Shown here: one piece after another, positions 1 to 64,000 of the stretch
How positions within the stretch are numbered: the stretch's first letter is position 1
Layout of the letters: each line of letters opens with the position of its first letter
Assembly: GCA_016185525.1 (NCBI GenBank)
Contig: JACPNK010000006.1
Coordinates: 115,440 to 179,439, forward strand
Origin: Candidatus Yanofskybacteria bacterium
GTDB taxonomy: Bacteria > Patescibacteriota > Minisyncoccia > 2-02-FULL-40-12 > IGHO2-12-FULL-4
Length of the DNA: 64,000 bases
Direction of reading: 5' to 3'
Position numbers and translations under genes: made by a program
Notes under the pieces: generated by a model
Databases searched by the model: none
What the model saw: the letters and a program-made list of their open reading frames with translations, nothing else
Told to the model about the DNA's origin: nothing

Positions 1-402
1 TAGCCCGGGTGACAGGGTAGCTATATCAATAAGCAATGATCTGCGGAAACCTAACATTATCGGTTATGCTGAGGTTGGGATTGTTAAGAAGTCAATAATC
101 TATTGGTTAGGCTTTATCGACGAATTTGAGAGAGATTTAGTGGAAAACATTGGCGCTAAAACTATGGAAGGAGTTTTAGCAGATATGCAATCTGTGTATG
201 GTAGCCATGTTGGGATTCGTGATGTCATAAGTATAATAGAGTTGATTGGGCCCGAAAAAAGTAACTAGCCAGCAATGGCTTTTTTGTTTGTCTTCTGCGA
301 ATGAGGCAGTAACATCAAGGCGACGCCTTGATGTTGTTATGTCAAACTATTGCAATTTTTGTGGGAACAATGTAGGCTCTTTTTTAGTTCTCATTATTTA
401 AT

Positions 403-774
403 TTGGGAGAAAAAATGAAACCAGCTTTGCAGGCGCTTCTTATTGCACCCGACTGTTGTGTGCGGGACCAAATTGTTTGGGGAACCAAAACAGTTACGAT
501 TAGAGAGGGACACAGAGATTATAAGCTGGGCAAGGTTATGCTTTGTTGTCACTTAGAACCTTGGGCTGTAATGGCGGATATCACGGAAGTTCGACATTGT
601 TTGCTCAAAGAAGTAACAAAAGAAGAATGTTTTGATGATGGTTTTTCAAACAGAGTAGAACTTCTTCATGACTTACAAAGATTTTACCCTGATCTGACAG
701 CAAACTCACCTGTAACTGTTATAAAGTGGGCTAATGTAACGGGAACATTGGTACCGAAGCGGAATGCCTGTTGA
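403..774 (+). CDS. ASCH/PUA-like domain protein (hypothetical)
   Basis: 123-aa ORF; GTKTVTIR resembles the ASCH GxKxxExR motif; no other recognisable motif. Confidence 0.4.
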   Translation: MGEKMKPALQALLIAPDCCVRDQIVWGTKTVTIREGHRDYKLGKVMLCCHLEPWAVMADITEVRHCLLKEVTKEECFDDGFSNRVELLHDLQRFYPDLTANSPVTVIKWANVTGTLVPKRNAC

Positions 775-843
775 TAAGTTGTGGCTTTCTAGGAAACTTT
801 TGAGAGCAGAAACTCAAATCGCTAATAAAATGGCGATTTTTTT

Positions 844-945
844 GTGGTCACAATAACCAAAATCAAAAAAGTGGTTATAAACATTGCAGAGTGGTAACAA
901 TGTAGCATATAATGTAGCTATAGTGGTTAATTGTGGATAGAAGTG
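844..945 (+). promoter_or_regulatory. mraZ promoter/operator region with repeated GTGG(T/A)TA boxes
   Basis: GTGG-containing direct repeats at 844, 871, 891, 923 and 933, and TATAAT at 908-913, directly upstream of mraZ; MraZ is known to bind GTGG-type direct repeats in its own promoter. Confidence 0.45.
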
Positions 946-978
946 TTAATAACCAGCCTTAAAAGTTTATAACCCAAA

Positions 979-1413
979 ATGCTTGTCGGTGAATATACAC
1001 ATACAATTGATGCGAAAAAGAGGCTGGCGATACCTTCAAAATTAAGGAAGGAGATTGGGGATAGGGCGGTTTTGACCAGAGGTTTGGACGGCTGTTTATT
1101 TTTGTTCTCTATGAAAGAATGGGAAATTTTTGCAGAGAAGATTGGTCAACTGTCTTTTGTGCAAAGAGATACCAGAGAATTTAAAAGAATATTTTTATCA
1201 GGCGCTTCGGAAGTTGAGACGGACCAGTTGGGCAGAATCTTGATTCCGGACTACTTAAAAAATTATGCCCAGCTTGGAAAAAAAATTGTGATTGCCGGAT
1301 TATTTAACCGTTTGGAAATTTGGGATTTTGAAAAGTGGGAAGCGCACAAGAAAGGGCTTGAAAATCAGGCAGATAAAATTGCCGAGAAGATGGGGGAGAT
1401 GGGGATTATTTAG
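979..1413 (+). CDS. mraZ: transcriptional regulator MraZ
   Basis: 144 aa with tandem MraZ half-domains (DAKKRLAIP... and ...QLGRILIP) at the head of rsmH-ftsL-ftsI. Confidence 0.85.
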   Translation: MLVGEYTHTIDAKKRLAIPSKLRKEIGDRAVLTRGLDGCLFLFSMKEWEIFAEKIGQLSFVQRDTREFKRIFLSGASEVETDQLGRILIPDYLKNYAQLGKKIVIAGLFNRLEIWDFEKWEAHKKGLENQADKIAEKMGEMGII

Positions 1414-1526
1414 AATTTAAAATCCAAAGCTCAAATGACTAATGACAAATCAATGTCAAAATCCAAAATCCAAATTAAATTATTTTTTTGAGCTTTGCCA
1501 TTGGTCATTGAATTGTCATTTGGATT

Positions 1527-2429
1527 TTGTCATTAAGATTTATGGTTCATATCCCTGTTCTTTTAGATGAAGTTCTTGAATATCTTGACCCGAAACCCGG
1601 GCAGAAGTTTATTGACGCTACGATTGACGGCGGCGGGCACAGCGCGGCAATTCTGGGAAAGATTGGACCAAACGGAAAGGTTCTTGGTATTGAGATAACT
1701 CCAGAGCTATTCTCTGCCGCTAAATTAAAAATTGAAAATGAAAAATTAAAAAATTTAGTTGTTGTCAATGACAGTTATGTAAATTTAAAAAAGATAGCTG
1801 AAGAAAATAATTTTACTGGAGCGGATGGAATTTTGTTTGATTTGGGCATGTCGTCCTGGCACTTGGATCAAAGCGGCAGAGGCTTCAGTTTTCAAAAAGA
1901 CGAGATTCTGGATATGAGATTTAATAGCGAGACAGAGTTTTCTGCCTTAGAAATTGTAAATACTTTTTCAGAAAACGACTTAAAACAGATAATCAGCGAA
2001 TATGGCGAAGAAAGGTTTGCCGAGAGCATCGCTAAAAAAATCGTAGAAGCCAGAAAAATAAAAATAATAAAAACAACGCTTGAGTTGGTGGAAATCATTA
2101 AAAATTCAGTGCCGGTCTGGTATACCAACAAAAGAATCAATCCGGCAACCAAAACTTTTCAGGCTCTAAGAATAAGGGTAAACCAAGAATTGGAAAATAT
2201 TGCGAAAGGTTTGGATGGCGCTTTGGAAATATTAAAAAAAGACGGCCGAGCGGCAGTAATTTCTTTCCATGCTTTGGAAGACAGAGTCGTTAAAAATAAA
2301 TTTAAAGATTTTAAAAACAAAGGACTTGTGGAAATTTTAACTAAAAAGGCTGTGGCGCCTGAATATCCGGATGTTAAGTCCAACCCAAGAGCTAGAAGCG
2401 CAAAGTTGAGGGTTTTTAAAAAAATATGA
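1527..2429 (+). CDS. rsmH: 16S rRNA (cytosine1402-N4)-methyltransferase RsmH
   Basis: HIPVLLDEVLEYL and GGGHS SAM-binding motifs; canonical position after mraZ. Confidence 0.9.
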   Translation: MSLRFMVHIPVLLDEVLEYLDPKPGQKFIDATIDGGGHSAAILGKIGPNGKVLGIEITPELFSAAKLKIENEKLKNLVVVNDSYVNLKKIAEENNFTGADGILFDLGMSSWHLDQSGRGFSFQKDEILDMRFNSETEFSALEIVNTFSENDLKQIISEYGEERFAESIAKKIVEARKIKIIKTTLELVEIIKNSVPVWYTNKRINPATKTFQALRIRVNQELENIAKGLDGALEILKKDGRAAVISFHALEDRVVKNKFKDFKNKGLVEILTKKAVAPEYPDVKSNPRARSAKLRVFKKI

Positions 2430-2773
2430 CAAACAGGCAAAAATTGCATATAAAAGAATTGGACGGCGGTTTTGTGTTAAACGGATGTGTTTTGTTGAAC
2501 TTGGCTTTGTTGTCTTTGTTGGCGGTTCTTGTTGTTTGGTATGCTTTTTGGGCTAACTTTTTGGCTTCGCGTCAATACAAAACAAGCCAGTTTGAAATTA
2601 AGCTTTCGGGTATAACCCGTAAAAACAATGAACTGGTCGCCGAAAAATCAGAAGCAGTCAAGTTGAGCTCCCTCTTAATTTTTAGCAGTCAGTCGGGTTT
2701 GATTGAGCAAAAAAATACGGAATACGTTTTTGACAGAAGAGATGTGGCTCAAATTGAAAAATCTTTGCGCTAA
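2426..2773 (+). CDS. ftsL: cell division protein FtsL-like (single-pass membrane)
   Basis: 115 aa with one TM helix followed by a coiled-coil-like region; lies between rsmH and ftsI with start/stop overlaps. Confidence 0.45.
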   Translation: MTNRQKLHIKELDGGFVLNGCVLLNLALLSLLAVLVVWYAFWANFLASRQYKTSQFEIKLSGITRKNNELVAEKSEAVKLSSLLIFSSQSGLIEQKNTEYVFDRRDVAQIEKSLR

Positions 2774-4443
2774 TGTTGTCCCGTTGGAGAGTTAATATTT
2801 TTTTAATATCCATTTTGTTGGCATGGGGCCTGGTTTTTTACAGGCTTTTTTATTTATCGTACTTTCAACACGATGCTTTTATTAAGACGGCCGAGACGCA
2901 GTACCAGAATCAAAAAAGTAATTTGGTAAAAAGAGGAAGTATATATGTCAGCGATTTGAGCAATGGAGAGAAGGAATTGGTTGCAACTCAAAAAACTTAC
3001 GCCTTTATTTACGCTATACCGAAAGAATCAAAAGATCCGGCTTTGTCCGCCCAAAAACTGTCCGAGACGGTTGGTGTTTCCGCTGACCAGGCGCTTAAAC
3101 TGTTTGAAAAAAAAGATGACCCTTTTGAAATTGTTGAACGAAACCCAAGCGAGGCTCAACTGGATGCCGTGAGAAGTTTAAATTTTAAGGAAATAGCTAT
3201 TGGTTATGAAGAAAGAAGAGTTTATCCGAAAGGAAATTTTTTAAGCCAAGTTCTGGGTTTTCTGGGTTTTGAGGGGGATGAAAGGACGGGACAATACGGG
3301 GTGGAGTCTTTTTACAACGACTGGTTGTCGGGCAATGACTCAACCGACTCGTCTTTTTTTGGAAAGAAAAAGAGTCTGACCGCAGGCCGGGGCGATGATA
3401 TTATTCTTACGGTTGATAAAAATATCCAGCTTTTTGCGGAAGAAGAACTGGGCTATTTGATGAAAAAGTGGGATTCGGTTTCAGGTACGATCATAATTCA
3501 AGATCCCAGAGACGGTTCTATTATGGCCATGGCCGGGTCGCCAAGTTTTGATCCAAATAACTATGGCCAATACCGTTTGGAAGATTTTACCAATAAGTCA
3601 GTCCAAGAAATTTTTGAGCCGGGATCTTCTTTCAAGCCTATTACTTTAAGCGGAGCTTTGGATCAAAAAAAAATTACTCCGGAAACAACCTATTTTGATT
3701 CTGGCGAGGTGGATATAGCGGGCTATAAAATAAAAAATTTCAATGAAAAAAGTTTTGGTACGCAGACGATGAGCCAGGTGCTGGAGAAGTCTTTAAACAC
3801 GGGGGCTATGTTTGCTGAAGAAAAATTGGGGGACAAGAACTTTTTGAACTATATAATAAATTTCGGTTTTGGCCAGACATCAGGCATAGACTTGGCGGTT
3901 GAGTCCGCTGGCGACATATCAAACCTTTATTTCGGCAGAAAGATTAACTTTGCCACGGCTTCTTTCGGCCAAGGCATTGCGGTGACTCCGTTGCAGTTGA
4001 TAAATGCCTACTCTGCGTTGGCCAACGGGGGCAGGCTTTACAAGCCGTTCATAGTTAGAGAAAGAACCAAGTCCAGCGGTGAGTCAGTTAAAACTCAACC
4101 CGAACTGGTGGGTACGCCCATTTCTGAAAGAACTTCGTCACAAATCAAAGCCATGCTTGTAAAAGTTGTGGAAAACGGTTTTGATAAGGCTGTGGTGAGG
4201 GGCTATGATGTCGCCGGTAAGACCGGCACGGCCCAGATTGCCTCAAAAACCGGAGGTTACTCTGAAGAGTTTGTTCACGATATTGTCGGTTTTGCGCCGG
4301 CTTTTGATCCCAAGTTTGTGGTTTTGATAAAGTTGGAAAAGCCCAAGGGGATTAAATTTGCTTCTGACAGCCTTTCTCCCTCTTTGGGTAAAATAACCAA
4401 GTTTTTATTAAACTACTTTCAGATTCCTCCAACAAAGCAATGA
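2773..4443 (+). CDS. ftsI: penicillin-binding protein 2/3 (peptidoglycan transpeptidase FtsI)
   Basis: N-terminal TM and dimerisation domain, transpeptidase motifs (SxxK-like, SxN, KTGT = KTGTAQ); dcw context. Confidence 0.85.
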   Translation: MLSRWRVNIFLISILLAWGLVFYRLFYLSYFQHDAFIKTAETQYQNQKSNLVKRGSIYVSDLSNGEKELVATQKTYAFIYAIPKESKDPALSAQKLSETVGVSADQALKLFEKKDDPFEIVERNPSEAQLDAVRSLNFKEIAIGYEERRVYPKGNFLSQVLGFLGFEGDERTGQYGVESFYNDWLSGNDSTDSSFFGKKKSLTAGRGDDIILTVDKNIQLFAEEELGYLMKKWDSVSGTIIIQDPRDGSIMAMAGSPSFDPNNYGQYRLEDFTNKSVQEIFEPGSSFKPITLSGALDQKKITPETTYFDSGEVDIAGYKIKNFNEKSFGTQTMSQVLEKSLNTGAMFAEEKLGDKNFLNYIINFGFGQTSGIDLAVESAGDISNLYFGRKINFATASFGQGIAVTPLQLINAYSALANGGRLYKPFIVRERTKSSGESVKTQPELVGTPISERTSSQIKAMLVKVVENGFDKAVVRGYDVAGKTGTAQIASKTGGYSEEFVHDIVGFAPAFDPKFVVLIKLEKPKGIKFASDSLSPSLGKITKFLLNYFQIPPTKQ

Positions 4444-5738
4444 TGAAATATTTTCTCGCCAAAATTCTTACACTTTTGGCTTGGGCTTACGTTAAGCGTT
4501 ACAAACCGCAAGTTATTGCTATTACCGGCAATGTCGGTAAAACTTCAACCAAGGAGGCGGTTGCTGCTGTTTTGAGGGGGCACAAAAAAATTAGAGTCAG
4601 CGGCGGCAATTTAAACAATGAAATAGGGGTACCGTTGACTATTTTGGGCGACTGGGCGGAGCGCTACTATGACCAAGGCGGAACAACTGTGTTTTGGTTG
4701 AAGGTTCTCCGGAATTCGTTTTTCGGCTTGTTTGCTTATGATAAGAATTATCCGGAAGTTTTGATTATGGAATATGGAGCCGACCGTCCGGGTGATATTG
4801 CTAATTTGGCCAGAAATTTCAAACCGAATCTGGCTGTGGTTACGGCTGTCGGCGAAGTTCCCGTTCATGTTGAGTATTTTTCTGATGCAAGCGAGGTAGC
4901 CGCAGAAAAGTCAAAGTTAGTAGAGTCTCTGGCTGTGGGCGATTTTGCCGTTTTAAATTTTGATGACGAGGCAGTTTTGGGCATGAAACAAAAAACCAAA
5001 GCTAAGGTTTTGACTTTTGGCTTTGGCGAGGGAGCTGATGTTAAGATTTCTAACTTTGATTTTAGGATTGGCATTAATAACGAACCTTTGGGTGTCGGTT
5101 TTAAACTTAACCATGAAGAAAATTTTGTGCCGGTGAGGATAGAAGGAGCTTTAGGCAAGTCGCAGGCTTGGGCGGCCGGGGCAGCTACCGTTGTCGGTTT
5201 GTCTTTTGGGATGAATTTGATTTCAATCAGTCAGGCATTATCAAATTATCGGTCTGCCAACGGAAGGCTGAAAATACTCAAGGGTGTAAAAAATACTTTT
5301 ATCATAGATGACACATATAACTCTTCTCCGGCTTCCAGCCATTTGGCTTTAGAAACTCTAAAGAACCTTCCGGCCCACAGAAAAATTGCAGTTTTGGCGG
5401 ATATGTTGGAGCTGGGCCGTTATTCTGTTTCTGCCCATCAAGAGGTGGGCAACTTTGCGGCAACTTTTGCCGACCTGATTACTACTGTTGGACCGGGCGG
5501 AAAATTGATAGCGGATGCCGCCGGCAATCAAATGCCCAAGGACCGGATAATGTCTTTCGGTACCGCTGTGGAAGCCAAAATTAAGGTTCAAGAAATTTTG
5601 GAGGCAGGCGATTTAATTTTAATCAAAGGTTCGCAGGGAATGAGAATGGAAAGAATTGTTGAAGAAATTATGGCCGAACCGGAAAGAAAAAAAGAACTGC
5701 TTGTCAGGCAAAGCGAAAAATGGTTAGATAAGAAGTAG
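4440..5738 (+). CDS. murF: Mur ligase family, UDP-MurNAc-tripeptide--D-Ala-D-Ala ligase (MurF-like)
   Basis: ITGNVGKTSTKE P-loop of Mur ligases and a C-terminal Mur ligase domain; follows ftsI. Confidence 0.75.
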   Translation: MMKYFLAKILTLLAWAYVKRYKPQVIAITGNVGKTSTKEAVAAVLRGHKKIRVSGGNLNNEIGVPLTILGDWAERYYDQGGTTVFWLKVLRNSFFGLFAYDKNYPEVLIMEYGADRPGDIANLARNFKPNLAVVTAVGEVPVHVEYFSDASEVAAEKSKLVESLAVGDFAVLNFDDEAVLGMKQKTKAKVLTFGFGEGADVKISNFDFRIGINNEPLGVGFKLNHEENFVPVRIEGALGKSQAWAAGAATVVGLSFGMNLISISQALSNYRSANGRLKILKGVKNTFIIDDTYNSSPASSHLALETLKNLPAHRKIAVLADMLELGRYSVSAHQEVGNFAATFADLITTVGPGGKLIADAAGNQMPKDRIMSFGTAVEAKIKVQEILEAGDLILIKGSQGMRMERIVEEIMAEPERKKELLVRQSEKWLDKK

Positions 5739-5767
5739 TTTTTTGAAAGAGTAATAAGGAGAAATAA

Positions 5768-6130
5768 ATGCCGAGAATAGGAGAAAAGTTTGCCTTTGAT
5801 TTAACTTGGCAAGAAAAATTGGGGGTCGAGTCGGTTGCCAACAGAACAAGCTGGGAACACGAACACGAGAGAAAGGGTGACCACTACAACATAAATTGTC
5901 CTTGGTGTGGTAAAAACAATACTTATGTCACCGACGGAGTCGAGATTACTTCTCATCTTTCTCGTGTTTTTGAGAGGCCTTGTCAAATTTGCGGCAAGCT
6001 GATAATTTTTAAAGCCGAAATGGTGATTTTGGTTAAAGCAGTCAGAAAAGGGGACAAGGGTTATGTAAATGATCTTTTTGAAAGATTAAGCAAAAAACAA
6101 TTTGTTCCAGAACCTGCCGATTTGCCGTAA
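5768..6130 (+). CDS. hypothetical zinc-ribbon protein
   Basis: 120 aa with CPWCGK...CQICGK pairs; RBS AAGGAG upstream. Confidence 0.5.
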   Translation: MPRIGEKFAFDLTWQEKLGVESVANRTSWEHEHERKGDHYNINCPWCGKNNTYVTDGVEITSHLSRVFERPCQICGKLIIFKAEMVILVKAVRKGDKGYVNDLFERLSKKQFVPEPADLP

Positions 6131-6143
6131 TTTAATATTTAAC

Positions 6144-6172
6144 CCCATCGCAAAGGGGTTTTATTTTTACGG
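6144..6172 (+). terminator. rho-independent terminator
   Basis: aaccccatcgcaaaggggtt hairpin followed by ttttattttt. Confidence 0.5.
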
Positions 6173-6200
6173 AAAAATGTTAGAATCTAAAAAATAAAAT

Positions 6201-6275
6201 GGCGCCATCGTCTAGCTTGGCCTAGGACACAGGATTCTCATTCCTGGAACTGGGGTTCGAATCCCCATGGCGCTG
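6201..6275 (+). tRNA. tRNA-Glu (anticodon CTC)
   Basis: Cloverleaf with acceptor GGCGCCA/UGGCGCU, D-arm UCGUCUAG...GGACAC and T-arm GGGGUUCGAAUCCCC, all near-identical to bacterial tRNA-Glu; anticodon loop UUCUCAU; no encoded CCA. Confidence 0.85.
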
Positions 6276-6464
6276 CGACTGAACGAAGGTGAAGGAGTAC
6301 TGAGCAGAGCACTGCGAACATGCCCAAGGAGAATGGTCAGAATGAAATGACCAAGGAAGTAAGGGGATACTTTTATCTGCCTGTTTGACTTGACAAATAT
6401 TGCTGCGATGTTAATATGTGGCTAGAACTTTGTAAAACAGATCCTACAGAAAAAGGGTGTCAGA

Positions 6465-6881
6465 ATGAAATTACTCGTTGTGTTCCTGTTATTCTTTTTT
6501 ACTGCATTGTTTTTGTTTGGTGTAGAAAGAGTAGAGTATCTTGATGCGTCTGTGATGACCCCACCAAGGAAAACCTTCGAAACCGTTTTAAGAGCAACGG
6601 GTGGTAATGCTGGTTTAAATGCTGCCATTGGCGGTCTTATTATGGGTATCCCAGGTGCTATTGTTGGAGCAGCTATAACGGAAACCGGGCCATTTATTCA
6701 GGAAAAAAGATTAAAAACTTGTCAAGTTGCAGTTTTGCTTGATGATACCCAGTTATCATTAGAGCTGGATTCTGATTTTAGAAATCGCGAGAAATGTGGC
6801 ACCTTGGAAGAAGGGGATAAGGTAACTATTATTAAGGGTAGTTCCTTTCTGGGAGCTCCTAGATATGAGTTGGCGAGGTAG
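6465..6881 (+). CDS. secreted/lipoprotein-like glycine-zipper protein (hypothetical)
   Basis: Signal peptide and a GGNAGLNAAIGGLIMGIPGAIVGAAI glycine-zipper segment. Confidence 0.5.
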   Translation: MKLLVVFLLFFFTALFLFGVERVEYLDASVMTPPRKTFETVLRATGGNAGLNAAIGGLIMGIPGAIVGAAITETGPFIQEKRLKTCQVAVLLDDTQLSLELDSDFRNREKCGTLEEGDKVTIIKGSSFLGAPRYELAR

Positions 6882-7093
6882 ATTCAAAATGATCACCATG
6901 TCCCAATCGTCTTTTGGGAATAAATTATGTAAATGCCGATTAACAAATCGGCATTTTGATTACTTAAAATCGTGCTAAATTCAAAGAAAGTCGGGTTTTT
7001 AATAAAATACCCGTAGATTTGACCCAACAAAGTTTTTCTCGCCTTCGCTTGGCTCTATTGGCGCCGCCAGTTCAACTTTGTTAAAATTGTTTT

Positions 7094-7456
7094 ATGTTTA
7101 AATTCAGGTTTGCAGCCAACTTGTTGGTAGTTGCGCATTTTTTGTGGGTAGCCCTGTTGATTGGCGGGACGGTTTATGTTTTTTACAACCCATGGTATTT
7201 TTATTGGCATTTGACTATTGTAACAGCGACCTTGCTTTTAAATCTGCTTTTGGGCTACTGCCCGCTGACTTTGTGGGAAGAAAAAGTCAGGAGAAAAATC
7301 AATCCAAATTTTGATCATGACGGTTCATTTCTTGCCACCTATCTGCATAAAATTTCAGGGGTGAAAATTTCTGAAAGGCAGATGTTGGCTATAATTGCCT
7401 GGACAAAGTTTGGGGTTTATGTCGCGTCTATAACGGTTTTTTTGATAAAGAAGTGA
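7094..7456 (+). CDS. DUF2784-like small membrane protein
   Basis: 120 aa with 3-4 TM helices and a CPLT motif. Confidence 0.5.
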   Translation: MFKFRFAANLLVVAHFLWVALLIGGTVYVFYNPWYFYWHLTIVTATLLLNLLLGYCPLTLWEEKVRRKINPNFDHDGSFLATYLHKISGVKISERQMLAIIAWTKFGVYVASITVFLIKK

Positions 7457-7526
7457 TTGCAATAACTTATGCAAGCTCTTAAGTTGCTTTTTGACTTTTT
7501 AGTTGTCTTTTGTTAATATCGCATTT

Positions 7527-7844
7527 ATGTTCGCGGTAATTAAAACCGGGGGGAAGCAGTATAAGGTCGCTGAAGGCGATAAAATTTTGGTTGAGAAGCT
7601 TAATCTAGAAGCGGGCAAGGAGTTTGATTTTGAGGAGGTTTTGCTGGTAACTAATGGTAAGGCAGAAAACGCAAAAATCGGACAGCCTTTGATTGAGGGT
7701 GCCAAAGTGCATGCCAAAGTTTTAGAACAAGGCCGAGCCGACAAAAAAATTGTTTTTAAGTACCACTCAAAGACCCGCTACAAAAAGAAAAAAGGCCATC
7801 GCCAGCCTTTTACTAAAGTAGAGATCTTGAAAATTAACTCTTAA
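7527..7844 (+). CDS. rplU: 50S ribosomal protein L21
   Basis: MFAVIKTGGKQYKV... signature; the track ORF starts 24 nt upstream, and the internal ATG at 7527 fits the L21 N-terminus. Confidence 0.9.
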   Translation: MFAVIKTGGKQYKVAEGDKILVEKLNLEAGKEFDFEEVLLVTNGKAENAKIGQPLIEGAKVHAKVLEQGRADKKIVFKYHSKTRYKKKKGHRQPFTKVEILKINS

Positions 7845-7867
7845 AAAAGACGCCGGGGGCGTCTTTT
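7843..7867. terminator. bidirectional rho-independent terminator
   Basis: aaaagacgccgggggcgtctttt perfect hairpin between convergent rplU and the 7866..8867 gene. Confidence 0.7.
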
Positions 7868-8867
7868 ACATTTTTCTGAAAAATATTTTTTCAATGGCTT
7901 TGGCTATATCCAAATCAAGGACGCTATAGTCTCTGCCTGTTTTTAAAAAGGCTAGGTAAAGTTGTTCTTCTTCAGACAGCAAGTCTTTCGGTCCTAAAAG
8001 TTTTAGCATCCGGTCTTCATTATTCCAGATTGACCACGGATGTCTTTGGGTAAAAAGACCGTCTTTACCGAAAATAAATCTGTAGCTGTAAATCCAATTG
8101 CCAGCATAGCGCTGCATTAGTCTTTTTGCTCTTTGGGCTTCAAGTAATAATTTAGAGTACGCGGTAAATTTATTAAATAACTCGCTGTCTCTAGCAAAGT
8201 TGATGCGGATTGCACTCTGTACCAGCTTGCGGCATTGCGGACAGCTGACGATATGTTTTTTTATTTGTTTCTGGTCGTTGGGAGAAAATATCGGGAAAGT
8301 TCTCCATCCTTTGGCGTCTAAACACATGGGTGTCATAAACCTAGAGTTGTGTTGTAGAAAATGAAGTTGTAAAACCAACTGGCAGTGGGGACAATTTTTA
8401 TGATGTGCTGTAAGCTCCGTCTTTCTGGGCAACAATACTACTTGGTTTTTTCCGATCTCAATTGGGTTAAAGCAGTGCCTGTGGTGTTGCTTTAAGTTGT
8501 TTGTCCACTGGCTTGAGCCGTGTTTTTCACCAAGGCAGGTTCTTTCTTTAATTTCCGATGTTTCTTCTTCGCTTGGTTCCAGATAAAGAATTGGTAATAT
8601 GCGGGGCCAACTTTTGACAAGTCTTTGACAAAACTCGCAAGCGTCCAAATGGACTATTTCTGCGGCCGACAATTTCGGCCAGCATAGTTTGACTAGGTCA
8701 AAGTTAAGACATTGACTTGTTCTCTGGCAAAAATTCTTATACCCAGAATTCACAATTTTTTCTTCCAGGTCTGTTCTCAAGAGGTTGTCTGGTGAGTCAG
8801 GGTTTACACCGGAATCCTTTAACGTTTCCATGTCAAATAATGTTTCCGTGTCCAAGGGAGGCTCCAT
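7866..8867 (-). CDS. hypothetical cysteine-rich protein (multiple CxxC zinc-ribbon pairs)
   Basis: 333 aa with CPHCQ...CPQCRK and CxxxC...CEFC pairs; no family recognised. Confidence 0.5.
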   Translation of the reverse strand: MEPPLDTETLFDMETLKDSGVNPDSPDNLLRTDLEEKIVNSGYKNFCQRTSQCLNFDLVKLCWPKLSAAEIVHLDACEFCQRLVKSWPRILPILYLEPSEEETSEIKERTCLGEKHGSSQWTNNLKQHHRHCFNPIEIGKNQVVLLPRKTELTAHHKNCPHCQLVLQLHFLQHNSRFMTPMCLDAKGWRTFPIFSPNDQKQIKKHIVSCPQCRKLVQSAIRINFARDSELFNKFTAYSKLLLEAQRAKRLMQRYAGNWIYSYRFIFGKDGLFTQRHPWSIWNNEDRMLKLLGPKDLLSEEEQLYLAFLKTGRDYSVLDLDIAKAIEKIFFRKM

Positions 8868-8921
8868 TTATTTTATACTTAAAGAACGGATTTAACTCTA
8901 TTACATTTTAAAGCTCTTGTC

Positions 8922-8955
8922 AACCTTGTTGATTTGACAATCAGGTTGGTTTGAC
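8922..8955 (+). promoter_or_regulatory. sigma70-like promoter for the 8995 gene
   Basis: TTGACA, 17-nt spacer, TATAGT; several inverted ttgtcaa/ttgacaa boxes in a divergent region. Confidence 0.4.
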
Positions 8956-8994
8956 ATATAGTTAAAACTAAAGTTTTTTAAAAAGGAACAGACC

Positions 8995-9531
8995 TTGTCT
9001 ATAGAAAAAAGGAAACAAGCAGAGGAAGTTTTGTTTGATCTTTGTCGTAAATGTTCTGCTACGCCAGTTTTAGAGGTTTTGTTGGATCTCCGGGACCTAC
9101 ACAATTTTTACAAATTACCCGTTTGGCTGGAAGATGAGAATGGCTGTAATGTTTTTTCGGGTATTGTAAAAAATCTGGCTTCAAAGCCCAAGAAGCAAAG
9201 CTTTTCTATCGTTGAGGCAAATTTTTTGGCCAGCATGCTTTTGTGGCCGGAACTGCAAGAATATGCGGACAGTAATTCGCGTCTTGCAATTCTTTACGCT
9301 TTGGAAAACTCGTCTTTTCACGCTATTTTTGCGACACTGGCTCAACATATGGAGTTTCTGAGCAGTGTTTATGTAAGGGAGCCGGCTACCACTCATCGCA
9401 GTGCCGCTTTGGGCAAAGAGCTGGAAATGATCAGGAGGCTTATTCTAAAATGCGGCAGTGGCACAGAAAGTTTGGTGGCTGAAAACAGGCGGAGAGTTGA
9501 AGAAAAAAAGAAGGAAAACAAAGACACTTAA
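8995..9531 (+). CDS. hypothetical protein
   Basis: 178-aa ORF with an upstream promoter-like sequence and a downstream terminator. Confidence 0.5.
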   Translation: MSIEKRKQAEEVLFDLCRKCSATPVLEVLLDLRDLHNFYKLPVWLEDENGCNVFSGIVKNLASKPKKQSFSIVEANFLASMLLWPELQEYADSNSRLAILYALENSSFHAIFATLAQHMEFLSSVYVREPATTHRSAALGKELEMIRRLILKCGSGTESLVAENRRRVEEKKKENKDT

Positions 9532-9548
9532 GTTGAGTGTCTTTTTTT
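9519..9548. terminator. rho-independent terminator between convergent genes
   Basis: agacact..agtgtct hairpin followed by a T-run. Confidence 0.55.
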
Positions 9549-9559
9549 GTTTACCAAAC

Positions 9560-10195
9560 TCATCTTCTGTTTTTGAACGCGTTTTGAAGAGTGATGGAGT
9601 CAACGTATTCCAGATAAGAACCGCTGGACAAACCTTTGGCCAGCCGGCTGGTTTTTATTTCCATCGGTTTCAGTATTTCTTCCAAGTATAAAGCGGTCGT
9701 CTCCCCTTGGGTGTTTGGGTTGGTGGCAAGAATAATCTCTAGTTCCTTGGTTTGTCCGGCTTGCGGTGAGTTCACTGAACCGTTTGTGTTATTTATTTTG
9801 AAATTTTCAACTCGCGACAAAAGTTCTTTTATTCGCAAGCTCCTTGGGAGCAAGCCTTCAACCGGATCTATGGCTCCGCCAAGGATATGGTACAGGCCGC
9901 GGTACAAGCCTGTTTTTTCTATTGAGCCGAGATCTGTAATTTTTTCCACTACGCATATTTTGGCTTGTTCTCTTTTGGGGTCGGAGCAAATTTGACATTT
10001 TGTTTCTTCGCTAAGGTTAAAACAGTCCTGGCACAGGCTGATACCTTCTGCTAAGTCCATAAGATTTTGGGAAAATTGTTTGACTTCTGTTTTCGGCCAG
10101 CTCAAAAGCGCAACGACAATTCTGGTTGCCTGCCTTGGTCCTATGCCTTGCAGTTTGGAAAAATATTCAACAGATTTTTTAAATTTGAGGGACAC
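9560..10195 (-). CDS. recR: recombination protein RecR
   Basis: HhH (KLQGIGPRQATR), C4 zinc finger (CQDC...CQIC), Toprim and C-terminal domains. The track ORF runs to a GTG at 10276 through a palindromic repeat; an internal GTG at 10195 gives the canonical RecR N-terminal length. Confidence 0.8.
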   Translation of the reverse strand: MSLKFKKSVEYFSKLQGIGPRQATRIVVALLSWPKTEVKQFSQNLMDLAEGISLCQDCFNLSEETKCQICSDPKREQAKICVVEKITDLGSIEKTGLYRGLYHILGGAIDPVEGLLPRSLRIKELLSRVENFKINNTNGSVNSPQAGQTKELEIILATNPNTQGETTALYLEEILKPMEIKTSRLAKGLSSGSYLEYVDSITLQNAFKNRR

Positions 10196-10211
10196 AGTAA
10201 AAAAGTAACTA

Positions 10212-10288
10212 CAGATTTGCGTGTATGCCTCTTTTTTGCGTCGGACTGTCGCCGCCGAACTGCAAAAGAGGCACACACGCCAAATCTG
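10212..10288. repeat. palindromic repeat element (family 2), copy 1
   Basis: ~24-bp near-perfect inverted stems enclose a core ttgcgtcggactgtcgccgccgaactgca; a second copy lies at 29548..29629. Confidence 0.8.
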
Positions 10289-10307
10289 TTATAATTTAAG
10301 CCGTTAT

Positions 10308-11669
10308 CTATATATTACGTGCTAAATTTTTAAATGATGTGCTGTCTTCATCAAAAAACAACTCGACAATTCCAGTAGGTCCGTTTCTGTGTTTTTCAAT
10401 CATAATTTCTGCTATGCCCTTTTTTTCTGATTCTTTTTTAATCTTGTCTTCCCGATAGATCAGCAAAACCACGTCGGCGTCTTGTTCAATACTGCCGGAA
10501 GACCTTAAGTCCGATAGTTTTGGCCTTTGATCTGTGCGCATTTCTGAACTTCTTGAAAGTTGGGAAATGGCCAAGATTGGTATGTTTAGCTCTTTGGCAA
10601 GGGCTTTTAAGTTTCTGGAAATTTCGGTGATTTGCTGGACCTCGCTGTCGATTGCCCGAGTCGGACGTATGAGTTGCAGATAGTCAACTACCAGCAAGCC
10701 TAAGCCGTGTTCGGCTTGAAGCCTTCGGGTCATTGCTCTCATCTGCAATATTGTGGGCGAGGGGATGTCTTCAATAAAAATCGGCGCTTGAGCGAGACGG
10801 TCAAGCGCGGCGGCGATCTTTTCAAAGTCGTTGCCGTCGCCTTCCGAGGAAAGTTTGCCGGTTCTCAATTTCCATAAATTGATATTGGCTTCGGAGGCAA
10901 TCAAGCGGTCAACGATTTGTTCTTTGGCCATTTCTATGCTGAATATTCCTACCGGGACTTTTTCATGCAAAGCGACATGTTTTACAATATCGAGAGCCAA
11001 GCTGGTTTTACCTAAGGACGGTCTGGCGGCCAAGACAATAAGGTCTGATTTCTGCAAACCGGCAAGATAGTTATCCAGGTCATAAAATCCGGTTGAGTAG
11101 CCTCTTAACTTTCCGTCGCCTTTGTGCAGGCGGTCCATTCTTTCAAAAGCCTCTTTTATCAGGGGGCCGCCAATATGGGCAAAAGAAGGTAGGCTTGATT
11201 TTTGAGAGATTGAAAAAAGTCTTTGTTCGGCTTGGTCTAAAATGTTTTCTATCTCTTCATCTTCCTGATAACCCAAACCAATTATGTGGTGGGCGGAATC
11301 AATCAGGTCGCGCAGGATTTTTTTTCTTTCCACAATTTTTGCGTAATGGATTATGTGGGAAGCGGTAGGCACGGAGTTGATTAGTGAAGTTAAATAACCG
11401 GCGCCGCCTATAGTTTCCAACTCTCCGGCTTCTTCCAGTTTGTTGGATAAGCTTAAAAGGTCAATCGGCTGTCTTTTGTCAAAAAGTTCTGACATGGCGG
11501 AAAAAACGATCTGGTGGGCTCGGCTGTAGAAATCTTCCGGCCGCAAGAAATCAGCAATTTTATTAATCGCTTCTTTGTCAATCAGAATGGAACCTAACGT
11601 TGACCTTTCGGCTTCTATGTTTTGCGGCGGTAAAGAATCTTTGGGAATCATAGCGCTCCAATTATACAA
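10308..11669 (-). CDS. dnaB: replicative DNA helicase DnaB
   Basis: N-terminal DnaB domain plus RecA-like domain with Walker A GKT (ARPSLGKTSLAL); no intein. Confidence 0.9.
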   Translation of the reverse strand: MYNWSAMIPKDSLPPQNIEAERSTLGSILIDKEAINKIADFLRPEDFYSRAHQIVFSAMSELFDKRQPIDLLSLSNKLEEAGELETIGGAGYLTSLINSVPTASHIIHYAKIVERKKILRDLIDSAHHIIGLGYQEDEEIENILDQAEQRLFSISQKSSLPSFAHIGGPLIKEAFERMDRLHKGDGKLRGYSTGFYDLDNYLAGLQKSDLIVLAARPSLGKTSLALDIVKHVALHEKVPVGIFSIEMAKEQIVDRLIASEANINLWKLRTGKLSSEGDGNDFEKIAAALDRLAQAPIFIEDIPSPTILQMRAMTRRLQAEHGLGLLVVDYLQLIRPTRAIDSEVQQITEISRNLKALAKELNIPILAISQLSRSSEMRTDQRPKLSDLRSSGSIEQDADVVLLIYREDKIKKESEKKGIAEIMIEKHRNGPTGIVELFFDEDSTSFKNLARNI

Positions 11670-11725
11670 AAAAAATTCCCGGCAAGGAACTTTTCGGTTG
11701 ATAAGGTGTGGAAGTCTATTAAAAA

Positions 11726-13117
11726 CTATCTTGGTTTGACCAAGGGTCCATGCTCCGTGTCTTCTATTTGGTAGCCTTTTGAACTTATTTGCCGGCGCAG
11801 GTCGTCGGCTTCGGAGTAGCGCTTGTCTCGTCGCAGTTTCTCGCGCGTATCAATCATATCCAAGATCTCATTCGGGGTCTTTTTTGTTTTTCTGGGGATT
11901 ATGCCCAAAATGTTGTTGAACTCTTCAAAAAGTTTTTTTATTTTTTTGGCTGATTTTTTATCAACTTTATTTTCAGCCAACAATGGATTTAACTCTTTTA
12001 TCATTTTAAAAATAGCGGCAATGGCTTGAGGAGTGTTAAAATCGTCGTCCATAGCTTCCAAGAATTCCTTCCTTGTTTCAAGCAAGATTTCCCCTGCGCC
12101 ACTGAGAAGTTGAACTTCTAAGCGGCGGATATTTGATAATTTGCGCAGAAATTCTTCGATTCTTTGGATACCGGCCCAAGAAGATTTTATCGCTTCTTCG
12201 CGATAATCAATAGGCGAACGGTAGTGAGTGGACAAAACAAGAAAACGCAAAGCCTCTGCGGAATATTTTTTAAGAGTGTCTCTGATGGTTATAAAGTTGC
12301 CAAGAGATTTGGACATTTTCTGGCCGTTGATAGTCAGAAAACCGGTGTGGAGCCAATACTTTACAAAAGGTTTCTTGCCGGAAATTGACTCCATTTGGGC
12401 TATTTCCGCTTCGTGGTGAGGGAAAATTAAATCTCTGGCTCCGCCGTGCAGATCGTACTGCTCCCCGAAATGCTTTTCGGTAATTGCCGTGTCTTCAATG
12501 TGCCAGCCGGGCCGCCCTTCTCCCAGTTCTGTTTTCCATTTTGGTTCTCCCGGTTTTGAAAACTTCCACAAGTTAAAATCGCCCTTGTTCTTTTTATTGA
12601 CGCTTTCGTCTATGCGACTTACGGCATCTTCCGCGCTTTCGGTTGTGCGACCGGAAAGCTTGCCATATTCCGGAAATTTTTTTAAGTCAAAGTAAAAACC
12701 GTCACTAGGAATTTCGTAAGCAAAGCCTTTTTCCTTCAGCCTTTTAACTTGCGATACGATTTGTTTGATATACTTTGTCGCCGGAGCGTATTTATAGACA
12801 CTGGTAATGCCAAGCGATTTTACATCTTGGTAGTAAGCTTTTTCAAATTCTTTAGCCAGAGTCAGCGGTTCTTTGTTTTCCTGTTTGGCTTTCGCGATTA
12901 TTTTATCTTCTATGTCGGTAATGTTCTGCAGGTATTTAACCCTGTAGCCTTTGTATTTGAGGTATTTGGCGATGACGTCAAAAGAAATATAAGTACGCGC
13001 GTGGCCGATATGCGAGTAATCATAAACCGTCGGTCCGCAGACAAACATATTCACCTTTTTGCCTTGGCGCGGCACAAATTCTTCTTTTTGTCTGGTTAGA
13101 GAATTATAGATTTGCAT
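11726..13117 (-). CDS. cysS: cysteinyl-tRNA synthetase
   Basis: HIGH (HIGHARTY) and KMSKS motifs with class I CysRS architecture. Confidence 0.9.
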   Translation of the reverse strand: MQIYNSLTRQKEEFVPRQGKKVNMFVCGPTVYDYSHIGHARTYISFDVIAKYLKYKGYRVKYLQNITDIEDKIIAKAKQENKEPLTLAKEFEKAYYQDVKSLGITSVYKYAPATKYIKQIVSQVKRLKEKGFAYEIPSDGFYFDLKKFPEYGKLSGRTTESAEDAVSRIDESVNKKNKGDFNLWKFSKPGEPKWKTELGEGRPGWHIEDTAITEKHFGEQYDLHGGARDLIFPHHEAEIAQMESISGKKPFVKYWLHTGFLTINGQKMSKSLGNFITIRDTLKKYSAEALRFLVLSTHYRSPIDYREEAIKSSWAGIQRIEEFLRKLSNIRRLEVQLLSGAGEILLETRKEFLEAMDDDFNTPQAIAAIFKMIKELNPLLAENKVDKKSAKKIKKLFEEFNNILGIIPRKTKKTPNEILDMIDTREKLRRDKRYSEADDLRRQISSKGYQIEDTEHGPLVKPR

Positions 13118-13359
13118 GATTTATTATATCTCCTTTAGTTTTTTTTGGAAAACACTATAGCAACCGAGAGTGAATTTAACAGTGTATCTTCCGAACCGCT
13201 CCATTTGTTTGTTTTCCTTCTGTAAGCCACCTTATTTTAATAGACTACAACAGCCTTATTGTCAAGAAGAGATGGGTGAATTCTCACTCTAACCGCATGA
13301 CTAAAAGAGTCAAAGCGATAAGAAGAATTTTTTTCGAGTTCAATATCGGCATCGGGACG

Positions 13360-14280
13360 TCAAATCCACTTTTTCACTTTAAAAATCATCAACATAACAA
13401 AGGTTCCGACACCCATCATGCCGATCAGAATCCAAAAATCCTGCTGGTGGCCCACCAAAGGCATGTTTTCAACGTTCATGCCCCAAATTGAAGCAAAAAG
13501 AGTCAAGGGAAAGACAATGACTGAAAACATAGTTAAAACCTTCATGATGTTGGACATCTTGTTTGAAAGAATGGATGCGTTGGTTTCGTGCAGTACCAGC
13601 AGAGTTTCAGTTTGGCTTTCAATCAGGCTTATGAGCCGGCTGTTGACGGTGTGAAGCTCGTGAAAGTAGGGGGCAATGTCTTCTCCGAAAAACTCTGAAG
13701 GGTTTTCCTTGATCTCCTCCAATATTTTAACATTTGGACCAACGATTCTTTTAAAATCAATGGCTTCTCTGCGGTATAAGGAAATTTCTGAAACCAGCTC
13801 TTCTTGTTTGCCCTTGAATATTTTGTGCTCCAACTCATCAACCTTTTTGATAATGTGGTCAAGCTGGGGGAAAAGAGACCGGAAAAGGTGGGTTAAGATT
13901 TTATATAGAAGAAAGTTGGTATTGCTTTTGAAAAATTCGTCACGGAGGGGTTCTTCAACGGAGAGTTCTTTTACCAGAGTTTCAAGGGCGTCAAAGTCGT
14001 TGTATTGGAAAAAAACCAGTTCGTCTTTTGTGATAATAAAGTCAATCTCACTTGCTTTTACTTCTTTTCCGGAGCGGTCAAACTGTGGGAAGCGGACAAT
14101 CAAAAGAGTGTGGCTTTGGTAGTTTTCAACTTTGGGATGGAAGGTGGGGTGGGCCAGCTCGTCAACGACCAAAGGATGAAAATTATAGTTGCTCTTTAAA
14201 AAATCTATTTCTTTTTCTCTGGGCTTTTTAAATGCCGTCAGAGTAATATTGTTGTGGCTGATTTTTTGCATATACCACAT
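13360..14280 (-). CDS. corA: magnesium/cobalt transporter CorA
   Basis: C-terminal two TM helices with a GMN motif (WGMNVENMP). Confidence 0.85.
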   Translation of the reverse strand: MWYMQKISHNNITLTAFKKPREKEIDFLKSNYNFHPLVVDELAHPTFHPKVENYQSHTLLIVRFPQFDRSGKEVKASEIDFIITKDELVFFQYNDFDALETLVKELSVEEPLRDEFFKSNTNFLLYKILTHLFRSLFPQLDHIIKKVDELEHKIFKGKQEELVSEISLYRREAIDFKRIVGPNVKILEEIKENPSEFFGEDIAPYFHELHTVNSRLISLIESQTETLLVLHETNASILSNKMSNIMKVLTMFSVIVFPLTLFASIWGMNVENMPLVGHQQDFWILIGMMGVGTFVMLMIFKVKKWI

Positions 14281-14331
14281 TGTATCAAAAAAAAGTTAAG
14301 ACAAAAACATGGCCTGTTGTTTTATGAACAG

Positions 14332-14358
14332 TTAGCACTCTTGACACGAGAGTGCTAA
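14332..14358 (+). promoter_or_regulatory. CIRCE operator (HrcA binding site)
   Basis: TTAGCACTC-N9-GAGTGCTAA perfect inverted repeat 20 nt upstream of hrcA. Confidence 0.9.
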
Positions 14359-14377
14359 CTGCTAAAATGGAAACAAT

Positions 14378-15121
14378 ATGACGGACAGGCAGAAACAAAT
14401 TTTAGAGGAGCTGATCAGGGAGTATGTGAAAGGCGCTGAACCCGTCAGCTCTAATTTTTTGGCAGGAAAATGTGCCCGCCTGCCGGACGGGCAGGGTTTT
14501 GACTGCAGTCCAGCGACAATAAGGGCGGAGATGTTAAATTTGGAAAAGGAGGGTTTTCTTGCCCAGCCACACACTTCAGCCGGCCGTATTCCGACCGATA
14601 AGGCCTACAGATATTTTGTTGATTATCTTTTGAAGGAGAAAGAAGAGATTTTGCCGGAGAAAGATCGTAAAGCGATAGACAAAACTATTTCTTCTGCCTC
14701 GCGCGATCCGCATGCTTTAAGTTCCGGTTTGGCCAAGACTATGGCCGGTCTAACTGACGATTTTGTAATTAGCGGCATTCCTGATACGGGGGAGTTTTTC
14801 CGTGTTGGTTTTTCCAATATCTTTGAGTTGCCTGAATTTCAGGAAACAGAAGATGTGCTTGGACTGGGAAATATGTTTGATGAATTTGAAAACTATTTTG
14901 AATCATTTTTTGATAAGATAGAAAGAAATGAACTGCTCGTTTCTATAGGCAGAGAGAATCCGACCGGCGAAGTAAGCAACGAGACGGTAATTATCGCCAG
15001 CTATCCGTTGCCTATGGGTTATGAGGGCATATCGGCTGTAATCGGTCCAATGAGAATGGCTTACGACAGAAATATGGCCTTATTAAAATATGTAGCAAAA
15101 AGGATGAACCAATTAAGATAA
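14378..15121 (+). CDS. hrcA: heat-inducible transcription repressor HrcA (short form)
   Basis: N-terminus matches HrcA (EPVSS, SPATIR, EKEGFLAQPHTSAGRIPT). Confidence 0.85.
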   Translation: MTDRQKQILEELIREYVKGAEPVSSNFLAGKCARLPDGQGFDCSPATIRAEMLNLEKEGFLAQPHTSAGRIPTDKAYRYFVDYLLKEKEEILPEKDRKAIDKTISSASRDPHALSSGLAKTMAGLTDDFVISGIPDTGEFFRVGFSNIFELPEFQETEDVLGLGNMFDEFENYFESFFDKIERNELLVSIGRENPTGEVSNETVIIASYPLPMGYEGISAVIGPMRMAYDRNMALLKYVAKRMNQLR

Positions 15122-15172
15122 CTGTTACAAGTTGTAGGTTATAGGTTTTATGTCTCCCAGAAAATATAAAAA

Positions 15173-15200
15173 ACTTATAACTTATAACTTATAACTTATA
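15173..15200 (+). repeat. perfect heptanucleotide tandem repeat (acttata)x4 abutting the clpC start codon
   Basis: Four exact 7-mers end 3 nt before the ATG at 15204; degenerate inverted copies (aggttat) lie at 15137-15150. Confidence 0.9.
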
Positions 15201-15203
15201 ACA

Positions 15204-17882
15204 ATGTTGTGCGATATTTGCAAAAAAAATCAGGCAACCGGCAGAGTAACGGTCATCAAGAACGGCGCCAGAGAAGTCAAAAACATCTGCCGGCAGTGTT
15301 CGCAAAATTCTTCCGGCTTGGGCGGTTTTAACAGAGGCGGCCGGTCTTCTTCTTACGGCGGCGGTCTCAATGATATTTTTGGGGGTCTTTTGGGTGATAT
15401 ATTCGGACAAGGCGAGGGTCTTGGCGCTCAAGATTTAAATCTGCCGGGTTGGGGCGGGCAGGGACCGTCGGAGGAAAGGATAGACTTTAACGATTATCTT
15501 TCTGACGAAGCCAGTCGGGTTTTGGACAGAGCCGCAAAATTCGCCCAAGACAGTAAAAACCCGGTTGTTGATACCGAGCATCTTTTGCACAGTCTTTTGC
15601 AATCCGAGACCGTTGCTGGTATTTTGAAACAACTTAAAATTGAAACCAGGGACATAGAGAAGGAACTGAAAGAAAACATCGTTTTGGGCAAAGAAAGACC
15701 GGAAGAGCTAGAGTATTCACCGCGCTTAAAAAGGATTTTTGATCTTTCTTTGGATGAGGCCAGGGCACTTAATCATAATTATATCGGTCCGGAACACTTG
15801 GCGCTTGCTTTAGTTAAAGAAGGCGAAGGCGTGGCCAGCCAGGTTTTGAAGAAGTTTGGGTTAGTTGATGCCGGTGTTTTGAGGCAAAAAGTTATTAAAA
15901 AAGTAGGCAGGGGAAACGCGGAGAGCGTAATCAAAATGAACACTCCGACTCTGGACAAATTTTCCAGAGATCTGACCCAGCTTGCCAGAGAGGGCAAGTT
16001 GGATCCGGTTATAGGCAGGTCAAAAGAGATTGAAACAGCCGTGGAAATTTTATCCCGTAGAACAAAAAATAATCCGGTATTAATCGGTGAGCCGGGAGTG
16101 GGTAAAACAGCCATTGTTGAGGGGCTGGCGCAAAGGATTGTCGCCGGCAATGTTCCGGAGTCGTTATTCGGCAAAAGAGTGGTTGAACTGGACTTGGCGG
16201 CTATTTTATCCGGCACCCGTTTCCGAGGCGATATGGAAGAACGGTTAAAAATGATTATTGACGAAATTAAAGACAACAAAGACAAACTGGTTACTTTTAT
16301 TGACGAGATACATCTTTTGGTCGGTATAGGTTCAGGTGGGGAATCAAGCATGGATGCGGCAAATATTTTTAAACCATCTTTGGCTCGTGGCGAACTGCAC
16401 GTTATGGGGGCGACGACTTTGAAAGAGTACAAAAAATATATTGAAAAAGATCAGGCTTTGGAAAGGCGTTTCCAGCCGATTACTGTGCCGGAACCTACGG
16501 TAGAGCAGACAATAGAAATTCTTAGGGGTTTGCGCGACAGATACGAATCGCATCACCGGATTAAAATTTTAGATGAGTCTTTGGTTGCCGCCGCCGAACT
16601 TTCTAACAGGTATATCACTTCCAGATTTTTACCCGATAAGGCTATTGATTTAATGGACCAGGCGGCCGCTCGGGTCAGAATACAATCTACCGTGGAACCG
16701 GATGAAGTCAGGGGAATGGATGAAAAAATCCACTCCTTAAAAAAGGAACTGGAGGCGGTTCAGCGTTCAAAGAAAACCAAAGAATTTGAAGCGATAAAAA
16801 AGGAAATCTCCGATCTTGATAAAAAAAGAGAGAGTTCTTTTGACAAGTGGCAGGAGCAGAAAGCCAGGACAATACCGGAGGTTAACGCTAAGTCAATCGC
16901 AGAAGTGGTATCCAGGCTGACTGGCGTACCGGTCAGCGACTTAACCGAAGAGGAAAGAGAAAAACTTTTAAATCTTGAGAAAAAACTGGGCTCCAGGGTA
17001 ATTGGCCAAGGGGAAGCTATTGAAGCGGTCTCGCAGGCAATAAGGCGTTCCAGAGCGGGTCTAGGCGATCCAAACAGGCCTATTTCCTCATTCCTTTTCT
17101 TGGGGCCGACCGGAGTCGGTAAAACTGAACTTTCCCGTTCTTTGGCTTTTGTCTTGTTTGGCGATCAGGAAGCGATGATCAGACTGGACATGTCCGAATA
17201 TATGGAGAGGCACAACGTTGCTCGGCTGGTAGGCGCGCCTCCGGGGTATGTCGGCTACGAGGAAGGCGGACAACTGACCGAAGCGGTGCGCCGCCGTCCG
17301 CACTCAATAATTCTTTTGGATGAAATTGAAAAAGCACATCCGGATGTTTTTAATATTCTGCTCCAGGTTTTAGAGGATGGCCGTCTGACAGACGGTCAAG
17401 GACGTTTGGTTGATTTTTCAAATACCGTGATAATCGCCACCAGCAATATCGGTTTTGAGCTGATTCAGCACGAATTTGACAAAGAAGAAAAAAAGAGAAT
17501 GCCTTACGAAGAGTTAAGAACAAAAATTAAAGAAGAACTCAAGCATCATTTCAGGCCGGAGTTTCTTAATCGCATAGACGAAATAATTGTTTTCAGAAGT
17601 TTGTCAAAAGAACAGATAGGCCAGATTGTTAAATTACAGCTGGTTTTCCTGAAGGCCAAATTAAACCACTCCGGTTTTGGTTTGGAAGTAAGCCAGCCGG
17701 CTGTTGATGCCATTGTTGAAAAAGGTTACGACCCGCATTTTGGGGCAAGAGAACTAAGGCGGATTATTCAAAGAGAGGTTGAAAATAGGATTTCCGACAT
17801 GATACTTAAAGATAGACCCAAGAAGGGTTCGGTCGTAGATGTGGATTTTAAAAACAAAGAGTTTGTTCTATCATTGAAGTAA
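15204..17882 (+). CDS. clpC: ClpC/ClpB-type double AAA+ chaperone with N-terminal ClpX-like C4 zinc-binding domain
   Basis: N-terminal C-x2-C-x19-C-x2-C, a Gly-rich linker, two Clp_N repeats, two Walker A/B AAA modules, a short middle domain and a VGYEEGG motif. Confidence 0.85.
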   Translation: MLCDICKKNQATGRVTVIKNGAREVKNICRQCSQNSSGLGGFNRGGRSSSYGGGLNDIFGGLLGDIFGQGEGLGAQDLNLPGWGGQGPSEERIDFNDYLSDEASRVLDRAAKFAQDSKNPVVDTEHLLHSLLQSETVAGILKQLKIETRDIEKELKENIVLGKERPEELEYSPRLKRIFDLSLDEARALNHNYIGPEHLALALVKEGEGVASQVLKKFGLVDAGVLRQKVIKKVGRGNAESVIKMNTPTLDKFSRDLTQLAREGKLDPVIGRSKEIETAVEILSRRTKNNPVLIGEPGVGKTAIVEGLAQRIVAGNVPESLFGKRVVELDLAAILSGTRFRGDMEERLKMIIDEIKDNKDKLVTFIDEIHLLVGIGSGGESSMDAANIFKPSLARGELHVMGATTLKEYKKYIEKDQALERRFQPITVPEPTVEQTIEILRGLRDRYESHHRIKILDESLVAAAELSNRYITSRFLPDKAIDLMDQAAARVRIQSTVEPDEVRGMDEKIHSLKKELEAVQRSKKTKEFEAIKKEISDLDKKRESSFDKWQEQKARTIPEVNAKSIAEVVSRLTGVPVSDLTEEEREKLLNLEKKLGSRVIGQGEAIEAVSQAIRRSRAGLGDPNRPISSFLFLGPTGVGKTELSRSLAFVLFGDQEAMIRLDMSEYMERHNVARLVGAPPGYVGYEEGGQLTEAVRRRPHSIILLDEIEKAHPDVFNILLQVLEDGRLTDGQGRLVDFSNTVIIATSNIGFELIQHEFDKEEKKRMPYEELRTKIKEELKHHFRPEFLNRIDEIIVFRSLSKEQIGQIVKLQLVFLKAKLNHSGFGLEVSQPAVDAIVEKGYDPHFGARELRRIIQREVENRISDMILKDRPKKGSVVDVDFKNKEFVLSLK

Positions 17883-17904
17883 GAGTTTCCGTATATAACA
17901 CTTA

Positions 17905-18678
17905 ATGACTAAGAAAATTTTATTGGCCGGAACCACTTGCGCTCTTTCTTTATTTTTTTGGCTTAAGGCAAAACCGTGGATTGCCGATCCTCTGCGTTTT
18001 CAGGAGGTTGATGTCTGGCTTTGGCCGGTAGTTATGCTGATTGCTTACACTGCTTTGCTGGCTTTATCGCTTTTGCTTTTGCCGAAGCTTTATAAACTTC
18101 TTGCCATTTTTTTTAATCTCGCTATTTTTCTGATATTTTTTGGTGTAGATCAGGTTATTTTGGCGGGTGCTGGTTTGGCATTCTTGATTCAGTTATCGGC
18201 TGTCAAGGCGGTGCAAAACGCCGGCGAGAACTCCTTGCGCTTTAAATTTGTTCCAGCTTTAAAATCCGGAATTTCCAGACTGTTGACGAGCGTTTTTATT
18301 CTGATTTCTTTTGCTTACTTTTTAAGTCCCGGTGTTCAGGCTTCGGCGCAAAACAAGGAACTGCCGCAGGGCATAAGAAAAACCATCCAAATTGTGGTCG
18401 GCAACTACATTGGTGAAAATCTTGAAATCCAAAATCCGCGCCTGAAAGCTGAAACCAACAACTATATCATCAGCCAAGTTACAACTTTTTTACAGCCATA
18501 TTTTAAATTTTTGCCGCCCATCTTGGCTTTTGGTTTGTTTTTAATTTTGCAAGGCATAAGTGTAGTTTTTGTCTGGCTGGCGGTTCTGTTGGCTTTTATT
18601 GTTTTTTGGATTCTGAAAATGCGTGGTTTGGTTAAAATTGAAAAAAAACCAATGGAGGCCGAGATCATCAACTTTTAA
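17905..18678 (+). CDS. polytopic membrane protein (hypothetical)
   Basis: 257 aa with ~6 TM helices. Confidence 0.5.
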   Translation: MTKKILLAGTTCALSLFFWLKAKPWIADPLRFQEVDVWLWPVVMLIAYTALLALSLLLLPKLYKLLAIFFNLAIFLIFFGVDQVILAGAGLAFLIQLSAVKAVQNAGENSLRFKFVPALKSGISRLLTSVFILISFAYFLSPGVQASAQNKELPQGIRKTIQIVVGNYIGENLEIQNPRLKAETNNYIISQVTTFLQPYFKFLPPILAFGLFLILQGISVVFVWLAVLLAFIVFWILKMRGLVKIEKKPMEAEIINF

Positions 18679-18693
18679 CAGCCATATTAAATT

Positions 18694-19425
18694 ATGAATA
18701 AGGATTATTATACAATTTTAGGGATTTCATCCGGAGCCAGTCAGGAAGAAGTTCAGCGGGCTTACGAAAATATTGTTTACGACCCAAGCATGAATCATTC
18801 CAGAGAAACGATGATTGAGATTGAGGAAGCATATGCTGTTTTGTCTGAACCGGAGCTTCGTTTGCAATATGACCAGATTTATAAAATTCAGCCCAATTTG
18901 CTTAGAAATTTTGACGGTCTGGATGTTTCAAGGGCGAGCCAAAAATTTACAATGCCTCAACCGGATAAGATGCACAAGAATTTTGTCGGGTCAGACTTGA
19001 ACGGCTTGGAGGAGTCTTTAGCTGAAAATATTTTTGAAACGATACAGAACATTTTTTCTGATGTTGCCAAGTTGTCTGGAGACGGCGGACTAGCCGGATA
19101 TGCGGCAAGCCAAGCCGGAGAAGATATTATGGTTGACTTGCGCTTAAGCCCGAAAGAGGCTCTTGCAGGCGGTTATAAAGCTTTAGAATATAACTGTTAT
19201 ATAGAATGTACCGAGTGTCTTAAGTTTAAGCTGAACAAAGACTTCGAGCTATGCCCAAAGTGTAAAGGTGAAAAAAGGATTAGGGTTTTAAGAAGAGTTG
19301 AGGTCAAAATTCCGTCTAAAGTTAAAACCGGCACCTTGCTGAAAATAAAAGAAGAAGGGAGCTGCGGCCGGTCCGGTCTTTTACGCGGTGATTTGCTGGT
19401 CAAAGTGTTAGTTTCTAAGAAATGA
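18694..19425 (+). CDS. DnaJ-like protein with degenerate J-domain (no HPD) and CxxC zinc finger
   Basis: N-terminal DYYTILGIS...AY J-domain helices but YDPSMN in place of HPD; C-terminal CYIECTEC...CPKC. Confidence 0.6.
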   Translation: MNKDYYTILGISSGASQEEVQRAYENIVYDPSMNHSRETMIEIEEAYAVLSEPELRLQYDQIYKIQPNLLRNFDGLDVSRASQKFTMPQPDKMHKNFVGSDLNGLEESLAENIFETIQNIFSDVAKLSGDGGLAGYAASQAGEDIMVDLRLSPKEALAGGYKALEYNCYIECTECLKFKLNKDFELCPKCKGEKRIRVLRRVEVKIPSKVKTGTLLKIKEEGSCGRSGLLRGDLLVKVLVSKK

Positions 19426-19997
19426 ACAACTTTTTTACAAAGGTTCTTTTGGGATTGAATGATTTTTCCAAAAATTTGATGGGCGGTTTTAGTTTGGAAA
19501 AGTTTAATATGGATGTTCTGGTTGCTTTATTTTTATTGGTGGTAATTTTTCTTGTTGCCTTCAGTCTGGGGAAAACTAAAATTCTACTGGCCATAGTCAG
19601 CACTTACATTGCTTTATTTTTGCTGGCTATCTTTCCGTTTGTTTTTCAGATTGAAAAATTTTTTGGCGATTGGTTCGGCTTGTCGGCTGTTTTTTGGACG
19701 CGCCTGTCCGTCTTTGTTTTGTTTTTCGCTGTTTCACTGGCGATTTTAAACAAGTCCATTTTAAAACCAAGGATGTCAATGCAGGAATCTTCGCCGTTTT
19801 CCATTTTGTTTTTAAGCATTCTTGAGTCAGGCTTTTTGGTCAGCGCACTCATGGCATTCTCGGATTCTGCCAGCCAATCCAAACTCGGCCTTTCACCTTG
19901 GCTTCTGGCTTACTTCGGCACCCCGACTTCCCAATTTATCTGGGCGGTTTTGCCGTTGCTGGCGTTGGTATTTTTGAGAAGAAAGAAGGCGGTGTAA
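19422..19997 (+). CDS. membrane protein (hypothetical)
   Basis: 191 aa with 5 TM helices. Confidence 0.5.
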   Translation: MNNFFTKVLLGLNDFSKNLMGGFSLEKFNMDVLVALFLLVVIFLVAFSLGKTKILLAIVSTYIALFLLAIFPFVFQIEKFFGDWFGLSAVFWTRLSVFVLFFAVSLAILNKSILKPRMSMQESSPFSILFLSILESGFLVSALMAFSDSASQSKLGLSPWLLAYFGTPTSQFIWAVLPLLALVFLRRKKAV

Positions 19998-19998
19998 A

Positions 19999-20580
19999 AT
20001 GAACAAAAAAGTTTACATAATTCATGGGTGGGATGGCAGCCCGAAAGAGCCGATGTTGCAATGGCTCAAGGTTTCGCTGGAAGAAAAAGGCTACGAAGTT
20101 TTTGTTCCGGAAATGCCGGAGCCGGCAGTACCTAAAATTGAAAGTTGGGTCGGTAAGTTAAAAGATGTTGTGATACCTGAAAAGGAAACTATTTTTATCG
20201 GCCACAGTATCGGTTGTCAGGCTGTTTTGCGCTATTTGGAAATGTTGAACGAAAATATAAAAATTGCTGGCTTAGTCTTGATTGCTCCTTGGATGGAACT
20301 GGACAGGCAGACGCTAGAAGAAGAGGGGCAAGAAGTGGTAGAGGTGGCTAAACCGTGGATGGAAACTCCTATTGATTTTCAAAAAGTAAAAGCTCGTGTT
20401 GGAAAGGTTGTGGCAATTTTTTCTGACAATGACCCGTTTGTGCCTCTTAGCCAAAAAGACTTATTTGAAAAAGAGCTTGGCGCGGAAATTATAATTGAAA
20501 ACGACAAAGGACACTTTACGGTAAGCGACGGTGTTGACAACCTGCCATCCGCCTTGAAAGCGGTGACTGAATTGTATTAG
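19999..20580 (+). CDS. serine hydrolase, RBBP9/YdeN family alpha/beta hydrolase
   Basis: VYIIHGW, GHSIG nucleophile elbow and ~190-aa length are typical of PF06821. Confidence 0.7.
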   Translation: MNKKVYIIHGWDGSPKEPMLQWLKVSLEEKGYEVFVPEMPEPAVPKIESWVGKLKDVVIPEKETIFIGHSIGCQAVLRYLEMLNENIKIAGLVLIAPWMELDRQTLEEEGQEVVEVAKPWMETPIDFQKVKARVGKVVAIFSDNDPFVPLSQKDLFEKELGAEIIIENDKGHFTVSDGVDNLPSALKAVTELY

Positions 20581-20587
20581 TCCTACC

Positions 20588-20626
20588 ATCAAGGTTGAAC
20601 CTTGATTTATAAGGCGTCGCCTTGAT
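20588..20626. repeat. two adjacent palindromes of the caagg-N-ccttg family
   Basis: atcaaggttgaaccttgat then aaggcgtcgcctt; further copies at 314..332 and 21165..21182. Confidence 0.8.
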
Positions 20627-20801
20627 ATTTCAATTTGTCGATCCTTATTCACCTTGGCAAAGAGGTACTAACGAAAATACCAACAGGCTTATCCGAATTT
20701 GAAATTAAAAAAGCCGAGATTAGACTTAATTCTCGGCTCAGATAGAGGTTAAACCTCTATCATAAAAGGGGTGGAGTTCTAAAGAAATTTCACAATCTTA
20801 G

Positions 20802-21080
20802 TTAGTCGTACGAGCCGTCATGGAAAGAGTAACCACAACAGAGGCAAAGCGCTATAAAAGCAATTACAGCCTCAGTCTTTTTTCTTCCACACTTCACACA
20901 CTGCCACGCCTGTACTTCTTTATACCGTGCCATCGGACTTCCACAATGATAACTTGTCCAATAATTTTTCTGGCCGAATACTCCCGGATTAGGTTTAAGT
21001 TGTTTCTCACCGATAATCTTCCACTCTGGTTCGTGGTTACGACATTGACCATGTAAACACTCAGAATTGTATTGGTTCAT
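20802..21080 (-). CDS. small cysteine-rich protein with C-terminal TM helix (hypothetical)
   Basis: 92-aa ORF in a ~1-kb mostly non-coding island, flanked by caaggcgtcgccttg palindromes. Confidence 0.45.
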   Translation of the reverse strand: MNQYNSECLHGQCRNHEPEWKIIGEKQLKPNPGVFGQKNYWTSYHCGSPMARYKEVQAWQCVKCGRKKTEAVIAFIALCLCCGYSFHDGSYD

Positions 21081-21515
21081 AGCAATCTCCTTTTTCGGGT
21101 GCTAATTTATATAGTACACAAAAATCAAAATAAAGTCAATCAAACTGCAATGGCTTAAGGTATGTCAAGGCGTCGCCTTGATATTTCAGCTTTTTCCGGT
21201 GTGGGGCTTTTTTATTGCAAAATTATGTCTTGGTGCCGAGCTTGGTTGAGGTTTGGTCACTTTCCGTCGAATATGGCTGAGCAAAGACAAATAAACGAAA
21301 ACTTTAGAAATCAAGGCCGGTAATAAAAAATTGGTGGGATGGTTTCGACCGGTACCAATTTTTTGTCGGCTTGATGATAAAGTTGAGTATTATTTGTTTG
21401 CGAGGTCCATCTCGTAAGGAAAGTGATCAGACCGAAACTTTAAAAATCTACCCTTTATTAACTCTCTCCGCCCCGAACAAATTGCCTTGCAATTTAACGG
21501 GGTAAATATACTCTC

Positions 21516-22088
21516 CTATTTTTTCTCTACACGCTCAACGTAGTTTCCGTTTTGTGTGTTTAGTCTGATAATATCGCCTTCGTTGATGAAGAGGGGGACG
21601 TTGATGATGGCGCCGGTTTCTAGTTTAACTTGCTTGACTCCGCCTTGAGCGGTATCGCCACGGATTGCCGGAGGAGCTTCTATAACTTTAAAATCCATTT
21701 TTACGGGCAATTCAATGTTGATTATTTTTTGATTGAACAAGATGGCCTTTGTTACAGTATTGGCTTTGAGAAATTTTACAGCATCACCGATGAGCTCTTG
21801 GCTTAATTGAAATCTTTTGCCCGGATCATTTTCATGGCAAAACCAGTACTCTTCCCGGTGGTTGTATAGAAATTTTACATTTTGATACTCAATATCGGCT
21901 TCTTCAAAAACGTCAGATTGCTGGAAATTTCTTTCATAAAGTTTGCCGTTGAGCATGTTTTTCATTTTGGTTTGCATAACCGGTCTTCTTTGCTGCATCT
22001 TAAGATGATGCGTTTCAAGCACCGCATAAGGCTGGCCTTCGTAAATAAAAAAGACTCCGGGTTTTAAGTCATTCATGCCTATTGACAT
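21516..22088 (-). CDS. efp: elongation factor P
   Basis: KPG at the N-terminus and three OB-like domains typical of EF-P. Confidence 0.9.
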   Translation of the reverse strand: MSIGMNDLKPGVFFIYEGQPYAVLETHHLKMQQRRPVMQTKMKNMLNGKLYERNFQQSDVFEEADIEYQNVKFLYNHREEYWFCHENDPGKRFQLSQELIGDAVKFLKANTVTKAILFNQKIINIELPVKMDFKVIEAPPAIRGDTAQGGVKQVKLETGAIINVPLFINEGDIIRLNTQNGNYVERVEKK

Positions 22089-22246
22089 AGAGATATTTTA
22101 ACAATTTAAACCGTCTTTTCAACTTGACAAGTTGCTTTTAATCTACCATTATCTTGATGGCGTTTTGAACTTTTATAACTGAACAGGAGGGTAAAGTTGA
22201 AAAAGAATGAGGCTCTGCTTGTCATAGATGTTGACCGAAAAATAAA

Positions 22247-22272
22247 TTAACCCTACACCATGTGGTGTAGGG
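22247..22272. terminator. rho-independent terminator (mur operon end)
   Basis: aaccctacaccatgtggtgtagggtt 12-bp stem with flanking T/A runs. Confidence 0.65.
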
Positions 22273-22278
22273 TTGTTT

Positions 22279-23628
22279 TTAAACAGTTTCTACTTTTGCT
22301 CCGAGGGCGGAAAGTTTTTCAGGCAGTTTTTGGTAGCCTCTTTCCACAATTTCAAAATTTTGAATTATGCTTTCGCCTTCGGCGCAGAGTCCGGCAAGGA
22401 CAAGGCCGACACCATTGCGCAGGTCGGGACTTAACTGGGTTCTGCCTCTAAGCGGCGTCGGACCTTTTACCAGCAGGCCTCGGTTGCCGAGAATCTTGAT
22501 GTCGGCTCCCATATTGTTTAGGGCATTGGCCAAGTTTATCAAACGGCCGTTATACATGTAGTCAATAAATTCCAACTCTCCCTTGCGTTGCGTGGCAAGC
22601 ACAAGAAACAGAGGCAAGGCGTCGGTCGGCAGTCCATACCACGGCTCGGCTTTTATTTCTTTAAGCGCCGGACTGATAGCCGGAGGAAATTCAAAAACTT
22701 TTTTGCCCCAGATTAGCCAATCGTAGCTGTTTGTGCGTTCGGCAAAGTAACTGAAGACTCCCATTTGGTCCAGGTACTTTTTTATCAGTTCAAGCTCTTT
22801 GGGGTAAATGTTTTTAACAATAACGTTGCTTTTGGCAACAGCCGCGGCTACCGCGAAAGTCAGGGCTTCAATATAGTCCGGCTCAATTTTTGCCGCTAGC
22901 GGCCAAGCGGGGTTTTCTCCAAGTTTGCCGGCGTGGACAGTCAACAAGTTGCTTTCCTGTCCTGAAATTTTTGCCCCCATAAGTTCCAAAAGATAGCACA
23001 AAGTCTGTATATGCGGCTCACAAGCGGCATTTTTGATTATCAGGTGGTTGTTTAAGCTGCCAGCGGCAAAAAGAAGAATATTTTCTGTTGCCGTAACTGA
23101 AGTTTCCTTAAGCCACAATTCTTTCACTTCATCACTTTCCTCAAGCCGGTTTCTTTCCAGACAGGTAAAGCCGTCATCGGTATTTTTGATTTTTATTCCT
23201 AATTCTTTGAAAGCATCAAGGTGCGTGTCAATTGGTCTGGGCCCAATTTTACAGCCTCCGGGTTGGGGCAATAAAACCCTATCATATAATCTCAATAACG
23301 GACCGACCAAAAGTATTGAGGCCCGCAGTTTTCTGGCTTCTTCCATCGGAATCCTGATTTCTTTGTCTCCGGGGCCTCCGAGCCGCGTTGAATCGGCTTT
23401 GATTAGCAGAACGCCCGGTTTAGTCCGGTTTATTTCAAGTCCAAGATTTCTAAGCATTTCAATAAAAACCCGCACATCTCTTATGTCCGGTATGTTTGCC
23501 AGTTCCATTGTCTGATCCGGTTCCAAAAGCAGGCTTGCCGCCAAACAAGGCAAAGCGGAATTTTTGTTTCCGCTTACGGCAATTTCTCCCGACAACTCCG
23601 TTTTTCCTGTGATTTTTAGATTACTCAT
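22279..23628 (-). CDS. murA: UDP-N-acetylglucosamine 1-carboxyvinyltransferase MurA
   Basis: 449 aa with GNKNSALP and MurA/EPSP-synthase fold signatures. Confidence 0.9.
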   Translation of the reverse strand: MSNLKITGKTELSGEIAVSGNKNSALPCLAASLLLEPDQTMELANIPDIRDVRVFIEMLRNLGLEINRTKPGVLLIKADSTRLGGPGDKEIRIPMEEARKLRASILLVGPLLRLYDRVLLPQPGGCKIGPRPIDTHLDAFKELGIKIKNTDDGFTCLERNRLEESDEVKELWLKETSVTATENILLFAAGSLNNHLIIKNAACEPHIQTLCYLLELMGAKISGQESNLLTVHAGKLGENPAWPLAAKIEPDYIEALTFAVAAAVAKSNVIVKNIYPKELELIKKYLDQMGVFSYFAERTNSYDWLIWGKKVFEFPPAISPALKEIKAEPWYGLPTDALPLFLVLATQRKGELEFIDYMYNGRLINLANALNNMGADIKILGNRGLLVKGPTPLRGRTQLSPDLRNGVGLVLAGLCAEGESIIQNFEIVERGYQKLPEKLSALGAKVETV

Positions 23629-24653
23629 TTTAAACTCCTTGTTGTCTCCTGTTCAAAACCCAGAAAGAAAATTTCCGGTTCCAGCAGAATTTCAAAAAGC
23701 TCAAAAACTGTTCCATGGACTTTTGCCATCAACGACAAAACATCTGATGCCGTAGCTTTTTTCTCGGGGTTGATTATAAAGTTGGCATGTTTGGTTGAAA
23801 CTTCCGCTCCGCCTATCCGCAGTCCTTTTAGACCGGCAAGCTCAATGATTTGTCCTGCCAAGGCGCAACCTTCCGGATTTTTGAAAACACAGCCGGAGCT
23901 TGGCAAGTCCAGCGGCTGGGACTCTTTTCTCTGCCTTAAAAGTTCTTCGGCGTATTTTTCAATTTCTTCTTTATTGTCGCGCTTGAGGATAACTTCAACC
24001 AGAAATATAACCTCTTTGTGGGATAAAGTCTGGAAAAGAGAAAGGTCGTATCCGAACTGTAAGTCTTTTTGCTTGTAACAGTTTTCCTTCAGCAAGTTAT
24101 CTAGAGGAAAGGGAATAGTCCAAACTTTGGTGACAAAACTGCCAAAAAGCTGGTCTCTTTTGAAGTGGGCGTTGTTGTAAACCGCTCCACCGACTGTGCC
24201 GGGCAAGCCGAGAAAAGGTTCTAGGCCGGTCAGTCCGAGATTCATAGAAAATTTAACAAGCTTTTGCATCGGACATCCGGCGGCAACTTGGATAGTTACC
24301 GGATCACTGCCATGATAAGGAGTTGAGGATAGAATACTGTTAGTATCCAAGCGCAAAACCAGACCCGGCAAACCTTTATCCGAAACAAGCACATTTGACC
24401 CGCCGCCTAATACGGTAAACAGTATTTTTTCGTCGGTGCAGAACTTCAAGACATTTTTCAAAGGCTGTGTGTTTCGGCTGTCCGTGTAGGTCAGAAAAGA
24501 TTCTGCCGGTCCGCCAATTTTGAAATAGGTGTGCTGACTTAATGGTTCATCAAACTTGATATTCGGCGCCAGTTTTAAAAGTTCTTTTTTCTGTTCTTCG
24601 GTAAGCAATTTAAACCTCTTTTTTCCGTTCCGTATTGCGCTTAAAAGTAACAC
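23625..24653 (-). CDS. murB: UDP-N-acetylenolpyruvoylglucosamine reductase MurB
   Basis: FAD-binding domain (YFKIGGPAE) and MurB C-terminal domain; stop/start overlap with murA. Confidence 0.85.
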   Translation of the reverse strand: MLLLSAIRNGKKRFKLLTEEQKKELLKLAPNIKFDEPLSQHTYFKIGGPAESFLTYTDSRNTQPLKNVLKFCTDEKILFTVLGGGSNVLVSDKGLPGLVLRLDTNSILSSTPYHGSDPVTIQVAAGCPMQKLVKFSMNLGLTGLEPFLGLPGTVGGAVYNNAHFKRDQLFGSFVTKVWTIPFPLDNLLKENCYKQKDLQFGYDLSLFQTLSHKEVIFLVEVILKRDNKEEIEKYAEELLRQRKESQPLDLPSSGCVFKNPEGCALAGQIIELAGLKGLRIGGAEVSTKHANFIINPEKKATASDVLSLMAKVHGTVFELFEILLEPEIFFLGFEQETTRSLK

Positions 24654-24710
24654 TAATTAACCGGGTTATCAACCCCGATTAATTATAGATTATGCATTGT
24701 ATAATTTATG

Positions 24711-25469
24711 CTAATCTTTTTTAAAAATCAAAGAGATAAAGAATATAGAGGCACTGACTAGAACTACTAGCGGGCCGGGCGAAAACTTGATGATTGAGGC
24801 GAAGTATATTCCAACAACAGAACTGACTAAACCTATAAAAGCGCTGAAACCGGCATAGTTTGATAAGTTATGACTCAAATTTTTAGAAGCGGCGGCCGGT
24901 ATAATTACAAGAGCGCCCATAAGCAGAGTGCCGACAACTTTAATGCCTAAAGCTACGATCAGAGCGACAATTAACAGAAATATAAAATCTATTCTTTTTG
25001 TTTTAACACCGACTGACTTTGCCAAGTCGTCCGATATGGTGCCAAGCACCAGTTTGTTATAAATCCGGTGAACAACAATAATAGCTGTTAAAGAAAGGGT
25101 GATAGCTGTAAATACATCTAAAGCAGAAGTTTTGGAAATATCTCCGAATAAGGCTTCAAGAAGTTCCGGTTCGGGGGTGATAATCAATCCAATGGCTAAG
25201 CTTAAGGTAAAGAAAATACCGACAAGGGTTTCTGTTGAGAGTTTGGTTTTGTTTTCTATCAGCCAGATGAAAACGATACTGGTAAACAAAGCGGCAAAGG
25301 CGCCCAAGAACGGGTTGAAATGAAAGAGCAGTCCCAAAGCCAAACCGGGCAGGGCAACGTGTGATAAAGCGTCGCCGACCAGGGACATCTTTCTTAGCAC
25401 CATCAGGGAACCTAAATATCCGGAGGCCAGTCCGACAAAAGCGCCGACAATGAGAGAAAAGATAGGCAT
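24711..25469 (-). CDS. znuB: ABC-3 family metal (Zn/Mn) transporter permease
   Basis: 252 aa with 7-8 TM helices and ABC-3 signature; adjacent to the ATPase. Confidence 0.75.
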   Translation of the reverse strand: MPIFSLIVGAFVGLASGYLGSLMVLRKMSLVGDALSHVALPGLALGLLFHFNPFLGAFAALFTSIVFIWLIENKTKLSTETLVGIFFTLSLAIGLIITPEPELLEALFGDISKTSALDVFTAITLSLTAIIVVHRIYNKLVLGTISDDLAKSVGVKTKRIDFIFLLIVALIVALGIKVVGTLLMGALVIIPAAASKNLSHNLSNYAGFSAFIGLVSSVVGIYFASIIKFSPGPLVVLVSASIFFISLIFKKD

Positions 25470-25610
25470 AAAAATTAATCTAATTTCTAATTAACCTAAT
25501 TGACCTAAACAATACCCAACTGCCAAGTTCCAAAAAGGTTTTAGTTGTTGGTCATTGTGGATTTGGGATTTATTTAGAATAATTAGAGCAATTAGAAATT
25601 AGAAATTTCT
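25470..25610. repeat. AT-rich repeated intergenic element (copy 1) with aattaga/ctaatt motifs
   Basis: Shares a 14-nt identical block (aattaacctaatt) and caattagaa motifs with 27270..27402. Confidence 0.7.
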
Positions 25611-26321
25611 TTAATGTTCATGACTATAAAACTTGGCTTCTCCACCGTATAATTTACTTAAACTTGCCGGGTCTAAAACCGTATGCGGTTCGCCGAAGCA
25701 AATCATTTCTTTGTTCAGGCACATTACCTTGTCGGCGTAGTGGTAAACAATATTGAGGTCGTGCGATATTAGGACAAGAGCAAGCTTGTTTTGTGTTTGC
25801 AGTTTGTGCAGGAGATTATAGATTGTTTCCTCGCCTCCGACGTCAATTCCGGAAGTGGGCTCGTCAAAAAGCAAGATGTCCGGCTTATTGATGATTGCCC
25901 AGGCTATCATAACTCTCTGGAACTGACCACCTGACAAAGCGCCCAGTTTTTTACTTAAAACGTGGCGATGCAGATGTTCTTCGTCGCCGGTAATGCCTAC
26001 CGAGTTAAGCGCCTCATTTATCGTTTGCTTTGATTTGGTTTTAAAGCCGAAAAAGTCACCTACGCTTATAGGAAAATGGGCATCAACAAAAAGTTTTTGA
26101 GGCACGTAACCGATTTTTATATTTTTTGCCCACTTAACGTTACCGGAGTAGGGAATAAAGTCCAAAATAGCTCTAAATAAGACCGACTTACCAGAACCAT
26201 TTGGGCCGACAATTGCCACGGCTTCTCCTTTTTTAACTTCAAAACTGATGTCGTGGAAGACATTAAAATCACCAAACGAAACGGAAAGGTTCCCAACTTC
26301 AAGTATTTTATCACTATCCAT
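25611..26321 (-). CDS. znuC: ABC transporter ATP-binding protein (ZnuC-like)
   Basis: Walker A GPNGSGKS, signature LSGGQ, Walker B LLFDEP. Confidence 0.85.
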   Translation of the reverse strand: MDSDKILEVGNLSVSFGDFNVFHDISFEVKKGEAVAIVGPNGSGKSVLFRAILDFIPYSGNVKWAKNIKIGYVPQKLFVDAHFPISVGDFFGFKTKSKQTINEALNSVGITGDEEHLHRHVLSKKLGALSGGQFQRVMIAWAIINKPDILLFDEPTSGIDVGGEETIYNLLHKLQTQNKLALVLISHDLNIVYHYADKVMCLNKEMICFGEPHTVLDPASLSKLYGGEAKFYSHEH

Positions 26322-26339
26322 GTTTATAGTTTATCAAAA

Positions 26340-27269
26340 TTAGACTTTTTCCAAAAGTCTACCGTAACCGTTTATAAACTCTTTGGTGTTTAGCACTTTT
26401 CCTCCTTCAAGCTGGAGTTTTAACAGCTCTAAATAATCCTTAGCGCAAGGCATAATCAAAAGACCGTTTTTTTGATAAATTTTTCCACTTAGAAGTTCTC
26501 CACTTAGAAGTTCAACTTCTAAGTGACTTTTATGAATTTTGCAGTCAATAATTTTTAATATTTTATTTTGCCACTTAAACCATATTCCCGGCCATTTGTG
26601 AAAGGCGCGAAATTGGTTGTAAATTTCTTCGGCTGTTTTGTGCCAGTTTATTTTGCCGTCTTCTTTGGTAATAATTTTAGTGAAGGTGGCTTGCGACTCG
26701 TCTTGCGGTTGAGGTGTGGTTTTTCCACTAAGATATTTCGGTAATAACTTAAGTAATAAGCCAGCACCCTTTTTCACCAGACGCATTTTTAGGTCATAGT
26801 ATTTGTCATCCGGCGCGATTGGTTCTTGTTCCATTCCTAAGACGGGTCCGTGGTCAACTTTTTCGTCCAGCACAAAGACCGTTACGCCGGTCTCTTTTTC
26901 GCCGTTAAGCAGGGCGTACTGGATGGGGGACGGGCCGCGGTATTTCGGTAACAGCGAACCGTGGATATTGAGTAAACCATGTTTCGGTAGGTGCAAAAAC
27001 CGTTCAGGAATAATTTTTCCGTAATCTACAACAATTCCGACTGTGGATTGTTTGGCAATTTCTTCAATGCGAGCCAAAGACGGGTCATCTTTTTTAAAAT
27101 TTTCCGGCTGAAGCACTTCAATATTGTGAGATAGGGCTAACTGCTCGGCGGGTGTTGCCGTTTGGCTGTCCGGCGCGGTTACCACAGCCACAACAGTATA
27201 GTCAGCTTGAATCAGCGCTTCCAATACGGGCGTGGCAAAATCCGAAGTGCCAAAGAAAATAGTTTTCAT
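26340..27269 (-). CDS. fmt: methionyl-tRNA formyltransferase
   Basis: N-terminal formyltransferase domain (IFFGTSDFA, HGSLLPKYRG) and C-terminal domain; downstream of def. Confidence 0.9.
   Translation of the reverse strand: MKTIFFGTSDFATPVLEALIQADYTVVAVVTAPDSQTATPAEQLALSHNIEVLQPENFKKDDPSLARIEEIAKQSTVGIVVDYGKIIPERFLHLPKHGLLNIHGSLLPKYRGPSPIQYALLNGEKETGVTVFVLDEKVDHGPVLGMEQEPIAPDDKYYDLKMRLVKKGAGLLLKLLPKYLSGKTTPQPQDESQATFTKIITKEDGKINWHKTAEEIYNQFRAFHKWPGIWFKWQNKILKIIDCKIHKSHLEVELLSGELLSGKIYQKNGLLIMPCAKDYLELLKLQLEGGKVLNTKEFINGYGRLLEKV
26486..26525. repeat. REP-like palindrome (RAYT-associated family) in-frame inside fmt
   Basis: 25-bp perfect palindrome cacttagaagttcaacttctaagtg plus adjacent half-site direct repeat ccacttagaagtt; encodes LEVELLSGELLSGK. 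Confidence 0.85.
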
Positions 27270-27402
27270 AAATTAACCTAATTATTCTAATTTTTAATTT
27301 TTCTAATCAATTTCTAATATTTAATACTCTCAATTCCCAAAAAATTCTAGAAATTAGATTTTGGTTTGTTGTGGTTTGATTAGGTTAATTAGTGTAATTA
27401 GA
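27270..27402. repeat. AT-rich repeated intergenic element (copy 2)
   Basis: Homologous to 25470..25610, same orientation, between def and fmt. Confidence 0.7.
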
Positions 27403-27864
27403 TCAATTAGAATAATTTTTACTGACTTTTTCTTTTATCAAGACTCCGTTTAAGTGGTCAGTTTCGTGCTGAAGCACTCTTGCCAGGAAACCCCTGGCTT
27501 TTATTTTTATTTTGTTGCCGTTTTCGTCCAGTGCTTTTATTTTTATTTTTTTAGCTCTTGCAACAGATGCAAAATATTCCGGCAGAGAGAGACATCCTTC
27601 TTCCATTTCGGTTTTATCTTTTGAGTATTCGGTAATTTCCGGATTGATGTAAGCATCTGGCACTTTATTTTCTTCCGCCAGTTTTTTATCAATAACAAAA
27701 ATTGCCAAGTTTTGGCCGACTTGATTTGCCGCCAAGCCGACGCCAAGCGACTCAACCATCTGCTTTTTCATATTCGAAATCAACCCTCGTATTTCCGGAG
27801 TTATCTCCTTGACTTCTTTTAGTTTTTGTGATAGTATTTTACTTGGATGTTTTACAATTTGCAT
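27403..27864 (-). CDS. def: peptide deformylase
   Basis: GVGLAANQ, EGCLS and HETDH motifs. Confidence 0.9.
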   Translation of the reverse strand: MQIVKHPSKILSQKLKEVKEITPEIRGLISNMKKQMVESLGVGLAANQVGQNLAIFVIDKKLAEENKVPDAYINPEITEYSKDKTEMEEGCLSLPEYFASVARAKKIKIKALDENGNKIKIKARGFLARVLQHETDHLNGVLIKEKVSKNYSN

Positions 27865-27888
27865 ATCGCATTAGGATGGGAGGTATTT

Positions 27889-28083
27889 ATGGGTTTTTTT
27901 ACTTTATTCCTTTATATTTTGGGCATTGCTTTTATTTTTGGTGTGGGGGGCTTTATTTTTGAAAAAAATCAAGGTTTTACAAATAGAGAGGCAATACAAA
28001 CCTTCTCTGGTGTATTTTGGGCTGCCTTATTTTTGCTTTGTTTTGTGCTACTTGTGTCCTTTCTGTGTTCTTATTTTATTTGA
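27889..28083 (+). CDS. small two-TM membrane protein (hypothetical)
   Basis: GGGAGG RBS 6 nt upstream of the ATG at 27889; the track ORF starts earlier at 27847 and overlaps the def start. Confidence 0.35.
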   Translation: MGFFTLFLYILGIAFIFGVGGFIFEKNQGFTNREAIQTFSGVFWAALFLLCFVLLVSFLCSYFI

Positions 28084-28101
28084 TTTTCCGTTCCTAATTC
28101 A

Positions 28102-29967
28102 CTAAACAACTTCTATTTGCCATCCGCTTGGCACTAAGCGTAACAACTCGTTGCGCCGCGCCCCGTAGTGAGCCGAAGGTTCTACTATGGGGTTTTTTAC
28201 TACTTTTAAAACAATTTCTTGCGTATGTAGTCCTTTTTCTTTTAATCCTGCATTTGGTCCGATAATTTCAATTTCTTTCCCATAATTCTTAATTCCTAAT
28301 TCATGATTCAACCTTTCTCTTACTATTTCCGCCTCTCTTTCCGCTGTTCTCGAATCTTGGTGGCGGAAGATTAATTTAATAAGTTCGGCAAATGGGGGAT
28401 AGCTGAATTCTTTTCTAGCCTCAAGCTCTTCTTCGTAAAAACTTTTAAAGTCTTGGCTTAAAATTGTTTTTACCACTCTTGCGTCGGAATCGTAGCCTTG
28501 GATTAAGGTTTTTTCTGTCATTTGAGACAAAATAAAAACTATTCTTAAGGCTTCTTCTTCTGTTCCAAAATCAACAAAATTTAGTAAAGATTCTAAGTTT
28601 AATATACCAACTAAATCGGCTTTTAGCAAGCGCTGATAGCTCAATATTTTTTGTGTTGTCAGCAGGATTGCCGGTCCCGGATTTTTAAATTGGTCTATAA
28701 TTTTTTCTTCCTCTTTTTGCGGAGTGTCGCTGCTTAAGGCCAGTATTTTTGGCGAAGTTATATTCTGGTCTTTGAAAAACTTTACCAACTTTTCCTCGGC
28801 TTTTTCTATGCCCAAGCCCTTATATTCCAAAACTGATTTGTTGCAGTTGGGGCAGACATTTAATGTTGGCTGTATGTTTTGACAGTGATGACATTTTAAA
28901 ATTGTTTTAGGTTTTAAGTTATAAGTTGTAAGTTTAAAGGCAGTCAGGTTTCGATCGCAGTTTGGACATCGGGGAATATAGCCGCAGTTTTGGCACAGAA
29001 GATACGGGGCATAGCCTTTGCGCGGTACGAATATTATAATTTTGTTTTTTTGCTGTACCGCCGATTTCAGTTGCTCTTTAAGTTCAGCGCTGAAAATTGA
29101 AAAATTGGTATTTTTAATTTCACCGACCATGTTGGCGAATGAGATATCAACTTTTGTTTTTTGGGGCAATGTCTCTTCTCCAAATTCAAAATATGTTTCT
29201 ACTTTCGGCAAAGAATCGTTTATGATTAATTTGGCTCCGTATTCTTTGGCGGTTCGTCTGGCCAAAATGCCGGTATCGTATTTGGGGGTGTAGTCGGAAC
29301 GGTAGGCGATATTTGACTCGGCTTCCACAATTATTTCTTTGAGGTTGTTAAAAGGCAAAAACAAAGCGACTCTGGTGCCGACTATTGTTTTTATTTCTCC
29401 GTTTTTAACTCTTTGCCAAATATCAAAATATTCTTTGGTTGGAGTACTGCTTGAAAGAAAAACGGGATTTTCTTTTTTGTATTTCTCCAAGAAGTGTTCG
29501 GCCATTATTTTTTCGGGAGTTAAAATAAGTTTTTGTCCTTGGTTACTGAGGTCTGGCGAGTATGCCTCTTCTTTGCGTCGGACTTGTCGCCGACGAACTG
29601 CAGAAGAGGCATACTCGCCAGACCTCTTAAGCAAAAATGCCGGTAACATGGCTTTAACGCACAAACCCAGTGGCGCAAAATATTTTACCGAGAGCCACAA
29701 AGCGATATTTAGCTGATGTTGGTTGAGAACAGGCTGTTCTTTTAGAATTTTGCCTATTGGTTTCAGCTCAAAATCAGCCTCTTTTTTAAGCTTGATTTTT
29801 AACTCCGCCAGACTTTTTGAAGCCAACACGACTGCGGTTATCTTTCTTTTTCTTATCTCAACTTCAACCAAAGCGCCTGCTGGTAGCTTTTCTTCATAAA
29901 AATAACTCAAGATCTGGTCCTGATTTCTGGGAATTGCGGTTAGGGGGATAACCTCAAGAATATACAT
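28102..29967 (-). CDS. priA: primosomal protein N' (PriA) with degenerate helicase motifs
   Basis: N-terminal 3'-DNA-binding domain, a Cys-rich zinc-binding insert (CQNCGY, CPNCD, CHHCQ, CPNC) and a C-terminal domain. Walker A reads SSSTPTKE and DEAH reads EAES, so both are degenerate. Carries two in-frame repeat insertions. Confidence 0.75.
   Translation of the reverse strand: MYILEVIPLTAIPRNQDQILSYFYEEKLPAGALVEVEIRKRKITAVVLASKSLAELKIKLKKEADFELKPIGKILKEQPVLNQHQLNIALWLSVKYFAPLGLCVKAMLPAFLLKRSGEYASSAVRRRQVRRKEEAYSPDLSNQGQKLILTPEKIMAEHFLEKYKKENPVFLSSSTPTKEYFDIWQRVKNGEIKTIVGTRVALFLPFNNLKEIIVEAESNIAYRSDYTPKYDTGILARRTAKEYGAKLIINDSLPKVETYFEFGEETLPQKTKVDISFANMVGEIKNTNFSIFSAELKEQLKSAVQQKNKIIIFVPRKGYAPYLLCQNCGYIPRCPNCDRNLTAFKLTTYNLKPKTILKCHHCQNIQPTLNVCPNCNKSVLEYKGLGIEKAEEKLVKFFKDQNITSPKILALSSDTPQKEEEKIIDQFKNPGPAILLTTQKILSYQRLLKADLVGILNLESLLNFVDFGTEEEALRIVFILSQMTEKTLIQGYDSDARVVKTILSQDFKSFYEEELEARKEFSYPPFAELIKLIFRHQDSRTAEREAEIVRERLNHELGIKNYGKEIEIIGPNAGLKEKGLHTQEIVLKVVKNPIVEPSAHYGARRNELLRLVPSGWQIEVV
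28909..28940. repeat. gttttaagttataagtt dispersed repeat (family 3) in-frame in priA
   Basis: 17 of 17 nt identical to 50151..50167; degenerate agttata heptamers; encodes KLTTYNLKPKT. Confidence 0.75.
29548..29629. repeat. palindromic repeat element (family 2), copy 2, in-frame in priA
   Basis: Perfect 24-bp inverted stems (gaggtctggcgagtatgcctcttc / gaagaggcatactcgccagacctc) enclose the same core as 10212..10288. Confidence 0.85.
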
Positions 29968-30008
29968 AAGTTGATGAGGTCATGATAACACAAAAGCCCA
30001 TAGCGGGC

Positions 30009-30668
30009 TTAAGGAAGAGCTTGAAGGGCGGATATTCTCTCTTTTGCCATTCTTGTTAACTCTCTGCTTTTTGGAGGGTTTTCATTTAATACTTTTTTCA
30101 AAAATTCTATATAGCCTTTTTTGTCAGTTGCTGTTACCGCGAAGGAGTCCGCAAGTTTATCTTCTTCAAAGTATATCTTTAAATTTAAGTTTTTAAAAAA
30201 CGGGTTTATGTGGGATAAGGTAAGGGATTTTTTAAGTTTGCTTCTGAAAGAACGTTTTATGTGTCCTATTTCGTGGCAAATTGCATATTCAACATTTTTT
30301 GAGTCCATTTTTTCTAAAAAATCTTTTGATATGAAGATGGAGGATTGAGATTTGTTTAGTGCGGTATGCAGTGTGAATATTGAATAATCTTCCACCTCTT
30401 CCGGTACAAGAAAGGGGGAAACTATAAAATTGTAACCGGAAAATACGTATATTTTTATATTGGGGGACAAGTTGTATTTTTTTGTTATGCCGGTTAAAAA
30501 CTCCCTAATCGGACCGTTTTTAATTTCTCTTATTTTGTGAATTTCTGAACTGGAAATAAAATTTTTTATTGCTGTTTTTGACCCCATTTCTAAGGAAACA
30601 AATACGGACATTTGCATTGCAAGCAAAATCATAAATAAAAAAGCAAGTATCAGCAGCAAAATAATCAT
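30009..30668 (-). CDS. membrane-anchored zinc metalloprotease (HExxH, M48/M56-like)
   Basis: N-terminal TM helix and a HEIGH motif. Confidence 0.55.
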   Translation of the reverse strand: MIILLLILAFLFMILLAMQMSVFVSLEMGSKTAIKNFISSSEIHKIREIKNGPIREFLTGITKKYNLSPNIKIYVFSGYNFIVSPFLVPEEVEDYSIFTLHTALNKSQSSIFISKDFLEKMDSKNVEYAICHEIGHIKRSFRSKLKKSLTLSHINPFFKNLNLKIYFEEDKLADSFAVTATDKKGYIEFLKKVLNENPPKSRELTRMAKERISALQALP

Positions 30669-30739
30669 AGGCTTACCTTTCTTTTTTCAAAGTCCTATCC
30701 TATCTTACAAAGTAGCAAATAATGTGTTAAAGTTCCAAT

Positions 30740-32173
30740 ATGACTAAAGTTAGAAAGCCTGAAATCAGAGTGCGGGTTGCTCCGTCGCCGACGGGGAATT
30801 TGCACATTGGCAATGCTCGTACCGCGCTTTTCAATTGGCTTTTTGCCAAGCACCACACCGGCAAGCTTATCTTGCGTATAGAGGATACTGACTTGGAAAG
30901 GTCAAGTTTGGAATTTGAAAAAAATATTTTAAACGGCCTTGAATGGCTTGGTTTGAAATGGGATGAATTTTACAAACAAAGTGAACGGCTGGACAGATAC
31001 GAAAAACATCTGAAGAAACTTTTAGAAGAAAAAAAAGCTTTTTGGTGTTACCACTCAAAGGAAGAACTGGAAGCGGAAAAGAAAGAACAAACACAAAAAA
31101 AAGAAGCGCCAAGGCATATTTGTGAACACAAATACATGAATCACGAATCAGGAATTATGAATCAAGGAGCGGGGATAATCAGATTAAAAGTGGATGAGAA
31201 CTCCCACAGAACAGTTCGTTTTGAAGATATAATTCGCGGCCATGTTGAATTTGAACAGCGGGTGATAGGGGACTTGAGCTTGGCAAAAGATTTGCGCACC
31301 CCTTTGTATAATTTTGCTGTGGTGGTGGATGACCACGAAATGAAAATTAGCCATGTAATTAGAGGCGAAGACCATATTGCCAACACGCCCAAACAAATTT
31401 TGATTGCCGAAGCTTTGGGAGTGTCTTTGCCGCAGTTTGCGCATCTCCCCCTGATTTTAGGAGAAGACCGTTCCAAACTTTCCAAAAGGCACGGGGCGGT
31501 TAATTTTGACGAGTATATAGGAGCCGGTTACTTGCCGGAGGCCTTAGTTAATTTTTTGAGTTTGCTGGGCTGGAGTTCTAAAGACGGCAGAGAAATTTTG
31601 ACCAAAAATGAAATTATAGAGCAGTTCAGTCTGGAAAAAGTTCACAAATCAGGAGCAATTTTTGACGTTAAAAAACTTAATTGGATTAACTCGCAGTATA
31701 TAAAACAGTTTAATGACGAAGGGTTGACAAGTTTAGTTATGCCTTTTATTGAAAAGTATTTTGGCAAACAAGACAAAGTTTTTGTTTTAAAACTGGCACC
31801 CGTTTTTAGAGAAAGGCTTGAGTATTTGGATCAAGTCAAAGAATTTAAATATTTTTTTGGCGAGCCGGAATACGAAGCGGATATACTGGTATGGAAAAAA
31901 TCAGACAAAGAAAAAACGCACAAAGCTTTGGAGTCTGTGCTTGAGATTTTGAGCAGCAACTTAGAGTGGGAAATTTTTGATGAGAAATATATCCGTTCCG
32001 AACTGGACAAGTTGGCGGAAGAAAAGTTCGGCGGGGACAGGGGAGCGGTCTATTGGCCTTTGCGCGTGGCTTTGACCGGAGAAAAGTTTTCCCCCGATCC
32101 GGTAGAAATTGCCAGAATTATTGGCAAAGAAAAAACTCTTAACCGAATCCAAGTTGCTCTCAAAAAACCTTAA
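30740..32173 (+). CDS. gltX: glutamyl-tRNA synthetase
   Basis: HIGN (class I HIGH) and KLSKR motifs with GluRS architecture. Confidence 0.9.
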   Translation: MTKVRKPEIRVRVAPSPTGNLHIGNARTALFNWLFAKHHTGKLILRIEDTDLERSSLEFEKNILNGLEWLGLKWDEFYKQSERLDRYEKHLKKLLEEKKAFWCYHSKEELEAEKKEQTQKKEAPRHICEHKYMNHESGIMNQGAGIIRLKVDENSHRTVRFEDIIRGHVEFEQRVIGDLSLAKDLRTPLYNFAVVVDDHEMKISHVIRGEDHIANTPKQILIAEALGVSLPQFAHLPLILGEDRSKLSKRHGAVNFDEYIGAGYLPEALVNFLSLLGWSSKDGREILTKNEIIEQFSLEKVHKSGAIFDVKKLNWINSQYIKQFNDEGLTSLVMPFIEKYFGKQDKVFVLKLAPVFRERLEYLDQVKEFKYFFGEPEYEADILVWKKSDKEKTHKALESVLEILSSNLEWEIFDEKYIRSELDKLAEEKFGGDRGAVYWPLRVALTGEKFSPDPVEIARIIGKEKTLNRIQVALKKP

Positions 32174-32176
32174 ACT

Positions 32177-33451
32177 TTGATGAAAAGTTACAGTTTTAAA
32201 ATTTTTCTTTTGTCCTTTTTTCTGCTTTTTGTTTTTTCGTTTGTTTCTGCCGCCGAAGATATCAATCAGAAAATCTTGGATTTAAGGAAACAAGTTGAAG
32301 AGCTGGAAAAAAAGTCCGAAGAATACAGGAGTGTGGTAAATAGCAAGCAGAAAGAAGCCCAGAGCCTTAAAAGGGAAATTGACATTTTGAATAACCAGAT
32401 TTACAAGCTTGAGACGCAGATCAAGATAACTGACAGTAAAATCAATGTCGCGCGATTTACGATTACCGATTTGCGGGATAAGATTTTTGACCGGCAAGAG
32501 ACAATTAACAACAAAAAAGAAGTCATAGCCTCTCTTATCAATCTTTTTTACAAAAAAGACCAGGAAGACATTGTTGACATAGTGGTAAAGAACAAACGTC
32601 TCTCGGACTTCATTGACCAGATTAAACAGGCGGACAACTTAAATAAAAGTTTGCTGGCCACTGTTACTGTTTTGAAAAACGAAAAGGAAGCTTTGGAGGG
32701 TGAAAAAAACGAGTTGGAGGCGCAAAAACAAGAACTGGAAAGTTTGAATGACACCCAGAAAAATAAGCAGAATTCTTTGGACCTAACCAAAGACGGTAAA
32801 GACAGCTTGCTGGTAAGGACGAAGGGCCAAGAAGCGGCCTATCGTGAGTTGTTGGAAGAAACAGAAAGAAAACAAGCAGAATTTTTCGCCGAATTAAAAA
32901 ACTTGGAAACGCAGGCGGTGCAGTCTGGAGCGTTTATCGTGCATGTTACGGCTGACTCGGTCCCGCCTCGGGGCACAAAATTTTTAAAGTGGCCTTATGA
33001 CGACCATGTTCTCACTCAAAGCTATGGCTATACGACTTTTGCGCGGAGCCGGCGCAAACCCTATGGCGGAGACATACACAACGGTATTGACTTGGCTAGC
33101 GGCTGTGGGACGGCCATAAAGGCGGCGGCGGCGGGCGCGGTACTTGCCAGCGGTTTTAACGACGGATTTGGCAACTGGGTGGCTGTCAGGCACGAAAATA
33201 ACATAGTTACTGTTTATGCCCATATGCGAGATCCTTCTGGTCTTGCCAACGGTACGGCGGTTACCGTCAGTTCAATACTTGGTTACGAAGGCAACACGGG
33301 CAGTGTTTTCAGTGTCCGCACCGGTCCATGTGCCGGCTCGCACCTGCATTTGAGCGTTTATAAAGACTTTTTCACCTACATTAACGACAAAAACGGCCAG
33401 CTTTATTTTAACTACTCCAAGGGGGCTTTGAACCCGCTTGACTATTTGTAG
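32177..33451 (+). CDS. M23/LytM peptidase with N-terminal coiled coil (EnvC-like murein hydrolase)
   Basis: Signal/TM, a long coiled coil and a C-terminal HxxxD...HLH LytM domain (HNGIDLA). Confidence 0.75.
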   Translation: MMKSYSFKIFLLSFFLLFVFSFVSAAEDINQKILDLRKQVEELEKKSEEYRSVVNSKQKEAQSLKREIDILNNQIYKLETQIKITDSKINVARFTITDLRDKIFDRQETINNKKEVIASLINLFYKKDQEDIVDIVVKNKRLSDFIDQIKQADNLNKSLLATVTVLKNEKEALEGEKNELEAQKQELESLNDTQKNKQNSLDLTKDGKDSLLVRTKGQEAAYRELLEETERKQAEFFAELKNLETQAVQSGAFIVHVTADSVPPRGTKFLKWPYDDHVLTQSYGYTTFARSRRKPYGGDIHNGIDLASGCGTAIKAAAAGAVLASGFNDGFGNWVAVRHENNIVTVYAHMRDPSGLANGTAVTVSSILGYEGNTGSVFSVRTGPCAGSHLHLSVYKDFFTYINDKNGQLYFNYSKGALNPLDYL

Positions 33452-33500
33452 TTTTTCTGATACTCTTTTTTCAGTTTGATTTTGAAAATGAGGAGAAACT

Positions 33501-33809
33501 ATGTCGAGTTTTGTATTTCGTTGCACGACGAGAGGCAGCCATACTTTTTTGGAGTTTAATACTCCGGTGAAAATATTTGACTCTGTTAGCGGAGCACGCT
33601 TAATTCTGGAGGAATTACTTGACTTTGAGAAACAAAATCCGGACATGCATATTGTTGGTTGGAAACCGGAAACACACATGGCCACAAATACTAGATTTGG
33701 CATTCTCACCCCTGTTTGTTTTGGAATTTGGATTGACCATGAGCCAAGAGAAAAGGAACCTGAAGACTGTGACTTTGATGCTCTTGAAAGGGCACTAGGA
33801 CAAGATTGA
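33501..33809 (+). CDS. hypothetical small protein, paralog A (WIDHE family)
   Basis: 102 aa, ~35% identical to the 34750..35055 product; shared motifs IL..L..FE.QN, WIDHE and ALxQD. Confidence 0.6.
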   Translation: MSSFVFRCTTRGSHTFLEFNTPVKIFDSVSGARLILEELLDFEKQNPDMHIVGWKPETHMATNTRFGILTPVCFGIWIDHEPREKEPEDCDFDALERALGQD

Positions 33810-33833
33810 ACCCGCGTTTCGCGGGTTTTTTTT
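33808..33833 (+). terminator. rho-independent terminator
   Basis: aacccgcgtttcgcgggtt hairpin plus a T-run; near-identical to 35054..35078. Confidence 0.8.
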
Positions 33834-33847
33834 ATTTCTTAAAAATC

Positions 33848-33883
33848 TACTGAGAAGCTACTGAGAAGTTGAACTTATCAGTA
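33848..33883. repeat. REP palindrome with half-site direct repeat, 5' flank of the RAYT gene
   Basis: tactgagaag x2 half-sites, then the 25-bp palindrome tactgagaagttgaacttatcagta. Confidence 0.85.
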
Positions 33884-33905
33884 GAACATGTTAAATTTCT
33901 GAAAT

Positions 33906-34550
33906 ATGCATAAAGAATATTTTACCAATGGGGAATTTTACCATGTGTATAATCGCGGAAACAATAAGCGAAAAATTTTTTTGGATCAAAGAGACTTTAA
34001 AAGATTTTTTCAAAGCATACGGGAATTCAATTCGGAAGAACCGATTGGTAGTATATATCTTAATTCTTTTAAGGACGCCTCGCTTAGAAGTTCAACTTCT
34101 AAGTTAGTTGATTTTGTTTGTTTTTGTTTAAATCCAAATCATTATCATTTTATTCTCAAGCAACTAAAAGAAAGGGGTATTGAAAAGTTTTTACATAGAC
34201 TTGGCACGGGTTATACTAAATATTTTAATGAAAAACATAAATGCAGTGGCTCTCTTTTTCAGGGCAGGTATAAAGCGATACACTTAAACTCTAATGAATA
34301 CCTACTACATCTTAGTGCCTATGTGAATTTAAATTATGAAGTTCACCAACTGAGAAGTTCAACTTATCAGTGTGATTATAAATCTAGTTGGGCAGAATAT
34401 CAAAACAACTTGGTAGAAAGTATATGTAATAAAGACATTGTACTTTCTCAGTTTAGAAACTTTGATAAGTATAGGGAATTTGCAGTTAATGCTATTCAAA
34501 TAAGTAGGACCAAAAAAGATATGGAAAAGTTGTTATTGGAAGAGGTCTGA
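33906..34550 (+). CDS. REP-associated tyrosine transposase (RAYT; IS200-like HuH Y1 transposase, TnpA_REP)
   Basis: YHVYNRGNNKRKIF N-terminus, HuH motif NHYHFIL, GRYKA and Y..N C-terminal tyrosine region are typical of COG1943 RAYTs; the gene is flanked by inverted REPs. Confidence 0.8.
   Translation: MHKEYFTNGEFYHVYNRGNNKRKIFLDQRDFKRFFQSIREFNSEEPIGSIYLNSFKDASLRSSTSKLVDFVCFCLNPNHYHFILKQLKERGIEKFLHRLGTGYTKYFNEKHKCSGSLFQGRYKAIHLNSNEYLLHLSAYVNLNYEVHQLRSSTYQCDYKSSWAEYQNNLVESICNKDIVLSQFRNFDKYREFAVNAIQISRTKKDMEKLLLEEV
34083..34103. repeat. REP palindrome inside the RAYT coding sequence, copy 1 (in-frame)
   Basis: cttagaagttcaacttctaag encoding LRSSTSK. Confidence 0.85.
34350..34370. repeat. REP palindrome inside the RAYT coding sequence, copy 2 (in-frame)
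   Basis: ctgagaagttcaacttatcag encoding LRSSTYQ. Confidence 0.8.
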
Positions 34551-34557
34551 CTCTGAT

Positions 34558-34645
34558 CACTGATAAGTCACTGATAAGTTGAACTTCTCAGTAAAAACTT
34601 CTCAGTAAAAACTTCTCAGTAAACTTCTCAGTAAATTTCTCAGTA
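34558..34645. repeat. REP palindrome plus tandem half-site array, 3' flank of the RAYT gene
   Basis: cactgataagt x2, palindrome cactgataagttgaacttctcagta (inverted relative to the 5' REP), then (aa)aacttctcagta x4 tandem. Confidence 0.9.
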
Positions 34646-34749
34646 AAAGGTTTCGAACTATTACGCGGCAGTGCATCGTGTATTTGACTACTTGCAGGAT
34701 ATCTGCTAGGGTCGATTTGCTTTTTAATAATTAGTGAAAGGATAGAAAA

Positions 34750-35055
34750 ATGTCTCGTACGTCTCACATGTCTCATGTTTTCAAGAAAATACACAAGGGT
34801 GGTCGTTCGTTTTTCATGCTAACTGGCAGTAATAATATGGAGGCAGTAGGCAGGAAAATTTTAGATGTTCTTAGCGAATTTGAAGATCAAAATCTAGGCA
34901 AAAAGATAACAAACTGGAGGGCTAATATAAGGTATGTTACCGATGTGGAACCACCTTTCTTTTCTTGTGCTCTTTGGGTTGACCACGAGTCGTGTTGGTT
35001 AAGAGATAAGCCTCCGTCAACAAGCGAACTTGATAACGCTCTAGACCAAGATTAA
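34750..35055 (+). CDS. hypothetical small protein, paralog B (WVDHE family)
   Basis: 101 aa homologous to 33501..33809; RBS AAAGGA upstream. Confidence 0.6.
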   Translation: MSRTSHMSHVFKKIHKGGRSFFMLTGSNNMEAVGRKILDVLSEFEDQNLGKKITNWRANIRYVTDVEPPFFSCALWVDHESCWLRDKPPSTSELDNALDQD

Positions 35056-35078
35056 ACCCGCATTTTGCGGGTTTTTTT
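35054..35078 (+). terminator. rho-independent terminator
   Basis: aaacccgcattttgcgggttt plus a T-run. Confidence 0.8.
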
Positions 35079-35134
35079 ATTTTTTCTAGACATAAACCGA
35101 GCTTGTCTCGGTTTATGGTCTTTAGAAAACAATA

Positions 35135-35270
35135 ACCCCACCTTAATTTTGCCTTTTATGTTTTTAAAGATAAATTTGGCTTGGAAAATGCTAGAAGCGC
35201 AGAGGCCGAATAGGCCCGAGCGTAAGCGAGTGCGCTTCCGTGGTTTTATGGGCAAAATTAAGGTTGGGGT
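35135..35270 (+). ncRNA. candidate structured RNA or cis-regulatory leader upstream of ndh
   Basis: Long-range closing stem accccaccttaattttgcc / ggcaaaattaaggttggggt (19 bp) encloses nested helices gaagcgca/tgcgcttc and ggccgaataggcc; a separate hairpin lies at 35092..35116. Confidence 0.35.
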
Positions 35271-35299
35271 AAACAAGGTTTTTATGTTAAAATTAAAAC

Positions 35300-36547
35300 A
35301 TGGTCAACATCTTAATTATCGGCGGGGGATTTGGGGGAGTCAGGACTGCTTTGGACTTGAACAAGAAGTTGTCGTCTGAAGAGGCGTCAATTACTCTTGT
35401 TGACAGAAATAACTATCATCTGTTTTTGCCGTCGCTTTACGAAGTGGCATCATCTTTCGGTTTGGATTTAAACAAAGAGGAGATAAGGCTTAAAAAAACT
35501 ATTGCAATTCCTTTTGGCGAGATTTTTGAGGACACAAAAGTCAACTTTGTTCAAGCAGAAATCGTCAGCGTAGATTTGAATAAGAAAGAGGTACGGTCAA
35601 AAGGAGAAAAATTTTTTAGATACGATTATCTGGTTTTAGCTTTAGGGGCGGAGACGGAAACTTTTGGCACGGCTGGAGTCGTAGAATATGCTTACAAGTT
35701 CAAAAGCGTGGAGGAAGCTGTTTTTCTTAATAAAAAAATAAATGAGAAATACAAAGAGGCTGAAAGGGGTCAGCGTCCGCTACCTGTTAGATTTATTGTT
35801 GTCGGCGCGGGCTTTAACGGCATAGAACTTGCCGGAGAACTGGCATGCTGTACCAAAAAAATAGCGGAAGTTTGCAAGCTAAAAAATAAATGTACAGAGA
35901 TTAAGCTGGTTGAAGCGGCGCCCCAAATATTGCCCATGGTTTATGACAAAGAAAGGGCGATGATTCGTAAGAGACTGGAAAGGTTGGGGGTTGAGGTTTT
36001 GGAGAATTCTCCAATTGAACAGGTCGGGCCCGATTTTGTTCAAATTAAGAATGGTCCAAGGCTGAACGCTGATTTTATAATCTGGACCGCCGGTATACGG
36101 GCTTCTTCATTTTTAAAAAATATTTCCGGTTTAAAATTAGATGAAAGAGGAAAAATGACTGTTAACGAATTTATGCAGTCGTCAGACAGGCCGGAAGTTT
36201 TTGGGGTGGGGGACAGCGCTGTGTTTTTGGACCCAGCCACCAAAAAACCGGTTCCAGCGTTGGCTTACGTGGCGGTTGACCAAGGAAAAGTTGTTGCGGA
36301 AAATATCTTAAGAGTTTTAAAAAATAAAAGACCGCAAGAATACAGGCCATTCTATAATGTCTGGATAGCTCCGGTAGGAGGCAAGTTTGCCGTGGCGCGT
36401 TTGGGTAAGAATTTTACCGTTTCAGGGTTCTGGGGCTGGGTTTTGAGAGAACTGGTTGATTTCAGGTATATGTACTCAATCTTGCCGTTTTCAAAAGCTG
36501 TATCGCTAATGTCAGAGAATGTGGCGGTATTTACAAAAAACGACTAA
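35300..36547 (+). CDS. ndh: type II NADH dehydrogenase / FAD-dependent pyridine nucleotide-disulfide oxidoreductase
   Basis: GGGFGG and a second GAGFNG Rossmann motif; NDH-2 length. Confidence 0.75.
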   Translation: MVNILIIGGGFGGVRTALDLNKKLSSEEASITLVDRNNYHLFLPSLYEVASSFGLDLNKEEIRLKKTIAIPFGEIFEDTKVNFVQAEIVSVDLNKKEVRSKGEKFFRYDYLVLALGAETETFGTAGVVEYAYKFKSVEEAVFLNKKINEKYKEAERGQRPLPVRFIVVGAGFNGIELAGELACCTKKIAEVCKLKNKCTEIKLVEAAPQILPMVYDKERAMIRKRLERLGVEVLENSPIEQVGPDFVQIKNGPRLNADFIIWTAGIRASSFLKNISGLKLDERGKMTVNEFMQSSDRPEVFGVGDSAVFLDPATKKPVPALAYVAVDQGKVVAENILRVLKNKRPQEYRPFYNVWIAPVGGKFAVARLGKNFTVSGFWGWVLRELVDFRYMYSILPFSKAVSLMSENVAVFTKND

Positions 36548-36656
36548 TACACACTAAATAGGGGATAGTGTCAAGTAGACATAATCTTGGCACCTGTGGA
36601 TAACTTACTTGACACAACTTTATTAAGGTTGTCAAATAATAATATGGAAGGAGGGG

Positions 36657-37118
36657 ATGCGGGTCTTGAAAAACAATAACTACGGATTTGTAAATTCTAA
36701 ATTTAAAATTTTTTATTTAGTTTTTGTTTTATCAATATTATGTTTCTCTGCTGTTCCGGCCCGGGGCTACCCTATTGACGGCGCTGAAAATGCCGATAGC
36801 TATTCAAATTTTGGTCTTGAACAGGCCCGCAAGGTTAGTGGTTCGGTTAATGAGCTAATCAGATCTCTGCTTGGTCCTAGTTTTTCTTCTCTTACCTCGG
36901 TTGATGTTAACAAGAGTTTTGGTCCTGACCTTAATAAGCTTATACCCGGCGGTACGGGTTTAAGCTTTGATGATTTTATCAATATCAAGAGTTTTTCTAC
37001 TGACGACATATCGGGCAGTATTAAAGCAGTCGCCGTTCTTTTTATAAAGTTGATTGTTACGACTCTGTCAGTTACATCAGAAATTCTTAAACTGGTTTTA
37101 AGCCTGTTAACTCAATGA
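36657..37118 (+). CDS. secreted hypothetical protein
   Basis: Signal peptide and GGAGGG RBS. Confidence 0.5.
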   Translation: MRVLKNNNYGFVNSKFKIFYLVFVLSILCFSAVPARGYPIDGAENADSYSNFGLEQARKVSGSVNELIRSLLGPSFSSLTSVDVNKSFGPDLNKLIPGGTGLSFDDFINIKSFSTDDISGSIKAVAVLFIKLIVTTLSVTSEILKLVLSLLTQ

Positions 37119-37127
37119 TAGCCGAAT

Positions 37128-37177
37128 TATTCGGCTATCATGTCGCACAAGTGTGAATGTGCGACCCATGTTGTGTG
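37128..37177. terminator. tandem hairpins between convergent genes
   Basis: gatagccgaattattcggctatc and gtcgcacaagtgtgaatgtgcgac. Confidence 0.5.
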
Positions 37178-37180
37178 ACG

Positions 37181-37726
37181 TCATTTTCTGTTCTGGTTCC
37201 CCCATTTGAAAGGTTTTTCTCTTTGTGATTTATAAAACATCATTCTGTTTCTGATTTCTTGAAGTTTTTTGTGGTCAAGGCCGTTCATTTCTTTTTTTGT
37301 AAATCCTCTCTGGCCTTTTGTAACATTTAAACCCTCTCTTCTGTTTTTGTTTACTATTTTAACCGCGCAGCTCCATAGTTGGAAGTCAATCCCCTTTTTT
37401 GCGTAGAGTTTATGTCTTTTAAAAAATGGTATAATTTTTTCTACTAGATCTTTCGGATTTTGGACCGAGAATCTAACCTGATTCTGTTTTTTTATTATAA
37501 CGACCGACCCACAGCCAAAAGTTTCTTTGATTAAGTTTAATATGTTAAAATCGTCAGATCTTAAAACAATGGCAAATTCAGTATTCCAGTAAAAATACTC
37601 TCGGAATTTTTTATTGTTCTTATTTTGTTTTTTATCCCTTCTAAATTTAAGAGCAAAACAACCCTCCCCGTCTACAAAGCCAGCTATGTAATTGCCAGGC
37701 AACTTAGCGACTGTATTTTTATCCAT
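37181..37726 (-). CDS. free-standing LAGLIDADG homing endonuclease
   Basis: LAGLIDADG motif (YIAGFVDGEGCF) 12 aa after the internal Met; the track ORF extends to 37792; ~181 aa, the single-motif homodimeric class. Confidence 0.8.
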   Translation of the reverse strand: MDKNTVAKLPGNYIAGFVDGEGCFALKFRRDKKQNKNNKKFREYFYWNTEFAIVLRSDDFNILNLIKETFGCGSVVIIKKQNQVRFSVQNPKDLVEKIIPFFKRHKLYAKKGIDFQLWSCAVKIVNKNRREGLNVTKGQRGFTKKEMNGLDHKKLQEIRNRMMFYKSQREKPFKWGNQNRK

Positions 37727-37824
37727 ATTATAAATTATACTACAATCACATTGCGTCGCACAAAAGTTTAAAACGAAGGTTATCAACAGCAACCAAAAAG
37801 TAAAAAACTCCTTTGGTTAGGAGT

Positions 37825-39519
37825 CTACAATTCGTCAATTAATTTTTTAAATTTTTCTATAATTTCTTTTTTTCTGGGTTTAAGCGTCGGAGTTAAGATT
37901 AAATCTGTTTGGCTGCTTAAAATCGCTATGTTGCCTATTTTCATTAATCCCTTCCCTATCGCCCCGGTTTTGGACTTTAGAGTTTCGTGAAGTTTCGCAA
38001 GACCTTTTTTGTCAGAGGGTCTGTTGTTTAAAAAAATGAGAGCAATTTGATACGGTTTGTTTTTTCCACATATGACAACTTCTGCTTGGGGGTCAACGTC
38101 TCTTATTTTGTCCTTAACTTCTTGCTCCAGTTTCTGGATGCTTTCTCCTGTCACGTACTCCCCTTGTGCCGTTTTGTAGCCTTCGCCGATTCTTCCTGTT
38201 ATAGATATGGTTTTGTTTGAAAAGTTAAACTTTCCAGTGTCTTCAGTATGATAGAGCCGTTCTCGCAACGGTTCTTCCGTGGGCGGATGGGTTTGGTAAA
38301 TTTTTTCTTCAAAATGGTTTTCATTGGCTTTTGGGTTGTTGTAGTAGCCGAGCATGACGGCTTTTCCTGTTACCACGATTTCTTTGCTGAAAGGTTCAAG
38401 AAAAACTTGGTTTGTGTTTCCTATAACCGCACCGTTCAAGAGTAGCGGTCCGGCCGTTTCCGTTTGGCCGTAAATGTCCATTATGTTTAGACCAAGTTTG
38501 CGGAAAAAATTAATCTCGTGGCGGCTTATTTCCGATCCGGCGCTGATTGCGATTCTTGTATGATCTAGGCCGAGCTCTTGTTTAATTTTGTCTTTAAGAA
38601 AATAAATCGGGACTAATCCGGCTAACTTACCGGCAAGTTTTAGTTTTTCTTTGACTCCGGTCTCAATGTTTATCCAAACTTTGGGTACGCCCAAAAAAGC
38701 GGTTGGCCTTACCCTTTTGAGTATTGACGTAAATTTTTCTTTCAGTTTTTCCCTGTCGGTTGAAAATTCGGTAAAGTATACCGTATATCCTCCGATTAAC
38801 TGGCCAAAAAAAGAGGCAATAAGTTCAGAAATGTGTCCCAATGTCATATAAGATAAAACTCTATCTTCGGGACCAATTTGCAAGGCTTTAATTACAGCCT
38901 TGGTTCTGTCTAAGATATTTTCATGCGACAGCATCACTCCCTTTGGTCCGCCGGTGGTGCCGGAAGTGTAGGGCATTATCAGTAGGCGGTTTGGGTTGCG
39001 GACTTTGTCATTGTGGTAAAGCCTTTTAACCCCTTTGTTTTTGCATATCTTTTTTCCCAATGCCAGTAACTGTTCAACTGTTATTGTGGTGTGGCCATTT
39101 TCTTTGTATTCATCTGCCAAACACTCACTGATGAGAGTAATTTTAGGTTGGCAATGGTCTAAGATGGCCTTGACTTTGTCAGGCTCTTTTAAAAGCATGG
39201 GGTGTATCGGCACGGGTACCCCCCCTGCCATAATAATTCCCAGAATAGTGAAAAAAGATTCCGGCAGATTTACCGGTACTATGGCGACAAAGTTTTCTTT
39301 TTCTGATTTTGACGGGTCAACTAAATTTAAGTCTTGCAAAGCGATTGCCGCTGAAAATGCGTGACAGTGCAAGTAATCTTCCCAAGAGTATTTTTCTTTA
39401 GTGCCGTCTTTTTTAAGCAAGACCAAGGCCGGTAACTGATGACCTTTTCTTCTTAATTCTTCTTCCTTTTCAAAGAGAGTAGTAATAATATCTGCCACTT
39501 TCCCGTCCCCTATTTTCAA
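37825..39519 (-). CDS. AMP-dependent synthetase/ligase (long-chain fatty acid--CoA ligase-like)
   Basis: AMP-binding motif YTSGTTGGPKGV and an acyl-activating fold. Confidence 0.8.
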   Translation of the reverse strand: MKIGDGKVADIITTLFEKEEELRRKGHQLPALVLLKKDGTKEKYSWEDYLHCHAFSAAIALQDLNLVDPSKSEKENFVAIVPVNLPESFFTILGIIMAGGVPVPIHPMLLKEPDKVKAILDHCQPKITLISECLADEYKENGHTTITVEQLLALGKKICKNKGVKRLYHNDKVRNPNRLLIMPYTSGTTGGPKGVMLSHENILDRTKAVIKALQIGPEDRVLSYMTLGHISELIASFFGQLIGGYTVYFTEFSTDREKLKEKFTSILKRVRPTAFLGVPKVWINIETGVKEKLKLAGKLAGLVPIYFLKDKIKQELGLDHTRIAISAGSEISRHEINFFRKLGLNIMDIYGQTETAGPLLLNGAVIGNTNQVFLEPFSKEIVVTGKAVMLGYYNNPKANENHFEEKIYQTHPPTEEPLRERLYHTEDTGKFNFSNKTISITGRIGEGYKTAQGEYVTGESIQKLEQEVKDKIRDVDPQAEVVICGKNKPYQIALIFLNNRPSDKKGLAKLHETLKSKTGAIGKGLMKIGNIAILSSQTDLILTPTLKPRKKEIIEKFKKLIDEL

Positions 39520-39599
39520 AGTTCTTTAGTTTGAATACTAAAACCTTTTTTACATTATGTCAATGAAGAAAAAAACTTAAACTGATATATAATACTTTT

Positions 39600-40340
39600 A
39601 TGTTTTATCGGACTCTTGAAGAATTTAAAAACGCTTCCGGCTACACGGTCGGAAGTGTTTGGTATCCGCGGGTTACGGCGATTGTCGGAATGAAAGCCAA
39701 ACCGGGGCTTTATAAGTTTTATGCTGAACAGGAAAGTTTTGAAGCCGGGGAAGCGGTAAAAGCCAAGTCAGCCGAGGAGGGCACTCTTACTCATGATACT
39801 GTCGAGGCAATCCTACGAGGTGAGTCCCCTGTTATCCCAGAAACTATCAAGCCGGTAATTGAAGCTTTTTTTAATTTTTTAAACAGTAATAAAGTGGAAG
39901 CCAAACTTATTGAGGAAAGGCTGATAAGCAACAAATATCGCTATTCCGGCACGATGGACGTTTTGGCGGAAATCAACGGCCGGCTTGGGGTTTTAGACGT
40001 CAAAACCTCTTATTCAATTTTCAGGGATTACGGCATCCAAACCTCGGCTTACGTGGAAGCTCTTAACGAAAGAAAAAATTTGCCGGAACTTACTCGTTGG
40101 ATTTTGCGCCTTGACCAGAGCCAGAAATGCCTGAAATGTCCGGCTGTTTTGCGGACAAAGGGCGGCAATATAAAAGTCAGAGGAGAAAAAAACTTTTGCA
40201 ATCACGAATGGAGCGAGATGATCGGCGAGGCTGAATTGAAGGAACTGCCGCCATACCAAAAAGATTTCAACGCCTTTCTTGCCTGCAAAACTCTCTGGGA
40301 ATGGGAAAATGAGTTTTGGCTAAGCCGGATTAACTATTAA
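39600..40340 (+). CDS. PD-(D/E)XK nuclease superfamily protein (RecB/Cas4-like fold), cysteine-containing C-terminus
   Basis: GTMDVL...LDVKTS matches the D...(D/E)xK core; four C-terminal cysteines (CLKC...C...C). Confidence 0.45.
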   Translation: MFYRTLEEFKNASGYTVGSVWYPRVTAIVGMKAKPGLYKFYAEQESFEAGEAVKAKSAEEGTLTHDTVEAILRGESPVIPETIKPVIEAFFNFLNSNKVEAKLIEERLISNKYRYSGTMDVLAEINGRLGVLDVKTSYSIFRDYGIQTSAYVEALNERKNLPELTRWILRLDQSQKCLKCPAVLRTKGGNIKVRGEKNFCNHEWSEMIGEAELKELPPYQKDFNAFLACKTLWEWENEFWLSRINY

Positions 40341-40383
40341 TGTAAGGCCTACTATAGAGGCTAAGCCTCTATAGTAGGGAAAC

Positions 40384-40770
40384 CTATTTTTTGCAGTTGG
40401 ATGCGAGAGTCAGTCCGGCGGCGAGGGCGGCGGCTTCGGTGGGGAAAGTGATTTTGTTTTTGTCGGATATCTTACTGGCTCCCGCACACCAAGAAAAGTG
40501 ATACTTATTTGAATTTTTTGAAGCTGTTACACTGAAATCTGCTTTGTTAGAATTTGTGGATGCTGTTTGGGAGTTTTTGGTTTGGTCGGAACTTTGGACG
40601 AAAATTTCTCCTAAAGACGCTTCTCTAATTTCAATTCTGGCCCCTCCCCTATTTTTTAGGGCTAAAATTTTTCCGCTTTGAAAAGAAACAACCGTGATTA
40701 AAATTATCACGGCTGACAAAACAATATCAGATTGATGCTCTTTTGTTTTTTCCAGGAGTCTAGACCACAT
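40384..40770 (-). CDS. membrane-anchored hypothetical protein with C-terminal Cys motif
   Basis: 128 aa with an N-terminal TM helix; C-terminal YHFSWC...EAAALAAG...C resembles an Ada-like metal-binding motif. Confidence 0.35.
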   Translation of the reverse strand: MWSRLLEKTKEHQSDIVLSAVIILITVVSFQSGKILALKNRGGARIEIREASLGEIFVQSSDQTKNSQTASTNSNKADFSVTASKNSNKYHFSWCAGASKISDKNKITFPTEAAALAAGLTLASNCKK

Positions 40771-41032
40771 TCACGATTTTGACTAAGCGCCTATTGCCGT
40801 CATATTTTACGAGTTTTTTGGTAATAAACTGGACCTTACCGCTTTTTACGGCGTAAACCGTGTCGTCTTTGCCGATTTTTGCTCCGCTTCCGGCGATAAA
40901 TTTTGTGCCTCTTTGTCTGACAATAATATCGCCGGCTTTGGCAGATTGTCCGCCAGACAATTTTAAGCCCAAATATTTGGGTTGCGAATCTCTGCCTAGT
41001 TTAGTTGTCCCGACAGCTTTTGTATGTGCCAT
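40760..41032 (-). CDS. rpmA: 50S ribosomal protein L27
   Basis: MAHTKAVGTTKLGRDS signature. Confidence 0.9.
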   Translation of the reverse strand: MAHTKAVGTTKLGRDSQPKYLGLKLSGGQSAKAGDIIVRQRGTKFIAGSGAKIGKDDTVYAVKSGKVQFITKKLVKYDGNRRLVKIVNVV

Positions 41033-41239
41033 TTTTGTTAGCGAGCATAGCGAGCTTTACAAAAATGAGCACCCCGCTCAAATTTTGCTTTTGCTATTCT
41101 CGGATAACTTAGTTATAAATTATACGCCATTAGATTACTTGCAGTTTGCGAGTGCCGAATAGGCACAAACCTTAAGGGCGCAGCAAACTGCTGTGAGCTA
41201 TCCAGCAAAATTTGGGCTGGGGTTGCCACGTCTTAAATC

Positions 41240-41692
41240 TTATTCTGCTTCTTTTTTAACTTCAAATTTTAAGTTTGTCTTTATATCGTATCCCAAGTCA
41301 ACTTCTGTTTCATATAATCCTATTTTTTTGATTAATCCGTCTAACGGAATTGATTCGGGTTCAATTGCAAATCCAGCCTTTTTTAGCGCTGAAGAAATCT
41401 CAACAGCGTTAACACCATCATAAAGAGTGCCTTCTTCGTTTGTTACCCTTTCAATTACCAGCATAAAAGACTTAATTTTTTCGGCTAGTTGACCGGTCAA
41501 CTCTTTGTCTTTTTCTATTGCCAAAAGCCTCTTTTGTTTTAAGTCCTCAACGGCTTTCATGGCGGTTTTGTTTGCTAAAACAGCCAGTTTTCTTGGCAAT
41601 AAAAAATTACGGGCATACCCGTCGGCCACATTTTTTACATCTCCAACTTGGGCAACATTTTTTATATTTTGTAAGAAAACTACGCGTGCCAT
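41240..41692 (-). CDS. rplI: 50S ribosomal protein L9
   Basis: GDVKNVADGYARNFLLPRKLA N-domain signature; the internal ATG at 41692 gives 150 aa. Confidence 0.85.
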   Translation of the reverse strand: MARVVFLQNIKNVAQVGDVKNVADGYARNFLLPRKLAVLANKTAMKAVEDLKQKRLLAIEKDKELTGQLAEKIKSFMLVIERVTNEEGTLYDGVNAVEISSALKKAGFAIEPESIPLDGLIKKIGLYETEVDLGYDIKTNLKFEVKKEAE

Positions 41693-41732
41693 ATTAAAAA
41701 AGAGTCTAACAAAATCAGGCTTTGTTGTCAAA

Positions 41733-41765
41733 AAAATACCCGAGGTTTTAATCCTCGGGGTTGTT
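41733..41765 (-). terminator. rho-independent terminator
   Basis: cccgaggattaaaacctcggg plus a T-run on the minus strand. Confidence 0.6.
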
Positions 41766-41778
41766 TTATTAAACTCTT

Positions 41779-42099
41779 TTAACGTGAAGCTGCAAGCATC
41801 GGGCGATAAAATTTTCTTATGTTATAAATCATGCCCTTAATTTTGTTTTTAGAATGAGGGCAGTAAGTCATGTCGCAGAGTTTCTGTTGTTCGTCGTCAG
41901 GGTTAAAAAAGCCTGATATTTTGAATACCCCGTTACTTTTTCCTACAGAGAACCCTTTTACGGAGACGCTGACTATGAGAGGTCCCACAGTTTCTCCGTA
42001 AACTTCAAAGTCGTATCTGTAGCCAGAATCGAATCCTGTCGGTCCAGCGTTTATATAAAGAACTTCATTTTCCGGTATTTCTACTTTTGTTTTTGCCAC
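41779..42099 (-). CDS. hypothetical protein
   Basis: 106-aa ORF with a downstream terminator. Confidence 0.5.
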   Translation of the reverse strand: MAKTKVEIPENEVLYINAGPTGFDSGYRYDFEVYGETVGPLIVSVSVKGFSVGKSNGVFKISGFFNPDDEQQKLCDMTYCPHSKNKIKGMIYNIRKFYRPMLAASR

Positions 42100-42175
42100 T
42101 TTTTTCTCCTTTGCGACTTAACATATAGTAACAAAGTATCATGCAATTGTCAAATGCAAATTTAAATAACAAGAA

Positions 42176-43408
42176 CTACCTGATAATCTCCAAGGCTTTT
42201 TCCAGTTGAGGATCTTTGAGGGGGTCTTTTTCTGTTTCTTCCGCATCTTTTTTGACTTCGTAGTCCGGCTTAATGCCGTTATCGCTGATAGATATTCCGC
42301 TTGGGGTGAACCATTTGGCAATGGTGATTTTAAGTGTTGATTTTTTGTTTCCAGATAAAAACTCTACAAGCTCCTGAACCGAACCCTTGCCAAAAGATGT
42401 TTCGCCCACAATCTTGATTCCTCTATTGTCTCTTAACGCTCCGGCCAGGATTTCAGATGCCGAAGCTGATCCCTTGTTGATGATAATAATCATGGGGTAT
42501 TTTTTAAGCTGTCCATTCTTTGCTGTTTTTAAGATCGTCTCTGTTTTGTCGGCAAATTTTTCGCTGACTACGGTCTGGTTGGGATCTAAGAACCAGCCGG
42601 CAATGTTTACCGCTGAATCCAAAATCCCGCCGGGGTTATTTCTTAGGTCCAGAACTATTTTTTCGGCTTTTGACGCCAAAATTTCTTTAGCCACTCTGGC
42701 AAAGTCTGCGTCAATGTTTCTGTTGAAGGTGAGGAGTTGAATGTGGGCAACATTGTCTTCCAGAAGCTTCCAGTCTATTGTCGGTATTTTTATTTCTTCC
42801 CTGATTAGATTGAATTCTTTCGGATCTTTGTCTCCGTTTCTCTGAACAGTTAGTTTAACGCTTGTTCCCTTTTTTCCTCGGATTTGGGTGACGGCTTCGT
42901 CTATGGTTAAACCGCCGGCATCTTTGTCATTGATTTTTATTATTATGTCCCCTGCCAATATGCCTGCTTTGTAAGCGGGAGTGTCTTTTATGGGCGCAAT
43001 AACGGTCAGAAGATTTTTTCTCATACCTATTTCTATCCCAACCCCGCCGAAAGAGCCGTTAATCTGTTCCTCAAATTTTTTACTTTCTTCCGGTTTAAGG
43101 AAAACGGTGTAAGGGTCGCCCAAAGAGTTTACCATGCCTTCTATGGCGCCATAGACTAAGTTTCTTTTGTCCTGCAGTTTTTCCTGGTCAACAAATTTTT
43201 CCTCAAGTTTGTTAAGGGCCGTCCAAAATAGTCCGAAGTCAATTGATACCGGCTGGCCGAGATCTTTATTGTCTATCTGCGTGATTATTTGGTCTACGGC
43301 GCTGTCATTCTTGAATTTTTCAAACTTTATACCGCCATAAAAACTTCCGCCAAGAAGCAAGACCAGCAGAATCAAAAGAGTTATTTTGTTATTTATTTTC
43401 TGAAGCAT
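42176..43408 (-). CDS. ctpA: carboxyl-terminal processing protease (S41, PDZ-containing)
   Basis: N-terminal TM, PDZ domain, and S41 catalytic Ser/Lys region (GSASASEI...K). Confidence 0.8.
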   Translation of the reverse strand: MLQKINNKITLLILLVLLLGGSFYGGIKFEKFKNDSAVDQIITQIDNKDLGQPVSIDFGLFWTALNKLEEKFVDQEKLQDKRNLVYGAIEGMVNSLGDPYTVFLKPEESKKFEEQINGSFGGVGIEIGMRKNLLTVIAPIKDTPAYKAGILAGDIIIKINDKDAGGLTIDEAVTQIRGKKGTSVKLTVQRNGDKDPKEFNLIREEIKIPTIDWKLLEDNVAHIQLLTFNRNIDADFARVAKEILASKAEKIVLDLRNNPGGILDSAVNIAGWFLDPNQTVVSEKFADKTETILKTAKNGQLKKYPMIIIINKGSASASEILAGALRDNRGIKIVGETSFGKGSVQELVEFLSGNKKSTLKITIAKWFTPSGISISDNGIKPDYEVKKDAEETEKDPLKDPQLEKALEIIR

Positions 43409-44222
43409 AGTTCAGCAGGGTTTGACCGGAACGGTATTTCAGACCGTGTTTTAAGAAATATTTAATGGCGCTTTCTATGTGCCATCTGGCCTCTCTTCTT
43501 ATGAAAACATCCAAAAAATCAAAACCGGCGCGCGATTGTCTTATATGATAATGAAGCATTACTGCGTCCGGCAGATAGGCAACTTTATAACCATTCTCCC
43601 AGAATCTTTTTGCCCAGTCAACGTCTTCAAAATACAACCTGAACCTTTCGTCCATTATGCCCACCTTTTCCAGGGCCTTTCGGGTGGTCATAAGCGCCGA
43701 ACCCATTACCCAGTCAGGTTGGGTTTTAGACTCAAGTTTTAAATTAAAGTCCGCCAACCTTTTTTTTGCAAAAGGCATTTTTCCCAAGAAAGTCCGGCGA
43801 TAGACAATTGTCATTGGACGATAAAATTTGAATTTTGAGTTTTGGGTTTGGCCGTTAAAGTTTAGAAGTTTTGGTCCCAGAAGGCCGATGTCCGGATTTT
43901 TGTCTAAGTGGTTGGACATTTTTTTGACTGAATCGGATGCGATTATTATATCCGGATTGAGTATCAGCACATGTCTGCCTTTGGAATTTTTCAGGCCATA
44001 ATTTACTCCGGCGGCATAACCTACGTTTTTTATGAGCGGCAAATAATTAGTCCAAGGGAATTTTTCTCTCAAAATTTCCCCGGTTTCCGTTTGGGCTTCA
44101 GAGTCAACAACAATCGTTTCAAATTCGTTTATCTGTCCTAAAAGATGCTTTTGGATTGAGTTAAGACAGAGTTTTAAGAGTTCGGGGCTTTTGTGATGGA
44201 CTATTATAATTGAAAGATTCAT
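43389..44222 (-). CDS. family 2 glycosyltransferase
   Basis: LSIIIVHHKS...DSE (DxD-like) GT-A N-terminus. Confidence 0.75.
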   Translation of the reverse strand: MNLSIIIVHHKSPELLKLCLNSIQKHLLGQINEFETIVVDSEAQTETGEILREKFPWTNYLPLIKNVGYAAGVNYGLKNSKGRHVLILNPDIIIASDSVKKMSNHLDKNPDIGLLGPKLLNFNGQTQNSKFKFYRPMTIVYRRTFLGKMPFAKKRLADFNLKLESKTQPDWVMGSALMTTRKALEKVGIMDERFRLYFEDVDWAKRFWENGYKVAYLPDAVMLHYHIRQSRAGFDFLDVFIRREARWHIESAIKYFLKHGLKYRSGQTLLNYASENK

Positions 44223-44226
44223 GGCT

Positions 44227-45267
44227 TTAGTTTTGTTTGAAATAATTCCTAATCAAGTTCCAGTCATTGTTTTTGGGCAAAAGAACATAAGCGTTGTTTT
44301 GAGCGGTTTCATAAAGCAAGTTTTCGGTGGTTATCGTCTTGGTTTGCAGTTTTTCTGCGGAGTTAAAAGTGAGAGCAAGCTGGAGAATGTTTTTTGTGTC
44401 CCAGATATTAAAGTCTGTGGAGATGTTATTTTTCAAACTGTTGGCCAGAGAAGTTATTTTAACCGGATTACTTAAGATTCCCAGACTTAGAGCCTTTTTT
44501 TTGACAGCCAAAATTATTTCTTGCTGTCTCCTTGAGCGGTCAAAGTCGTTTGTGCTGTAGCGCGATCTGGCATAGTAAAGAGCCGTCTGGCCGTCTAGGT
44601 GGTTTTCTCCGGCGGACAGACTAAACTCATAGCCCCACTGCGACTTTTCTTCAAAAGGTTTTTCTAAGACAATATCTATACCGTCCAGAGCATCAACTAT
44701 TTCTTTAAATCCTTGGAAGTCAAAGACTACTATTTTATCAATAAAAATCCCGCTTATTCTTGAAAAGGAATTTTTTGCAAAATTGGTTTTGTCTTTCTTG
44801 GACAGACCTCTTTCGTAAATCTCGTTTGCTTTTCCTTTAAAAAGGCCCGGCAGGTCAATGTAGAGATCTCTGGGTATTGAAGTTAAGGAAGCTTTTTTGC
44901 TTTCGTCACGAAAGCTGAAAAGCATGATGCTGTCGGTCAAAAGTCCCCCGTCCGGGTCATCAACGCCTCTTATGCCAAGAATTAAAACGTTCAATCTTCC
45001 GGCTTCTTCTTCTGGCATCGGAAAATTTTTGTTCAACTCCTCTTGCTGATTAACTTCCTCACCCTTTTTTGAGGTTAAAAGCGCGCTTGCCCTTTTTAAC
45101 CAGGAAGACTGTTTTTCTATGATTATAGTGCTTGATTTGTCAAAAAGTAGCAGTAAACCGAGGAGTAATAATATGATTAAGGCCAAACTCAAACCAAAAC
45201 GTTTTTTGCTTGACGATTTTTCGTTGAAGTCACTTTGTTGAAAACTTGTCTGGTTCATATAAACCAT
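44227..45267 (-). CDS. LytR-CpsA-Psr (LCP) family cell-envelope polymer transferase
   Basis: N-terminal TM; LNVLILGIRGVDD...LTDSIMLF LCP core. Confidence 0.75.
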   Translation of the reverse strand: MVYMNQTSFQQSDFNEKSSSKKRFGLSLALIILLLLGLLLLFDKSSTIIIEKQSSWLKRASALLTSKKGEEVNQQEELNKNFPMPEEEAGRLNVLILGIRGVDDPDGGLLTDSIMLFSFRDESKKASLTSIPRDLYIDLPGLFKGKANEIYERGLSKKDKTNFAKNSFSRISGIFIDKIVVFDFQGFKEIVDALDGIDIVLEKPFEEKSQWGYEFSLSAGENHLDGQTALYYARSRYSTNDFDRSRRQQEIILAVKKKALSLGILSNPVKITSLANSLKNNISTDFNIWDTKNILQLALTFNSAEKLQTKTITTENLLYETAQNNAYVLLPKNNDWNLIRNYFKQN

Positions 45268-46316
45268 TTTGCCATTTGTTCGGGACCAACTTCGGCTTTA
45301 AGCATAATTTCTTTTCTTTTTTTGAACATTTTGGGTGTCAGACTGATTAATTTTGGTATCTCAAGCAAAACAGAAGGTTCAAACAAAACAGCATAACCCA
45401 ACTCCTGAATTTCCCTTCTTAAGATCCGGGGTAAATTTTGTAAAACATTAATCCAGTAATCATTTTTTAATCTGGCTAATCTCTTGTTTCTCCAGTCCAA
45501 TCTTTTTTTGAGGGCGGGTATTTTTTTTCTCTCGCCCGTTCTTTTAAAATAGTCGAGCCAGCTTTTACTCACGCCTTTAGTGGTGGAACGGTCGTGGTAC
45601 ATAATAACGGGCGGGCTATAAATTTGTTTCCAGCCAAACAAACGCATGCGCCAGACTAAGTCAATATCGTCCCCGTACCAAAACATATCATGATCTACGA
45701 TTTCACCTGTAATCACGGAATCTTCAAGAGCTTCTCTGCGGAAAATGGGCGCGGCGCCCTCAACTCCAAAAACCTCCATTTCTTTGTCGTATTGTCCATT
45801 GTCCAATTCCCCATGCCCAAGATTTATAATTTTTCTTGAGCGGAAAATGCCAAATCCTACCGTATCAATGATTTTTTCTTGTAACTCCGGCCGGAATGTT
45901 TGGGTCTGCAGTTTGTTAATGTCGTATTGATAGATTTTAGCTTGCAGAGCTCCTATTCTTTCATCTTTTTCCATGACTACCACAGACTTTTCCACCGTGT
46001 CCGGCGCAAACAGAACGTCAACGGAAAGAGCTATAATATACTTTCCGTACGAATAATCTAAGGCTTTTTCCTGACCGCCCCACATCCCATAATTAATTTT
46101 GTTTTCAATAAAGTTAGTCATTTGCCATTTGCCATTTGCCATTTGCCATTCGCGGATTATTTCTTTTGTTTTGTCTGTTGAGCCGTTGTCAAAAATATTT
46201 ATCTCTAAATTGCTGTAAGTTTGGTTTTTCACGGCATCCAAACAATACTGGATATACTTTTCTCCATTTAAAACCACCAAGTTTATTGTAACCAGTGGAC
46301 TTGACATAAAACACAT
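45255..46316 (-). CDS. family 2 glycosyltransferase carrying an internal heptanucleotide repeat tract
   Basis: GT-A fold (VVLNGEKY, DNGSTD); contains (atttgcc)x4 encoding WQMANGKWQMTN. Confidence 0.75.
   Translation of the reverse strand: MCFMSSPLVTINLVVLNGEKYIQYCLDAVKNQTYSNLEINIFDNGSTDKTKEIIREWQMANGKWQMTNFIENKINYGMWGGQEKALDYSYGKYIIALSVDVLFAPDTVEKSVVVMEKDERIGALQAKIYQYDINKLQTQTFRPELQEKIIDTVGFGIFRSRKIINLGHGELDNGQYDKEMEVFGVEGAAPIFRREALEDSVITGEIVDHDMFWYGDDIDLVWRMRLFGWKQIYSPPVIMYHDRSTTKGVSKSWLDYFKRTGERKKIPALKKRLDWRNKRLARLKNDYWINVLQNLPRILRREIQELGYAVLFEPSVLLEIPKLISLTPKMFKKRKEIMLKAEVGPEQMAKWFI
46120..46154. repeat. perfect heptanucleotide tandem repeat (atttgcc)x4 plus one degenerate unit inside the GT2 CDS
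   Basis: Read directly from the sequence, 46120..46147 perfect and 46148..46154 attcgcg. Confidence 0.95.
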
Positions 46317-46364
46317 TTTATAATAACATATTTTACTAGAACTCTTTAAAATAAGGAAAAAGAA

Positions 46365-46694
46365 ATGTCCAGTATAAAAAGAAATTTGACGGAGGCACAG
46401 TTTTTGGCCTCATTGGCGGAAGCCGGCTCTTGGGTTGGCGGTATTCCGTTTGTTTTTGATCCTAAATCAGAAAGCGTAAGCAGGTTTTTGGAAAGACTTA
46501 GGCTTATGGGACTGTCCGCAAGTCCCGAAGAAGTTACGAAAGCAGTCTCAAAATTCTTTGAAGAAAAAGAAAAATGGGGTATTTCTCTTGTCAGGTTAGA
46601 TAAACTGATTGGCGGCCGATTTGAAGTCGGCTTAAATCCTGACAATATGGCGATAGATTTTTCCGCCTTGACTTCAAAGAGGCGAACTTTTTAA
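46365..46694 (+). CDS. hypothetical small protein
   Basis: AAGGAAAAAG RBS, terminator hairpin immediately downstream (46714..46738); preferred over the antisense ORF 46346..46645. Confidence 0.45.
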   Translation: MSSIKRNLTEAQFLASLAEAGSWVGGIPFVFDPKSESVSRFLERLRLMGLSASPEEVTKAVSKFFEEKEKWGISLVRLDKLIGGRFEVGLNPDNMAIDFSALTSKRRTF

Positions 46695-46704
46695 ATACCG
46701 AACA

Positions 46705-48285
46705 CTAGTAAGCGCCTTCAAATTTTGAAGGCTTTTTTAATGACAAAATTATAGCCGAATTCACGGCAAATATTAAAAATGCCCGTTCGTCAAAAAGCGC
46801 GGCATCGGTTAAAGAATAGAACAAAACCCAAATCGTGTAAAGAACAAAAGAGGCGCTGTAAACTTTATTGAAGATGTTGGTATTGCTCCAAAAAACAGCC
46901 AGCCCGCTTTTTAGTATTAATAAAAGAGTGCCTAAAACGGCCACTAATCCCAAAATTCCAATTTCGGCTGCTATTGTAAGATATAAGTTGTGGGCGGAAG
47001 ATCCGGCTTTGGCATATTCGGTTTCCTGTGACAAAACGACAGGATAGTTGCCTATTCCCACTCCCAACAAAGGTTTTTTGATAATTGAAGCAACCGAAGC
47101 TTTCCATATGGCTATGCGACCATTGTTTGACGTTTCTTCTAGGTCCAGTATTGAGCGTATTCGTTTAGCCAAGATTTCACTGCCGGTTTTTTTAATTTGG
47201 AATTGGTCTGAACCAAAAATTGGATAGGCCACCGAAAAAAGCATTGGGAACAAAACAAAAAACAGAGAAATGTATTTAAGAATATTTTTGTCAGATATAC
47301 TTTTGGAGAGTTTCAGTAAAAAAGGCAGTGTTACTATCGGTCCGAGAACTGCCAACCAGATTCCTCTGGTTCCGCTCAAGATGACCAGTAGAAAAAAAAT
47401 CGGTATTAGAATAACCAGCAAGGAAGCCCTGGTCTTAATCAGTTTTTTGAGTTGGGAAATCTGTCCGGTTTGAAAAACTTTTGTGAGGGAAAAGGCCAGA
47501 AGAGAGGGTATCGCCAGAAGCAAGAATATTGGAAAAGAATGCGAGTCGGGCAGGGTTGAAAAAATCCGCAAAGAAAGCTGGGGGCCGAAATAAGCAAACC
47601 AAGTATTTGCTTCTTGGGCCGTTTGCGACCAGGCAGAACCATAAAATCCCAGCTGGACCGAACCGGCCCAAAAGTCCATGAACTCATAAATTGAAACCAT
47701 GTAGGCGCTGATTAATTGCGCAACCGCAACAACAGCAACGATGACTCCGGAAAGTAAAATGTTTTTGACTAAATTTCTGGTTGTTTCCGGCTTTTTACGG
47801 ACCAAATCGTAAATGACAAAACCAATGAGGCTTAAGTTTGTAAAATATATTATTCTCTTTATCCCGCTGACTAAATCGTCGGCCGCTATCAGAGAGAATA
47901 AAGAAAACACTAAAACGACAAGGGCGAAGAAAGACAGCTGGTATTCCTGAAAATTGATGTTAAACGCCACCTCCCCGGAGAGTTTTTTTATTTGAACCAG
48001 TTTTTTTTCAGCAAAAAACCACTTTAAAAAAATAAGGCCTGAAGCAATCCGCCAGATATTAAAAGAGTCGAAGTATGGCGTTAAAGGAATTGCCACGAAA
48101 ATCGGCACGGATCTGACAAAAAAAGCGGTTGCTGTTTCCAGATCAGCCCACAAAACAAAAAAACCGGTCAAAATGGCAAGACCCAATATCGTATTTCTGG
48201 GAATTACTCCAAAGGCAACCAAAAAAACAACTACGACCTCAATTAAAAAAACTATATTGACGGGTTTTTTCAGCGTATTGAACAT
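46705..48285 (-). CDS. O-antigen ligase/polymerase-like polytopic membrane protein (Wzy_C family)
   Basis: 526 aa with >10 TM helices and a large periplasmic loop, within a glycosyltransferase cluster. Confidence 0.6.
   Translation of the reverse strand: MFNTLKKPVNIVFLIEVVVVFLVAFGVIPRNTILGLAILTGFFVLWADLETATAFFVRSVPIFVAIPLTPYFDSFNIWRIASGLIFLKWFFAEKKLVQIKKLSGEVAFNINFQEYQLSFFALVVLVFSLFSLIAADDLVSGIKRIIYFTNLSLIGFVIYDLVRKKPETTRNLVKNILLSGVIVAVVAVAQLISAYMVSIYEFMDFWAGSVQLGFYGSAWSQTAQEANTWFAYFGPQLSLRIFSTLPDSHSFPIFLLLAIPSLLAFSLTKVFQTGQISQLKKLIKTRASLLVILIPIFFLLVILSGTRGIWLAVLGPIVTLPFLLKLSKSISDKNILKYISLFFVLFPMLFSVAYPIFGSDQFQIKKTGSEILAKRIRSILDLEETSNNGRIAIWKASVASIIKKPLLGVGIGNYPVVLSQETEYAKAGSSAHNLYLTIAAEIGILGLVAVLGTLLLILKSGLAVFWSNTNIFNKVYSASFVLYTIWVLFYSLTDAALFDERAFLIFAVNSAIILSLKKPSKFEGAY
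46714..46738 (+). terminator. rho-independent terminator
   Basis: gccttcaaattttgaaggc plus tttttt; overlaps the 3' codons of the convergent minus-strand gene. Confidence 0.6.
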
Positions 48286-49397
48286 AGTTCTTTGAAGATT
48301 TGTATCAGTTTTTCAGTATGTTTTTCCCAGTTGAATTTTGATGTTATTCGCGGACTGTTCAGAATAACTTCTTCCATTTTCTGTCTGTTGTTTAACGCCC
48401 GTTCTATTGCCGACGCTATCTGCTGCGGGTCGGTCTCGTCTTGGACGAAAAAAGCGCTGCCTTCGTAAATTTCTTTGTTCAAATCGTTATTCTTAACCAG
48501 AGGCGGTGTGCCCAAGGCGAGAGCTTCAAGCGGAGGCAGTCCCATGGCTTCGGAGGTGGAAAGGTAAATAAACAGCTTGGCTCCGGCAATTAAAAATTTC
48601 AAATCTTCATCTTTGTCTATATAATCATAATGCATAACCCGCTGACCGCCTAATCTTTTATTGGTTTCTTGAATAAGACTTTTTAAAATCGGCGGATTGT
48701 ATTTGTCTTGGCCGACCAAAATTAGTTTCAGGTCTGGAAATTTATCCGCAAGTATTTCAAAAGCTTGAATTGTTTCTTTGGCTCTTCTGCGGGGTAAGGC
48801 TTGGCCGACATAGAGTAAATAGGTTCTAAGTTTTAGGTTATAGGTTATAGGCTTATTTGGTTGGTCTATGCCGAGATAATTCACCATTATTCTTTCGGGG
48901 GGGATTTTGAAGAGTTGAGAAATTTCTTTTTTGGCGGATTCAGTGAAAGTTGTGATTTTGGTGGCTCTTTTTGCCGCCCAGTTGCTGAAAAGCAGATAAC
49001 TTATGCGGTACTTCCAGGGATGGGTGCCGAATTTATATTCGTAGTAAACATCGTTGGTTAAAACCACTAAAGACTTACCCAAGAAAAAAAGAGGCAGCAT
49101 AAAACCGGGGAAAAAGGTTGCGTTAATTTTGTCGCGCAGGCAAGCCAAAGGCAAAAGAACGTGAAAGAATATATTATAAGATGGGCGCAGAAAAGGCAGT
49201 TTTAAAACCTTTTTTACGAAGATCGGATTGTTGAGATAGGGGTCGTCCGGGACGAACCCTTTGAAGTATAAGTAAAATTTGAACTCTTTTGCGAGTTCAG
49301 ATTTTTTTGATATCTCTTCCAGTATCTTTGATAAATGTCTGCCTATCCCCCATCTTTTATTTTCCAAATTGTGGCACTCTATGGCAATTTTATACAT
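48270..49397 (-). CDS. family 4 (GT1-fold) glycosyltransferase
   Basis: C-terminal EAMGLPPLEALALGTPPL GT-B signature; the track ORF runs to 49490, and the internal Met at 49397 avoids overlap. Confidence 0.75.
   Translation of the reverse strand: MYKIAIECHNLENKRWGIGRHLSKILEEISKKSELAKEFKFYLYFKGFVPDDPYLNNPIFVKKVLKLPFLRPSYNIFFHVLLPLACLRDKINATFFPGFMLPLFFLGKSLVVLTNDVYYEYKFGTHPWKYRISYLLFSNWAAKRATKITTFTESAKKEISQLFKIPPERIMVNYLGIDQPNKPITYNLKLRTYLLYVGQALPRRRAKETIQAFEILADKFPDLKLILVGQDKYNPPILKSLIQETNKRLGGQRVMHYDYIDKDEDLKFLIAGAKLFIYLSTSEAMGLPPLEALALGTPPLVKNNDLNKEIYEGSAFFVQDETDPQQIASAIERALNNRQKMEEVILNSPRITSKFNWEKHTEKLIQIFKELCSIR
48828..48856. repeat. family 3 repeat (agttttaggttataggttatagg) in-frame in the GT4 gene
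   Basis: Encodes KPITYNLKLRTY. Confidence 0.7.
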
Positions 49398-49440
49398 AAG
49401 TCGTTGTGGAATTAGAGGAGCTATCGCTACATAATTTTGG

Positions 49441-50397
49441 TTATTTTGGAACAATCGCTCCGAATTTATTTTTATAAAAATCCAACACACCTTCTATGAT
49501 GGCATCGGCGGCGGGTGCTTTAGACGGCATAACAAACATTTTAACCAAATTTTTCAAAACGATATAACCTGACCAGAAAATCAAAAAAGGCTTAACTGTC
49601 CAAGGCGCGTTTAAGCTGTTGAATATCAGGGCGTTTCTCGAGTGGTAGCGTAAAACAATAGGCGAACCGAGTTTTTTTGTGGTTGCGGAAACTTTGTGGT
49701 GGACTATGGCTTCCGGGACAATTTTCAGCTCATAGCCGGCTAACTGGGCTCTTATATTTAAATCCGCATCCTCAAAATACAGAAAATAAATTTCGTCAAA
49801 ACCTTTGATTTTTTCCAGCACCTCTTTTTTAACTAGCATAGCCGCGCCGATTACATATTCTTTTGGTTTAAGGTATTTTTCGGCTGGTGGTGTGCTGGAA
49901 TGAGTTAGCTCTGTTTTCAGCCAAGAGATTTTACCAAAGTAAGCTGTTTTCTGGCCTTCTTTGATTGCTGGTCCGATTATGCCGACTGTTGGGTCGGTCT
50001 CTGCTGCGGCGATCAGTTTTTTTAAAACATCCGGCTCAACCACGGTGTCGTTGTTTAAAATAAAAATACAATCGGCTCCTTTTTCTAGGGCATATTTTAT
50101 ACCAACATTGTTTCCGCCGGCGTAGCCCAGGTTGGAGGGGTTTGTTATAAGTTTTAAGTTATAAGTTTTAGGATTAACTTGACTTTCTGTATAACTTTTG
50201 ATATTATTAACTTCAGCTTCGTTTGAAGCGTTGTCCACTACGACAATTCTAAAGTTTGGATAATCTAGTTCTTTTAAAGATTCCAAACACTCCAAGGTGT
50301 CTTGGGAGTTGTTGTATTGGAGAACGATTATGAAAACAGAAGGAGGAAACATGATTGGTGCTGTTTTATTTATTTTTGTTTGCATTATTTTGCTCAA
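49441..50397 (-). CDS. family 2 glycosyltransferase
   Basis: FIIVLQYNNSQDT...VVVDNAS GT-A signature. Confidence 0.75.
   Translation of the reverse strand: MSKIMQTKINKTAPIMFPPSVFIIVLQYNNSQDTLECLESLKELDYPNFRIVVVDNASNEAEVNNIKSYTESQVNPKTYNLKLITNPSNLGYAGGNNVGIKYALEKGADCIFILNNDTVVEPDVLKKLIAAAETDPTVGIIGPAIKEGQKTAYFGKISWLKTELTHSSTPPAEKYLKPKEYVIGAAMLVKKEVLEKIKGFDEIYFLYFEDADLNIRAQLAGYELKIVPEAIVHHKVSATTKKLGSPIVLRYHSRNALIFNSLNAPWTVKPFLIFWSGYIVLKNLVKMFVMPSKAPAADAIIEGVLDFYKNKFGAIVPK
50144..50173. repeat. family 3 repeat (gttataagttttaagttataagttttagg) in-frame in the GT2 gene
   Basis: Encodes NPKTYNLKLITN. Confidence 0.75.
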
Positions 50398-50432
50398 GAT
50401 TCTTTCGATTTTTGAAGACCTATCTTAACTAC

Positions 50433-52901
50433 TTAGTTCTTGTGAAAGACAAAATTCTTTATTTCTTCCTTAAATCTCTGCCGAGAAAATTTCTCGGCAG
50501 AGATTTTTATTTCTTCCGGATGGTAACTTTCATAATTTTCATTCAATCTTCTGACTCCATCAGCTAAAACTGCCGGATGCGGGTCTTCAAAAAACTCGCC
50601 ATTTATGCCCTCTTCAATATACTCCAAAGCCCCGCCTCTTTTCAAAGCTAAAACCGGTTTGCCAAATTGCATGGCCTCAAGAGGTGTTAAGCCAAAGTCT
50701 TCTTCTTGGGGCATAATAAAAGCTTTTGCGCCTTGGTAGTATTTTATCAAATCTTCGTCCGAAACCTCTCCCGCCATTTTTATCATTTTTTTGTTTTCAA
50801 TCATAGACTTCAATTTTTTATACTCCGGCCCACTGCCCACTATCACCAAAGGCAGTTCAAGTTTGTTGAAGGCTCGTATGGCAATATCAATATTTTTGTG
50901 AGGAAACAAGCGAGAGACGATTAAGAAATAATCTTTAAGACTTGAGTCACAGTGCTTCGCACTTTCGCAGAAAGTGCCTGGCTCTTGACAAGACGAGCCG
51001 CTTTGCGCGATGAGAAAATCTCGCTGGGATTTTCGAAGGTCCGAAGAAGTACTGTGATGAAAGTCTTGTGTGGGCGGATAAATTACTATTGAATCGCGGT
51101 TATAGTATTTCTTAATCCTCTGCTGAACATTTTTTGAAATAGCGATAAATTCGTCAACTCTGTCTGCCGCGCTTCTGTCCCAAATCCTCAAAAAATGCTG
51201 AAGTATGCTTATTCTGAAATTTTGCGTTTTTCGTTTTTCGCTTTGCGTTTGGTACTCCTTGTTCCAATCCCACAAAAATCTTGTCGGGCTGTAGCAATAG
51301 CAAATATGCCTGGTTTTGGGTTTTAAAATCAGGCCTTTAGAGAAAGCTATGGAAGAAGATATGACCAGGTCGTATTGACTCAAATCAAAAGACTCGGCCG
51401 CAACAGGCAAGAGGGGCAAAAAAAGTTTGTGGTTTACGAATTTCAGTTTGTAAAGTTTTTGTAAAAAAGAGCTCTTAATCTTTGCTTCCGGCAAGAATTT
51501 GTCGGTAAATTTTTTGTTATAAAAAAAAGTGTAAATCGGCGCTTCCGGGAACATTTCATGCAAAACTTTCAGCACTCTTTCCGCTCCACCCAAACTCAAA
51601 ATCCAATCGTGGACAAGGGCTATTTTTTTGTTTTTTTCTGAATTTGCCGGCATAATTTTGGGTTCAATATTGTTGCTTTGACCAGCTTGTTTCCCCTGAA
51701 ATGTTTTTATAACCAGGTACATGTACAGTAGTGTTATTGGCAAAGATTTGCCTGCAATCATCAGGCTTCTAAGGACTTCTGTATTATTTTTGTGCCAAAA
51801 AAAGTATAAGGTTGGAGAGGCTAAAAGCAGCCATATCGTAAAAATGAAGATTTTTTCTTTTCGACTGACGCTAAGCAAGAAAGTAAGAGCAACTATGGGC
51901 GCAAGAAAAGCCAAGAGGCTCTCCCAGACTTCTTTATAGAAAATAAAGGGGGAAAGCGCCAGAAGCAAGGGGAAATAAAGTTCTGACTTTGAATTGTTAT
52001 TCTTAAATAAGTAAACGATCGGAACGATGCTGGCGATGGAGACCAAAACAATCCCCAGGACTTTATACAGAATGTAATGTTTATCGTAAAAAAGTTCTCC
52101 AACGAAAGCCGGTAGTCCGAAGTTATCAATGTAGTGAACTTGCCAGCCGATACGTTCTTTGTCTGTAAGGAATCCGAATGCCTTTTTGGCGGAAGCAATA
52201 AAGCTGTCTGATGGCGGATCTTTAAAATAAATAAGGTAAAGTATGGTAAACGCGGCAATTCCTAAAAAATAAAATATGGCTTTATAGTTTTTTTTCTTGA
52301 AATAGTAAAAAATTCCAAATATAAAGATAGGTTTTGTTATTATGCTGCTCAACCAACCGAAAACTGAAACTCCGTTTTTTTTAGAAACTACGCCCCAGAA
52401 GAAAATTAAAAAAAACAAACCGGCCAAAGAGTTGTACTGTCCCATTCTCCAATCAGATTGGTAGCTCCAAAAAATCCAGTAAAGTCCGACAGATAAAATT
52501 ATTTGCCAAGCATCTTTTTTTAAAGTTAACCCAATTTTTGTTATAAAAACTAACCCAAAAATTAGAATCGCAGCCTGAAGAAGGATGACATAATAGCGAT
52601 AAAATGTTTCAAAGGAAACCTTCTCTGTTAGAGGACTTGCCAGAATTGGCAGAATCGGCAAGTATTTCCAAGGAAAATAGTCGTTTGTGAACAGAGTTTC
52701 TTGAGCGCTTTGGCCGTAAATAAAATTACCACTTCCAAAATTTTTGCCGGCTTGGTACAAAGATTGGAAGTCCTCACCAATGGCTGCGCATAAGGTATAT
52801 CCAAGGTCCGAACAAGAAAACTGCCAAAACTGGAGAATGCTTAGAAGGTACAGTGTGGAAATTACGGCTATGATTAGAAATATTTTTCTAGAATCGGTCA
52901 T
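50433..52901 (-). CDS. fusion protein with N-terminal polytopic membrane domain and C-terminal GT4 glycosyltransferase, carrying a GC-rich in-frame insertion
   Basis: ~400-aa multi-TM N-terminus; C-terminal GT-B motifs (ALVHDWI...EDFGLTPLEAM); the linker between YPP and KDYFL is ~30 aa longer than expected. Confidence 0.7.
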   Translation of the reverse strand: MTDSRKIFLIIAVISTLYLLSILQFWQFSCSDLGYTLCAAIGEDFQSLYQAGKNFGSGNFIYGQSAQETLFTNDYFPWKYLPILPILASPLTEKVSFETFYRYYVILLQAAILIFGLVFITKIGLTLKKDAWQIILSVGLYWIFWSYQSDWRMGQYNSLAGLFFLIFFWGVVSKKNGVSVFGWLSSIITKPIFIFGIFYYFKKKNYKAIFYFLGIAAFTILYLIYFKDPPSDSFIASAKKAFGFLTDKERIGWQVHYIDNFGLPAFVGELFYDKHYILYKVLGIVLVSIASIVPIVYLFKNNNSKSELYFPLLLALSPFIFYKEVWESLLAFLAPIVALTFLLSVSRKEKIFIFTIWLLLASPTLYFFWHKNNTEVLRSLMIAGKSLPITLLYMYLVIKTFQGKQAGQSNNIEPKIMPANSEKNKKIALVHDWILSLGGAERVLKVLHEMFPEAPIYTFFYNKKFTDKFLPEAKIKSSFLQKLYKLKFVNHKLFLPLLPVAAESFDLSQYDLVISSSIAFSKGLILKPKTRHICYCYSPTRFLWDWNKEYQTQSEKRKTQNFRISILQHFLRIWDRSAADRVDEFIAISKNVQQRIKKYYNRDSIVIYPPTQDFHHSTSSDLRKSQRDFLIAQSGSSCQEPGTFCESAKHCDSSLKDYFLIVSRLFPHKNIDIAIRAFNKLELPLVIVGSGPEYKKLKSMIENKKMIKMAGEVSDEDLIKYYQGAKAFIMPQEEDFGLTPLEAMQFGKPVLALKRGGALEYIEEGINGEFFEDPHPAVLADGVRRLNENYESYHPEEIKISAEKFSRQRFKEEIKNFVFHKN
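50945..51060. repeat. GC-rich in-frame insertion with internal palindromes in the GT4 domain
   Basis: Local GC is clearly higher than the flanks; gcactttcgcagaaagtgc palindrome; encodes HHSTSSDLRKSQRDFLIAQSGSSCQEPGTFCESAKHCDSS. Confidence 0.6.
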
Positions 52902-52915
52902 TTTGAAACCGATAG

Positions 52916-53923
52916 TTATCTTTTGGTCATGATGTTTCTCTTGTAAACATCAAGATTGTTTAACACAACACCGGTGCCTTTTGAGACGCAGAGCAGTGGG
53001 TCGTCAGCTATGCGGCAGACTACGCCGGTGACTTTGGTTACCAAGGTGTCTATGTTTTTTAGCAATGCTCCTCCGCCGGAAATTACGATGCCTTTGTCAA
53101 CGATGTCAGAACATAACTCCGGAGGCGTGTCCTGCAGGACAGTTTTAATGGTCTGGACTATTTCTCTTAACTGTTCTTGCATTGCTTCGGTGATTTCGTT
53201 TGAGCTGATTTCCACGGTTTTCGGATAACCGGAAGTCAAGTCTCTGCCTCTGACATTTATTTTTTCTTCAGCGCTTTGCTTAACAGCGCTGCCTATGGCT
53301 ATTTTAATTAATTCAGCTGTTCTGTCGCCGATTGCCAAGCTGTGCCTCTTTTTTATGTAATCAACTATTGCTTCGTCAATCCTGTTGCCACCCACCCTGG
53401 CAGACGCGGCATTGACTATGCCGCCAAGGCTGATAATCGCCACTTCGGTAGTGCCGCCGCCGATATTTAATATCATGTTGCCGGAGGAGCTGTTTATGGA
53501 GATTTTGGCTCCGATGGCGGCCAAAACAGGTTCTTTAACCAGATAAGCCGCTTTGGCGCCGGCATTGATGGTTGCTTCAATAACCGCCCGTCTTTCGGTA
53601 GAGGTAATGCCTGCCGGCACCGAGATTAAAACTTCAGGCTTAACTAAGCCTATCTTGCCGACTGCTTTTTTAATGAAGTATCTCAACATGGCTTCAGTGA
53701 CCCTGTAGTCGGCAATAACCCCGTCTTTTAGGGGTCTGGAGACGACGATACTGTCGGGGGCCCGGCCTATCATTTCCTTGGCTTCGTTGCCTACAGCAAT
53801 GATTTTGTTGTCAAGAACTGAAATAGAAACAACTGACGGTTCGTTTACAATGATGCCCTTTTTGGGCAAAAAAACCAGTGTGTTGGTTGTGCCCAAATCA
53901 ATACCGATTTTCTTTACAAACAT
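52916..53923 (-). CDS. mreB: rod shape-determining protein MreB
   Basis: IGIDLGTTNT actin-fold phosphate-1 motif and MreB length. Confidence 0.9.
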   Translation of the reverse strand: MFVKKIGIDLGTTNTLVFLPKKGIIVNEPSVVSISVLDNKIIAVGNEAKEMIGRAPDSIVVSRPLKDGVIADYRVTEAMLRYFIKKAVGKIGLVKPEVLISVPAGITSTERRAVIEATINAGAKAAYLVKEPVLAAIGAKISINSSSGNMILNIGGGTTEVAIISLGGIVNAASARVGGNRIDEAIVDYIKKRHSLAIGDRTAELIKIAIGSAVKQSAEEKINVRGRDLTSGYPKTVEISSNEITEAMQEQLREIVQTIKTVLQDTPPELCSDIVDKGIVISGGGALLKNIDTLVTKVTGVVCRIADDPLLCVSKGTGVVLNNLDVYKRNIMTKR

Positions 53924-53997
53924 ACAAGTCAGCCTATATATTATTTAGCCTTTAAACAATCTTTACAAAGATAGTTTTTTAGTTCATAATAGGTTAA

Positions 53998-54834
53998 ATG
54001 ACACGAAAAACCAGAAAACTTATTTTTTATCTCTCTGTACTTGTCTTTCTTTTGATGGGCACACTGATTCTTTCCTTTGCTTTTGGTTTTAGATATGACT
54101 TTCAAAATAACAGATTGATCAAGACGGGTTCCATAGTTATAAAAACAAATGTGTCTGCTAAAATCTATGTTGACGACAAGCTTGAGGGCGAAACCTCTTT
54201 TTTCAGCGGCACTTTCTCAAAAAAGAACCTTCTGCCCGGCAAATACAGTTTAAAGATACAAAAAAACGGCTACCAAACTTGGCAGAAGTCCGTAATGGTG
54301 GAAGAAGGCCTCATTTCTTACTTCGGGAATGTGTTTCTGCCGTTAAACGAACCGAAAGAAGAAACTCTTGCTTCCAGGGAAATTCTGGACGAGTATTTGG
54401 AGTCTTTAAAATTAAAAGTAGAGGTTCCCGCTATTTTCGATTTACCCGAAAAAGGGGTAGTTGGTTTTTCTGTTTTTTCCGGCGAGTCGGCCGTTGTTTG
54501 GGCAACCAACCATGAGATTTGGATTTTGTGGAGTAGAAATACGGACTACCAGCCAATAAGAAAAGCCGGTGAAAAAGAACTGGTTACCAGACTTTCCGGA
54601 AATATTAAAAGTGTTTATTGGCACAAAAGCGGGGGTTATGTGTTTCTTCGTCTTGGGACCAAGTTTATAATGCTGGAAACGGATGTGCGTGGCGGGGTCA
54701 ACACATACACCCTCTATGACAATCTGGGGGTTAAAGATATTGTCTGGTACGACTCCGGTCTTGATAAAATTTTCAAATACCAAAACAGCAACCTGCCTAC
54801 CGGTCAGGCAGGCTTGTTTGCCGTTGATTTGTAA
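53998..54834 (+). CDS. PEGA domain-containing membrane protein
   Basis: N-terminal TM; KIYVDDKLEGET...PGKYSLKIQKNGY PEGA motif. Confidence 0.6.
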   Translation: MTRKTRKLIFYLSVLVFLLMGTLILSFAFGFRYDFQNNRLIKTGSIVIKTNVSAKIYVDDKLEGETSFFSGTFSKKNLLPGKYSLKIQKNGYQTWQKSVMVEEGLISYFGNVFLPLNEPKEETLASREILDEYLESLKLKVEVPAIFDLPEKGVVGFSVFSGESAVVWATNHEIWILWSRNTDYQPIRKAGEKELVTRLSGNIKSVYWHKSGGYVFLRLGTKFIMLETDVRGGVNTYTLYDNLGVKDIVWYDSGLDKIFKYQNSNLPTGQAGLFAVDL

Positions 54835-54846
54835 AGATTTGTTTAT

Positions 54847-55020
54847 ACTATCGTTTCGCCCAATGTGGCGTCGTCAAGACAATGACTCGCCAAGCCTAGC
54901 ATTGTCTTGACTCTTTAAAACCTAGCGGTTTTAATATTTCCACCTTGGGGGAACACCCAGTTCCCCCATCGCCCCCTCTGCTCCGCAGTGGGCTCACTAT
55001 CGTTTCGCCCACTGCGGAGC
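54847..55020. repeat. duplicated rpsI 3'-end fragment bracketing a hairpin-rich GC-rich segment
   Basis: actatcgtttcgccca(a/c)tg at 54847..54870 and 54996..55020; internal hairpins gtcaagacaatg/cattgtcttgac, gggggaac/gttccccc and gctccgcagtgggc/gcccactgcggagc. Confidence 0.7.
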
Positions 55021-55506
55021 TTTTCTGGCTTTCTTTAAGCCGTATTTGCGTCTCTCTTTTTCTCTGGGGTCTCTTGTCAGGTAACCTGACTTTTTGAGTT
55101 TCTTGGCAAAATTGGCGTCAAACAAAACCAACGCTCTTGATAAGCCGTGGCGTATAGCTTCCGCTTGTCCTCTGATTCCGCCGCCGGAGACTTTGACGGT
55201 GGCTTTGAAACGATTTACTGATTTGAGCTTTTTAAGCGGCGAGTCCGCTAAATTTTTTAATTCTTCGTTCCCTTGAAAATAGGATAAGTAATCTTTACCG
55301 TTCACCGTGATTAGAGCGTTGTCTTCCCCGCTGTTTTCGTCGCTGGCCTTTTTTGTATAAATCCTAACCCTGGCAGTCGCGTTTTTCCTCCGGCCGACAG
55401 TTGCGTAATATTTTTCTTCAGTTTTCACAGCCTCTTCTTTTACCGGTTCTGTTTTTTCCGGAGCCGGTTTTGCTTTTTTTGTTGTTTTTGTTTTTGTTGC
55501 AGCCAT
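54997..55506 (-). CDS. rpsI: 30S ribosomal protein S9 (with Lys-rich N-terminal extension)
   Basis: C-terminal ...[17 protein letters not shown]. Confidence 0.9.
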
Positions 55507-55841
55507 TAGTTTATGATAAGATTTTTAATTATCTTGCTTCGCATTTTGTTTTTTGGCAACATTCTGTAGACTGCTGATTTGAAAACTTTTGCTGGATTCT
55601 TGTAAAATTCTTCTCCCAGTTTTCTGGTTTTCATGCCTCCCGGAAAACCCGAATAATGAAAATATTTTTTTTGCGCTTCTTTTTTGCCGGAAAAGGATAG
55701 TTGTTTTATATTTTCTATAACAACTTTTTCTTCTGGGGCAATGTTGGGTTCGAAATCGGCTTTATTTTTGCCTCTCAAAAGCACGGCAACTTCAGTTGCT
55801 AAACGCCCGAATATTTTATTTGCCGCGTCAAGCTTTTGCAT
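55506..55841 (-). CDS. rplM: 50S ribosomal protein L13 (short)
   Basis: Position upstream of rpsI and L13-like N-terminus. Confidence 0.75.
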
Positions 55842-55849
55842 GATAAGTG

Positions 55850-56200
55850 TTATTTTATAAACTCTATAATAGCCATAGGCGAACCGTCGCTTTTGCGGGG
55901 AGCCAGTTTGGTTATTTTGGTGTAACCTCCTCCTCTGGACTGGTATCTGGGTCCCAAGATTTCCAGGATTTTTTTAGCCGTTTTTTTGTTTGTAAGCGAT
56001 ACCAACTGTCTAAGTTTTGACAAGCCTTTTTGTTTGCCTTTTGTGATCAACTTTTCAACGACAGGCCTCAAGCTTTTCGCTTTGGTTTCAGTTGTAACTA
56101 TTCTCTCACGCTGAATTAGAGACTCGGCGAGTCCTTGGATGAGGGCAGATCTTTGTTTTTTGGTTCTGCCGAAAATTTTACCTTTTTTTCTATGCTTCAT
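55850..56200 (-). CDS. rplQ: 50S ribosomal protein L17
   Basis: MKHRKKGKIFGRTKKQRSALIQGL signature. Confidence 0.9.
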   Translation of the reverse strand: MKHRKKGKIFGRTKKQRSALIQGLAESLIQRERIVTTETKAKSLRPVVEKLITKGKQKGLSKLRQLVSLTNKKTAKKILEILGPRYQSRGGGYTKITKLAPRKSDGSPMAIIEFIK

Positions 56201-56203
56201 GGC

Positions 56204-56974
56204 CTATTTTTTCTTTTTGGTTTTTGACGATTTTTTCTTGCTGTTTTCGCTGTCCTCGGTTTCCTGACCGCTGATATTTTCTTCGGATTCTTCTCCCAGC
56301 GCTTGTTTTACGACTGAAAGCTGTTCCAGTAAAATATTCACGGATCTAATAAGAGCGTTTTTGGGGTTAATAGTACCATCGGTTTCTATTTCAAGCAGTA
56401 TCTTGTTGTAGTCGGTTCTCTGGCCTACTCTGATATTTTCTACAGTAAAATTAACATTTCTTACCGGGGAAAATATTGCGTCAATAGCGAGAGTCCCGAC
56501 TGAAATTTTTTCTTTTTGTCTTTGTTCCACCGGCACATATCCGATTCCCCTTTCTACCGTGAATTCTATTTCTAGCTCCGATTTTTTGTCTGTCAAAGTC
56601 GCTATGTGTTGGTTTTTGTTCGTTATCTCAATACTGCTGTCGGTTTTTATGTCTTTTGCGGTAACCTCTCTTTCTCCGCCGGCTTTTAGTTGTAGAGTAA
56701 CAGGTTCGTCTGAAAATGATTTTAGGCGTATTTTTTTAACGTTCATTAAAATCTCAATCACATTTTCCATAACCCCGTCAATCGTTGAAAATTCATGGCT
56801 GACTCCTTTGATTTTTACCGTTGTAATGGCGGAGCCTTCTATGGACGAAAGCAGGGTTCTTCTGAGAGCGTTTCCCAGAGTCACGCCATAGCCCGGATAA
56901 AGAGGTGAAATTTCAAACAAAGCCTGGTGGCCGTCTTCTTTTATAGCTATTATTTTTTCTGGCAGCTGTATCAT
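56204..56974 (-). CDS. rpoA: DNA-directed RNA polymerase subunit alpha lacking the C-terminal (alpha-CTD) domain
   Basis: NTD motifs (GYGVTLGNALRR); ends in an acidic/lysine tail with no HhH alpha-CTD. Confidence 0.85.
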   Translation of the reverse strand: MIQLPEKIIAIKEDGHQALFEISPLYPGYGVTLGNALRRTLLSSIEGSAITTVKIKGVSHEFSTIDGVMENVIEILMNVKKIRLKSFSDEPVTLQLKAGGEREVTAKDIKTDSSIEITNKNQHIATLTDKKSELEIEFTVERGIGYVPVEQRQKEKISVGTLAIDAIFSPVRNVNFTVENIRVGQRTDYNKILLEIETDGTINPKNALIRSVNILLEQLSVVKQALGEESEENISGQETEDSENSKKKSSKTKKKK

Positions 56975-57045
56975 ATTTTTTAGTCTTTAGCATCATTTTA
57001 CAGTGATTAGCTGTAAAATCATCAGCTAGAAAACTATGTTAAATT

Positions 57046-57681
57046 TTATCTTGAATAAAATTCAATTATAGACTGGATGTCGCTTAACTCCAATCCGCTG
57101 TCGCTGATTTCTGGTAATTTTTCAATCGTGGCGATTAGATTGCTTTTGTCCACATTTATCCAAATTGGACTTTCATGCTTTGGCAGCCAATCTTGAACTA
57201 AAGAAGAAAAATACTTTGTTTTCTTGCTGCCTTCTCTGATGCTAATTTTGTCTCCTTTCTCCACTTTGTAGGACGGTATGTTATTTTTTGAACCATTTAC
57301 GGTTATGTGCCCGTGGCTTACGAGCTGTCTGGCTTGATCTCGCGACTGAGCCAAACCTATTTTATAAACAACATTGTCTAAGCGCTGTTCCAGTCTTCTT
57401 ACCAGCAGATTGCTGGTTTCTTTTTTTGACTGAATAGCTTCTTTTACATACGTTTTAAATTGCTTTTCAAGAAGTCTGTAAGTGTGTTTTATCTTTTGTT
57501 TTGAATTCAGTTGTGAGCCGTATTCAGACAGTTTTCTGAATTTAGATTTACCATGCATTCCGGGCGGGTAAGGTTTTTTGACCATGGCAGATTTGGGCGA
57601 AAGAGAACGCTCTCCTTTCAAAAAGAGTTTTACTCCGATTCTTCTTTCTATTTTTTCTCTTGGTCCAGTGTAGCGTGCCAT
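57046..57681 (-). CDS. rpsD: 30S ribosomal protein S4
   Basis: MARYTGPREKIERR N-terminus and S4 domain; the internal ATG at 57681 fits better than the track start at 57759. Confidence 0.9.
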   Translation of the reverse strand: MARYTGPREKIERRIGVKLFLKGERSLSPKSAMVKKPYPPGMHGKSKFRKLSEYGSQLNSKQKIKHTYRLLEKQFKTYVKEAIQSKKETSNLLVRRLEQRLDNVVYKIGLAQSRDQARQLVSHGHITVNGSKNNIPSYKVEKGDKISIREGSKKTKYFSSLVQDWLPKHESPIWINVDKSNLIATIEKLPEISDSGLELSDIQSIIEFYSR

Positions 57682-57789
57682 GCTAGATTTTCTCAACGAA
57701 GCAAGCAATTTTGATTGCGCCGCTGAGTTGTTAGAATATCTTGAACTTGTTACCGGCAATTTTTCACTTTGTTCAAATTGCCGACAAGC

Positions 57790-58233
57790 TTATACTCTCC
57801 TTGGTTTTGGCGGCCTTACTCCGTTGTGCGGGAGCGGTGTGTTGTCAACCAAGGCATTTATATTCAAACCGGTACCTGCTAATCCGCGTATTGCCGCTTC
57901 TCTCCCCGGGCCTATGCCTCTGACAGCTATTGAAATTTCAGAAAGTCCGTATTTTTTGGCTTTTTCAAGGACGTCCCTTGCAACCTGTGTGGCGGCGTAA
58001 GGCGTTGACTTTCTGGCTCCTTTAAAACCCAAAGAACCGGCGGATGACCAAGCAATTACTTCTCCTTTAGTATCGGCGATGGAGACAATTGTATTGTTAT
58101 AAGATGAAAAAATAGAAGCTATGCCTTTAAGAACTTGTCTTTTTTGGCTTTTTTTAACCGCCAAATCGGCTGACTTTTGGTCAGCAGTTTCCTTGACAGC
58201 TTCTGCTTTTGTAATTATTCGTTTTTTTCCCAT
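57790..58233 (-). CDS. rpsK: 30S ribosomal protein S11
   Basis: S11 signature (GIASIFSSYNNTIVSIAD). Confidence 0.9.
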   Translation of the reverse strand: MGKKRIITKAEAVKETADQKSADLAVKKSQKRQVLKGIASIFSSYNNTIVSIADTKGEVIAWSSAGSLGFKGARKSTPYAATQVARDVLEKAKKYGLSEISIAVRGIGPGREAAIRGLAGTGLNINALVDNTPLPHNGVRPPKPRRV

Positions 58234-58277
58234 GTTTTAAATTTTTTGTGATTGCGGGTAATTTCGGGCTTGGGACG

Positions 58278-58664
58278 CTAAGTTTTCTCCGCTGACGACT
58301 TTCTTCCGGAGCCCATAGTTTTTCTTACGTTGCCTCTGGTTGTTCTGGAATTTGTTTTTGTCCGTCCATGAATCGGCAGTCTTCTGGCATGGCGCGTGCC
58401 GTGCCAAGAGCCTATCTCTTTTAGTCTTTGAATATTTCTGGCGACATCTCTTTTGAGTTCCCCGCCGACCTTGAAGTTTTTATCAATAATATTCTGAATT
58501 TTGTTTATTTCTTCGGCGGTCAGATCCTTGCTTTTTTTGTCCGGAGATATGCCTGCTGATTTTAAGACCAATTTGCTTGAAAAGTGACCTATGCCAAAAA
58601 CGTAAGTTAATGCTATTTCTATTCTTTTATTGTCCGGTATGACTATACCTGAAATTCTGGCCAT
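58278..58664 (-). CDS. rpsM: 30S ribosomal protein S13
   Basis: MARISGIVIPDNKR signature. Confidence 0.9.
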   Translation of the reverse strand: MARISGIVIPDNKRIEIALTYVFGIGHFSSKLVLKSAGISPDKKSKDLTAEEINKIQNIIDKNFKVGGELKRDVARNIQRLKEIGSWHGTRHARRLPIHGRTKTNSRTTRGNVRKTMGSGRKSSAEKT

Positions 58665-58665
58665 A

Positions 58666-58779
58666 TTATCCTTGCCTTTGTTTGTGCTTCTTTGTTTTGC
58701 AGATGCAATAAATTACACCGCTTCTTTTAACGATTTTACAATTTCTGCACATCTTTTTTACTGAAGCCCTGACTTTCAT
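58666..58779 (-). CDS. rpmJ: 50S ribosomal protein L36 (not in the ORF track)
   Basis: Manual translation of the minus strand gives [37 protein letters not shown]; its ATG overlaps the infA stop by 1 nt. Confidence 0.9.
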
Positions 58780-59036
58780 TAATTTCTAAAAATTATTCTT
58801 CCTCTATCATCGGTTTCACTGCTCAACTCTACGGTTACTCTGTCGCCCAGCATGACTTTTATGTAGTTTAAACGCATTTTACCGGATAGGTAAGCCAAAA
58901 TTTCCCGGTTGTCGCTAAGCCTAACCTTAAACGTGGTATCGGGTAATGCTTCAACTACAACACCCTCTTTTTTCAGTTTTTTATCTTTTTCTGACAAAGA
59001 AAAATTAACGAGCCTTAGCTCTTTAGCTATTGCCAA
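58779..59036 (-). CDS. infA: translation initiation factor IF-1
   Basis: S1-like OB fold with [21 protein letters not shown] motif. Confidence 0.85.
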
Positions 59037-59092
59037 GAGATTTGCGAATCTTAGCAGATTGGGTATCGAAAGTCAACCGGCTGGGACAGGTT

Positions 59093-60952
59093 TCAGTAGG
59101 ACAGTTTTAATTGAATGTTATTTTTGTTTTTTGGAATACTACGGACCCAGAAAGGAGATAAAACCACTTTGCCTGATTCTACTTCGGATATGCCCATTAA
59201 GTATTCCTGGATTTTGTTTTTTTTCATGCCCAGCATTTCTTTTATCATTTTTTCTTCATCAATTTTTACCGCAATTTCGCCTTTTGCCGATATTTTCAAA
59301 GACAGTGTTTTTTTGTCCAAATCAAGCTTGGGTTCGGAGTAAGTTTTTTCCAGCGTATTTTCCAACAGCAAATACCGTCCGTTTTTGTTTGAAGAGGCGT
59401 CTATAAGACCCGTGATATCAGCTTCCTGAAAGCCAATTGTTTTTGCTTCAGCAATAGCGACAACGGCAAAACCCTCGGCTGCATTATCTATTTCCGCTGT
59501 GGATTTAAGAGAAACAACCTGATTGATTACCGGTTCTGCGATTTTGAGGCCGTTGGTTTTTGCTTTTAAATTTTCCAGAGACTTAGCCAGGGCTTCTTTG
59601 GTAACTTGATCTTTTGCGTCGTTAAAATCTTTTTCAGTGACCACTTTGGTTAAGCCGACTATGCCACCGGTCATCGGTTTGCTGGATTCAGCGTGGAAGC
59701 CATCAAATTTAGGAGTACCCTTGAAACCAGGAATCGTGAATTGGTCGGCGTTTATATTGTATTCTTGGCCGGGCTTATCAGCTATGACTTCTACGGTAAT
59801 AGTTCCGGGCACTGATTTGCCATTAACCAGTTTGGCGCCGGGTACGGTGATCGGTCTTGGCGTTCTGAATACCAGGCCCTTTGAAGACTCAAATCGGGTG
59901 GTTGCCACCAAAGCTTGTGGTTCGGAGTTAATGTTGTTAAATACCGTGATCTCACCTCTGGCCTTTCGGGCAACTTCTTTTTCACCTGTGGCAATAAAAT
60001 CTTTGGAAACTTCGGCACTGTAAGATAAAAGTTGGCCGACTATTTTTTTAGCGGCAAAGTCTGTCTGCGGGTAATTGCTAGAGATGGATACAGTGGTATC
60101 AAAGTCTATTTTTTCTTTTTGGGGTTGTATGATAATTTTGGCGCTGCCAAGGAATAAGAACAAAACAACGAAAAGCATGATAACCCCGGAAAGTATAAAA
60201 ATTAAACCAGTTCTCTTGTGAAGTTTTTCTTTTTTTATGGGGTTGATGTTGTCCCAGAAATTTTTGACGGATTTGATTCTTCCGTCCCTGGCGTTTTGGT
60301 CCCTTTTTAACCAAATGCTTTCCAGATTGTCTAAACTTTCCGAGGGCAAGTCTTTTCTTATGTGCGGGTTTGTTGAAGTTCGGCCGTCTCTTTTTATTTT
60401 AATTGGATTCTGCTCGCTTGGCTTGCGGATGTCAGACATTTTATAAGATTTGTACTTAGCCATGGCCAAATCGGCAAGACTGTCATCTTCCTTTTCCTCA
60501 ATCAAGTCTTCGCTGGGGTATTCGCCGGTGTCTGCGTCCGGGTGGTAGTCTTTTTCTTCCGAATCATCTTCTTCTATTAAACCGGCGTTTTCCTGATTCT
60601 CTATCTCTTCAATTTTAGGCAGTTCCGGAGAGATATCTGGGAGCAAGTCTTCCTCGGCGTTGTTTTCTGTGTCTTTTTCTTGATCTTGATCGTCGTCTTG
60701 GTCAACCAGAAGACGGAATCCGTATTTGGGGGCAAAGCTTTTGGCTGATTCATCTGCAGTCATGAGGGTGATCTTTTTTTGTGACGATTGCATCTCTGCG
60801 GCTAAGCTTGCAAAGTGGTTTTCGTTTCTGGTAATCTTGCTGTTTTTGGGTAAAATAAAAATCACCTCTTCAGCTTCGGTTTTCTTAAACTCGTTAAAAA
60901 TATCCTCAAAGCTGTCGTTTTTGAGAATATTTATAATTTTGGTTGAACCCAT
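59093..60952 (-). CDS. large single-pass membrane protein with acidic N-terminal region (hypothetical)
   Basis: Track ORF runs to 61042; the internal ATG at 60952 is preceded by a TATATAAT-like box and avoids overlap with the upstream gene. Confidence 0.5.
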   Translation of the reverse strand: MGSTKIINILKNDSFEDIFNEFKKTEAEEVIFILPKNSKITRNENHFASLAAEMQSSQKKITLMTADESAKSFAPKYGFRLLVDQDDDQDQEKDTENNAEEDLLPDISPELPKIEEIENQENAGLIEEDDSEEKDYHPDADTGEYPSEDLIEEKEDDSLADLAMAKYKSYKMSDIRKPSEQNPIKIKRDGRTSTNPHIRKDLPSESLDNLESIWLKRDQNARDGRIKSVKNFWDNINPIKKEKLHKRTGLIFILSGVIMLFVVLFLFLGSAKIIIQPQKEKIDFDTTVSISSNYPQTDFAAKKIVGQLLSYSAEVSKDFIATGEKEVARKARGEITVFNNINSEPQALVATTRFESSKGLVFRTPRPITVPGAKLVNGKSVPGTITVEVIADKPGQEYNINADQFTIPGFKGTPKFDGFHAESSKPMTGGIVGLTKVVTEKDFNDAKDQVTKEALAKSLENLKAKTNGLKIAEPVINQVVSLKSTAEIDNAAEGFAVVAIAEAKTIGFQEADITGLIDASSNKNGRYLLLENTLEKTYSEPKLDLDKKTLSLKISAKGEIAVKIDEEKMIKEMLGMKKNKIQEYLMGISEVESGKVVLSPFWVRSIPKNKNNIQLKLSY

Positions 60953-60985
60953 AGGACTATTATATAGTGTTTTGGAGAAAATAAA

Positions 60986-61016
60986 AAAACAACTGTCAAC
61001 AGACAGTTGTTTTGCT
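60986..61016 (-). terminator. rho-independent terminator
   Basis: aacaactgtc/gacagttgtt hairpin plus a T-run on the minus strand. Confidence 0.6.
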
Positions 61017-61017
61017 T

Positions 61018-61272
61018 TTAAGCTTCGCATACCTTTACGCATTCATAGCCGTCAAATGCGTATGCGGTGCAAGTTGGGACGATAAAGTCGATTTCATTCC
61101 CGTTGTCTAGCATCACAATTTTTTTAGCCGTTAAGAGGTGTGGGCCGGAGTTTCTTTCCGCTACGTATAGATCCCCTATCTGGATTTTTCCTTCATCCAT
61201 CTTGAGCTTAATACCCTCAATGTCGATAGTTTCTCCTCTCCGGAGAGCGTTCAATGTTTGGTACCCTCTCAT
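61018..61272 (-). CDS. hypothetical small protein (84 aa)
   Basis: Tightly packed three-gene operon with its own promoter and terminator. Confidence 0.5.
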   Translation of the reverse strand: MRGYQTLNALRRGETIDIEGIKLKMDEGKIQIGDLYVAERNSGPHLLTAKKIVMLDNGNEIDFIVPTCTAYAFDGYECVKVCEA

Positions 61273-61289
61273 TTTAAATTTCCTCCTTT

Positions 61290-61679
61290 CTACTTTTTAA
61301 AGTTGGCCAATTCGGTCAGAACTTCTTGCAGACTTTTTTCGTCGTCTTCTTTTGTGCGATAAATTCTTTTTGCCAGTTCAAAGAGTTGAAAGCTGGGTTC
61401 ATCCAGTAACACCGAACCTTGATGATGTTTGACGATAAACAGTTCAACAACAGTCATCAAGGCGGTTAGTTTTCTCTTGTCTACTTCTTCAACTTCTTCG
61501 ACTTCGTCCTTAAAAGCAAAGCCCCAATCTTCGGTAAGGCCTAAATTTCCCAAATCTAAATAATACCCGTTACTAACTTGCATTTTAACTTCAAAAATCA
61601 TACCTTTTTCAACTTTTTTTGGAGCTATTCTTTGCCTCAGTCTTGTTGTAAAAAGTTCTTTTAGCACCCTAACTCTCAT
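61290..61679 (-). CDS. hypothetical protein (129 aa, acidic central segment)
   Basis: 4-nt overlap with the upstream gene. Confidence 0.5.
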   Translation of the reverse strand: MRVRVLKELFTTRLRQRIAPKKVEKGMIFEVKMQVSNGYYLDLGNLGLTEDWGFAFKDEVEEVEEVDKRKLTALMTVVELFIVKHHQGSVLLDEPSFQLFELAKRIYRTKEDDEKSLQEVLTELANFKK

Positions 61680-61882
61680 TTTTGTTCTTTTCCTTTCCTT
61701 TCTTGTCGCCGTTCTTGGCAGACTTTTGTGTCGGCGCAGGTTTGTCCGCAGCCATCCACATAACCGACTCTCTGATCAACTGGGGTGCTGAATAACACCG
61801 GCGGTTCGGCTTTTTCCGAACACAAAACGCATATTTCAAAACCATCCGGAGTCACGTTTTTAGTTCCCTTTGGAATTAGCAT
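61676..61882 (-). CDS. hypothetical small Cys-containing protein (68 aa)
   Basis: CxxC...CxxxC...C pattern; first gene of the small operon. Confidence 0.45.
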   Translation of the reverse strand: MLIPKGTKNVTPDGFEICVLCSEKAEPPVLFSTPVDQRVGYVDGCGQTCADTKVCQERRQERKGKEQK

Positions 61883-61924
61883 TGTTAAAGTCCTTTTTCT
61901 TACAAGTCTTTACTTTTGACATAT

Positions 61925-61955
61925 TAACATTAACCCCGCTTCTAGTCAAGGTTGA
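61925..61955 (-). promoter_or_regulatory. sigma70-like promoter of the small-protein operon
   Basis: Minus strand reads TTGACT, 17-nt spacer, TAATAT; contains a caaggttgaac repeat fragment. Confidence 0.4.
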
Positions 61956-62020
61956 ACTTGTCTAAATTAAAAGACCCTTTTTGGGTCGTAAAATTTATGC
62001 TTCTTTATTTTGTTTTATTC

Positions 62021-62230
62021 TTATTCTGTGGACTGACTCAGCCATATGTCTTGGATATCGTTTTCAGAAAAAGAATGACTTTCTGGGACGACTATTTGTT
62101 CGCAGTTGACTACTGTAAGCCCACGAACAATAGTCCCATTTTTTAAGTACACATCAACGATTTGATATCCCATTCCTGTTTCTGGCAATCCAGCCAGTTT
62201 GTCAACCCACTTTTGGCTTAAGAAAAGCAT
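62021..62230 (-). CDS. hypothetical small protein (69 aa)
   Basis: ORF between alaS and the small operon with a downstream gaccc/gggtc terminator; overlaps the antisense ORF 61952..62146, so the coding strand is ambiguous. Confidence 0.35.
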   Translation of the reverse strand: MLFLSQKWVDKLAGLPETGMGYQIVDVYLKNGTIVRGLTVVNCEQIVVPESHSFSENDIQDIWLSQSTE

Positions 62231-62293
62231 CGCTCACTCCTTTTTAAGAACCGTTCTTATTATAAAAAAACTCTTGATTTTGTCAAACAATAA

Positions 62294-63997
62294 CTATTGC
62301 TCTAAAACTATTGCTCTAATTCTTCTAATCCCTGCCCCGATGGCTTCTTCTTTTTTGATTGAGAATTTGCCGATTTCGCCGGTGTGCGAAACGTGCGGGC
62401 CGCCGCAGAGTTCTTTTGAAAAATCGCCGACAGAGTAGACATTAACTTTTGGTGGATATTTTAACTTGAAAAAACTTAAGGCGCCGGTTTTGAGAGCTTC
62501 TTCATAAGGCATTTCTTCTTTGGTTACCGGTAAGTCCTTTTTTATAACCTCATTTACTAAATCCTCCACTTTTTTAATTTCTTCATTTGTTAGTTTTCTT
62601 GGAAAAGTAAAATCAAAACGCAATCTTTCGGCTGTAATATCTGAACCTACCTGTTTAACTTCATTTCCCAAAATTTTTCTTAACGCGGTGTGCAAGAGGT
62701 GCGTGGCGGTGTGCAGGCGGGTCGCCTTTTTTAATTCTTGTTCGTTTCCCGCTCTCAACTTCCCGGTGTCTAAAAGCAAACCATGTCCGCCGAATTTTTT
62801 TTCCGCTCCGGCGCGAGATAGTTCTTGATGCTTTTTAAATTCTTCGTCAAATTTTTCGCGGGTTAATTTTTCCGATTTTTTTTCTCCCAGTTCTTTTATA
62901 ATTTCATAAGGCAGGCCGTAACTTTCGTAAAGTTTGAAAGCGGATTGAGCATCAATTTTGTCCAATTTCTGAAGTTCTTTTAAGCCATGACTCAAAGTTT
63001 TCTCAAACTTTTCTTTTTCGGAGTCAAAGATGTTGATTATTAAGCCAGCATTAAGGTTTGGATAATGCTGGCCGTAAATTTCAGCAATTTTGGCAAAGAT
63101 GTCATGCATTAGTGTTAAATCTGCTTTGGCAATAAAATTGTGGGTGATAATCCGCCGCATTAACCGGCGCAAAATATAACCCTGTTCTTTATTTGACGGC
63201 TGTACTTCATCGCTTATCAAAAAAGCTATGGCTCGGCTGTGGTCGGCAATAACTCTTTTAACTTTTTCTTCAAGCTCAAGCGGGGCAAGTTTTAAAATCG
63301 GTTCAAGCAAATCCGTTTCAAAAATATTTTTTTTGTTTTGAATGACTGTGGACAGACGGTCTAGACCCATGCCTGTGTCTACTCCGGAAGTTTTTAATTT
63401 TTCTAACTTTCCGTCAGGGTGGCAGTAGTATTCGTTGAAAACTAAATTCCAGACTTCTACTCCGTTTACAAAAATCTCGCTTGTCGGGCCGCATGGGCCT
63501 TCGTTGCCTGTCGGACCCCAAAAGTTGTCTTCTCGTCCCATTTTTTTTATTTCAATTCCCGGCGCGACTGATTTCCATATTTTTTCCGATTCCTCGTCGG
63601 CCGGTATATCTTTCTCTCCTTCAAACACCGAAACATAGTCAATTTCTAGTTTCAATTCTTTGGTTAAAAATTCGTAAGCGTATTCTATCGCTTCTTTTTT
63701 CCAATATCCGCCAAAAGAAAAGTTTCCTAACATCTCAAAAAAAGTAAGATGGCTTTTATCGCCGACCTCGTCAATATCGGAAGTTCTCATTGCTTTTTGG
63801 ATTGAGGCAGTATTAAGAGAACCAAAGTCTTTCATAGCGTCGGCTTGGCCGGTGTAATAGGGCTTGAATTGCTGCATGCCGGCAGTAGTAAAAAGTACCG
63901 AGGGGTCGTCGGGCAAAAGTGAAGAAGAGGGCACTATTTTGTGTCCCCTTTTTTCAAAAAAATCTAAGAACTTATGACGAATTTCTTGATGGGTCAT
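62294..63997 (-). CDS. alaS: alanyl-tRNA synthetase, compact form (catalytic, tRNA-recognition and editing domains; no C-Ala domain)
   Basis: N-terminus FTTAGMQQFKP, editing-domain HxxxH (HTATHLLH) and CGGPHV motifs; 567 aa. Confidence 0.85.
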   Translation of the reverse strand: MTHQEIRHKFLDFFEKRGHKIVPSSSLLPDDPSVLFTTAGMQQFKPYYTGQADAMKDFGSLNTASIQKAMRTSDIDEVGDKSHLTFFEMLGNFSFGGYWKKEAIEYAYEFLTKELKLEIDYVSVFEGEKDIPADEESEKIWKSVAPGIEIKKMGREDNFWGPTGNEGPCGPTSEIFVNGVEVWNLVFNEYYCHPDGKLEKLKTSGVDTGMGLDRLSTVIQNKKNIFETDLLEPILKLAPLELEEKVKRVIADHSRAIAFLISDEVQPSNKEQGYILRRLMRRIITHNFIAKADLTLMHDIFAKIAEIYGQHYPNLNAGLIINIFDSEKEKFEKTLSHGLKELQKLDKIDAQSAFKLYESYGLPYEIIKELGEKKSEKLTREKFDEEFKKHQELSRAGAEKKFGGHGLLLDTGKLRAGNEQELKKATRLHTATHLLHTALRKILGNEVKQVGSDITAERLRFDFTFPRKLTNEEIKKVEDLVNEVIKKDLPVTKEEMPYEEALKTGALSFFKLKYPPKVNVYSVGDFSKELCGGPHVSHTGEIGKFSIKKEEAIGAGIRRIRAIVLEQ

Positions 63998-64000
63998 CTT

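Follow-up and report, generated by a model that had tools for sequence, protein, structure and literature searches.

The best described relatives of the gene reported here are the single-domain LAGLIDADG homing endonucleases I-CreI, I-CeuI, I-TnaI (PDB 5gkk), and I-ShaI. Each consists of one LAGLIDADG_1 domain of about 180 amino acids with a catalytic acidic residue and an alpha-beta-beta-alpha-beta-beta-alpha fold. Their genes lie within group I introns or rRNA insertions, and the enzymes cut the intron-less rRNA gene at the insertion point. I-ShaI, a single-domain enzyme of this size from the CPR bacteria, is an active homodimer (PMC11270868). The Seg and Mob endonucleases of phage T4 are GIY-YIG or HNH enzymes of phage genomes. 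Their genes lie between host genes, are present in some relatives and absent from others, have their cleavage sites outside the gene, and spread by double-strand-break repair with co-conversion of the flanks (PMC2988022). I-TevI, a monomeric GIY-YIG enzyme with a separate DNA-binding domain, represses its own synthesis through an operator that lies across its promoter and is similar to its homing site (PMC2988022). Finally, free-standing LAGLIDADG ORFs occur between genes and outside introns in fungal mitochondria and algal chloroplasts; they frequently carry two motifs or are degenerate, and as a rule they lack a defined target (PMC7487136).

The gene described here shares with the I-CreI group the single domain, the size, the catalytic residue, and the fold, and, as for those homodimeric enzymes, its candidate site is pseudo-palindromic with a 4-bp non-palindromic center. 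Unlike the genes of that group, it lies free in a spacer between protein genes, beside the candidate site, and its product has a conserved C-terminal extension. Like the T4 seg and mob genes, it stands between host genes, is present or absent among relatives, and has its candidate cleavage site outside the coding sequence; spread by break repair with flank co-conversion is likewise inferred. It differs from them in encoding a LAGLIDADG enzyme in a bacterial (CPR) chromosome and in the closeness of the candidate site, 0–20 nt from the stop codon. With the organelle ORFs it shares the intergenic position outside introns, but it is bacterial, single-motif, and accompanied by a conserved flanking site architecture.

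The window, by which we mean the whole 64-kb stretch of DNA that was analyzed, comes from the genome of a groundwater member of the Patescibacteria (CPR). The endonuclease gene (37181..37726, minus strand) lies there between two ordinary genes, which the preliminary description called a secreted-protein gene and an acyl-CoA synthetase gene. The first (36657..37118, plus strand) converges on the endonuclease gene and encodes a small protein of 153 amino acids with a hydrophobic N-terminus (predicted signal peptide) and no Pfam match. The second (37825..39519, minus strand) is upstream of the endonuclease gene on the same strand and encodes an AMP-binding, acyl-CoA-synthetase-like protein (Pfam E = 6.5e-46). 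A terminator scan placed the intrinsic terminator of the AMP-binding gene at 37797..37826 on the minus strand (AGACTCCTAACCAAAGGAGTTTTTT). At the other end of the region, a perfect 13+13 palindrome (ATGATAGCCGAAT-T-ATTCGGCTATCAT, 37115..37141) overlaps the stop codon of the small-protein gene and forms a 12-bp stem on folding. This palindrome, which has no counterpart in the related loci, probably serves the convergent genes as a 3' hairpin; it lacks a trailing T-run and was not called by the terminator scan.

The endonuclease gene encodes a protein of 181 amino acids (start MDKNTVAKLPGNYIAGFVDGEGCF) that is 100% identical to the NCBI protein P0001, annotated as a LAGLIDADG family homing endonuclease of Candidatus Yanofskybacteria. 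A mechanical ORF list extends the reading frame to a TTG at 37792; we took the ATG at 37726 as the start because it is supported by the homologs and by P0001. The ORF is intact, and Pfam detects a single LAGLIDADG_1 domain (PF00961) at residues 14–119 with one motif, YIAGFVDGEGCF (E = 3.3e-21, 76.5 bits against a cut-off of 23.1), showing that the single-motif LAGLIDADG gene is genuine. A C-terminal extension (residues ∼130–176) lies outside the Pfam domain and is conserved across the subfamily. Among 119 homologs, all of them intact and strongly conserved, Glu-21 is present in 100%, Asp-19 in 98%, and Lys-110 and Lys-111 in 99–100%.

We take Glu-21 to correspond to Asp-20 of I-CreI. An AF2 model (pLDDT 87.8) has helices at residues 11–21, 57–70, and 91–104 and strands at residues 22–34, 41–56, 74–78, and 83–88, and thus the alpha-beta-beta-alpha-beta-beta-alpha core fold. 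Foldseek matched the model to I-OnuI-family structures and to the single-domain enzyme I-TnaI with a probability of 1.0 and a target-normalized TM score of 0.76. The best sequence match in the PDB was I-PanMI (2e-22), and identity to solved structures was 21–35%. Judged from its sequence, the protein is an intact LAGLIDADG enzyme with conserved catalytic residues. By analogy with I-CreI, I-CeuI, I-TnaI, and I-ShaI, we presume that it acts as a homodimer.

Comparison of the syntenic locus in related genomes showed that the gene is missing from four distinct loci (L001, L022/L023, L024, and L025). These loci keep the genes for Pyr_redox_2, the small protein, the AMP-binding protein, a 246-aa protein, and L27, with a spacer of 121–195 nt. 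In L001, L022, and L025 the small-protein gene has orthologs (53–64% identity) next to and facing the AMP-binding gene; the corresponding position in L024 has a homolog shortened to 97 aa, which covers 60% of the query at 71% identity. The AMP-binding protein is 87–88% identical to that of the window in L001 and L022, and 45–48% identical and split in L024. The flanking proteins are 84–94% identical to those of the window in L001, L022, and L024, and 69–94% identical across all gene-less loci. In alignments with L001, L022, and L024 the terminator at 37797..37826 is the final segment that aligns, and the inserted or replaced segment therefore extends no farther than this on the AMP-binding side. 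Where L001 has about 36 nt, the window has about 630 bp (37166–37796). By tblastn the gene-less loci contained no remnant of the gene (scattered matches, all E > 0.7). Two loci that carry the gene, L020 and L021, are identical to the window.

The preliminary description had called the gene free-standing and yet allowed that it might be the relic of a degraded group I intron. LAGLIDADG genes of the CPR usually lie in rRNA insertions and group I introns (PMC11270868). The presence of a Y1_Tnp gene 3 kb away, with hairpins at one end of the unit, would further permit the gene to be cargo that a nearby IS200/Y1-type transposase moves through hairpin ends. That the gene is such cargo, or what is left of a degraded group I intron or intein, can hardly be right. 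An Rfam search of the whole window at gathering score found one tRNA elsewhere and no intron. A search of 36400–38400 at E ≤ 10 returned five unrelated families at chance level (E 4.7–8.3), none of them intron-like. No host gene is interrupted: whether or not the endonuclease gene is present, both neighbors are full-length. The palindromic repeat of the Y1_Tnp gene is a different one, unrelated to the 24-bp palindrome discussed below, and that palindrome occurs once in 64 kb. The last two observations, together with the absence of an integrase, also led us to reject an integron attC-like site or a REP/Y1-transposase hairpin. The free-standing character of the gene, in neither intron nor intein, was upheld and its derivation from a group I intron was not.

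An exact 9-bp direct repeat, GTCGCACAA, had been reported to bracket the gene. The copy at 37755–37763 lies where it was said to lie, but the other is at 37142–37150 rather than 37152–37160, and the spacing is 613 bp rather than 603 bp. Both copies read on the plus strand and bracket the ORF at +30 and −28 nt. A third copy occurs at 12643–12651 on the minus strand, giving three in 64 kb against 0.33 expected. Shuffling gave a probability of 0.010 that the two spacers share a word of at least 9 nt, a sliding control on real sequence of the window gave 0.055, and two additional exact 9-mer repeats occur within the same 1.1 kb; taken alone, the repeat is only marginally unusual. It is nevertheless not a chance occurrence, because the same motif flanks homologous genes in eight further distinct loci. 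Across about 274 kb of fetched DNA, the 8-mer is almost confined to these flanking positions. The repeat accompanies the gene at the same position in related genomes, and within the window copies of the 9-mer are rare.

The repeat was originally taken to bound the insertion. A target-site duplication, or cassette ends left by transposition or illegitimate recombination, would account for exact 9-mers on both sides of the ORF, for the segment of roughly 630 bp that is missing in related genomes, and for the direct TGTGCGAC copies found on either side of the gene in L029 and L031. We nevertheless reject this explanation, which is very improbable, because the architecture of the gene-less loci contradicts it: they already hold the motif twice, as the inverted pair of arms of a 24-bp palindrome. 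Moreover, the other arm lies between the repeat copies, beside the downstream copy, whereas the duplication model would have it upstream of the first. What precedes that first copy is a conserved leader of the cassette rather than host flank, the same motif occurs at different loci, and the unit contains no transposase. In L010, L014, and L017 the downstream copy is degraded and the opposite arm is retained. Excision or integration between the direct repeats was rejected as well, since it predicts either a lone half-site in the gene-less loci or a full upstream palindrome, and neither was seen.

The low-coordinate 9-mer is, as the preliminary description noted, part of a hairpin. It is an arm of a perfect 8+8 hairpin, GTCGCACA-AGTGTGAA-TGTGCGAC, at 37142–37165, which is unique in the window and absent from all 100 shuffles; for the local fold, z is −4.5 to −6.7. 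On the gene strand this 24-bp pseudo-palindrome reads GTCGCACATT-CACA-CTTGTGCGAC. It starts 15 nt past the stop codon of the endonuclease gene and is abutted on its other side by the 13+13 palindrome. Alignment of the loci identifies the repeated 9-mer as a half-site of this pseudo-palindrome, which has a 10+4+10 layout. A palindrome stands alone and nearly perfect in the same spacer of every gene-less locus: GTCGCACAAT-GTAG-GTTGTGCGAC in L001 and L022 (L001-type palindrome GTCGCACAATGTAGGTTGTGCGAC), GTCGTACAAT-GTAG-GTTGTACGAC in L024, and GTCTTACAAT-GTAG-GTTGTGCGAC in L025. In L024 mirrored C>T and G>A changes affect both arms. Half-site variants have C or T at arm position 5. Some spacers, such as that of L022, contain several half-site copies.

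In the gene-carrying loci the palindrome lies 0–20 nt past the stop codon and is variably degraded. The window site retains both arms and differs from GTAG in the center. The center is replaced in L010 and L014 also; one arm or the other is decayed in L017, L029, and L031; and in L012 both arms are changed together. Symmetry scores (out of 10) were 9, 9, 9, and 7 for the gene-less sites, all with the center GTAG, versus 8, 6, 7, 6, 5, 6, 5, and 4 for the gene-carrying sites. The L013 site is cut by a contig end and was left unscored; all scored gene-carrying sites depart from the near-perfect GTAG form in the center, in one arm, or, as in L012, in both arms together. The site consensus was defined on the gene-less sites, and the symmetry score is independent of it. 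The contrast between intact and damaged sites compares three to four independent gene-less sites from one sublineage with eight gene-carrying sites, and is confounded with phylogeny. In this small, phylogenetically clustered sample, the pseudo-palindrome adjoins every homolog examined and stands alone in the gene-less loci.

Homodimeric LAGLIDADG enzymes such as I-CreI cut pseudo-palindromic sites of about 22 bp with a 9+4+9 layout and leave 4-nt 3' overhangs. The 10+4+10 layout found here matches that arrangement. Against the assignment, the symmetric positions span ±4 to ±12 (±14 in L001) and thus reach a little beyond the I-CreI contacts at ±3 to ±11. We link the enzyme to the palindrome because of their adjacency, the symmetry of the site, and the contrast between intact and damaged sites, and we infer that the palindrome is probably the recognition and cleavage site of the enzyme.

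The high-coordinate 9-mer is a single half-site in front of the gene. On the gene strand it reads TTGTGCGAC (37755..37763, minus strand) and ends 28 nt before the ATG. It is identical at 9/9 positions in seven of nine distinct gene-carrying loci, even though the surrounding leader varies; L013 has the variant TTGTACGAC, and L026 has none. In eight of the nine loci, L013 included, it lies 16–28 nt before the ATG within a promoter-like region, and in two of them it falls within the 18-nt spacer of the best promoter-like match, TTGACT-18-TAAAAT for L012 and TTGATT-18-TATAAT for L029. In the window, two overlapping TATAAT boxes (37734–37739 and 37727–37732; together 37727..37739, minus strand) were read from the sequence directly before the ATG, and the homologous loci have TAAAAT or TATAAT 6–9 nt before it. 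The promoter scan called no full promoter for the window or L017; for the window we attribute this to the weak −35 candidate, TTGTGC. No Shine-Dalgarno sequence precedes the ATG, and the mRNA is therefore probably leaderless or nearly so. The half-site itself is probably not transcribed, because a −10 box lies between it and the ATG. Pairing of the 5'- and 3'-untranslated regions of the mRNA through the two 9-mers was considered and rejected, both for this reason and because the changes in L013, L012, and L017 are not matched in a way that would preserve it.

Like the I-TevI operator, the promoter copy is a partial match to the candidate homing site that overlaps the gene's own promoter. As a single half-site it is without what cleavage would need. 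By this analogy it may be an operator through which the enzyme represses itself. Against this stand the missing promoter calls in the window and L017 and the expectation that a homodimer would bind a lone half-site poorly; a presumed homodimer would here meet a single half-site, whereas I-TevI is a monomer with a separate DNA-binding domain. No second, properly spaced half-site was present in the upstream stretches inspected. In a limited literature search, we found no LAGLIDADG example of I-TevI-type autorepression, and we know of none.

The palindrome could instead be a host RNA or DNA hairpin that acts on the convergent genes, for example as a stabilizer of 3' ends or an atypical terminator. 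In that case the endonuclease gene would be a mere neighbor whose product cuts elsewhere or cuts nothing, and the promoter copy would be a promoter element or the relic of an old local duplication. This is unlikely, yet several observations fit it. A stable stem-loop can form in the window, L001, L024, and L012, and the RNA fold in L001 and L024 is a 12-bp stem with a GUAG loop. The site lies where a 3' hairpin of the small-protein gene would be expected, and the changes in L024 and L012 are compensatory between the two arms. Two further points also tell against the homing-site reading: in the window the arms are perfect and only the loop is altered, as a structure-constrained hairpin would also show, and the palindrome is strictly kept in genomes without the enzyme, which implies a function for the host. 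Nevertheless, a T-run follows the site in none of the loci and no terminator was called there, whereas the neighboring AMP-binding gene has a classical terminator. The 8-nt loop ATGTAGGT is identical in L001, L022, L024, L025, and L012. In L010, L014, L017, L029, and L031 the stem is lost, yet the sequence similarity of one arm persists. Furthermore, in L029 the element accompanies the gene in a different context. A host hairpin also leaves unexplained the strictly conserved, isolated half-site in promoter DNA that is probably untranscribed.

Homologs that are 50–72% identical occur in more distant relatives, mostly in the same neighborhood. This neighborhood (GluRS, Peptidase_M23, Pyr_redox_2, and L27) extends from the Yanofskybacteria to the Liptonbacteria and Doudnabacteria, while in L029 the homolog lies in a different gene context with both motifs present. 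Sliding identity and an identity matrix, applied to a few loci, show exchange between lineages. L010 and L014 are 35–65% identical at the nucleotide level in their flanks and 77–93% identical from leader to stop codon. L010 and L017 show the reverse, with 75–92% identity in the flanks and 55–68% over a stretch that begins about 50–80 nt into the ORF and ends about 30 nt beyond the site. Each of the three haplotypes was recovered from two or three independent assemblies. The alignments reveal a reciprocal mosaic: lineages have exchanged the gene together with its 3' site as one block, in agreement with a co-conversion tract. In all nine loci examined, the G+C content of the endonuclease gene is 4–15 points below that of the rest of the locus. 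The discrete mobile cassette of the preliminary description is borne out by the absence of the gene from the same spacer in four related loci, by its exchange between lineages, and by its lower G+C content. On the comparison of these loci, the gene is a mobile, free-standing homing endonuclease gene.

The same distribution could also have arisen if the LAGLIDADG protein had been domesticated, as a repair factor or as a regulator that binds DNA site-specifically, and was inherited vertically, with the TTGTGCGAC copies as operators and gene loss as the cause of absence. The constancy of the neighborhood across the three lineages named above is compatible with this, as are the multiple half-site copies in some spacers and the intactness and strong conservation of 119/119 homologs. 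The gene is also more conserved than its neighbors across deep divergence (window versus L014, 62% for the endonuclease gene and 43–51% for the neighbors), which also fits long vertical residence under selection. Domestication is nonetheless distinctly improbable. The catalytic acidic residue and the lysines are invariant, although pure DNA binding would not need them. The reciprocal mosaic shows horizontal exchange of the gene block, G+C is below that of the host in 9/9 loci, and the closest relatives have neither the gene nor a remnant of it. Finally, a homolog with the same motifs occurs in an unrelated context.

On balance, we favor the explanation that this is a free-standing LAGLIDADG homing gene, with the palindrome as its homing site and the promoter copy as its operator. 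The gene would have spread among related Paceibacteria by double-strand-break repair (intronless homing) at a single chromosomal spacer. Gene-less alleles, with a near-perfect site and the center GTAG, would be cuttable. The damaged site 0–20 nt past the stop codon of gene-carrying alleles would protect the carrier from its own enzyme, and it would be co-converted together with the gene. The enzyme would repress itself via the isolated half-site in the promoter spacer, on the model of the I-TevI operator. A bolder combination of claims is doubtful: that the locus provides the first natural example, within a bacterial chromosome, of a LAGLIDADG enzyme engaged in intronless homing; that its homing site, readable from comparative genomics, is a 24-bp palindrome which the host also needs as a hairpin; that the half-site mediates autoregulation in a leaderless promoter; and that carrier lineages escaped self-cleavage by destroying different parts of the site.

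The target site of a free-standing homing endonuclease is seldom known and difficult to predict. In the present case, contrasting gene-carrying with gene-less alleles yields one specific 24-bp candidate sequence together with natural, putatively resistant variants. A single recombinant protein and a handful of oligonucleotides would thereby suffice to test specificity, cut position, and possible self-repression directly. The homing gene would add to the meganuclease repertoire a small homodimeric LAGLIDADG scaffold with a near-perfect palindromic site. It would also extend knowledge of the abundant LAGLIDADG genes of the CPR/Patescibacteria past rRNA and tRNA introns, and it would document homing-driven mosaicism in the reduced genomes of uncultured bacteria. 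Were the host-hairpin explanation true, the locus would consist of an ordinary annotated homing endonuclease gene beside a conserved 3' hairpin.

A search for additional copies of the gene, as the preliminary description had in mind, yielded none in the 64-kb window by tblastn. Metagenome and genome scans with the AMP-binding protein retrieved one close locus (L001), the other eight being distant AMP-binding enzymes. In a phage collection tblastn gave no close homologs, the matches being 27–28% identical (best 28%) and annotated as methylases. Viral contigs contained no match to the 24-bp palindrome and one relative, with 34% identity (L030). The cassette leader of the window (TGTTGATAACCTTCGTTTTAAACTT on the gene strand, 37764..37788, minus strand) is common to the locus of the closest homolog, L013, where the leader TTGTTGATAACTTTCGTTTAACTTCTTTGTACGAC directly follows a different upstream terminator.

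The endonuclease gene (37181..37726, minus strand) encodes a 181-residue protein starting MDKNTVAKLPGNYIAGFVDGEGCF. It has a public annotation already, as the 100% identical NCBI protein 'LAGLIDADG family homing endonuclease [Candidatus Yanofskybacteria bacterium]'. Pfam detected one LAGLIDADG_1 match with one motif only (residues 14-119, E=3.3e-21), in agreement with the preliminary description of a single-motif enzyme. The best PDB sequence match was I-PanMI (2e-22), and the LAGLIDADG core fold is present in an AlphaFold2 model (pLDDT 87.8), which matched I-OnuI-family structures and the single-domain I-TnaI. Among 119 homologs of 150-210 aa, Y13-x-A-G-F-V-D19-G-E21-G-C-F is near-invariant, as are K110/K111, D114, and W118; Glu-21 aligns with the catalytic Asp-20 of I-CreI. 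The subfamily is small, with 17 clusters at 50% identity (E<=1e-30) against 578 (E<=1e-10) for the broad LAGLIDADG_1 background around it. Throughout the subfamily a conserved C-terminal extension follows the Pfam domain (residues ~130-181, window 37181..37336), with G141-F142, D151, L155, M162, Y165-K166, and W175 conserved. It is modeled as a helix at 149-165 with lower confidence elsewhere, and might provide added DNA contacts or a dimer contact. A search for additional copies had been proposed; the window contains no second endonuclease gene.

As originally described, the gene lies between genes for a secreted protein and an acyl-CoA synthetase. The former (36657..37118, plus strand) is convergent with the endonuclease gene and encodes a small protein of 153 aa with a hydrophobic N-terminus and no Pfam match; the latter is an AMP-binding gene (37825..39519, minus strand) on the same strand as the endonuclease gene, with a classical intrinsic terminator at its end. 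Comparison of syntenic loci showed that the endonuclease gene is missing from this spacer, 121-195 nt long, in four distinct loci that keep the gene order Peptidase_M23, Pyr_redox_2, small protein, AMP-binding gene, 246-aa protein, L27, L9. These are L001 (a Paceibacterota genome from a metagenome), L022/L023, L024 (a Yanofskybacteria genome), and L025. No remnant of the gene was detected in them by tblastn. Their flanking proteins are 84-94% identical to those of the window in L001, L022, and L024 (in L024, M23 94% and Pyr_redox 88%) and 68-75% identical in L025. The window aligns with the gene-less loci through the AMP-binding terminator, where the alignment breaks, and ~630 bp (37166-37796) replaces ~36 nt of L001. 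The gene is present in the Logan contigs L020 and L021, the first of which matches the window at 100% over 4.5 kb.

The gene had been described as bounded by 9-bp direct repeats. The 9-mer GTCGCACAA occurs at 37142-37150 and 37755-37763, a spacing of 613 bp; the second copy is where it was first placed, and the start of the first had been put 10 nt too high. Such a repeat has a probability of 0.01 under shuffling and of 0.055 when real sequence serves as the control, and taken alone it is weak evidence. The first copy is, as noticed before, part of a hairpin, a perfect one at 37142-37165 (GTCGCACA-N8-TGTGCGAC). The gene-less spacers hold this 24-bp pseudo-palindrome as GTCGCACAAT-GTAG-GTTGTGCGAC in L001 and L022, as GTCGTACAAT-GTAG-GTTGTACGAC in L024, where C>T and G>A changes mirror each other, and as GTCTTACAAT-GTAG-GTTGTGCGAC in L025. 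Since the palindrome was thus present before the gene, the 9-mers cannot be boundaries duplicated by insertion, and that reading was ruled out. An intron around the gene was likewise rejected. Apart from one tRNA, Rfam had no match anywhere in the window at the gathering score, and at E<=10 over 36400-38400 only five unrelated families at chance level, which upholds the placement outside any intron or intein and gives no support to the proposed degraded group I intron.

A third exact GTCGCACAA, at 12643-12651 on the minus strand, has no partner arm nearby and probably occurs there by chance. Directly next to the 24-bp site, and extending over the small-protein stop codon, is a perfect 13+13 palindrome (37115-37141, ATGATAGCCGAAT-T-ATTCGGCTATCAT). 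L001, L022, L024, and L025 do not have it, and L022 has just GCCGAAT of it, adjoining an extra TGTGCGAC copy. Other half-site-like copies also occur in gene-less spacers. Downstream of the palindrome L022 (2897-3074) has a further TGTGCGAC and one ATATGCGAC. L025 (3453-3647) has GTTGTGCGAT ~100 nt upstream of the palindrome, within another hairpin; the left arm and part of the center of its site belong to a perfect inverted repeat of 23 bp (ACATTGTAAGACATACTAAATAA / TTATTTAGTATGTCTTACAATGT). These copies may be iterated binding sites or relics of a lost cassette.

Eight further distinct loci with 50-72% identical homologs were fetched with flanks, making nine gene-bearing loci with the window: L013, L010/L011, L012, L014-L016, L017-L019, L026-L028 (Doudnabacteria), L029 (Jorgensenbacteria), and L031 (Liptonbacteria). 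Most share the broad neighborhood of M23, Pyr_redox_2, a 245-aa protein, and L27, in which an RNase_H_2/DNA_pol_B_exo2-like gene is often divergent from the homolog; the context of L029 is unrelated. In all nine, a recognizable but altered 24-mer begins 0-20 nt past the stop codon. The window site keeps both arms around a replaced center (CACA). The center is also replaced in L010 and L014 (AACT), with decay of the right arm; the right arm is decayed in L017 and the left in L029 and L031, and in L012 both arms changed together (CGCATAA / TTATGCG). Symmetry scores were 9, 9, 9, and 7 of 10 for the gene-less loci and 8, 6, 7, 6, 5, 6, 5, and 4 of 10 for eight gene-bearing loci, the L013 site being cut by the contig end. 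Across ~274 kb of fetched DNA, the motif 8-mer is almost confined to half-site and palindrome positions.

That the cassette is mobile, as first proposed, is borne out by its absence from the four related loci and by incongruent protein identities among L010, L014, and L017. L010 and L014 are 84% identical in the endonuclease but 61% in the exonuclease-like protein and 50% in Pyr_redox; for L010 and L017 the values are 62% for the endonuclease, 83% for the exonuclease-like protein, and 76% for the small protein. Sliding nucleotide identity gave a reciprocal mosaic: the similarity of L010 to L014 (77-93%) is limited to the stretch between the leader and the stop codon, and its similarity to L017 (75-92%) holds everywhere but from ~50-80 nt inside the ORF to ~30 nt past the palindrome. 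L010 is therefore an L017-like backbone with an L014-like gene and site. Two to three separate assemblies yielded each haplotype, which speaks against chimeras. The G+C content of the endonuclease gene is 4-15 points below that of the remaining locus in 9/9 loci. The AMP-binding gene is 88% identical to that of the window in L001 and L022; the L024 version (4416-6015) is broken into two ORFs and only 45-48% identical, against 87-94% for the other L024 genes. Elsewhere neighboring slots are filled by a Mur ligase gene or an exonuclease-like gene, and in more distant loci the AMP-binding slot is taken by an RNase_H_2/DNA_pol_B_exo2-like gene. The position beside the palindrome is thus variable in its own right and has the look of a hot spot for recombination.

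The 10+4+10 pseudo-palindrome is the natural candidate recognition site for a homodimeric LAGLIDADG enzyme, and we infer that it is the site of this endonuclease; the site of I-CreI has a 9+4+9 layout. The single-domain CPR enzyme I-ShaI is active as a homodimer (PMC11270868). Intronless homing of the kind known from free-standing phage endonucleases fits the data; in such homing a break near the position of the gene in a gene-less genome is repaired from a carrier, copying in the gene and neighboring DNA (PMC2988022). Such homing predicts intact sites without the gene, variously damaged sites with it, and an L010 conversion tract ending just past the site, all as observed. In the main rival reading, the palindrome may serve the host as a hairpin. 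The sites of the window, L001, L024, and L012 fold well, the window site keeps the stem with a changed loop, and some host function is needed to account for a palindrome conserved in genomes that lack the enzyme. Against a purely structural role, no T-run follows it and no terminator was called there, L001, L022, L024, L025, and L012 share one identical 8-nt loop (ATGTAGGT), and several carriers lose the stem yet keep the sequence of one arm. Both readings can hold together; the targets of homing endonucleases are typically sequences under host constraint.

A half-site also lies upstream of the gene: TTGTGCGAC ends ~17-28 nt 5' of the ATG in 7/9 gene-bearing loci. L013 carries TTGTACGAC at this position, and L026 lacks the half-site because the gene abuts M23. 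In L012 (TTGACT-18-TAAAAT) and L029 (TTGATT-18-TATAAT) it falls within the 18-nt spacer of the best promoter-like match, with 6-9 nt from the -10 box to the ATG. This isolated, strictly conserved half-site recalls the I-TevI operator, which overlaps the I-TevI promoter and resembles the I-TevI homing site (PMC2988022), and may be an operator of that kind. In the window (37727-37739), as in homologous loci, a -10-like box ends 0-9 nt 5' of the ATG, and none of the loci shows a Shine-Dalgarno sequence before the gene, which suggests leaderless or nearly leaderless mRNAs. The Doudnabacteria homolog (L026-L028, 2990-3560), without a promoter half-site, begins 8 nt past the Peptidase_M23 stop codon and probably shares a transcript with M23; G+C is 36.5% in this homolog and 51.5% in the remaining locus.

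Free-standing LAGLIDADG genes are known from organelles, and earlier work described LAGLIDADG enzymes in rRNA and tRNA insertions of CPR bacteria. A limited full-text literature search found no description of the present family of free-standing chromosomal cassettes in CPR bacteria or of its conserved palindrome and promoter-half-site architecture. The candidate target site is directly testable.

A second presence/absence insertion lies 3 kb from the endonuclease gene. An IS200/RAYT-like Y1_Tnp transposase ORF (33906..34550, plus strand, Pfam E=2.6e-6; region 33835-34660) is absent between Peptidase_M23 and Pyr_redox_2 in L024 and L025. A 22-24-nt palindromic unit, ACTGAGAAGTTGAACTTATCAGT, flanks it (33859-33882 and 34569-34592) and recurs inside the ORF (34083-34104 and 34349-34372), where it appears to encode a repeated LRSST peptide. 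The gene is followed by five tandem copies of AAACTTCTCAGTAAA (34581-34647). It is bracketed by ORFs of ~100 aa (33501..33809 and 34750..35055), old paralogs that are 29% identical and have no Pfam match; L024 and L025 have a single homolog in their place, and ORF 33501..33809 is closer to that of L025 (52%) than to its neighboring paralog.

What the first reader, a model, noticed from the sequence alone, without database searches (positions are those of the whole stretch)
46120..46154. Perfect heptanucleotide tract (atttgcc)x4 inside a GT2 glycosyltransferase: candidate phase-variation switch
Four exact 7-bp units plus one degenerate unit lie inside the coding sequence of a surface-polysaccharide glycosyltransferase. 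A 7-bp unit is not a multiple of three, so gain or loss of one unit by slipped-strand mispairing would frameshift the enzyme. This is the classical contingency-locus design, known as tetra- to heptanucleotide repeats in glycosyltransferases and restriction-modification genes of host-associated bacteria. It has not been a described feature of CPR envelope clusters.
Basis: partly seen in the sequence, partly recalled or inferred. Interest (0 to 1): 0.65.

Follow-up and report, generated by a model that had tools for sequence, protein, structure and literature searches.

The report
Heptanucleotide on/off switch in CPR glycosyltransferase
A perfect 7-base repeat inside a cell-surface sugar-transferase gene of an uncultivated groundwater bacterium (Candidatus Yanofskybacteria) belongs to a lineage-wide set of such repeats, and in related species the loss of one or two repeat units has switched the same gene off in nature.

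Summary
Window 46119-46150 is a perfect period-7 tract of 4.6 units inside a GT2 glycosyltransferase (45255-46316, minus strand) of a cell-envelope glycan cluster. Orthologous GT2 genes of many Yanofskybacteria/Paceibacteria carry a perfect 31-35 nt heptanucleotide tract at the same loop, with at least 12 different unit sequences. In 1.25 Mb of related loci, perfect tracts of 28 nt or more occur 46 times in GT2, GT4 and Wzy-like genes and effectively never in 556 kb of other genes. No other period from 4 to 12 behaves this way. Two natural frameshifted alleles were found. One differs from at least 20 ON contigs by loss of exactly one unit, the only indel in 20.8 kb that carry just 2 SNPs. The other lost two units at a second array site in the same gene family. 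For the window's own tract I found no polymorphism data. Both unit-loss alleles come from one assembly. The copy number is low and nearly fixed at four units, unlike classical contingency loci. Verdict: a new variant of simple-sequence-repeat (SSR) phase variation, not found described for the candidate phyla radiation (CPR) in the searchable literature.

The parts
46119..46150 (-). Perfect heptanucleotide tract, 4.6 units. Coding-strand unit is TGGCAAA/GGCAAAT. It encodes WQMANGKWQM.
   Evidence: Perfect tracts sit at the same loop in orthologues.
46148..46154 (-). Degenerate fifth unit (attcgcg on the + strand). In relative L068 this unit is intact, giving 5.0 perfect copies.
46114..46120 (-). 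Stop codons in both alternative frames directly after the tract: TGA at 46120-46118 and TAA at 46116-46114 on the coding strand.
45255..46316 (-). GT2 glycosyltransferase gene that hosts the tract. The annotated product P0001 starts at the ATG at 46307 and is 350 aa.
   Evidence: Pfam PF00535. Match to P0001 at 100% identity, named Candidatus Yanofskybacteria. AlphaFold2 model with mean pLDDT 80.6: the tract peptide forms the end of helix 47-58, a turn, and the start of strand 63-68.
44227..45267 (-). LytR_cpsA_psr gene whose start overlaps the 3' end of the GT2 by 13 nt. It may be affected by polarity or loss of translational coupling when the GT2 is OFF (inference).
48823..48851 (-). Degenerate heptanucleotide array in the neighbouring GT4 gene (48270-49490). 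It lies at the inter-domain linker, just before the YLLYVGQ motif, where other species carry perfect tracts.
43827..43849 (-). Degenerate heptanucleotide array in GT2 gene 43389-44222.
50144..50167 (-). Degenerate heptanucleotide array in GT2 gene 49441-50397.
51220..51244 (-). Degenerate heptanucleotide array in the 822-aa GT4-type gene 50433-52901.

Best explanation
The tract is a slipped-strand-mutable simple sequence repeat that acts as a frameshift ON/OFF switch for a GT2 glycosyltransferase of the cell-envelope glycan pathway. It is one member of a lineage-wide set of heptanucleotide switches in the glycan genes of Yanofskybacteria and related Paceibacteria. With four units (4.6 copies counting the partial unit) the gene is in frame (ON). 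Gain or loss of one or two 7-nt units during replication shifts the frame, and a stop follows at once, leaving a 62-70 aa fragment without the catalytic part (OFF). A further slip restores the frame. Shown: the tract; its coding position; the frame consequences; conservation of tracts at the same loop with changing unit sequence; strong restriction of such tracts to GT2, GT4 and Wzy-like genes and the spacers just upstream of them; and natural alleles in related species that differ only by loss of one or two units and are frameshifted. Inferred: that the window's own tract slips at a useful rate; that switching is reversible; that it is maintained by selection for variable surface glycans (for example host attachment or phage escape); and that OFF also lowers expression of the overlapping downstream LytR gene.
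For: (1) The tract is perfect and non-random. (2) Changes of 1 or 2 units truncate the protein at 62-70 aa, and changes of 3 units keep the frame. (3) Seventeen distinct perfect arrays of 26-35 nt lie at the same loop in orthologues. They use at least 12 different units, including TGGCAAA, AATTGGA, GATTTCG, AGCTACA, AGTTACA, AGCTTCA, TTACAAT and AGTGGAC. Some units differ by one substitution that is present in every copy, which indicates concerted evolution. (4) Arrays stay perfect and identical between species whose GT2 genes are only 63-76% identical in DNA. Window versus L068 shows 32 of 32 array positions identical at 76% gene identity. (5) L019 and L095 have the same flanks but 4 units versus 1 unit, a difference of exactly 21 nt. 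(6) First natural OFF allele: L147/L150 (ERZ27254845) versus L151, L086 and L012 shows 20.8 kb with 2 SNPs and a single indel, loss of one AGCTACA unit. The gene is then called only from M78. At least 20 other contigs are ON. (7) Second natural OFF allele: L159 versus L110 is 99.25% identical, with a 14-nt (2-unit) deletion in the site-2 array that splits the gene into 149 + 207 aa. (8) Perfect tracts of 28 nt or more number 25 in 243 kb of GT2 genes, 14 in 151 kb of GT4 genes and 7 in 162 kb of Wzy-like genes. They number 1 in 451 kb of other genes (a misclassified GT2) and 0 in 105 kb of LytR genes. Including degenerate arrays, the counts are 151 versus 7. (9) Period 7 is specific: 78 perfect tracts of 3 or more copies, against 21 of period 4 (12-13 nt each), 5 of period 8, 1 each of periods 5 and 6, and none of periods 9-12. 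(10) The gene is dispensable in nature, because other inactivating lesions exist: L160/L161 carry a 1-nt deletion and L148 a larger deletion.
Against: No copy-number variant of the window's own tract was found. Its genome has a single representative in the databases. Among about 150 loci the gene is in frame in all but a few, and identical tract lengths were seen wherever near-identical contigs could be compared. Both unit-loss OFF alleles come from one MEGAHIT assembly (ERZ27254845), so an assembler artefact cannot be fully excluded. Against that, a second array in the same contig is intact, and sister MEGAHIT assemblies carry four units. Copy number is low and nearly fixed at 4.x, with 5 or more units almost never seen and 7 units never seen. 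Classical contingency tracts have roughly 5-40 units and vary widely between strains (PMC2651432). Degenerate period-7 arrays also occur in PriA and RsmH in the window, so not every array can be a switch.
Confidence: 0.68

Rival explanations
1. The tract is a neutral footprint of a lineage-specific mutational process. That process would create 7-nt tandem arrays, which survive only where three extra units (21 nt, 7 aa) are tolerated in a surface loop. On this reading the tract is a passive in-frame insertion with no biologically relevant switching.
For: The copy number is almost always 4.x, that is one original unit plus three, which is the in-frame increment. Period-8 arrays also have about 4 units. 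The tract peptide lies in a variable helix-end and turn region of the GT-A fold, where orthologues differ in length. Degenerate arrays exist in PriA and RsmH. Nearly all assemblies are in frame.
Against: There is a roughly 25-fold or greater restriction to GT2, GT4 and Wzy-like genes compared with other genes that also have loops. Repeats of period 6, 9 or 12, which would be better tolerated, are absent. Perfect arrays are preserved across 24-37% DNA divergence, with unit substitutions spread through every copy. Real one-unit and two-unit frameshift alleles exist. Simple slippage has no one-step route from 1 to 4 units, so frameshifted intermediates must have been viable.
Confidence: 0.2
2. 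The functional variable is loop length rather than ON/OFF. In-frame changes of three units (1, 4 or 7 units) would alter a 7-aa loop segment and tune enzyme specificity or interactions.
For: One-unit and four-unit versions with identical flanks exist between species: L095 versus L019, P0085 versus P0118, and P0097 versus P0059.
Against: No 7-unit allele was seen. The loop sequence is not conserved and lies away from the conserved catalytic motifs. The polymorphisms actually observed between near-identical strains are frameshifting changes of 1 and 2 units.
Confidence: 0.07
3. The tract is a chance occurrence or an assembly artefact.
For: Nothing specific. The window comes from a metagenome-assembled genome.
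Against: Shuffles gave no comparable arrays. The same feature appears in assemblies from many studies and assemblers, always in frame.
Confidence: 0.01

Closest known systems
Neisseria meningitidis pglE, a pilin-glycan galactosyltransferase phase-varied by a heptanucleotide repeat (PMC7157529)
   Same: A heptanucleotide tract lies inside the coding sequence of a glycosyltransferase that decorates a surface structure. Unit gain or loss shifts the frame ON or OFF.
   Different: The organism there is a host-adapted pathogen. From memory, its tract copy number is larger and varies between isolates. In Neisseria the heptanucleotide is one of several repeat types (poly-G, tetra-, penta-), whereas here period 7 is almost the only type. 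The proteins are not homologous as far as tested.
Haemophilus influenzae contingency loci: tetranucleotide repeats in the LPS glycosyltransferases lic2A, lgtC and lex2A, and heptanucleotide repeats at the hmw1A/hmw2A promoters (PMC2651432)
   Same: Simple sequence repeats are concentrated in surface-glycan genes and in promoter or 5' regions. Multiple loci per genome form a phasome. OFF alleles occur in natural genomes.
   Different: The H. influenzae tracts have 5-38 or more units and differ in length in almost every strain. They lie near the 5' end of the gene. Here the tracts have about 4 units, nearly invariant in length. They sit in internal loops or linkers at positions conserved across species, and the unit sequence turns over.
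Hypervariable 9-mer (PTD) repeat gene of a Gracilibacteria (BD1-5) genome (PMC6851277)
   Same: This is the only repeat-based hypervariation in a CPR genome found in the literature search. It is also surface-related.
   Different: The unit there is in frame (9 nt), the array is long, and the variation is synonymous sequence change rather than a frameshift switch.
Cyanobacterial STRR heptanucleotide tandem repeats (from memory; no open-access paper retrieved)
   Same: A lineage-specific preference for 7-nt tandem repeats.
   Different: STRRs are, from memory, a few dispersed unit families found mainly in non-coding DNA. Here the units are diverse and locus-specific, and they lie mostly inside glycan genes.

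Membership tests
SSR-mediated phase-variable (contingency) locus | Perfect tandem repeat whose unit length is not a multiple of 3, located within an ORF or its promoter. | tested here: met
   A 7-nt unit in 4.6 perfect copies inside the GT2 ORF.
SSR-mediated phase-variable (contingency) locus | A change of repeat number switches the reading frame and abolishes the product. | tested here: met
   In silico, adding or removing 1 or 2 units gives 62-70 aa products. The natural alleles L147 and L159 are split or truncated.
SSR-mediated phase-variable (contingency) locus | Repeat-number polymorphism among otherwise near-identical strains or within a population. | tested here: inconclusive
   Met for the orthologous tract in a sister species: 3 versus 4 AGCTACA units across 20.8 kb with 2 SNPs. 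Also met for a site-2 array, with a 14-nt loss. Not testable for the window's own tract, because no second assembly or reads are available. Most near-identical contig pairs show no difference.
SSR-mediated phase-variable (contingency) locus | High-frequency, reversible switching (about 1e-5 to 1e-2 per generation). | not testable with these tools
   This needs read-level counts or a culture or reporter assay. The only indirect evidence is unit homogenisation across species.
SSR-mediated phase-variable (contingency) locus | Over-representation of such tracts, concentrated in surface-structure genes. | tested here: met
   There are 46 perfect tracts in 556 kb of GT2, GT4 and Wzy-like genes, against 1 (a misclassified GT2) in 556 kb of other genes plus LytR genes. 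Period 7 is specific. The window holds 11 period-7 arrays against 0.45 expected.
Glycosyltransferase family 2 (GT-A fold, PF00535) | Significant match to the family profile above the curated cut-off, with an N-terminal nucleotide-sugar-binding fold. | tested here: met
   PF00535 scores 76.7 bits against a cut-off of 23.3. Profile hits to solved GT2 structures include chondroitin synthase and SpsA. The AlphaFold2 model shows an alternating strand-helix N-terminal domain. No NCBIfam equivalog reaches its cut-off, so the specific substrate is unknown.
Cyanobacterial STRR-type dispersed heptanucleotide repeats | A few shared heptamer unit families repeated at many, mainly intergenic, sites. | tested here: not met
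   The units differ from locus to locus, and 65 of 78 tracts lie in open reading frames.

The most novel reading that the evidence does not exclude
Yanofskybacteria and relatives may have a dedicated, period-7-specific process, an enzyme or a replication or repair peculiarity. It would create and homogenise four-unit heptanucleotide arrays at defined loop or linker positions of glycan-synthesis genes. This would give these ultrasmall episymbionts a combinatorial surface-glycan phasome with a mechanism distinct from ordinary slippage. It would explain three features: the near-exclusive period of 7 (rarely 8), the sharp limit at about 4 units even in non-coding spacers, and array births that look like +3-unit events.
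Probability: 0.12. Interest if true: 0.9.

Novelty: new variant of a known kind. Interest (0 to 1): 0.75.

Why it matters
CPR/Patescibacteria make up a large part of bacterial diversity. They are thought to live attached to host cells, and almost none are cultivated. How they vary their surface is essentially unknown. This result points to a hypermutable switch system in an environmental CPR lineage, and I found none described before in the searchable literature. It suggests that their envelope-glycan clusters are run as a set of stochastic ON/OFF switches, as in host-adapted pathogens. That makes questions about host range and phage escape testable directly from metagenomic reads, by counting repeat units over time. 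It also flags a practical issue: these tracts coincide with scaffold gaps and split gene calls in metagenome-assembled genomes. Finally, the odd regularities (only 7-nt units, about 4 copies, conserved sites with changing unit sequence) raise a mechanistic question about repeat birth and maintenance.

Tried and rejected
Exact-sequence look-ups of the window's GT2 (353-aa and 350-aa forms) in the contig index found nothing. Strain variants of this genome therefore could not be examined.

A search with the 63-aa N-terminal fragment, aimed at truncated OFF products, returned only contig-end fragments, a chimeric scaffold with an N gap at the array (L149), and one read-level frameshift of unclear origin.

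Two of the three cluster-member look-ups gave only alternative starts or contig-end truncations.

A flank-anchored scan for length differences among all fetched loci found none. The one exception was a site where one species has a period-7 array and another a period-8 array.

In silico addition or removal of units, to look for split ORFs, recovered only L147.

The distance to the first off-frame stop after the tract is short in most orthologues. That is expected in AT-rich DNA, so it is not used as evidence.

I considered and rejected selection on the encoded peptide, because the peptides differ between species. I rejected a protein- or RNA-binding site, because the units differ. I rejected a programmed ribosomal frameshift site, because there is no conserved slippery or structural element. 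I rejected an assembler artefact, because many assemblers give the same result and a second array in the same OFF contig is intact.

Literature searches for heptanucleotide, SSR or contingency loci in CPR found nothing. The cyanobacterial STRR search also found nothing.

Full report
**Observation**

The + strand at 46120-46147 is (atttgcc)x4, followed by attcgcg. The perfect period-7 run spans 46119-46150 (32 nt, 4.6 copies, 100% matches). It lies in ORF 45255-46316 on the minus strand. That ORF matches Pfam Glycos_transf_2 (E 2.7e-21). It is 100% identical to a protein annotated as a GT2 of a Candidatus Yanofskybacteria metagenome-assembled genome (P0001).

On the coding strand the tract reads TGG CAA ATG GCA AAT GGC AAA TGG CAA ATG, which encodes WQMANGKWQM. 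Thirty dinucleotide-preserving shuffles of the window gave no array of similar score at any period from 4 to 14. The only perfect repeats of 3 or more copies with period 4-12 in the 64 kb are this tract and a second heptanucleotide tract at 15172-15202.

**Genomic context**

The gene sits in a co-directional envelope-glycan cluster:
- S41 protease (42176-43408)
- GT2 (43389-44222)
- LytR_cpsA_psr (44227-45267, overlapping the 3' end of the tract-bearing GT2)
- the tract-bearing GT2 itself
- a Wzy_C/O-antigen-ligase-like membrane protein (46705-48285)
- GT4 (48270-49490)
- GT2 (49441-50397)
- a long GT4-type protein (50433-52901)
- MreB (52916-53923)

No NCBIfam equivalog reaches its cut-off for the GT2, so its substrate is unknown.

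An AlphaFold2 model (mean pLDDT 80.6) places the tract peptide at the end of helix 47-58, a turn, and the start of strand 63-68 (P0001 numbering). This is the segment whose length varies among the aligned orthologues.

**Consequences of slippage**

Adding or removing one or two units places a stop 0-1 codons after the tract (TGA at 46120-46118, TAA at 46116-46114). The product is then 62-70 aa. Adding or removing three units keeps the frame.

**Orthologues**

Aligning the closest 20 homologues showed that the loop between DNGSTD..TKEII and NLGMW is hypervariable. In many proteins it reads like the three-frame translation of a 7-nt repeat, for example WKLEIGNWKL, DFGFRISDFGF and NSKFEIRNSKF.

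DNA fetched from one genome per species (66 loci) and from metagenomes (80 loci) confirmed this. There are seventeen distinct perfect arrays of 26-35 nt at the same position, with at least 12 different units. All are in frame.

Several further points follow:
- The relative L068, 76% identical in DNA, has the same unit as the window in 5.0 perfect copies.
- Units in related genes differ by single substitutions present in every copy: AGCTACA, AGTTACA and AGCTTCA.
- Arrays are identical between species whose genes are only 63-76% identical.
- L019 and L095 share flanks but have four units versus one.

Together these show repeated gain and loss of whole units over evolutionary time. A substitution can spread through a four-unit array only via unit loss and gain. 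Single steps are frameshifts, so lineages must have survived OFF states.

**A lineage-wide feature**

In 1.49 Mb of loci plus the window I found 78 distinct perfect period-7 tracts of 3 or more copies. The comparison counts are 21 of period 4 (all 12-13 nt), 5 of period 8, one each of periods 5 and 6, and none of periods 9-12.

Tract lengths peak sharply at 31-34 nt, and there are none of 38 nt or more.

I classified ORFs in 1.25 Mb of non-redundant loci by similarity to the annotated cluster genes. Perfect tracts of 28 nt or more are distributed as follows:

| Gene class | Perfect tracts ≥28 nt | Sequence examined |
|---|---|---|
| GT2 | 25 | 243 kb |
| GT4 | 14 | 151 kb |
| Wzy-like | 7 | 162 kb |
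| LytR | 0 | 105 kb |
| Other genes | 1 (a misclassified GT2) | 451 kb |
| Intergenic or short ORFs | 9 | 140 kb |

Including degenerate arrays, the counts are 151 in GT2, GT4 and Wzy-like genes, against 7 in other and LytR genes.

The intergenic tracts lie 0-40 nt upstream of start codons, mostly of glycosyltransferase genes.

Recurrent sites exist in addition to the window's loop:
- a second loop of the same GT2 family, around residues 135-150
- the inter-domain linker of GT4 enzymes, just before the YLLYVGQ motif

The window itself holds 11 period-7 arrays at a relaxed threshold, against 0.45 expected. Five of them lie in the glycan cluster.

**Natural OFF alleles**

The 90%-identity cluster of P0048, an orthologue with (AGCTACA)x4.4, contains a 270-aa member on a 78-kb contig. 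Its DNA (L147/L150, ERZ27254845) carries (AGCTACA)x3 + AGC instead of x4 + AGC. Over 20.8 kb it otherwise differs from the reference contigs by 2 SNPs and no other indel. A second heptanucleotide array in the same stretch is unchanged. At least 20 other contigs carry the in-frame allele.

A second case comes from the P0055 cluster. L159 is 99.25% identical to L110, but it has a 14-nt (two-unit) deletion in the site-2 array. This splits the gene into 149 + 207 aa.

The gene is also found inactivated in other ways. L160 and L161, two independent assemblies, carry a 1-nt deletion in an A4 run. L148 carries a larger deletion. So the gene is dispensable in nature.

Two scaffolds have N gaps exactly at the array (L149, L162). 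This fits heterogeneity at the site, but it is not proof.

**Caveats**

- No variant of the window's own tract could be examined.
- Both unit-loss alleles come from one assembly. However, sister MEGAHIT assemblies and the intact neighbouring array argue against an assembler artefact.
- The ON state dominates.
- Copy number is low and nearly fixed. H. influenzae tracts of 5-38 units differ in almost every strain (PMC2651432).
- Degenerate arrays in PriA and RsmH show that some arrays are relics in genes unlikely to be switched.
- Why only 7-nt units are used, and why arrays stop at about 4 units even in spacers, remains unexplained.

**Comparison with known systems**

Functionally this is SSR phase variation of surface-glycan genes. 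The closest known cases are Neisseria pglE, a heptanucleotide repeat in a glycosyltransferase (PMC7157529), and the H. influenzae LPS glycosyltransferase loci (PMC2651432).

It differs from those in four ways: the lineage (environmental CPR), the near-exclusive use of heptanucleotides, the fixed four-unit ON state, and the location in internal loops or linkers conserved across species while the unit sequence turns over.

Literature searches found no description of SSR-based or heptanucleotide-based phase variation in CPR. The only repeat-based hypervariation retrieved for CPR is an in-frame 9-mer array in a Gracilibacteria genome (PMC6851277).

**Verdict**

This is a new variant of a known kind. 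My confidence in the switch mechanism is about 0.68, and interest is 0.75.

Noticed in passing
window 15172-15202: A second perfect heptanucleotide tract, (AACTTAT)x4.4. It is non-coding, because the unit contains TAA. It lies in the 82-nt spacer between an HrcA-like gene (14378-15121) and a ClpC/ClpB-type AAA+ gene (15204-17882), and it ends 1 nt before the ATG, leaving no room for a Shine-Dalgarno sequence. Similar spacer tracts in relatives sit 0-40 nt upstream of GT genes and of mreB.
   Followed up: partly
window 33840-34650: ORF 33906-34550 is an IS200-like Y1 transposase (PF01797, E 2.6e-6) that looks like a REP-associated tyrosine transposase. It is flanked by short repeats: CTACTGAGAAG x2 followed by TTGAACTTATCAGTAG upstream, and TCACTGATAAG x2 followed by a 12-14-nt array (AACTTCTCAGTAAA, about 5 copies, 34582-34648) downstream. 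Related palindromes occur inside the ORF.
   Followed up: partly
window 28283-28310, 28904-28934 and 1722-1752: Degenerate 28-31 nt period-7 arrays lie inside a PriA-like helicase gene (two arrays) and the RsmH/MraW methyltransferase gene. These are housekeeping genes where an ON/OFF switch is unlikely. They look like decayed four-unit arrays.
   Followed up: partly
L023 4165-4205; L139 10160-10200; P0003 and P0005, residues about 135-175: GC-rich insertions of about 35-40 nt sit in frame inside the heptanucleotide array (L023, L139). The L139 insertion has hairpin-forming arms. P0003 and P0005 carry GC-rich inserts at the second variable site, and the two proteins read them differently. They look like small GC-rich elements that target the array sites in otherwise AT-rich genomes.
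   Followed up: partly
L085 1962-1990 versus L098 4434-4467; also L081 1190-1222, L085 8060-8096 and L103 6907-6941: Rare period-8 arrays also have about 3.6-4.6 units. In one case the array lies at the same site, with conserved flanks, where another species has a period-7 array.
   Followed up: no
Proteins P0043, P0125, P0126 and P0127 (one 90% cluster): The members are identical over the C-terminal two-thirds, approximately. Their N-terminal 130 aa or so, including the tract loop, are clearly different. This suggests recombination that swaps the 5' part of the gene between strains.
   Followed up: no
L160 around 560 and L161 around 559, versus L079; L148 870-890: The same GT2 family is inactivated by lesions unrelated to the tract. 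There is a 1-nt deletion in an A4 run, seen in two independent assemblies, and a deletion between NGE.. and ..DNG in a GW2011 genome.
   Followed up: partly
L001 and L063 (same MAG), L071, L149 and L162: Contigs end, or scaffolds carry N gaps, in the 5' region of this gene that holds the variable loop (L001, L063 and L071 are short-loop forms without an array). In L149 and L162 the N gaps fall at the array. This part of the gene is therefore a recurrent assembly breakpoint in MAGs.
   Followed up: partly
window 46365-46694 (+): A 109-aa ORF with no Pfam match lies on the opposite strand in the 388-nt gap between the Wzy-like gene and the tract-bearing GT2. Relatives have an 86-aa opposite-strand ORF at the same place.
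   Followed up: no
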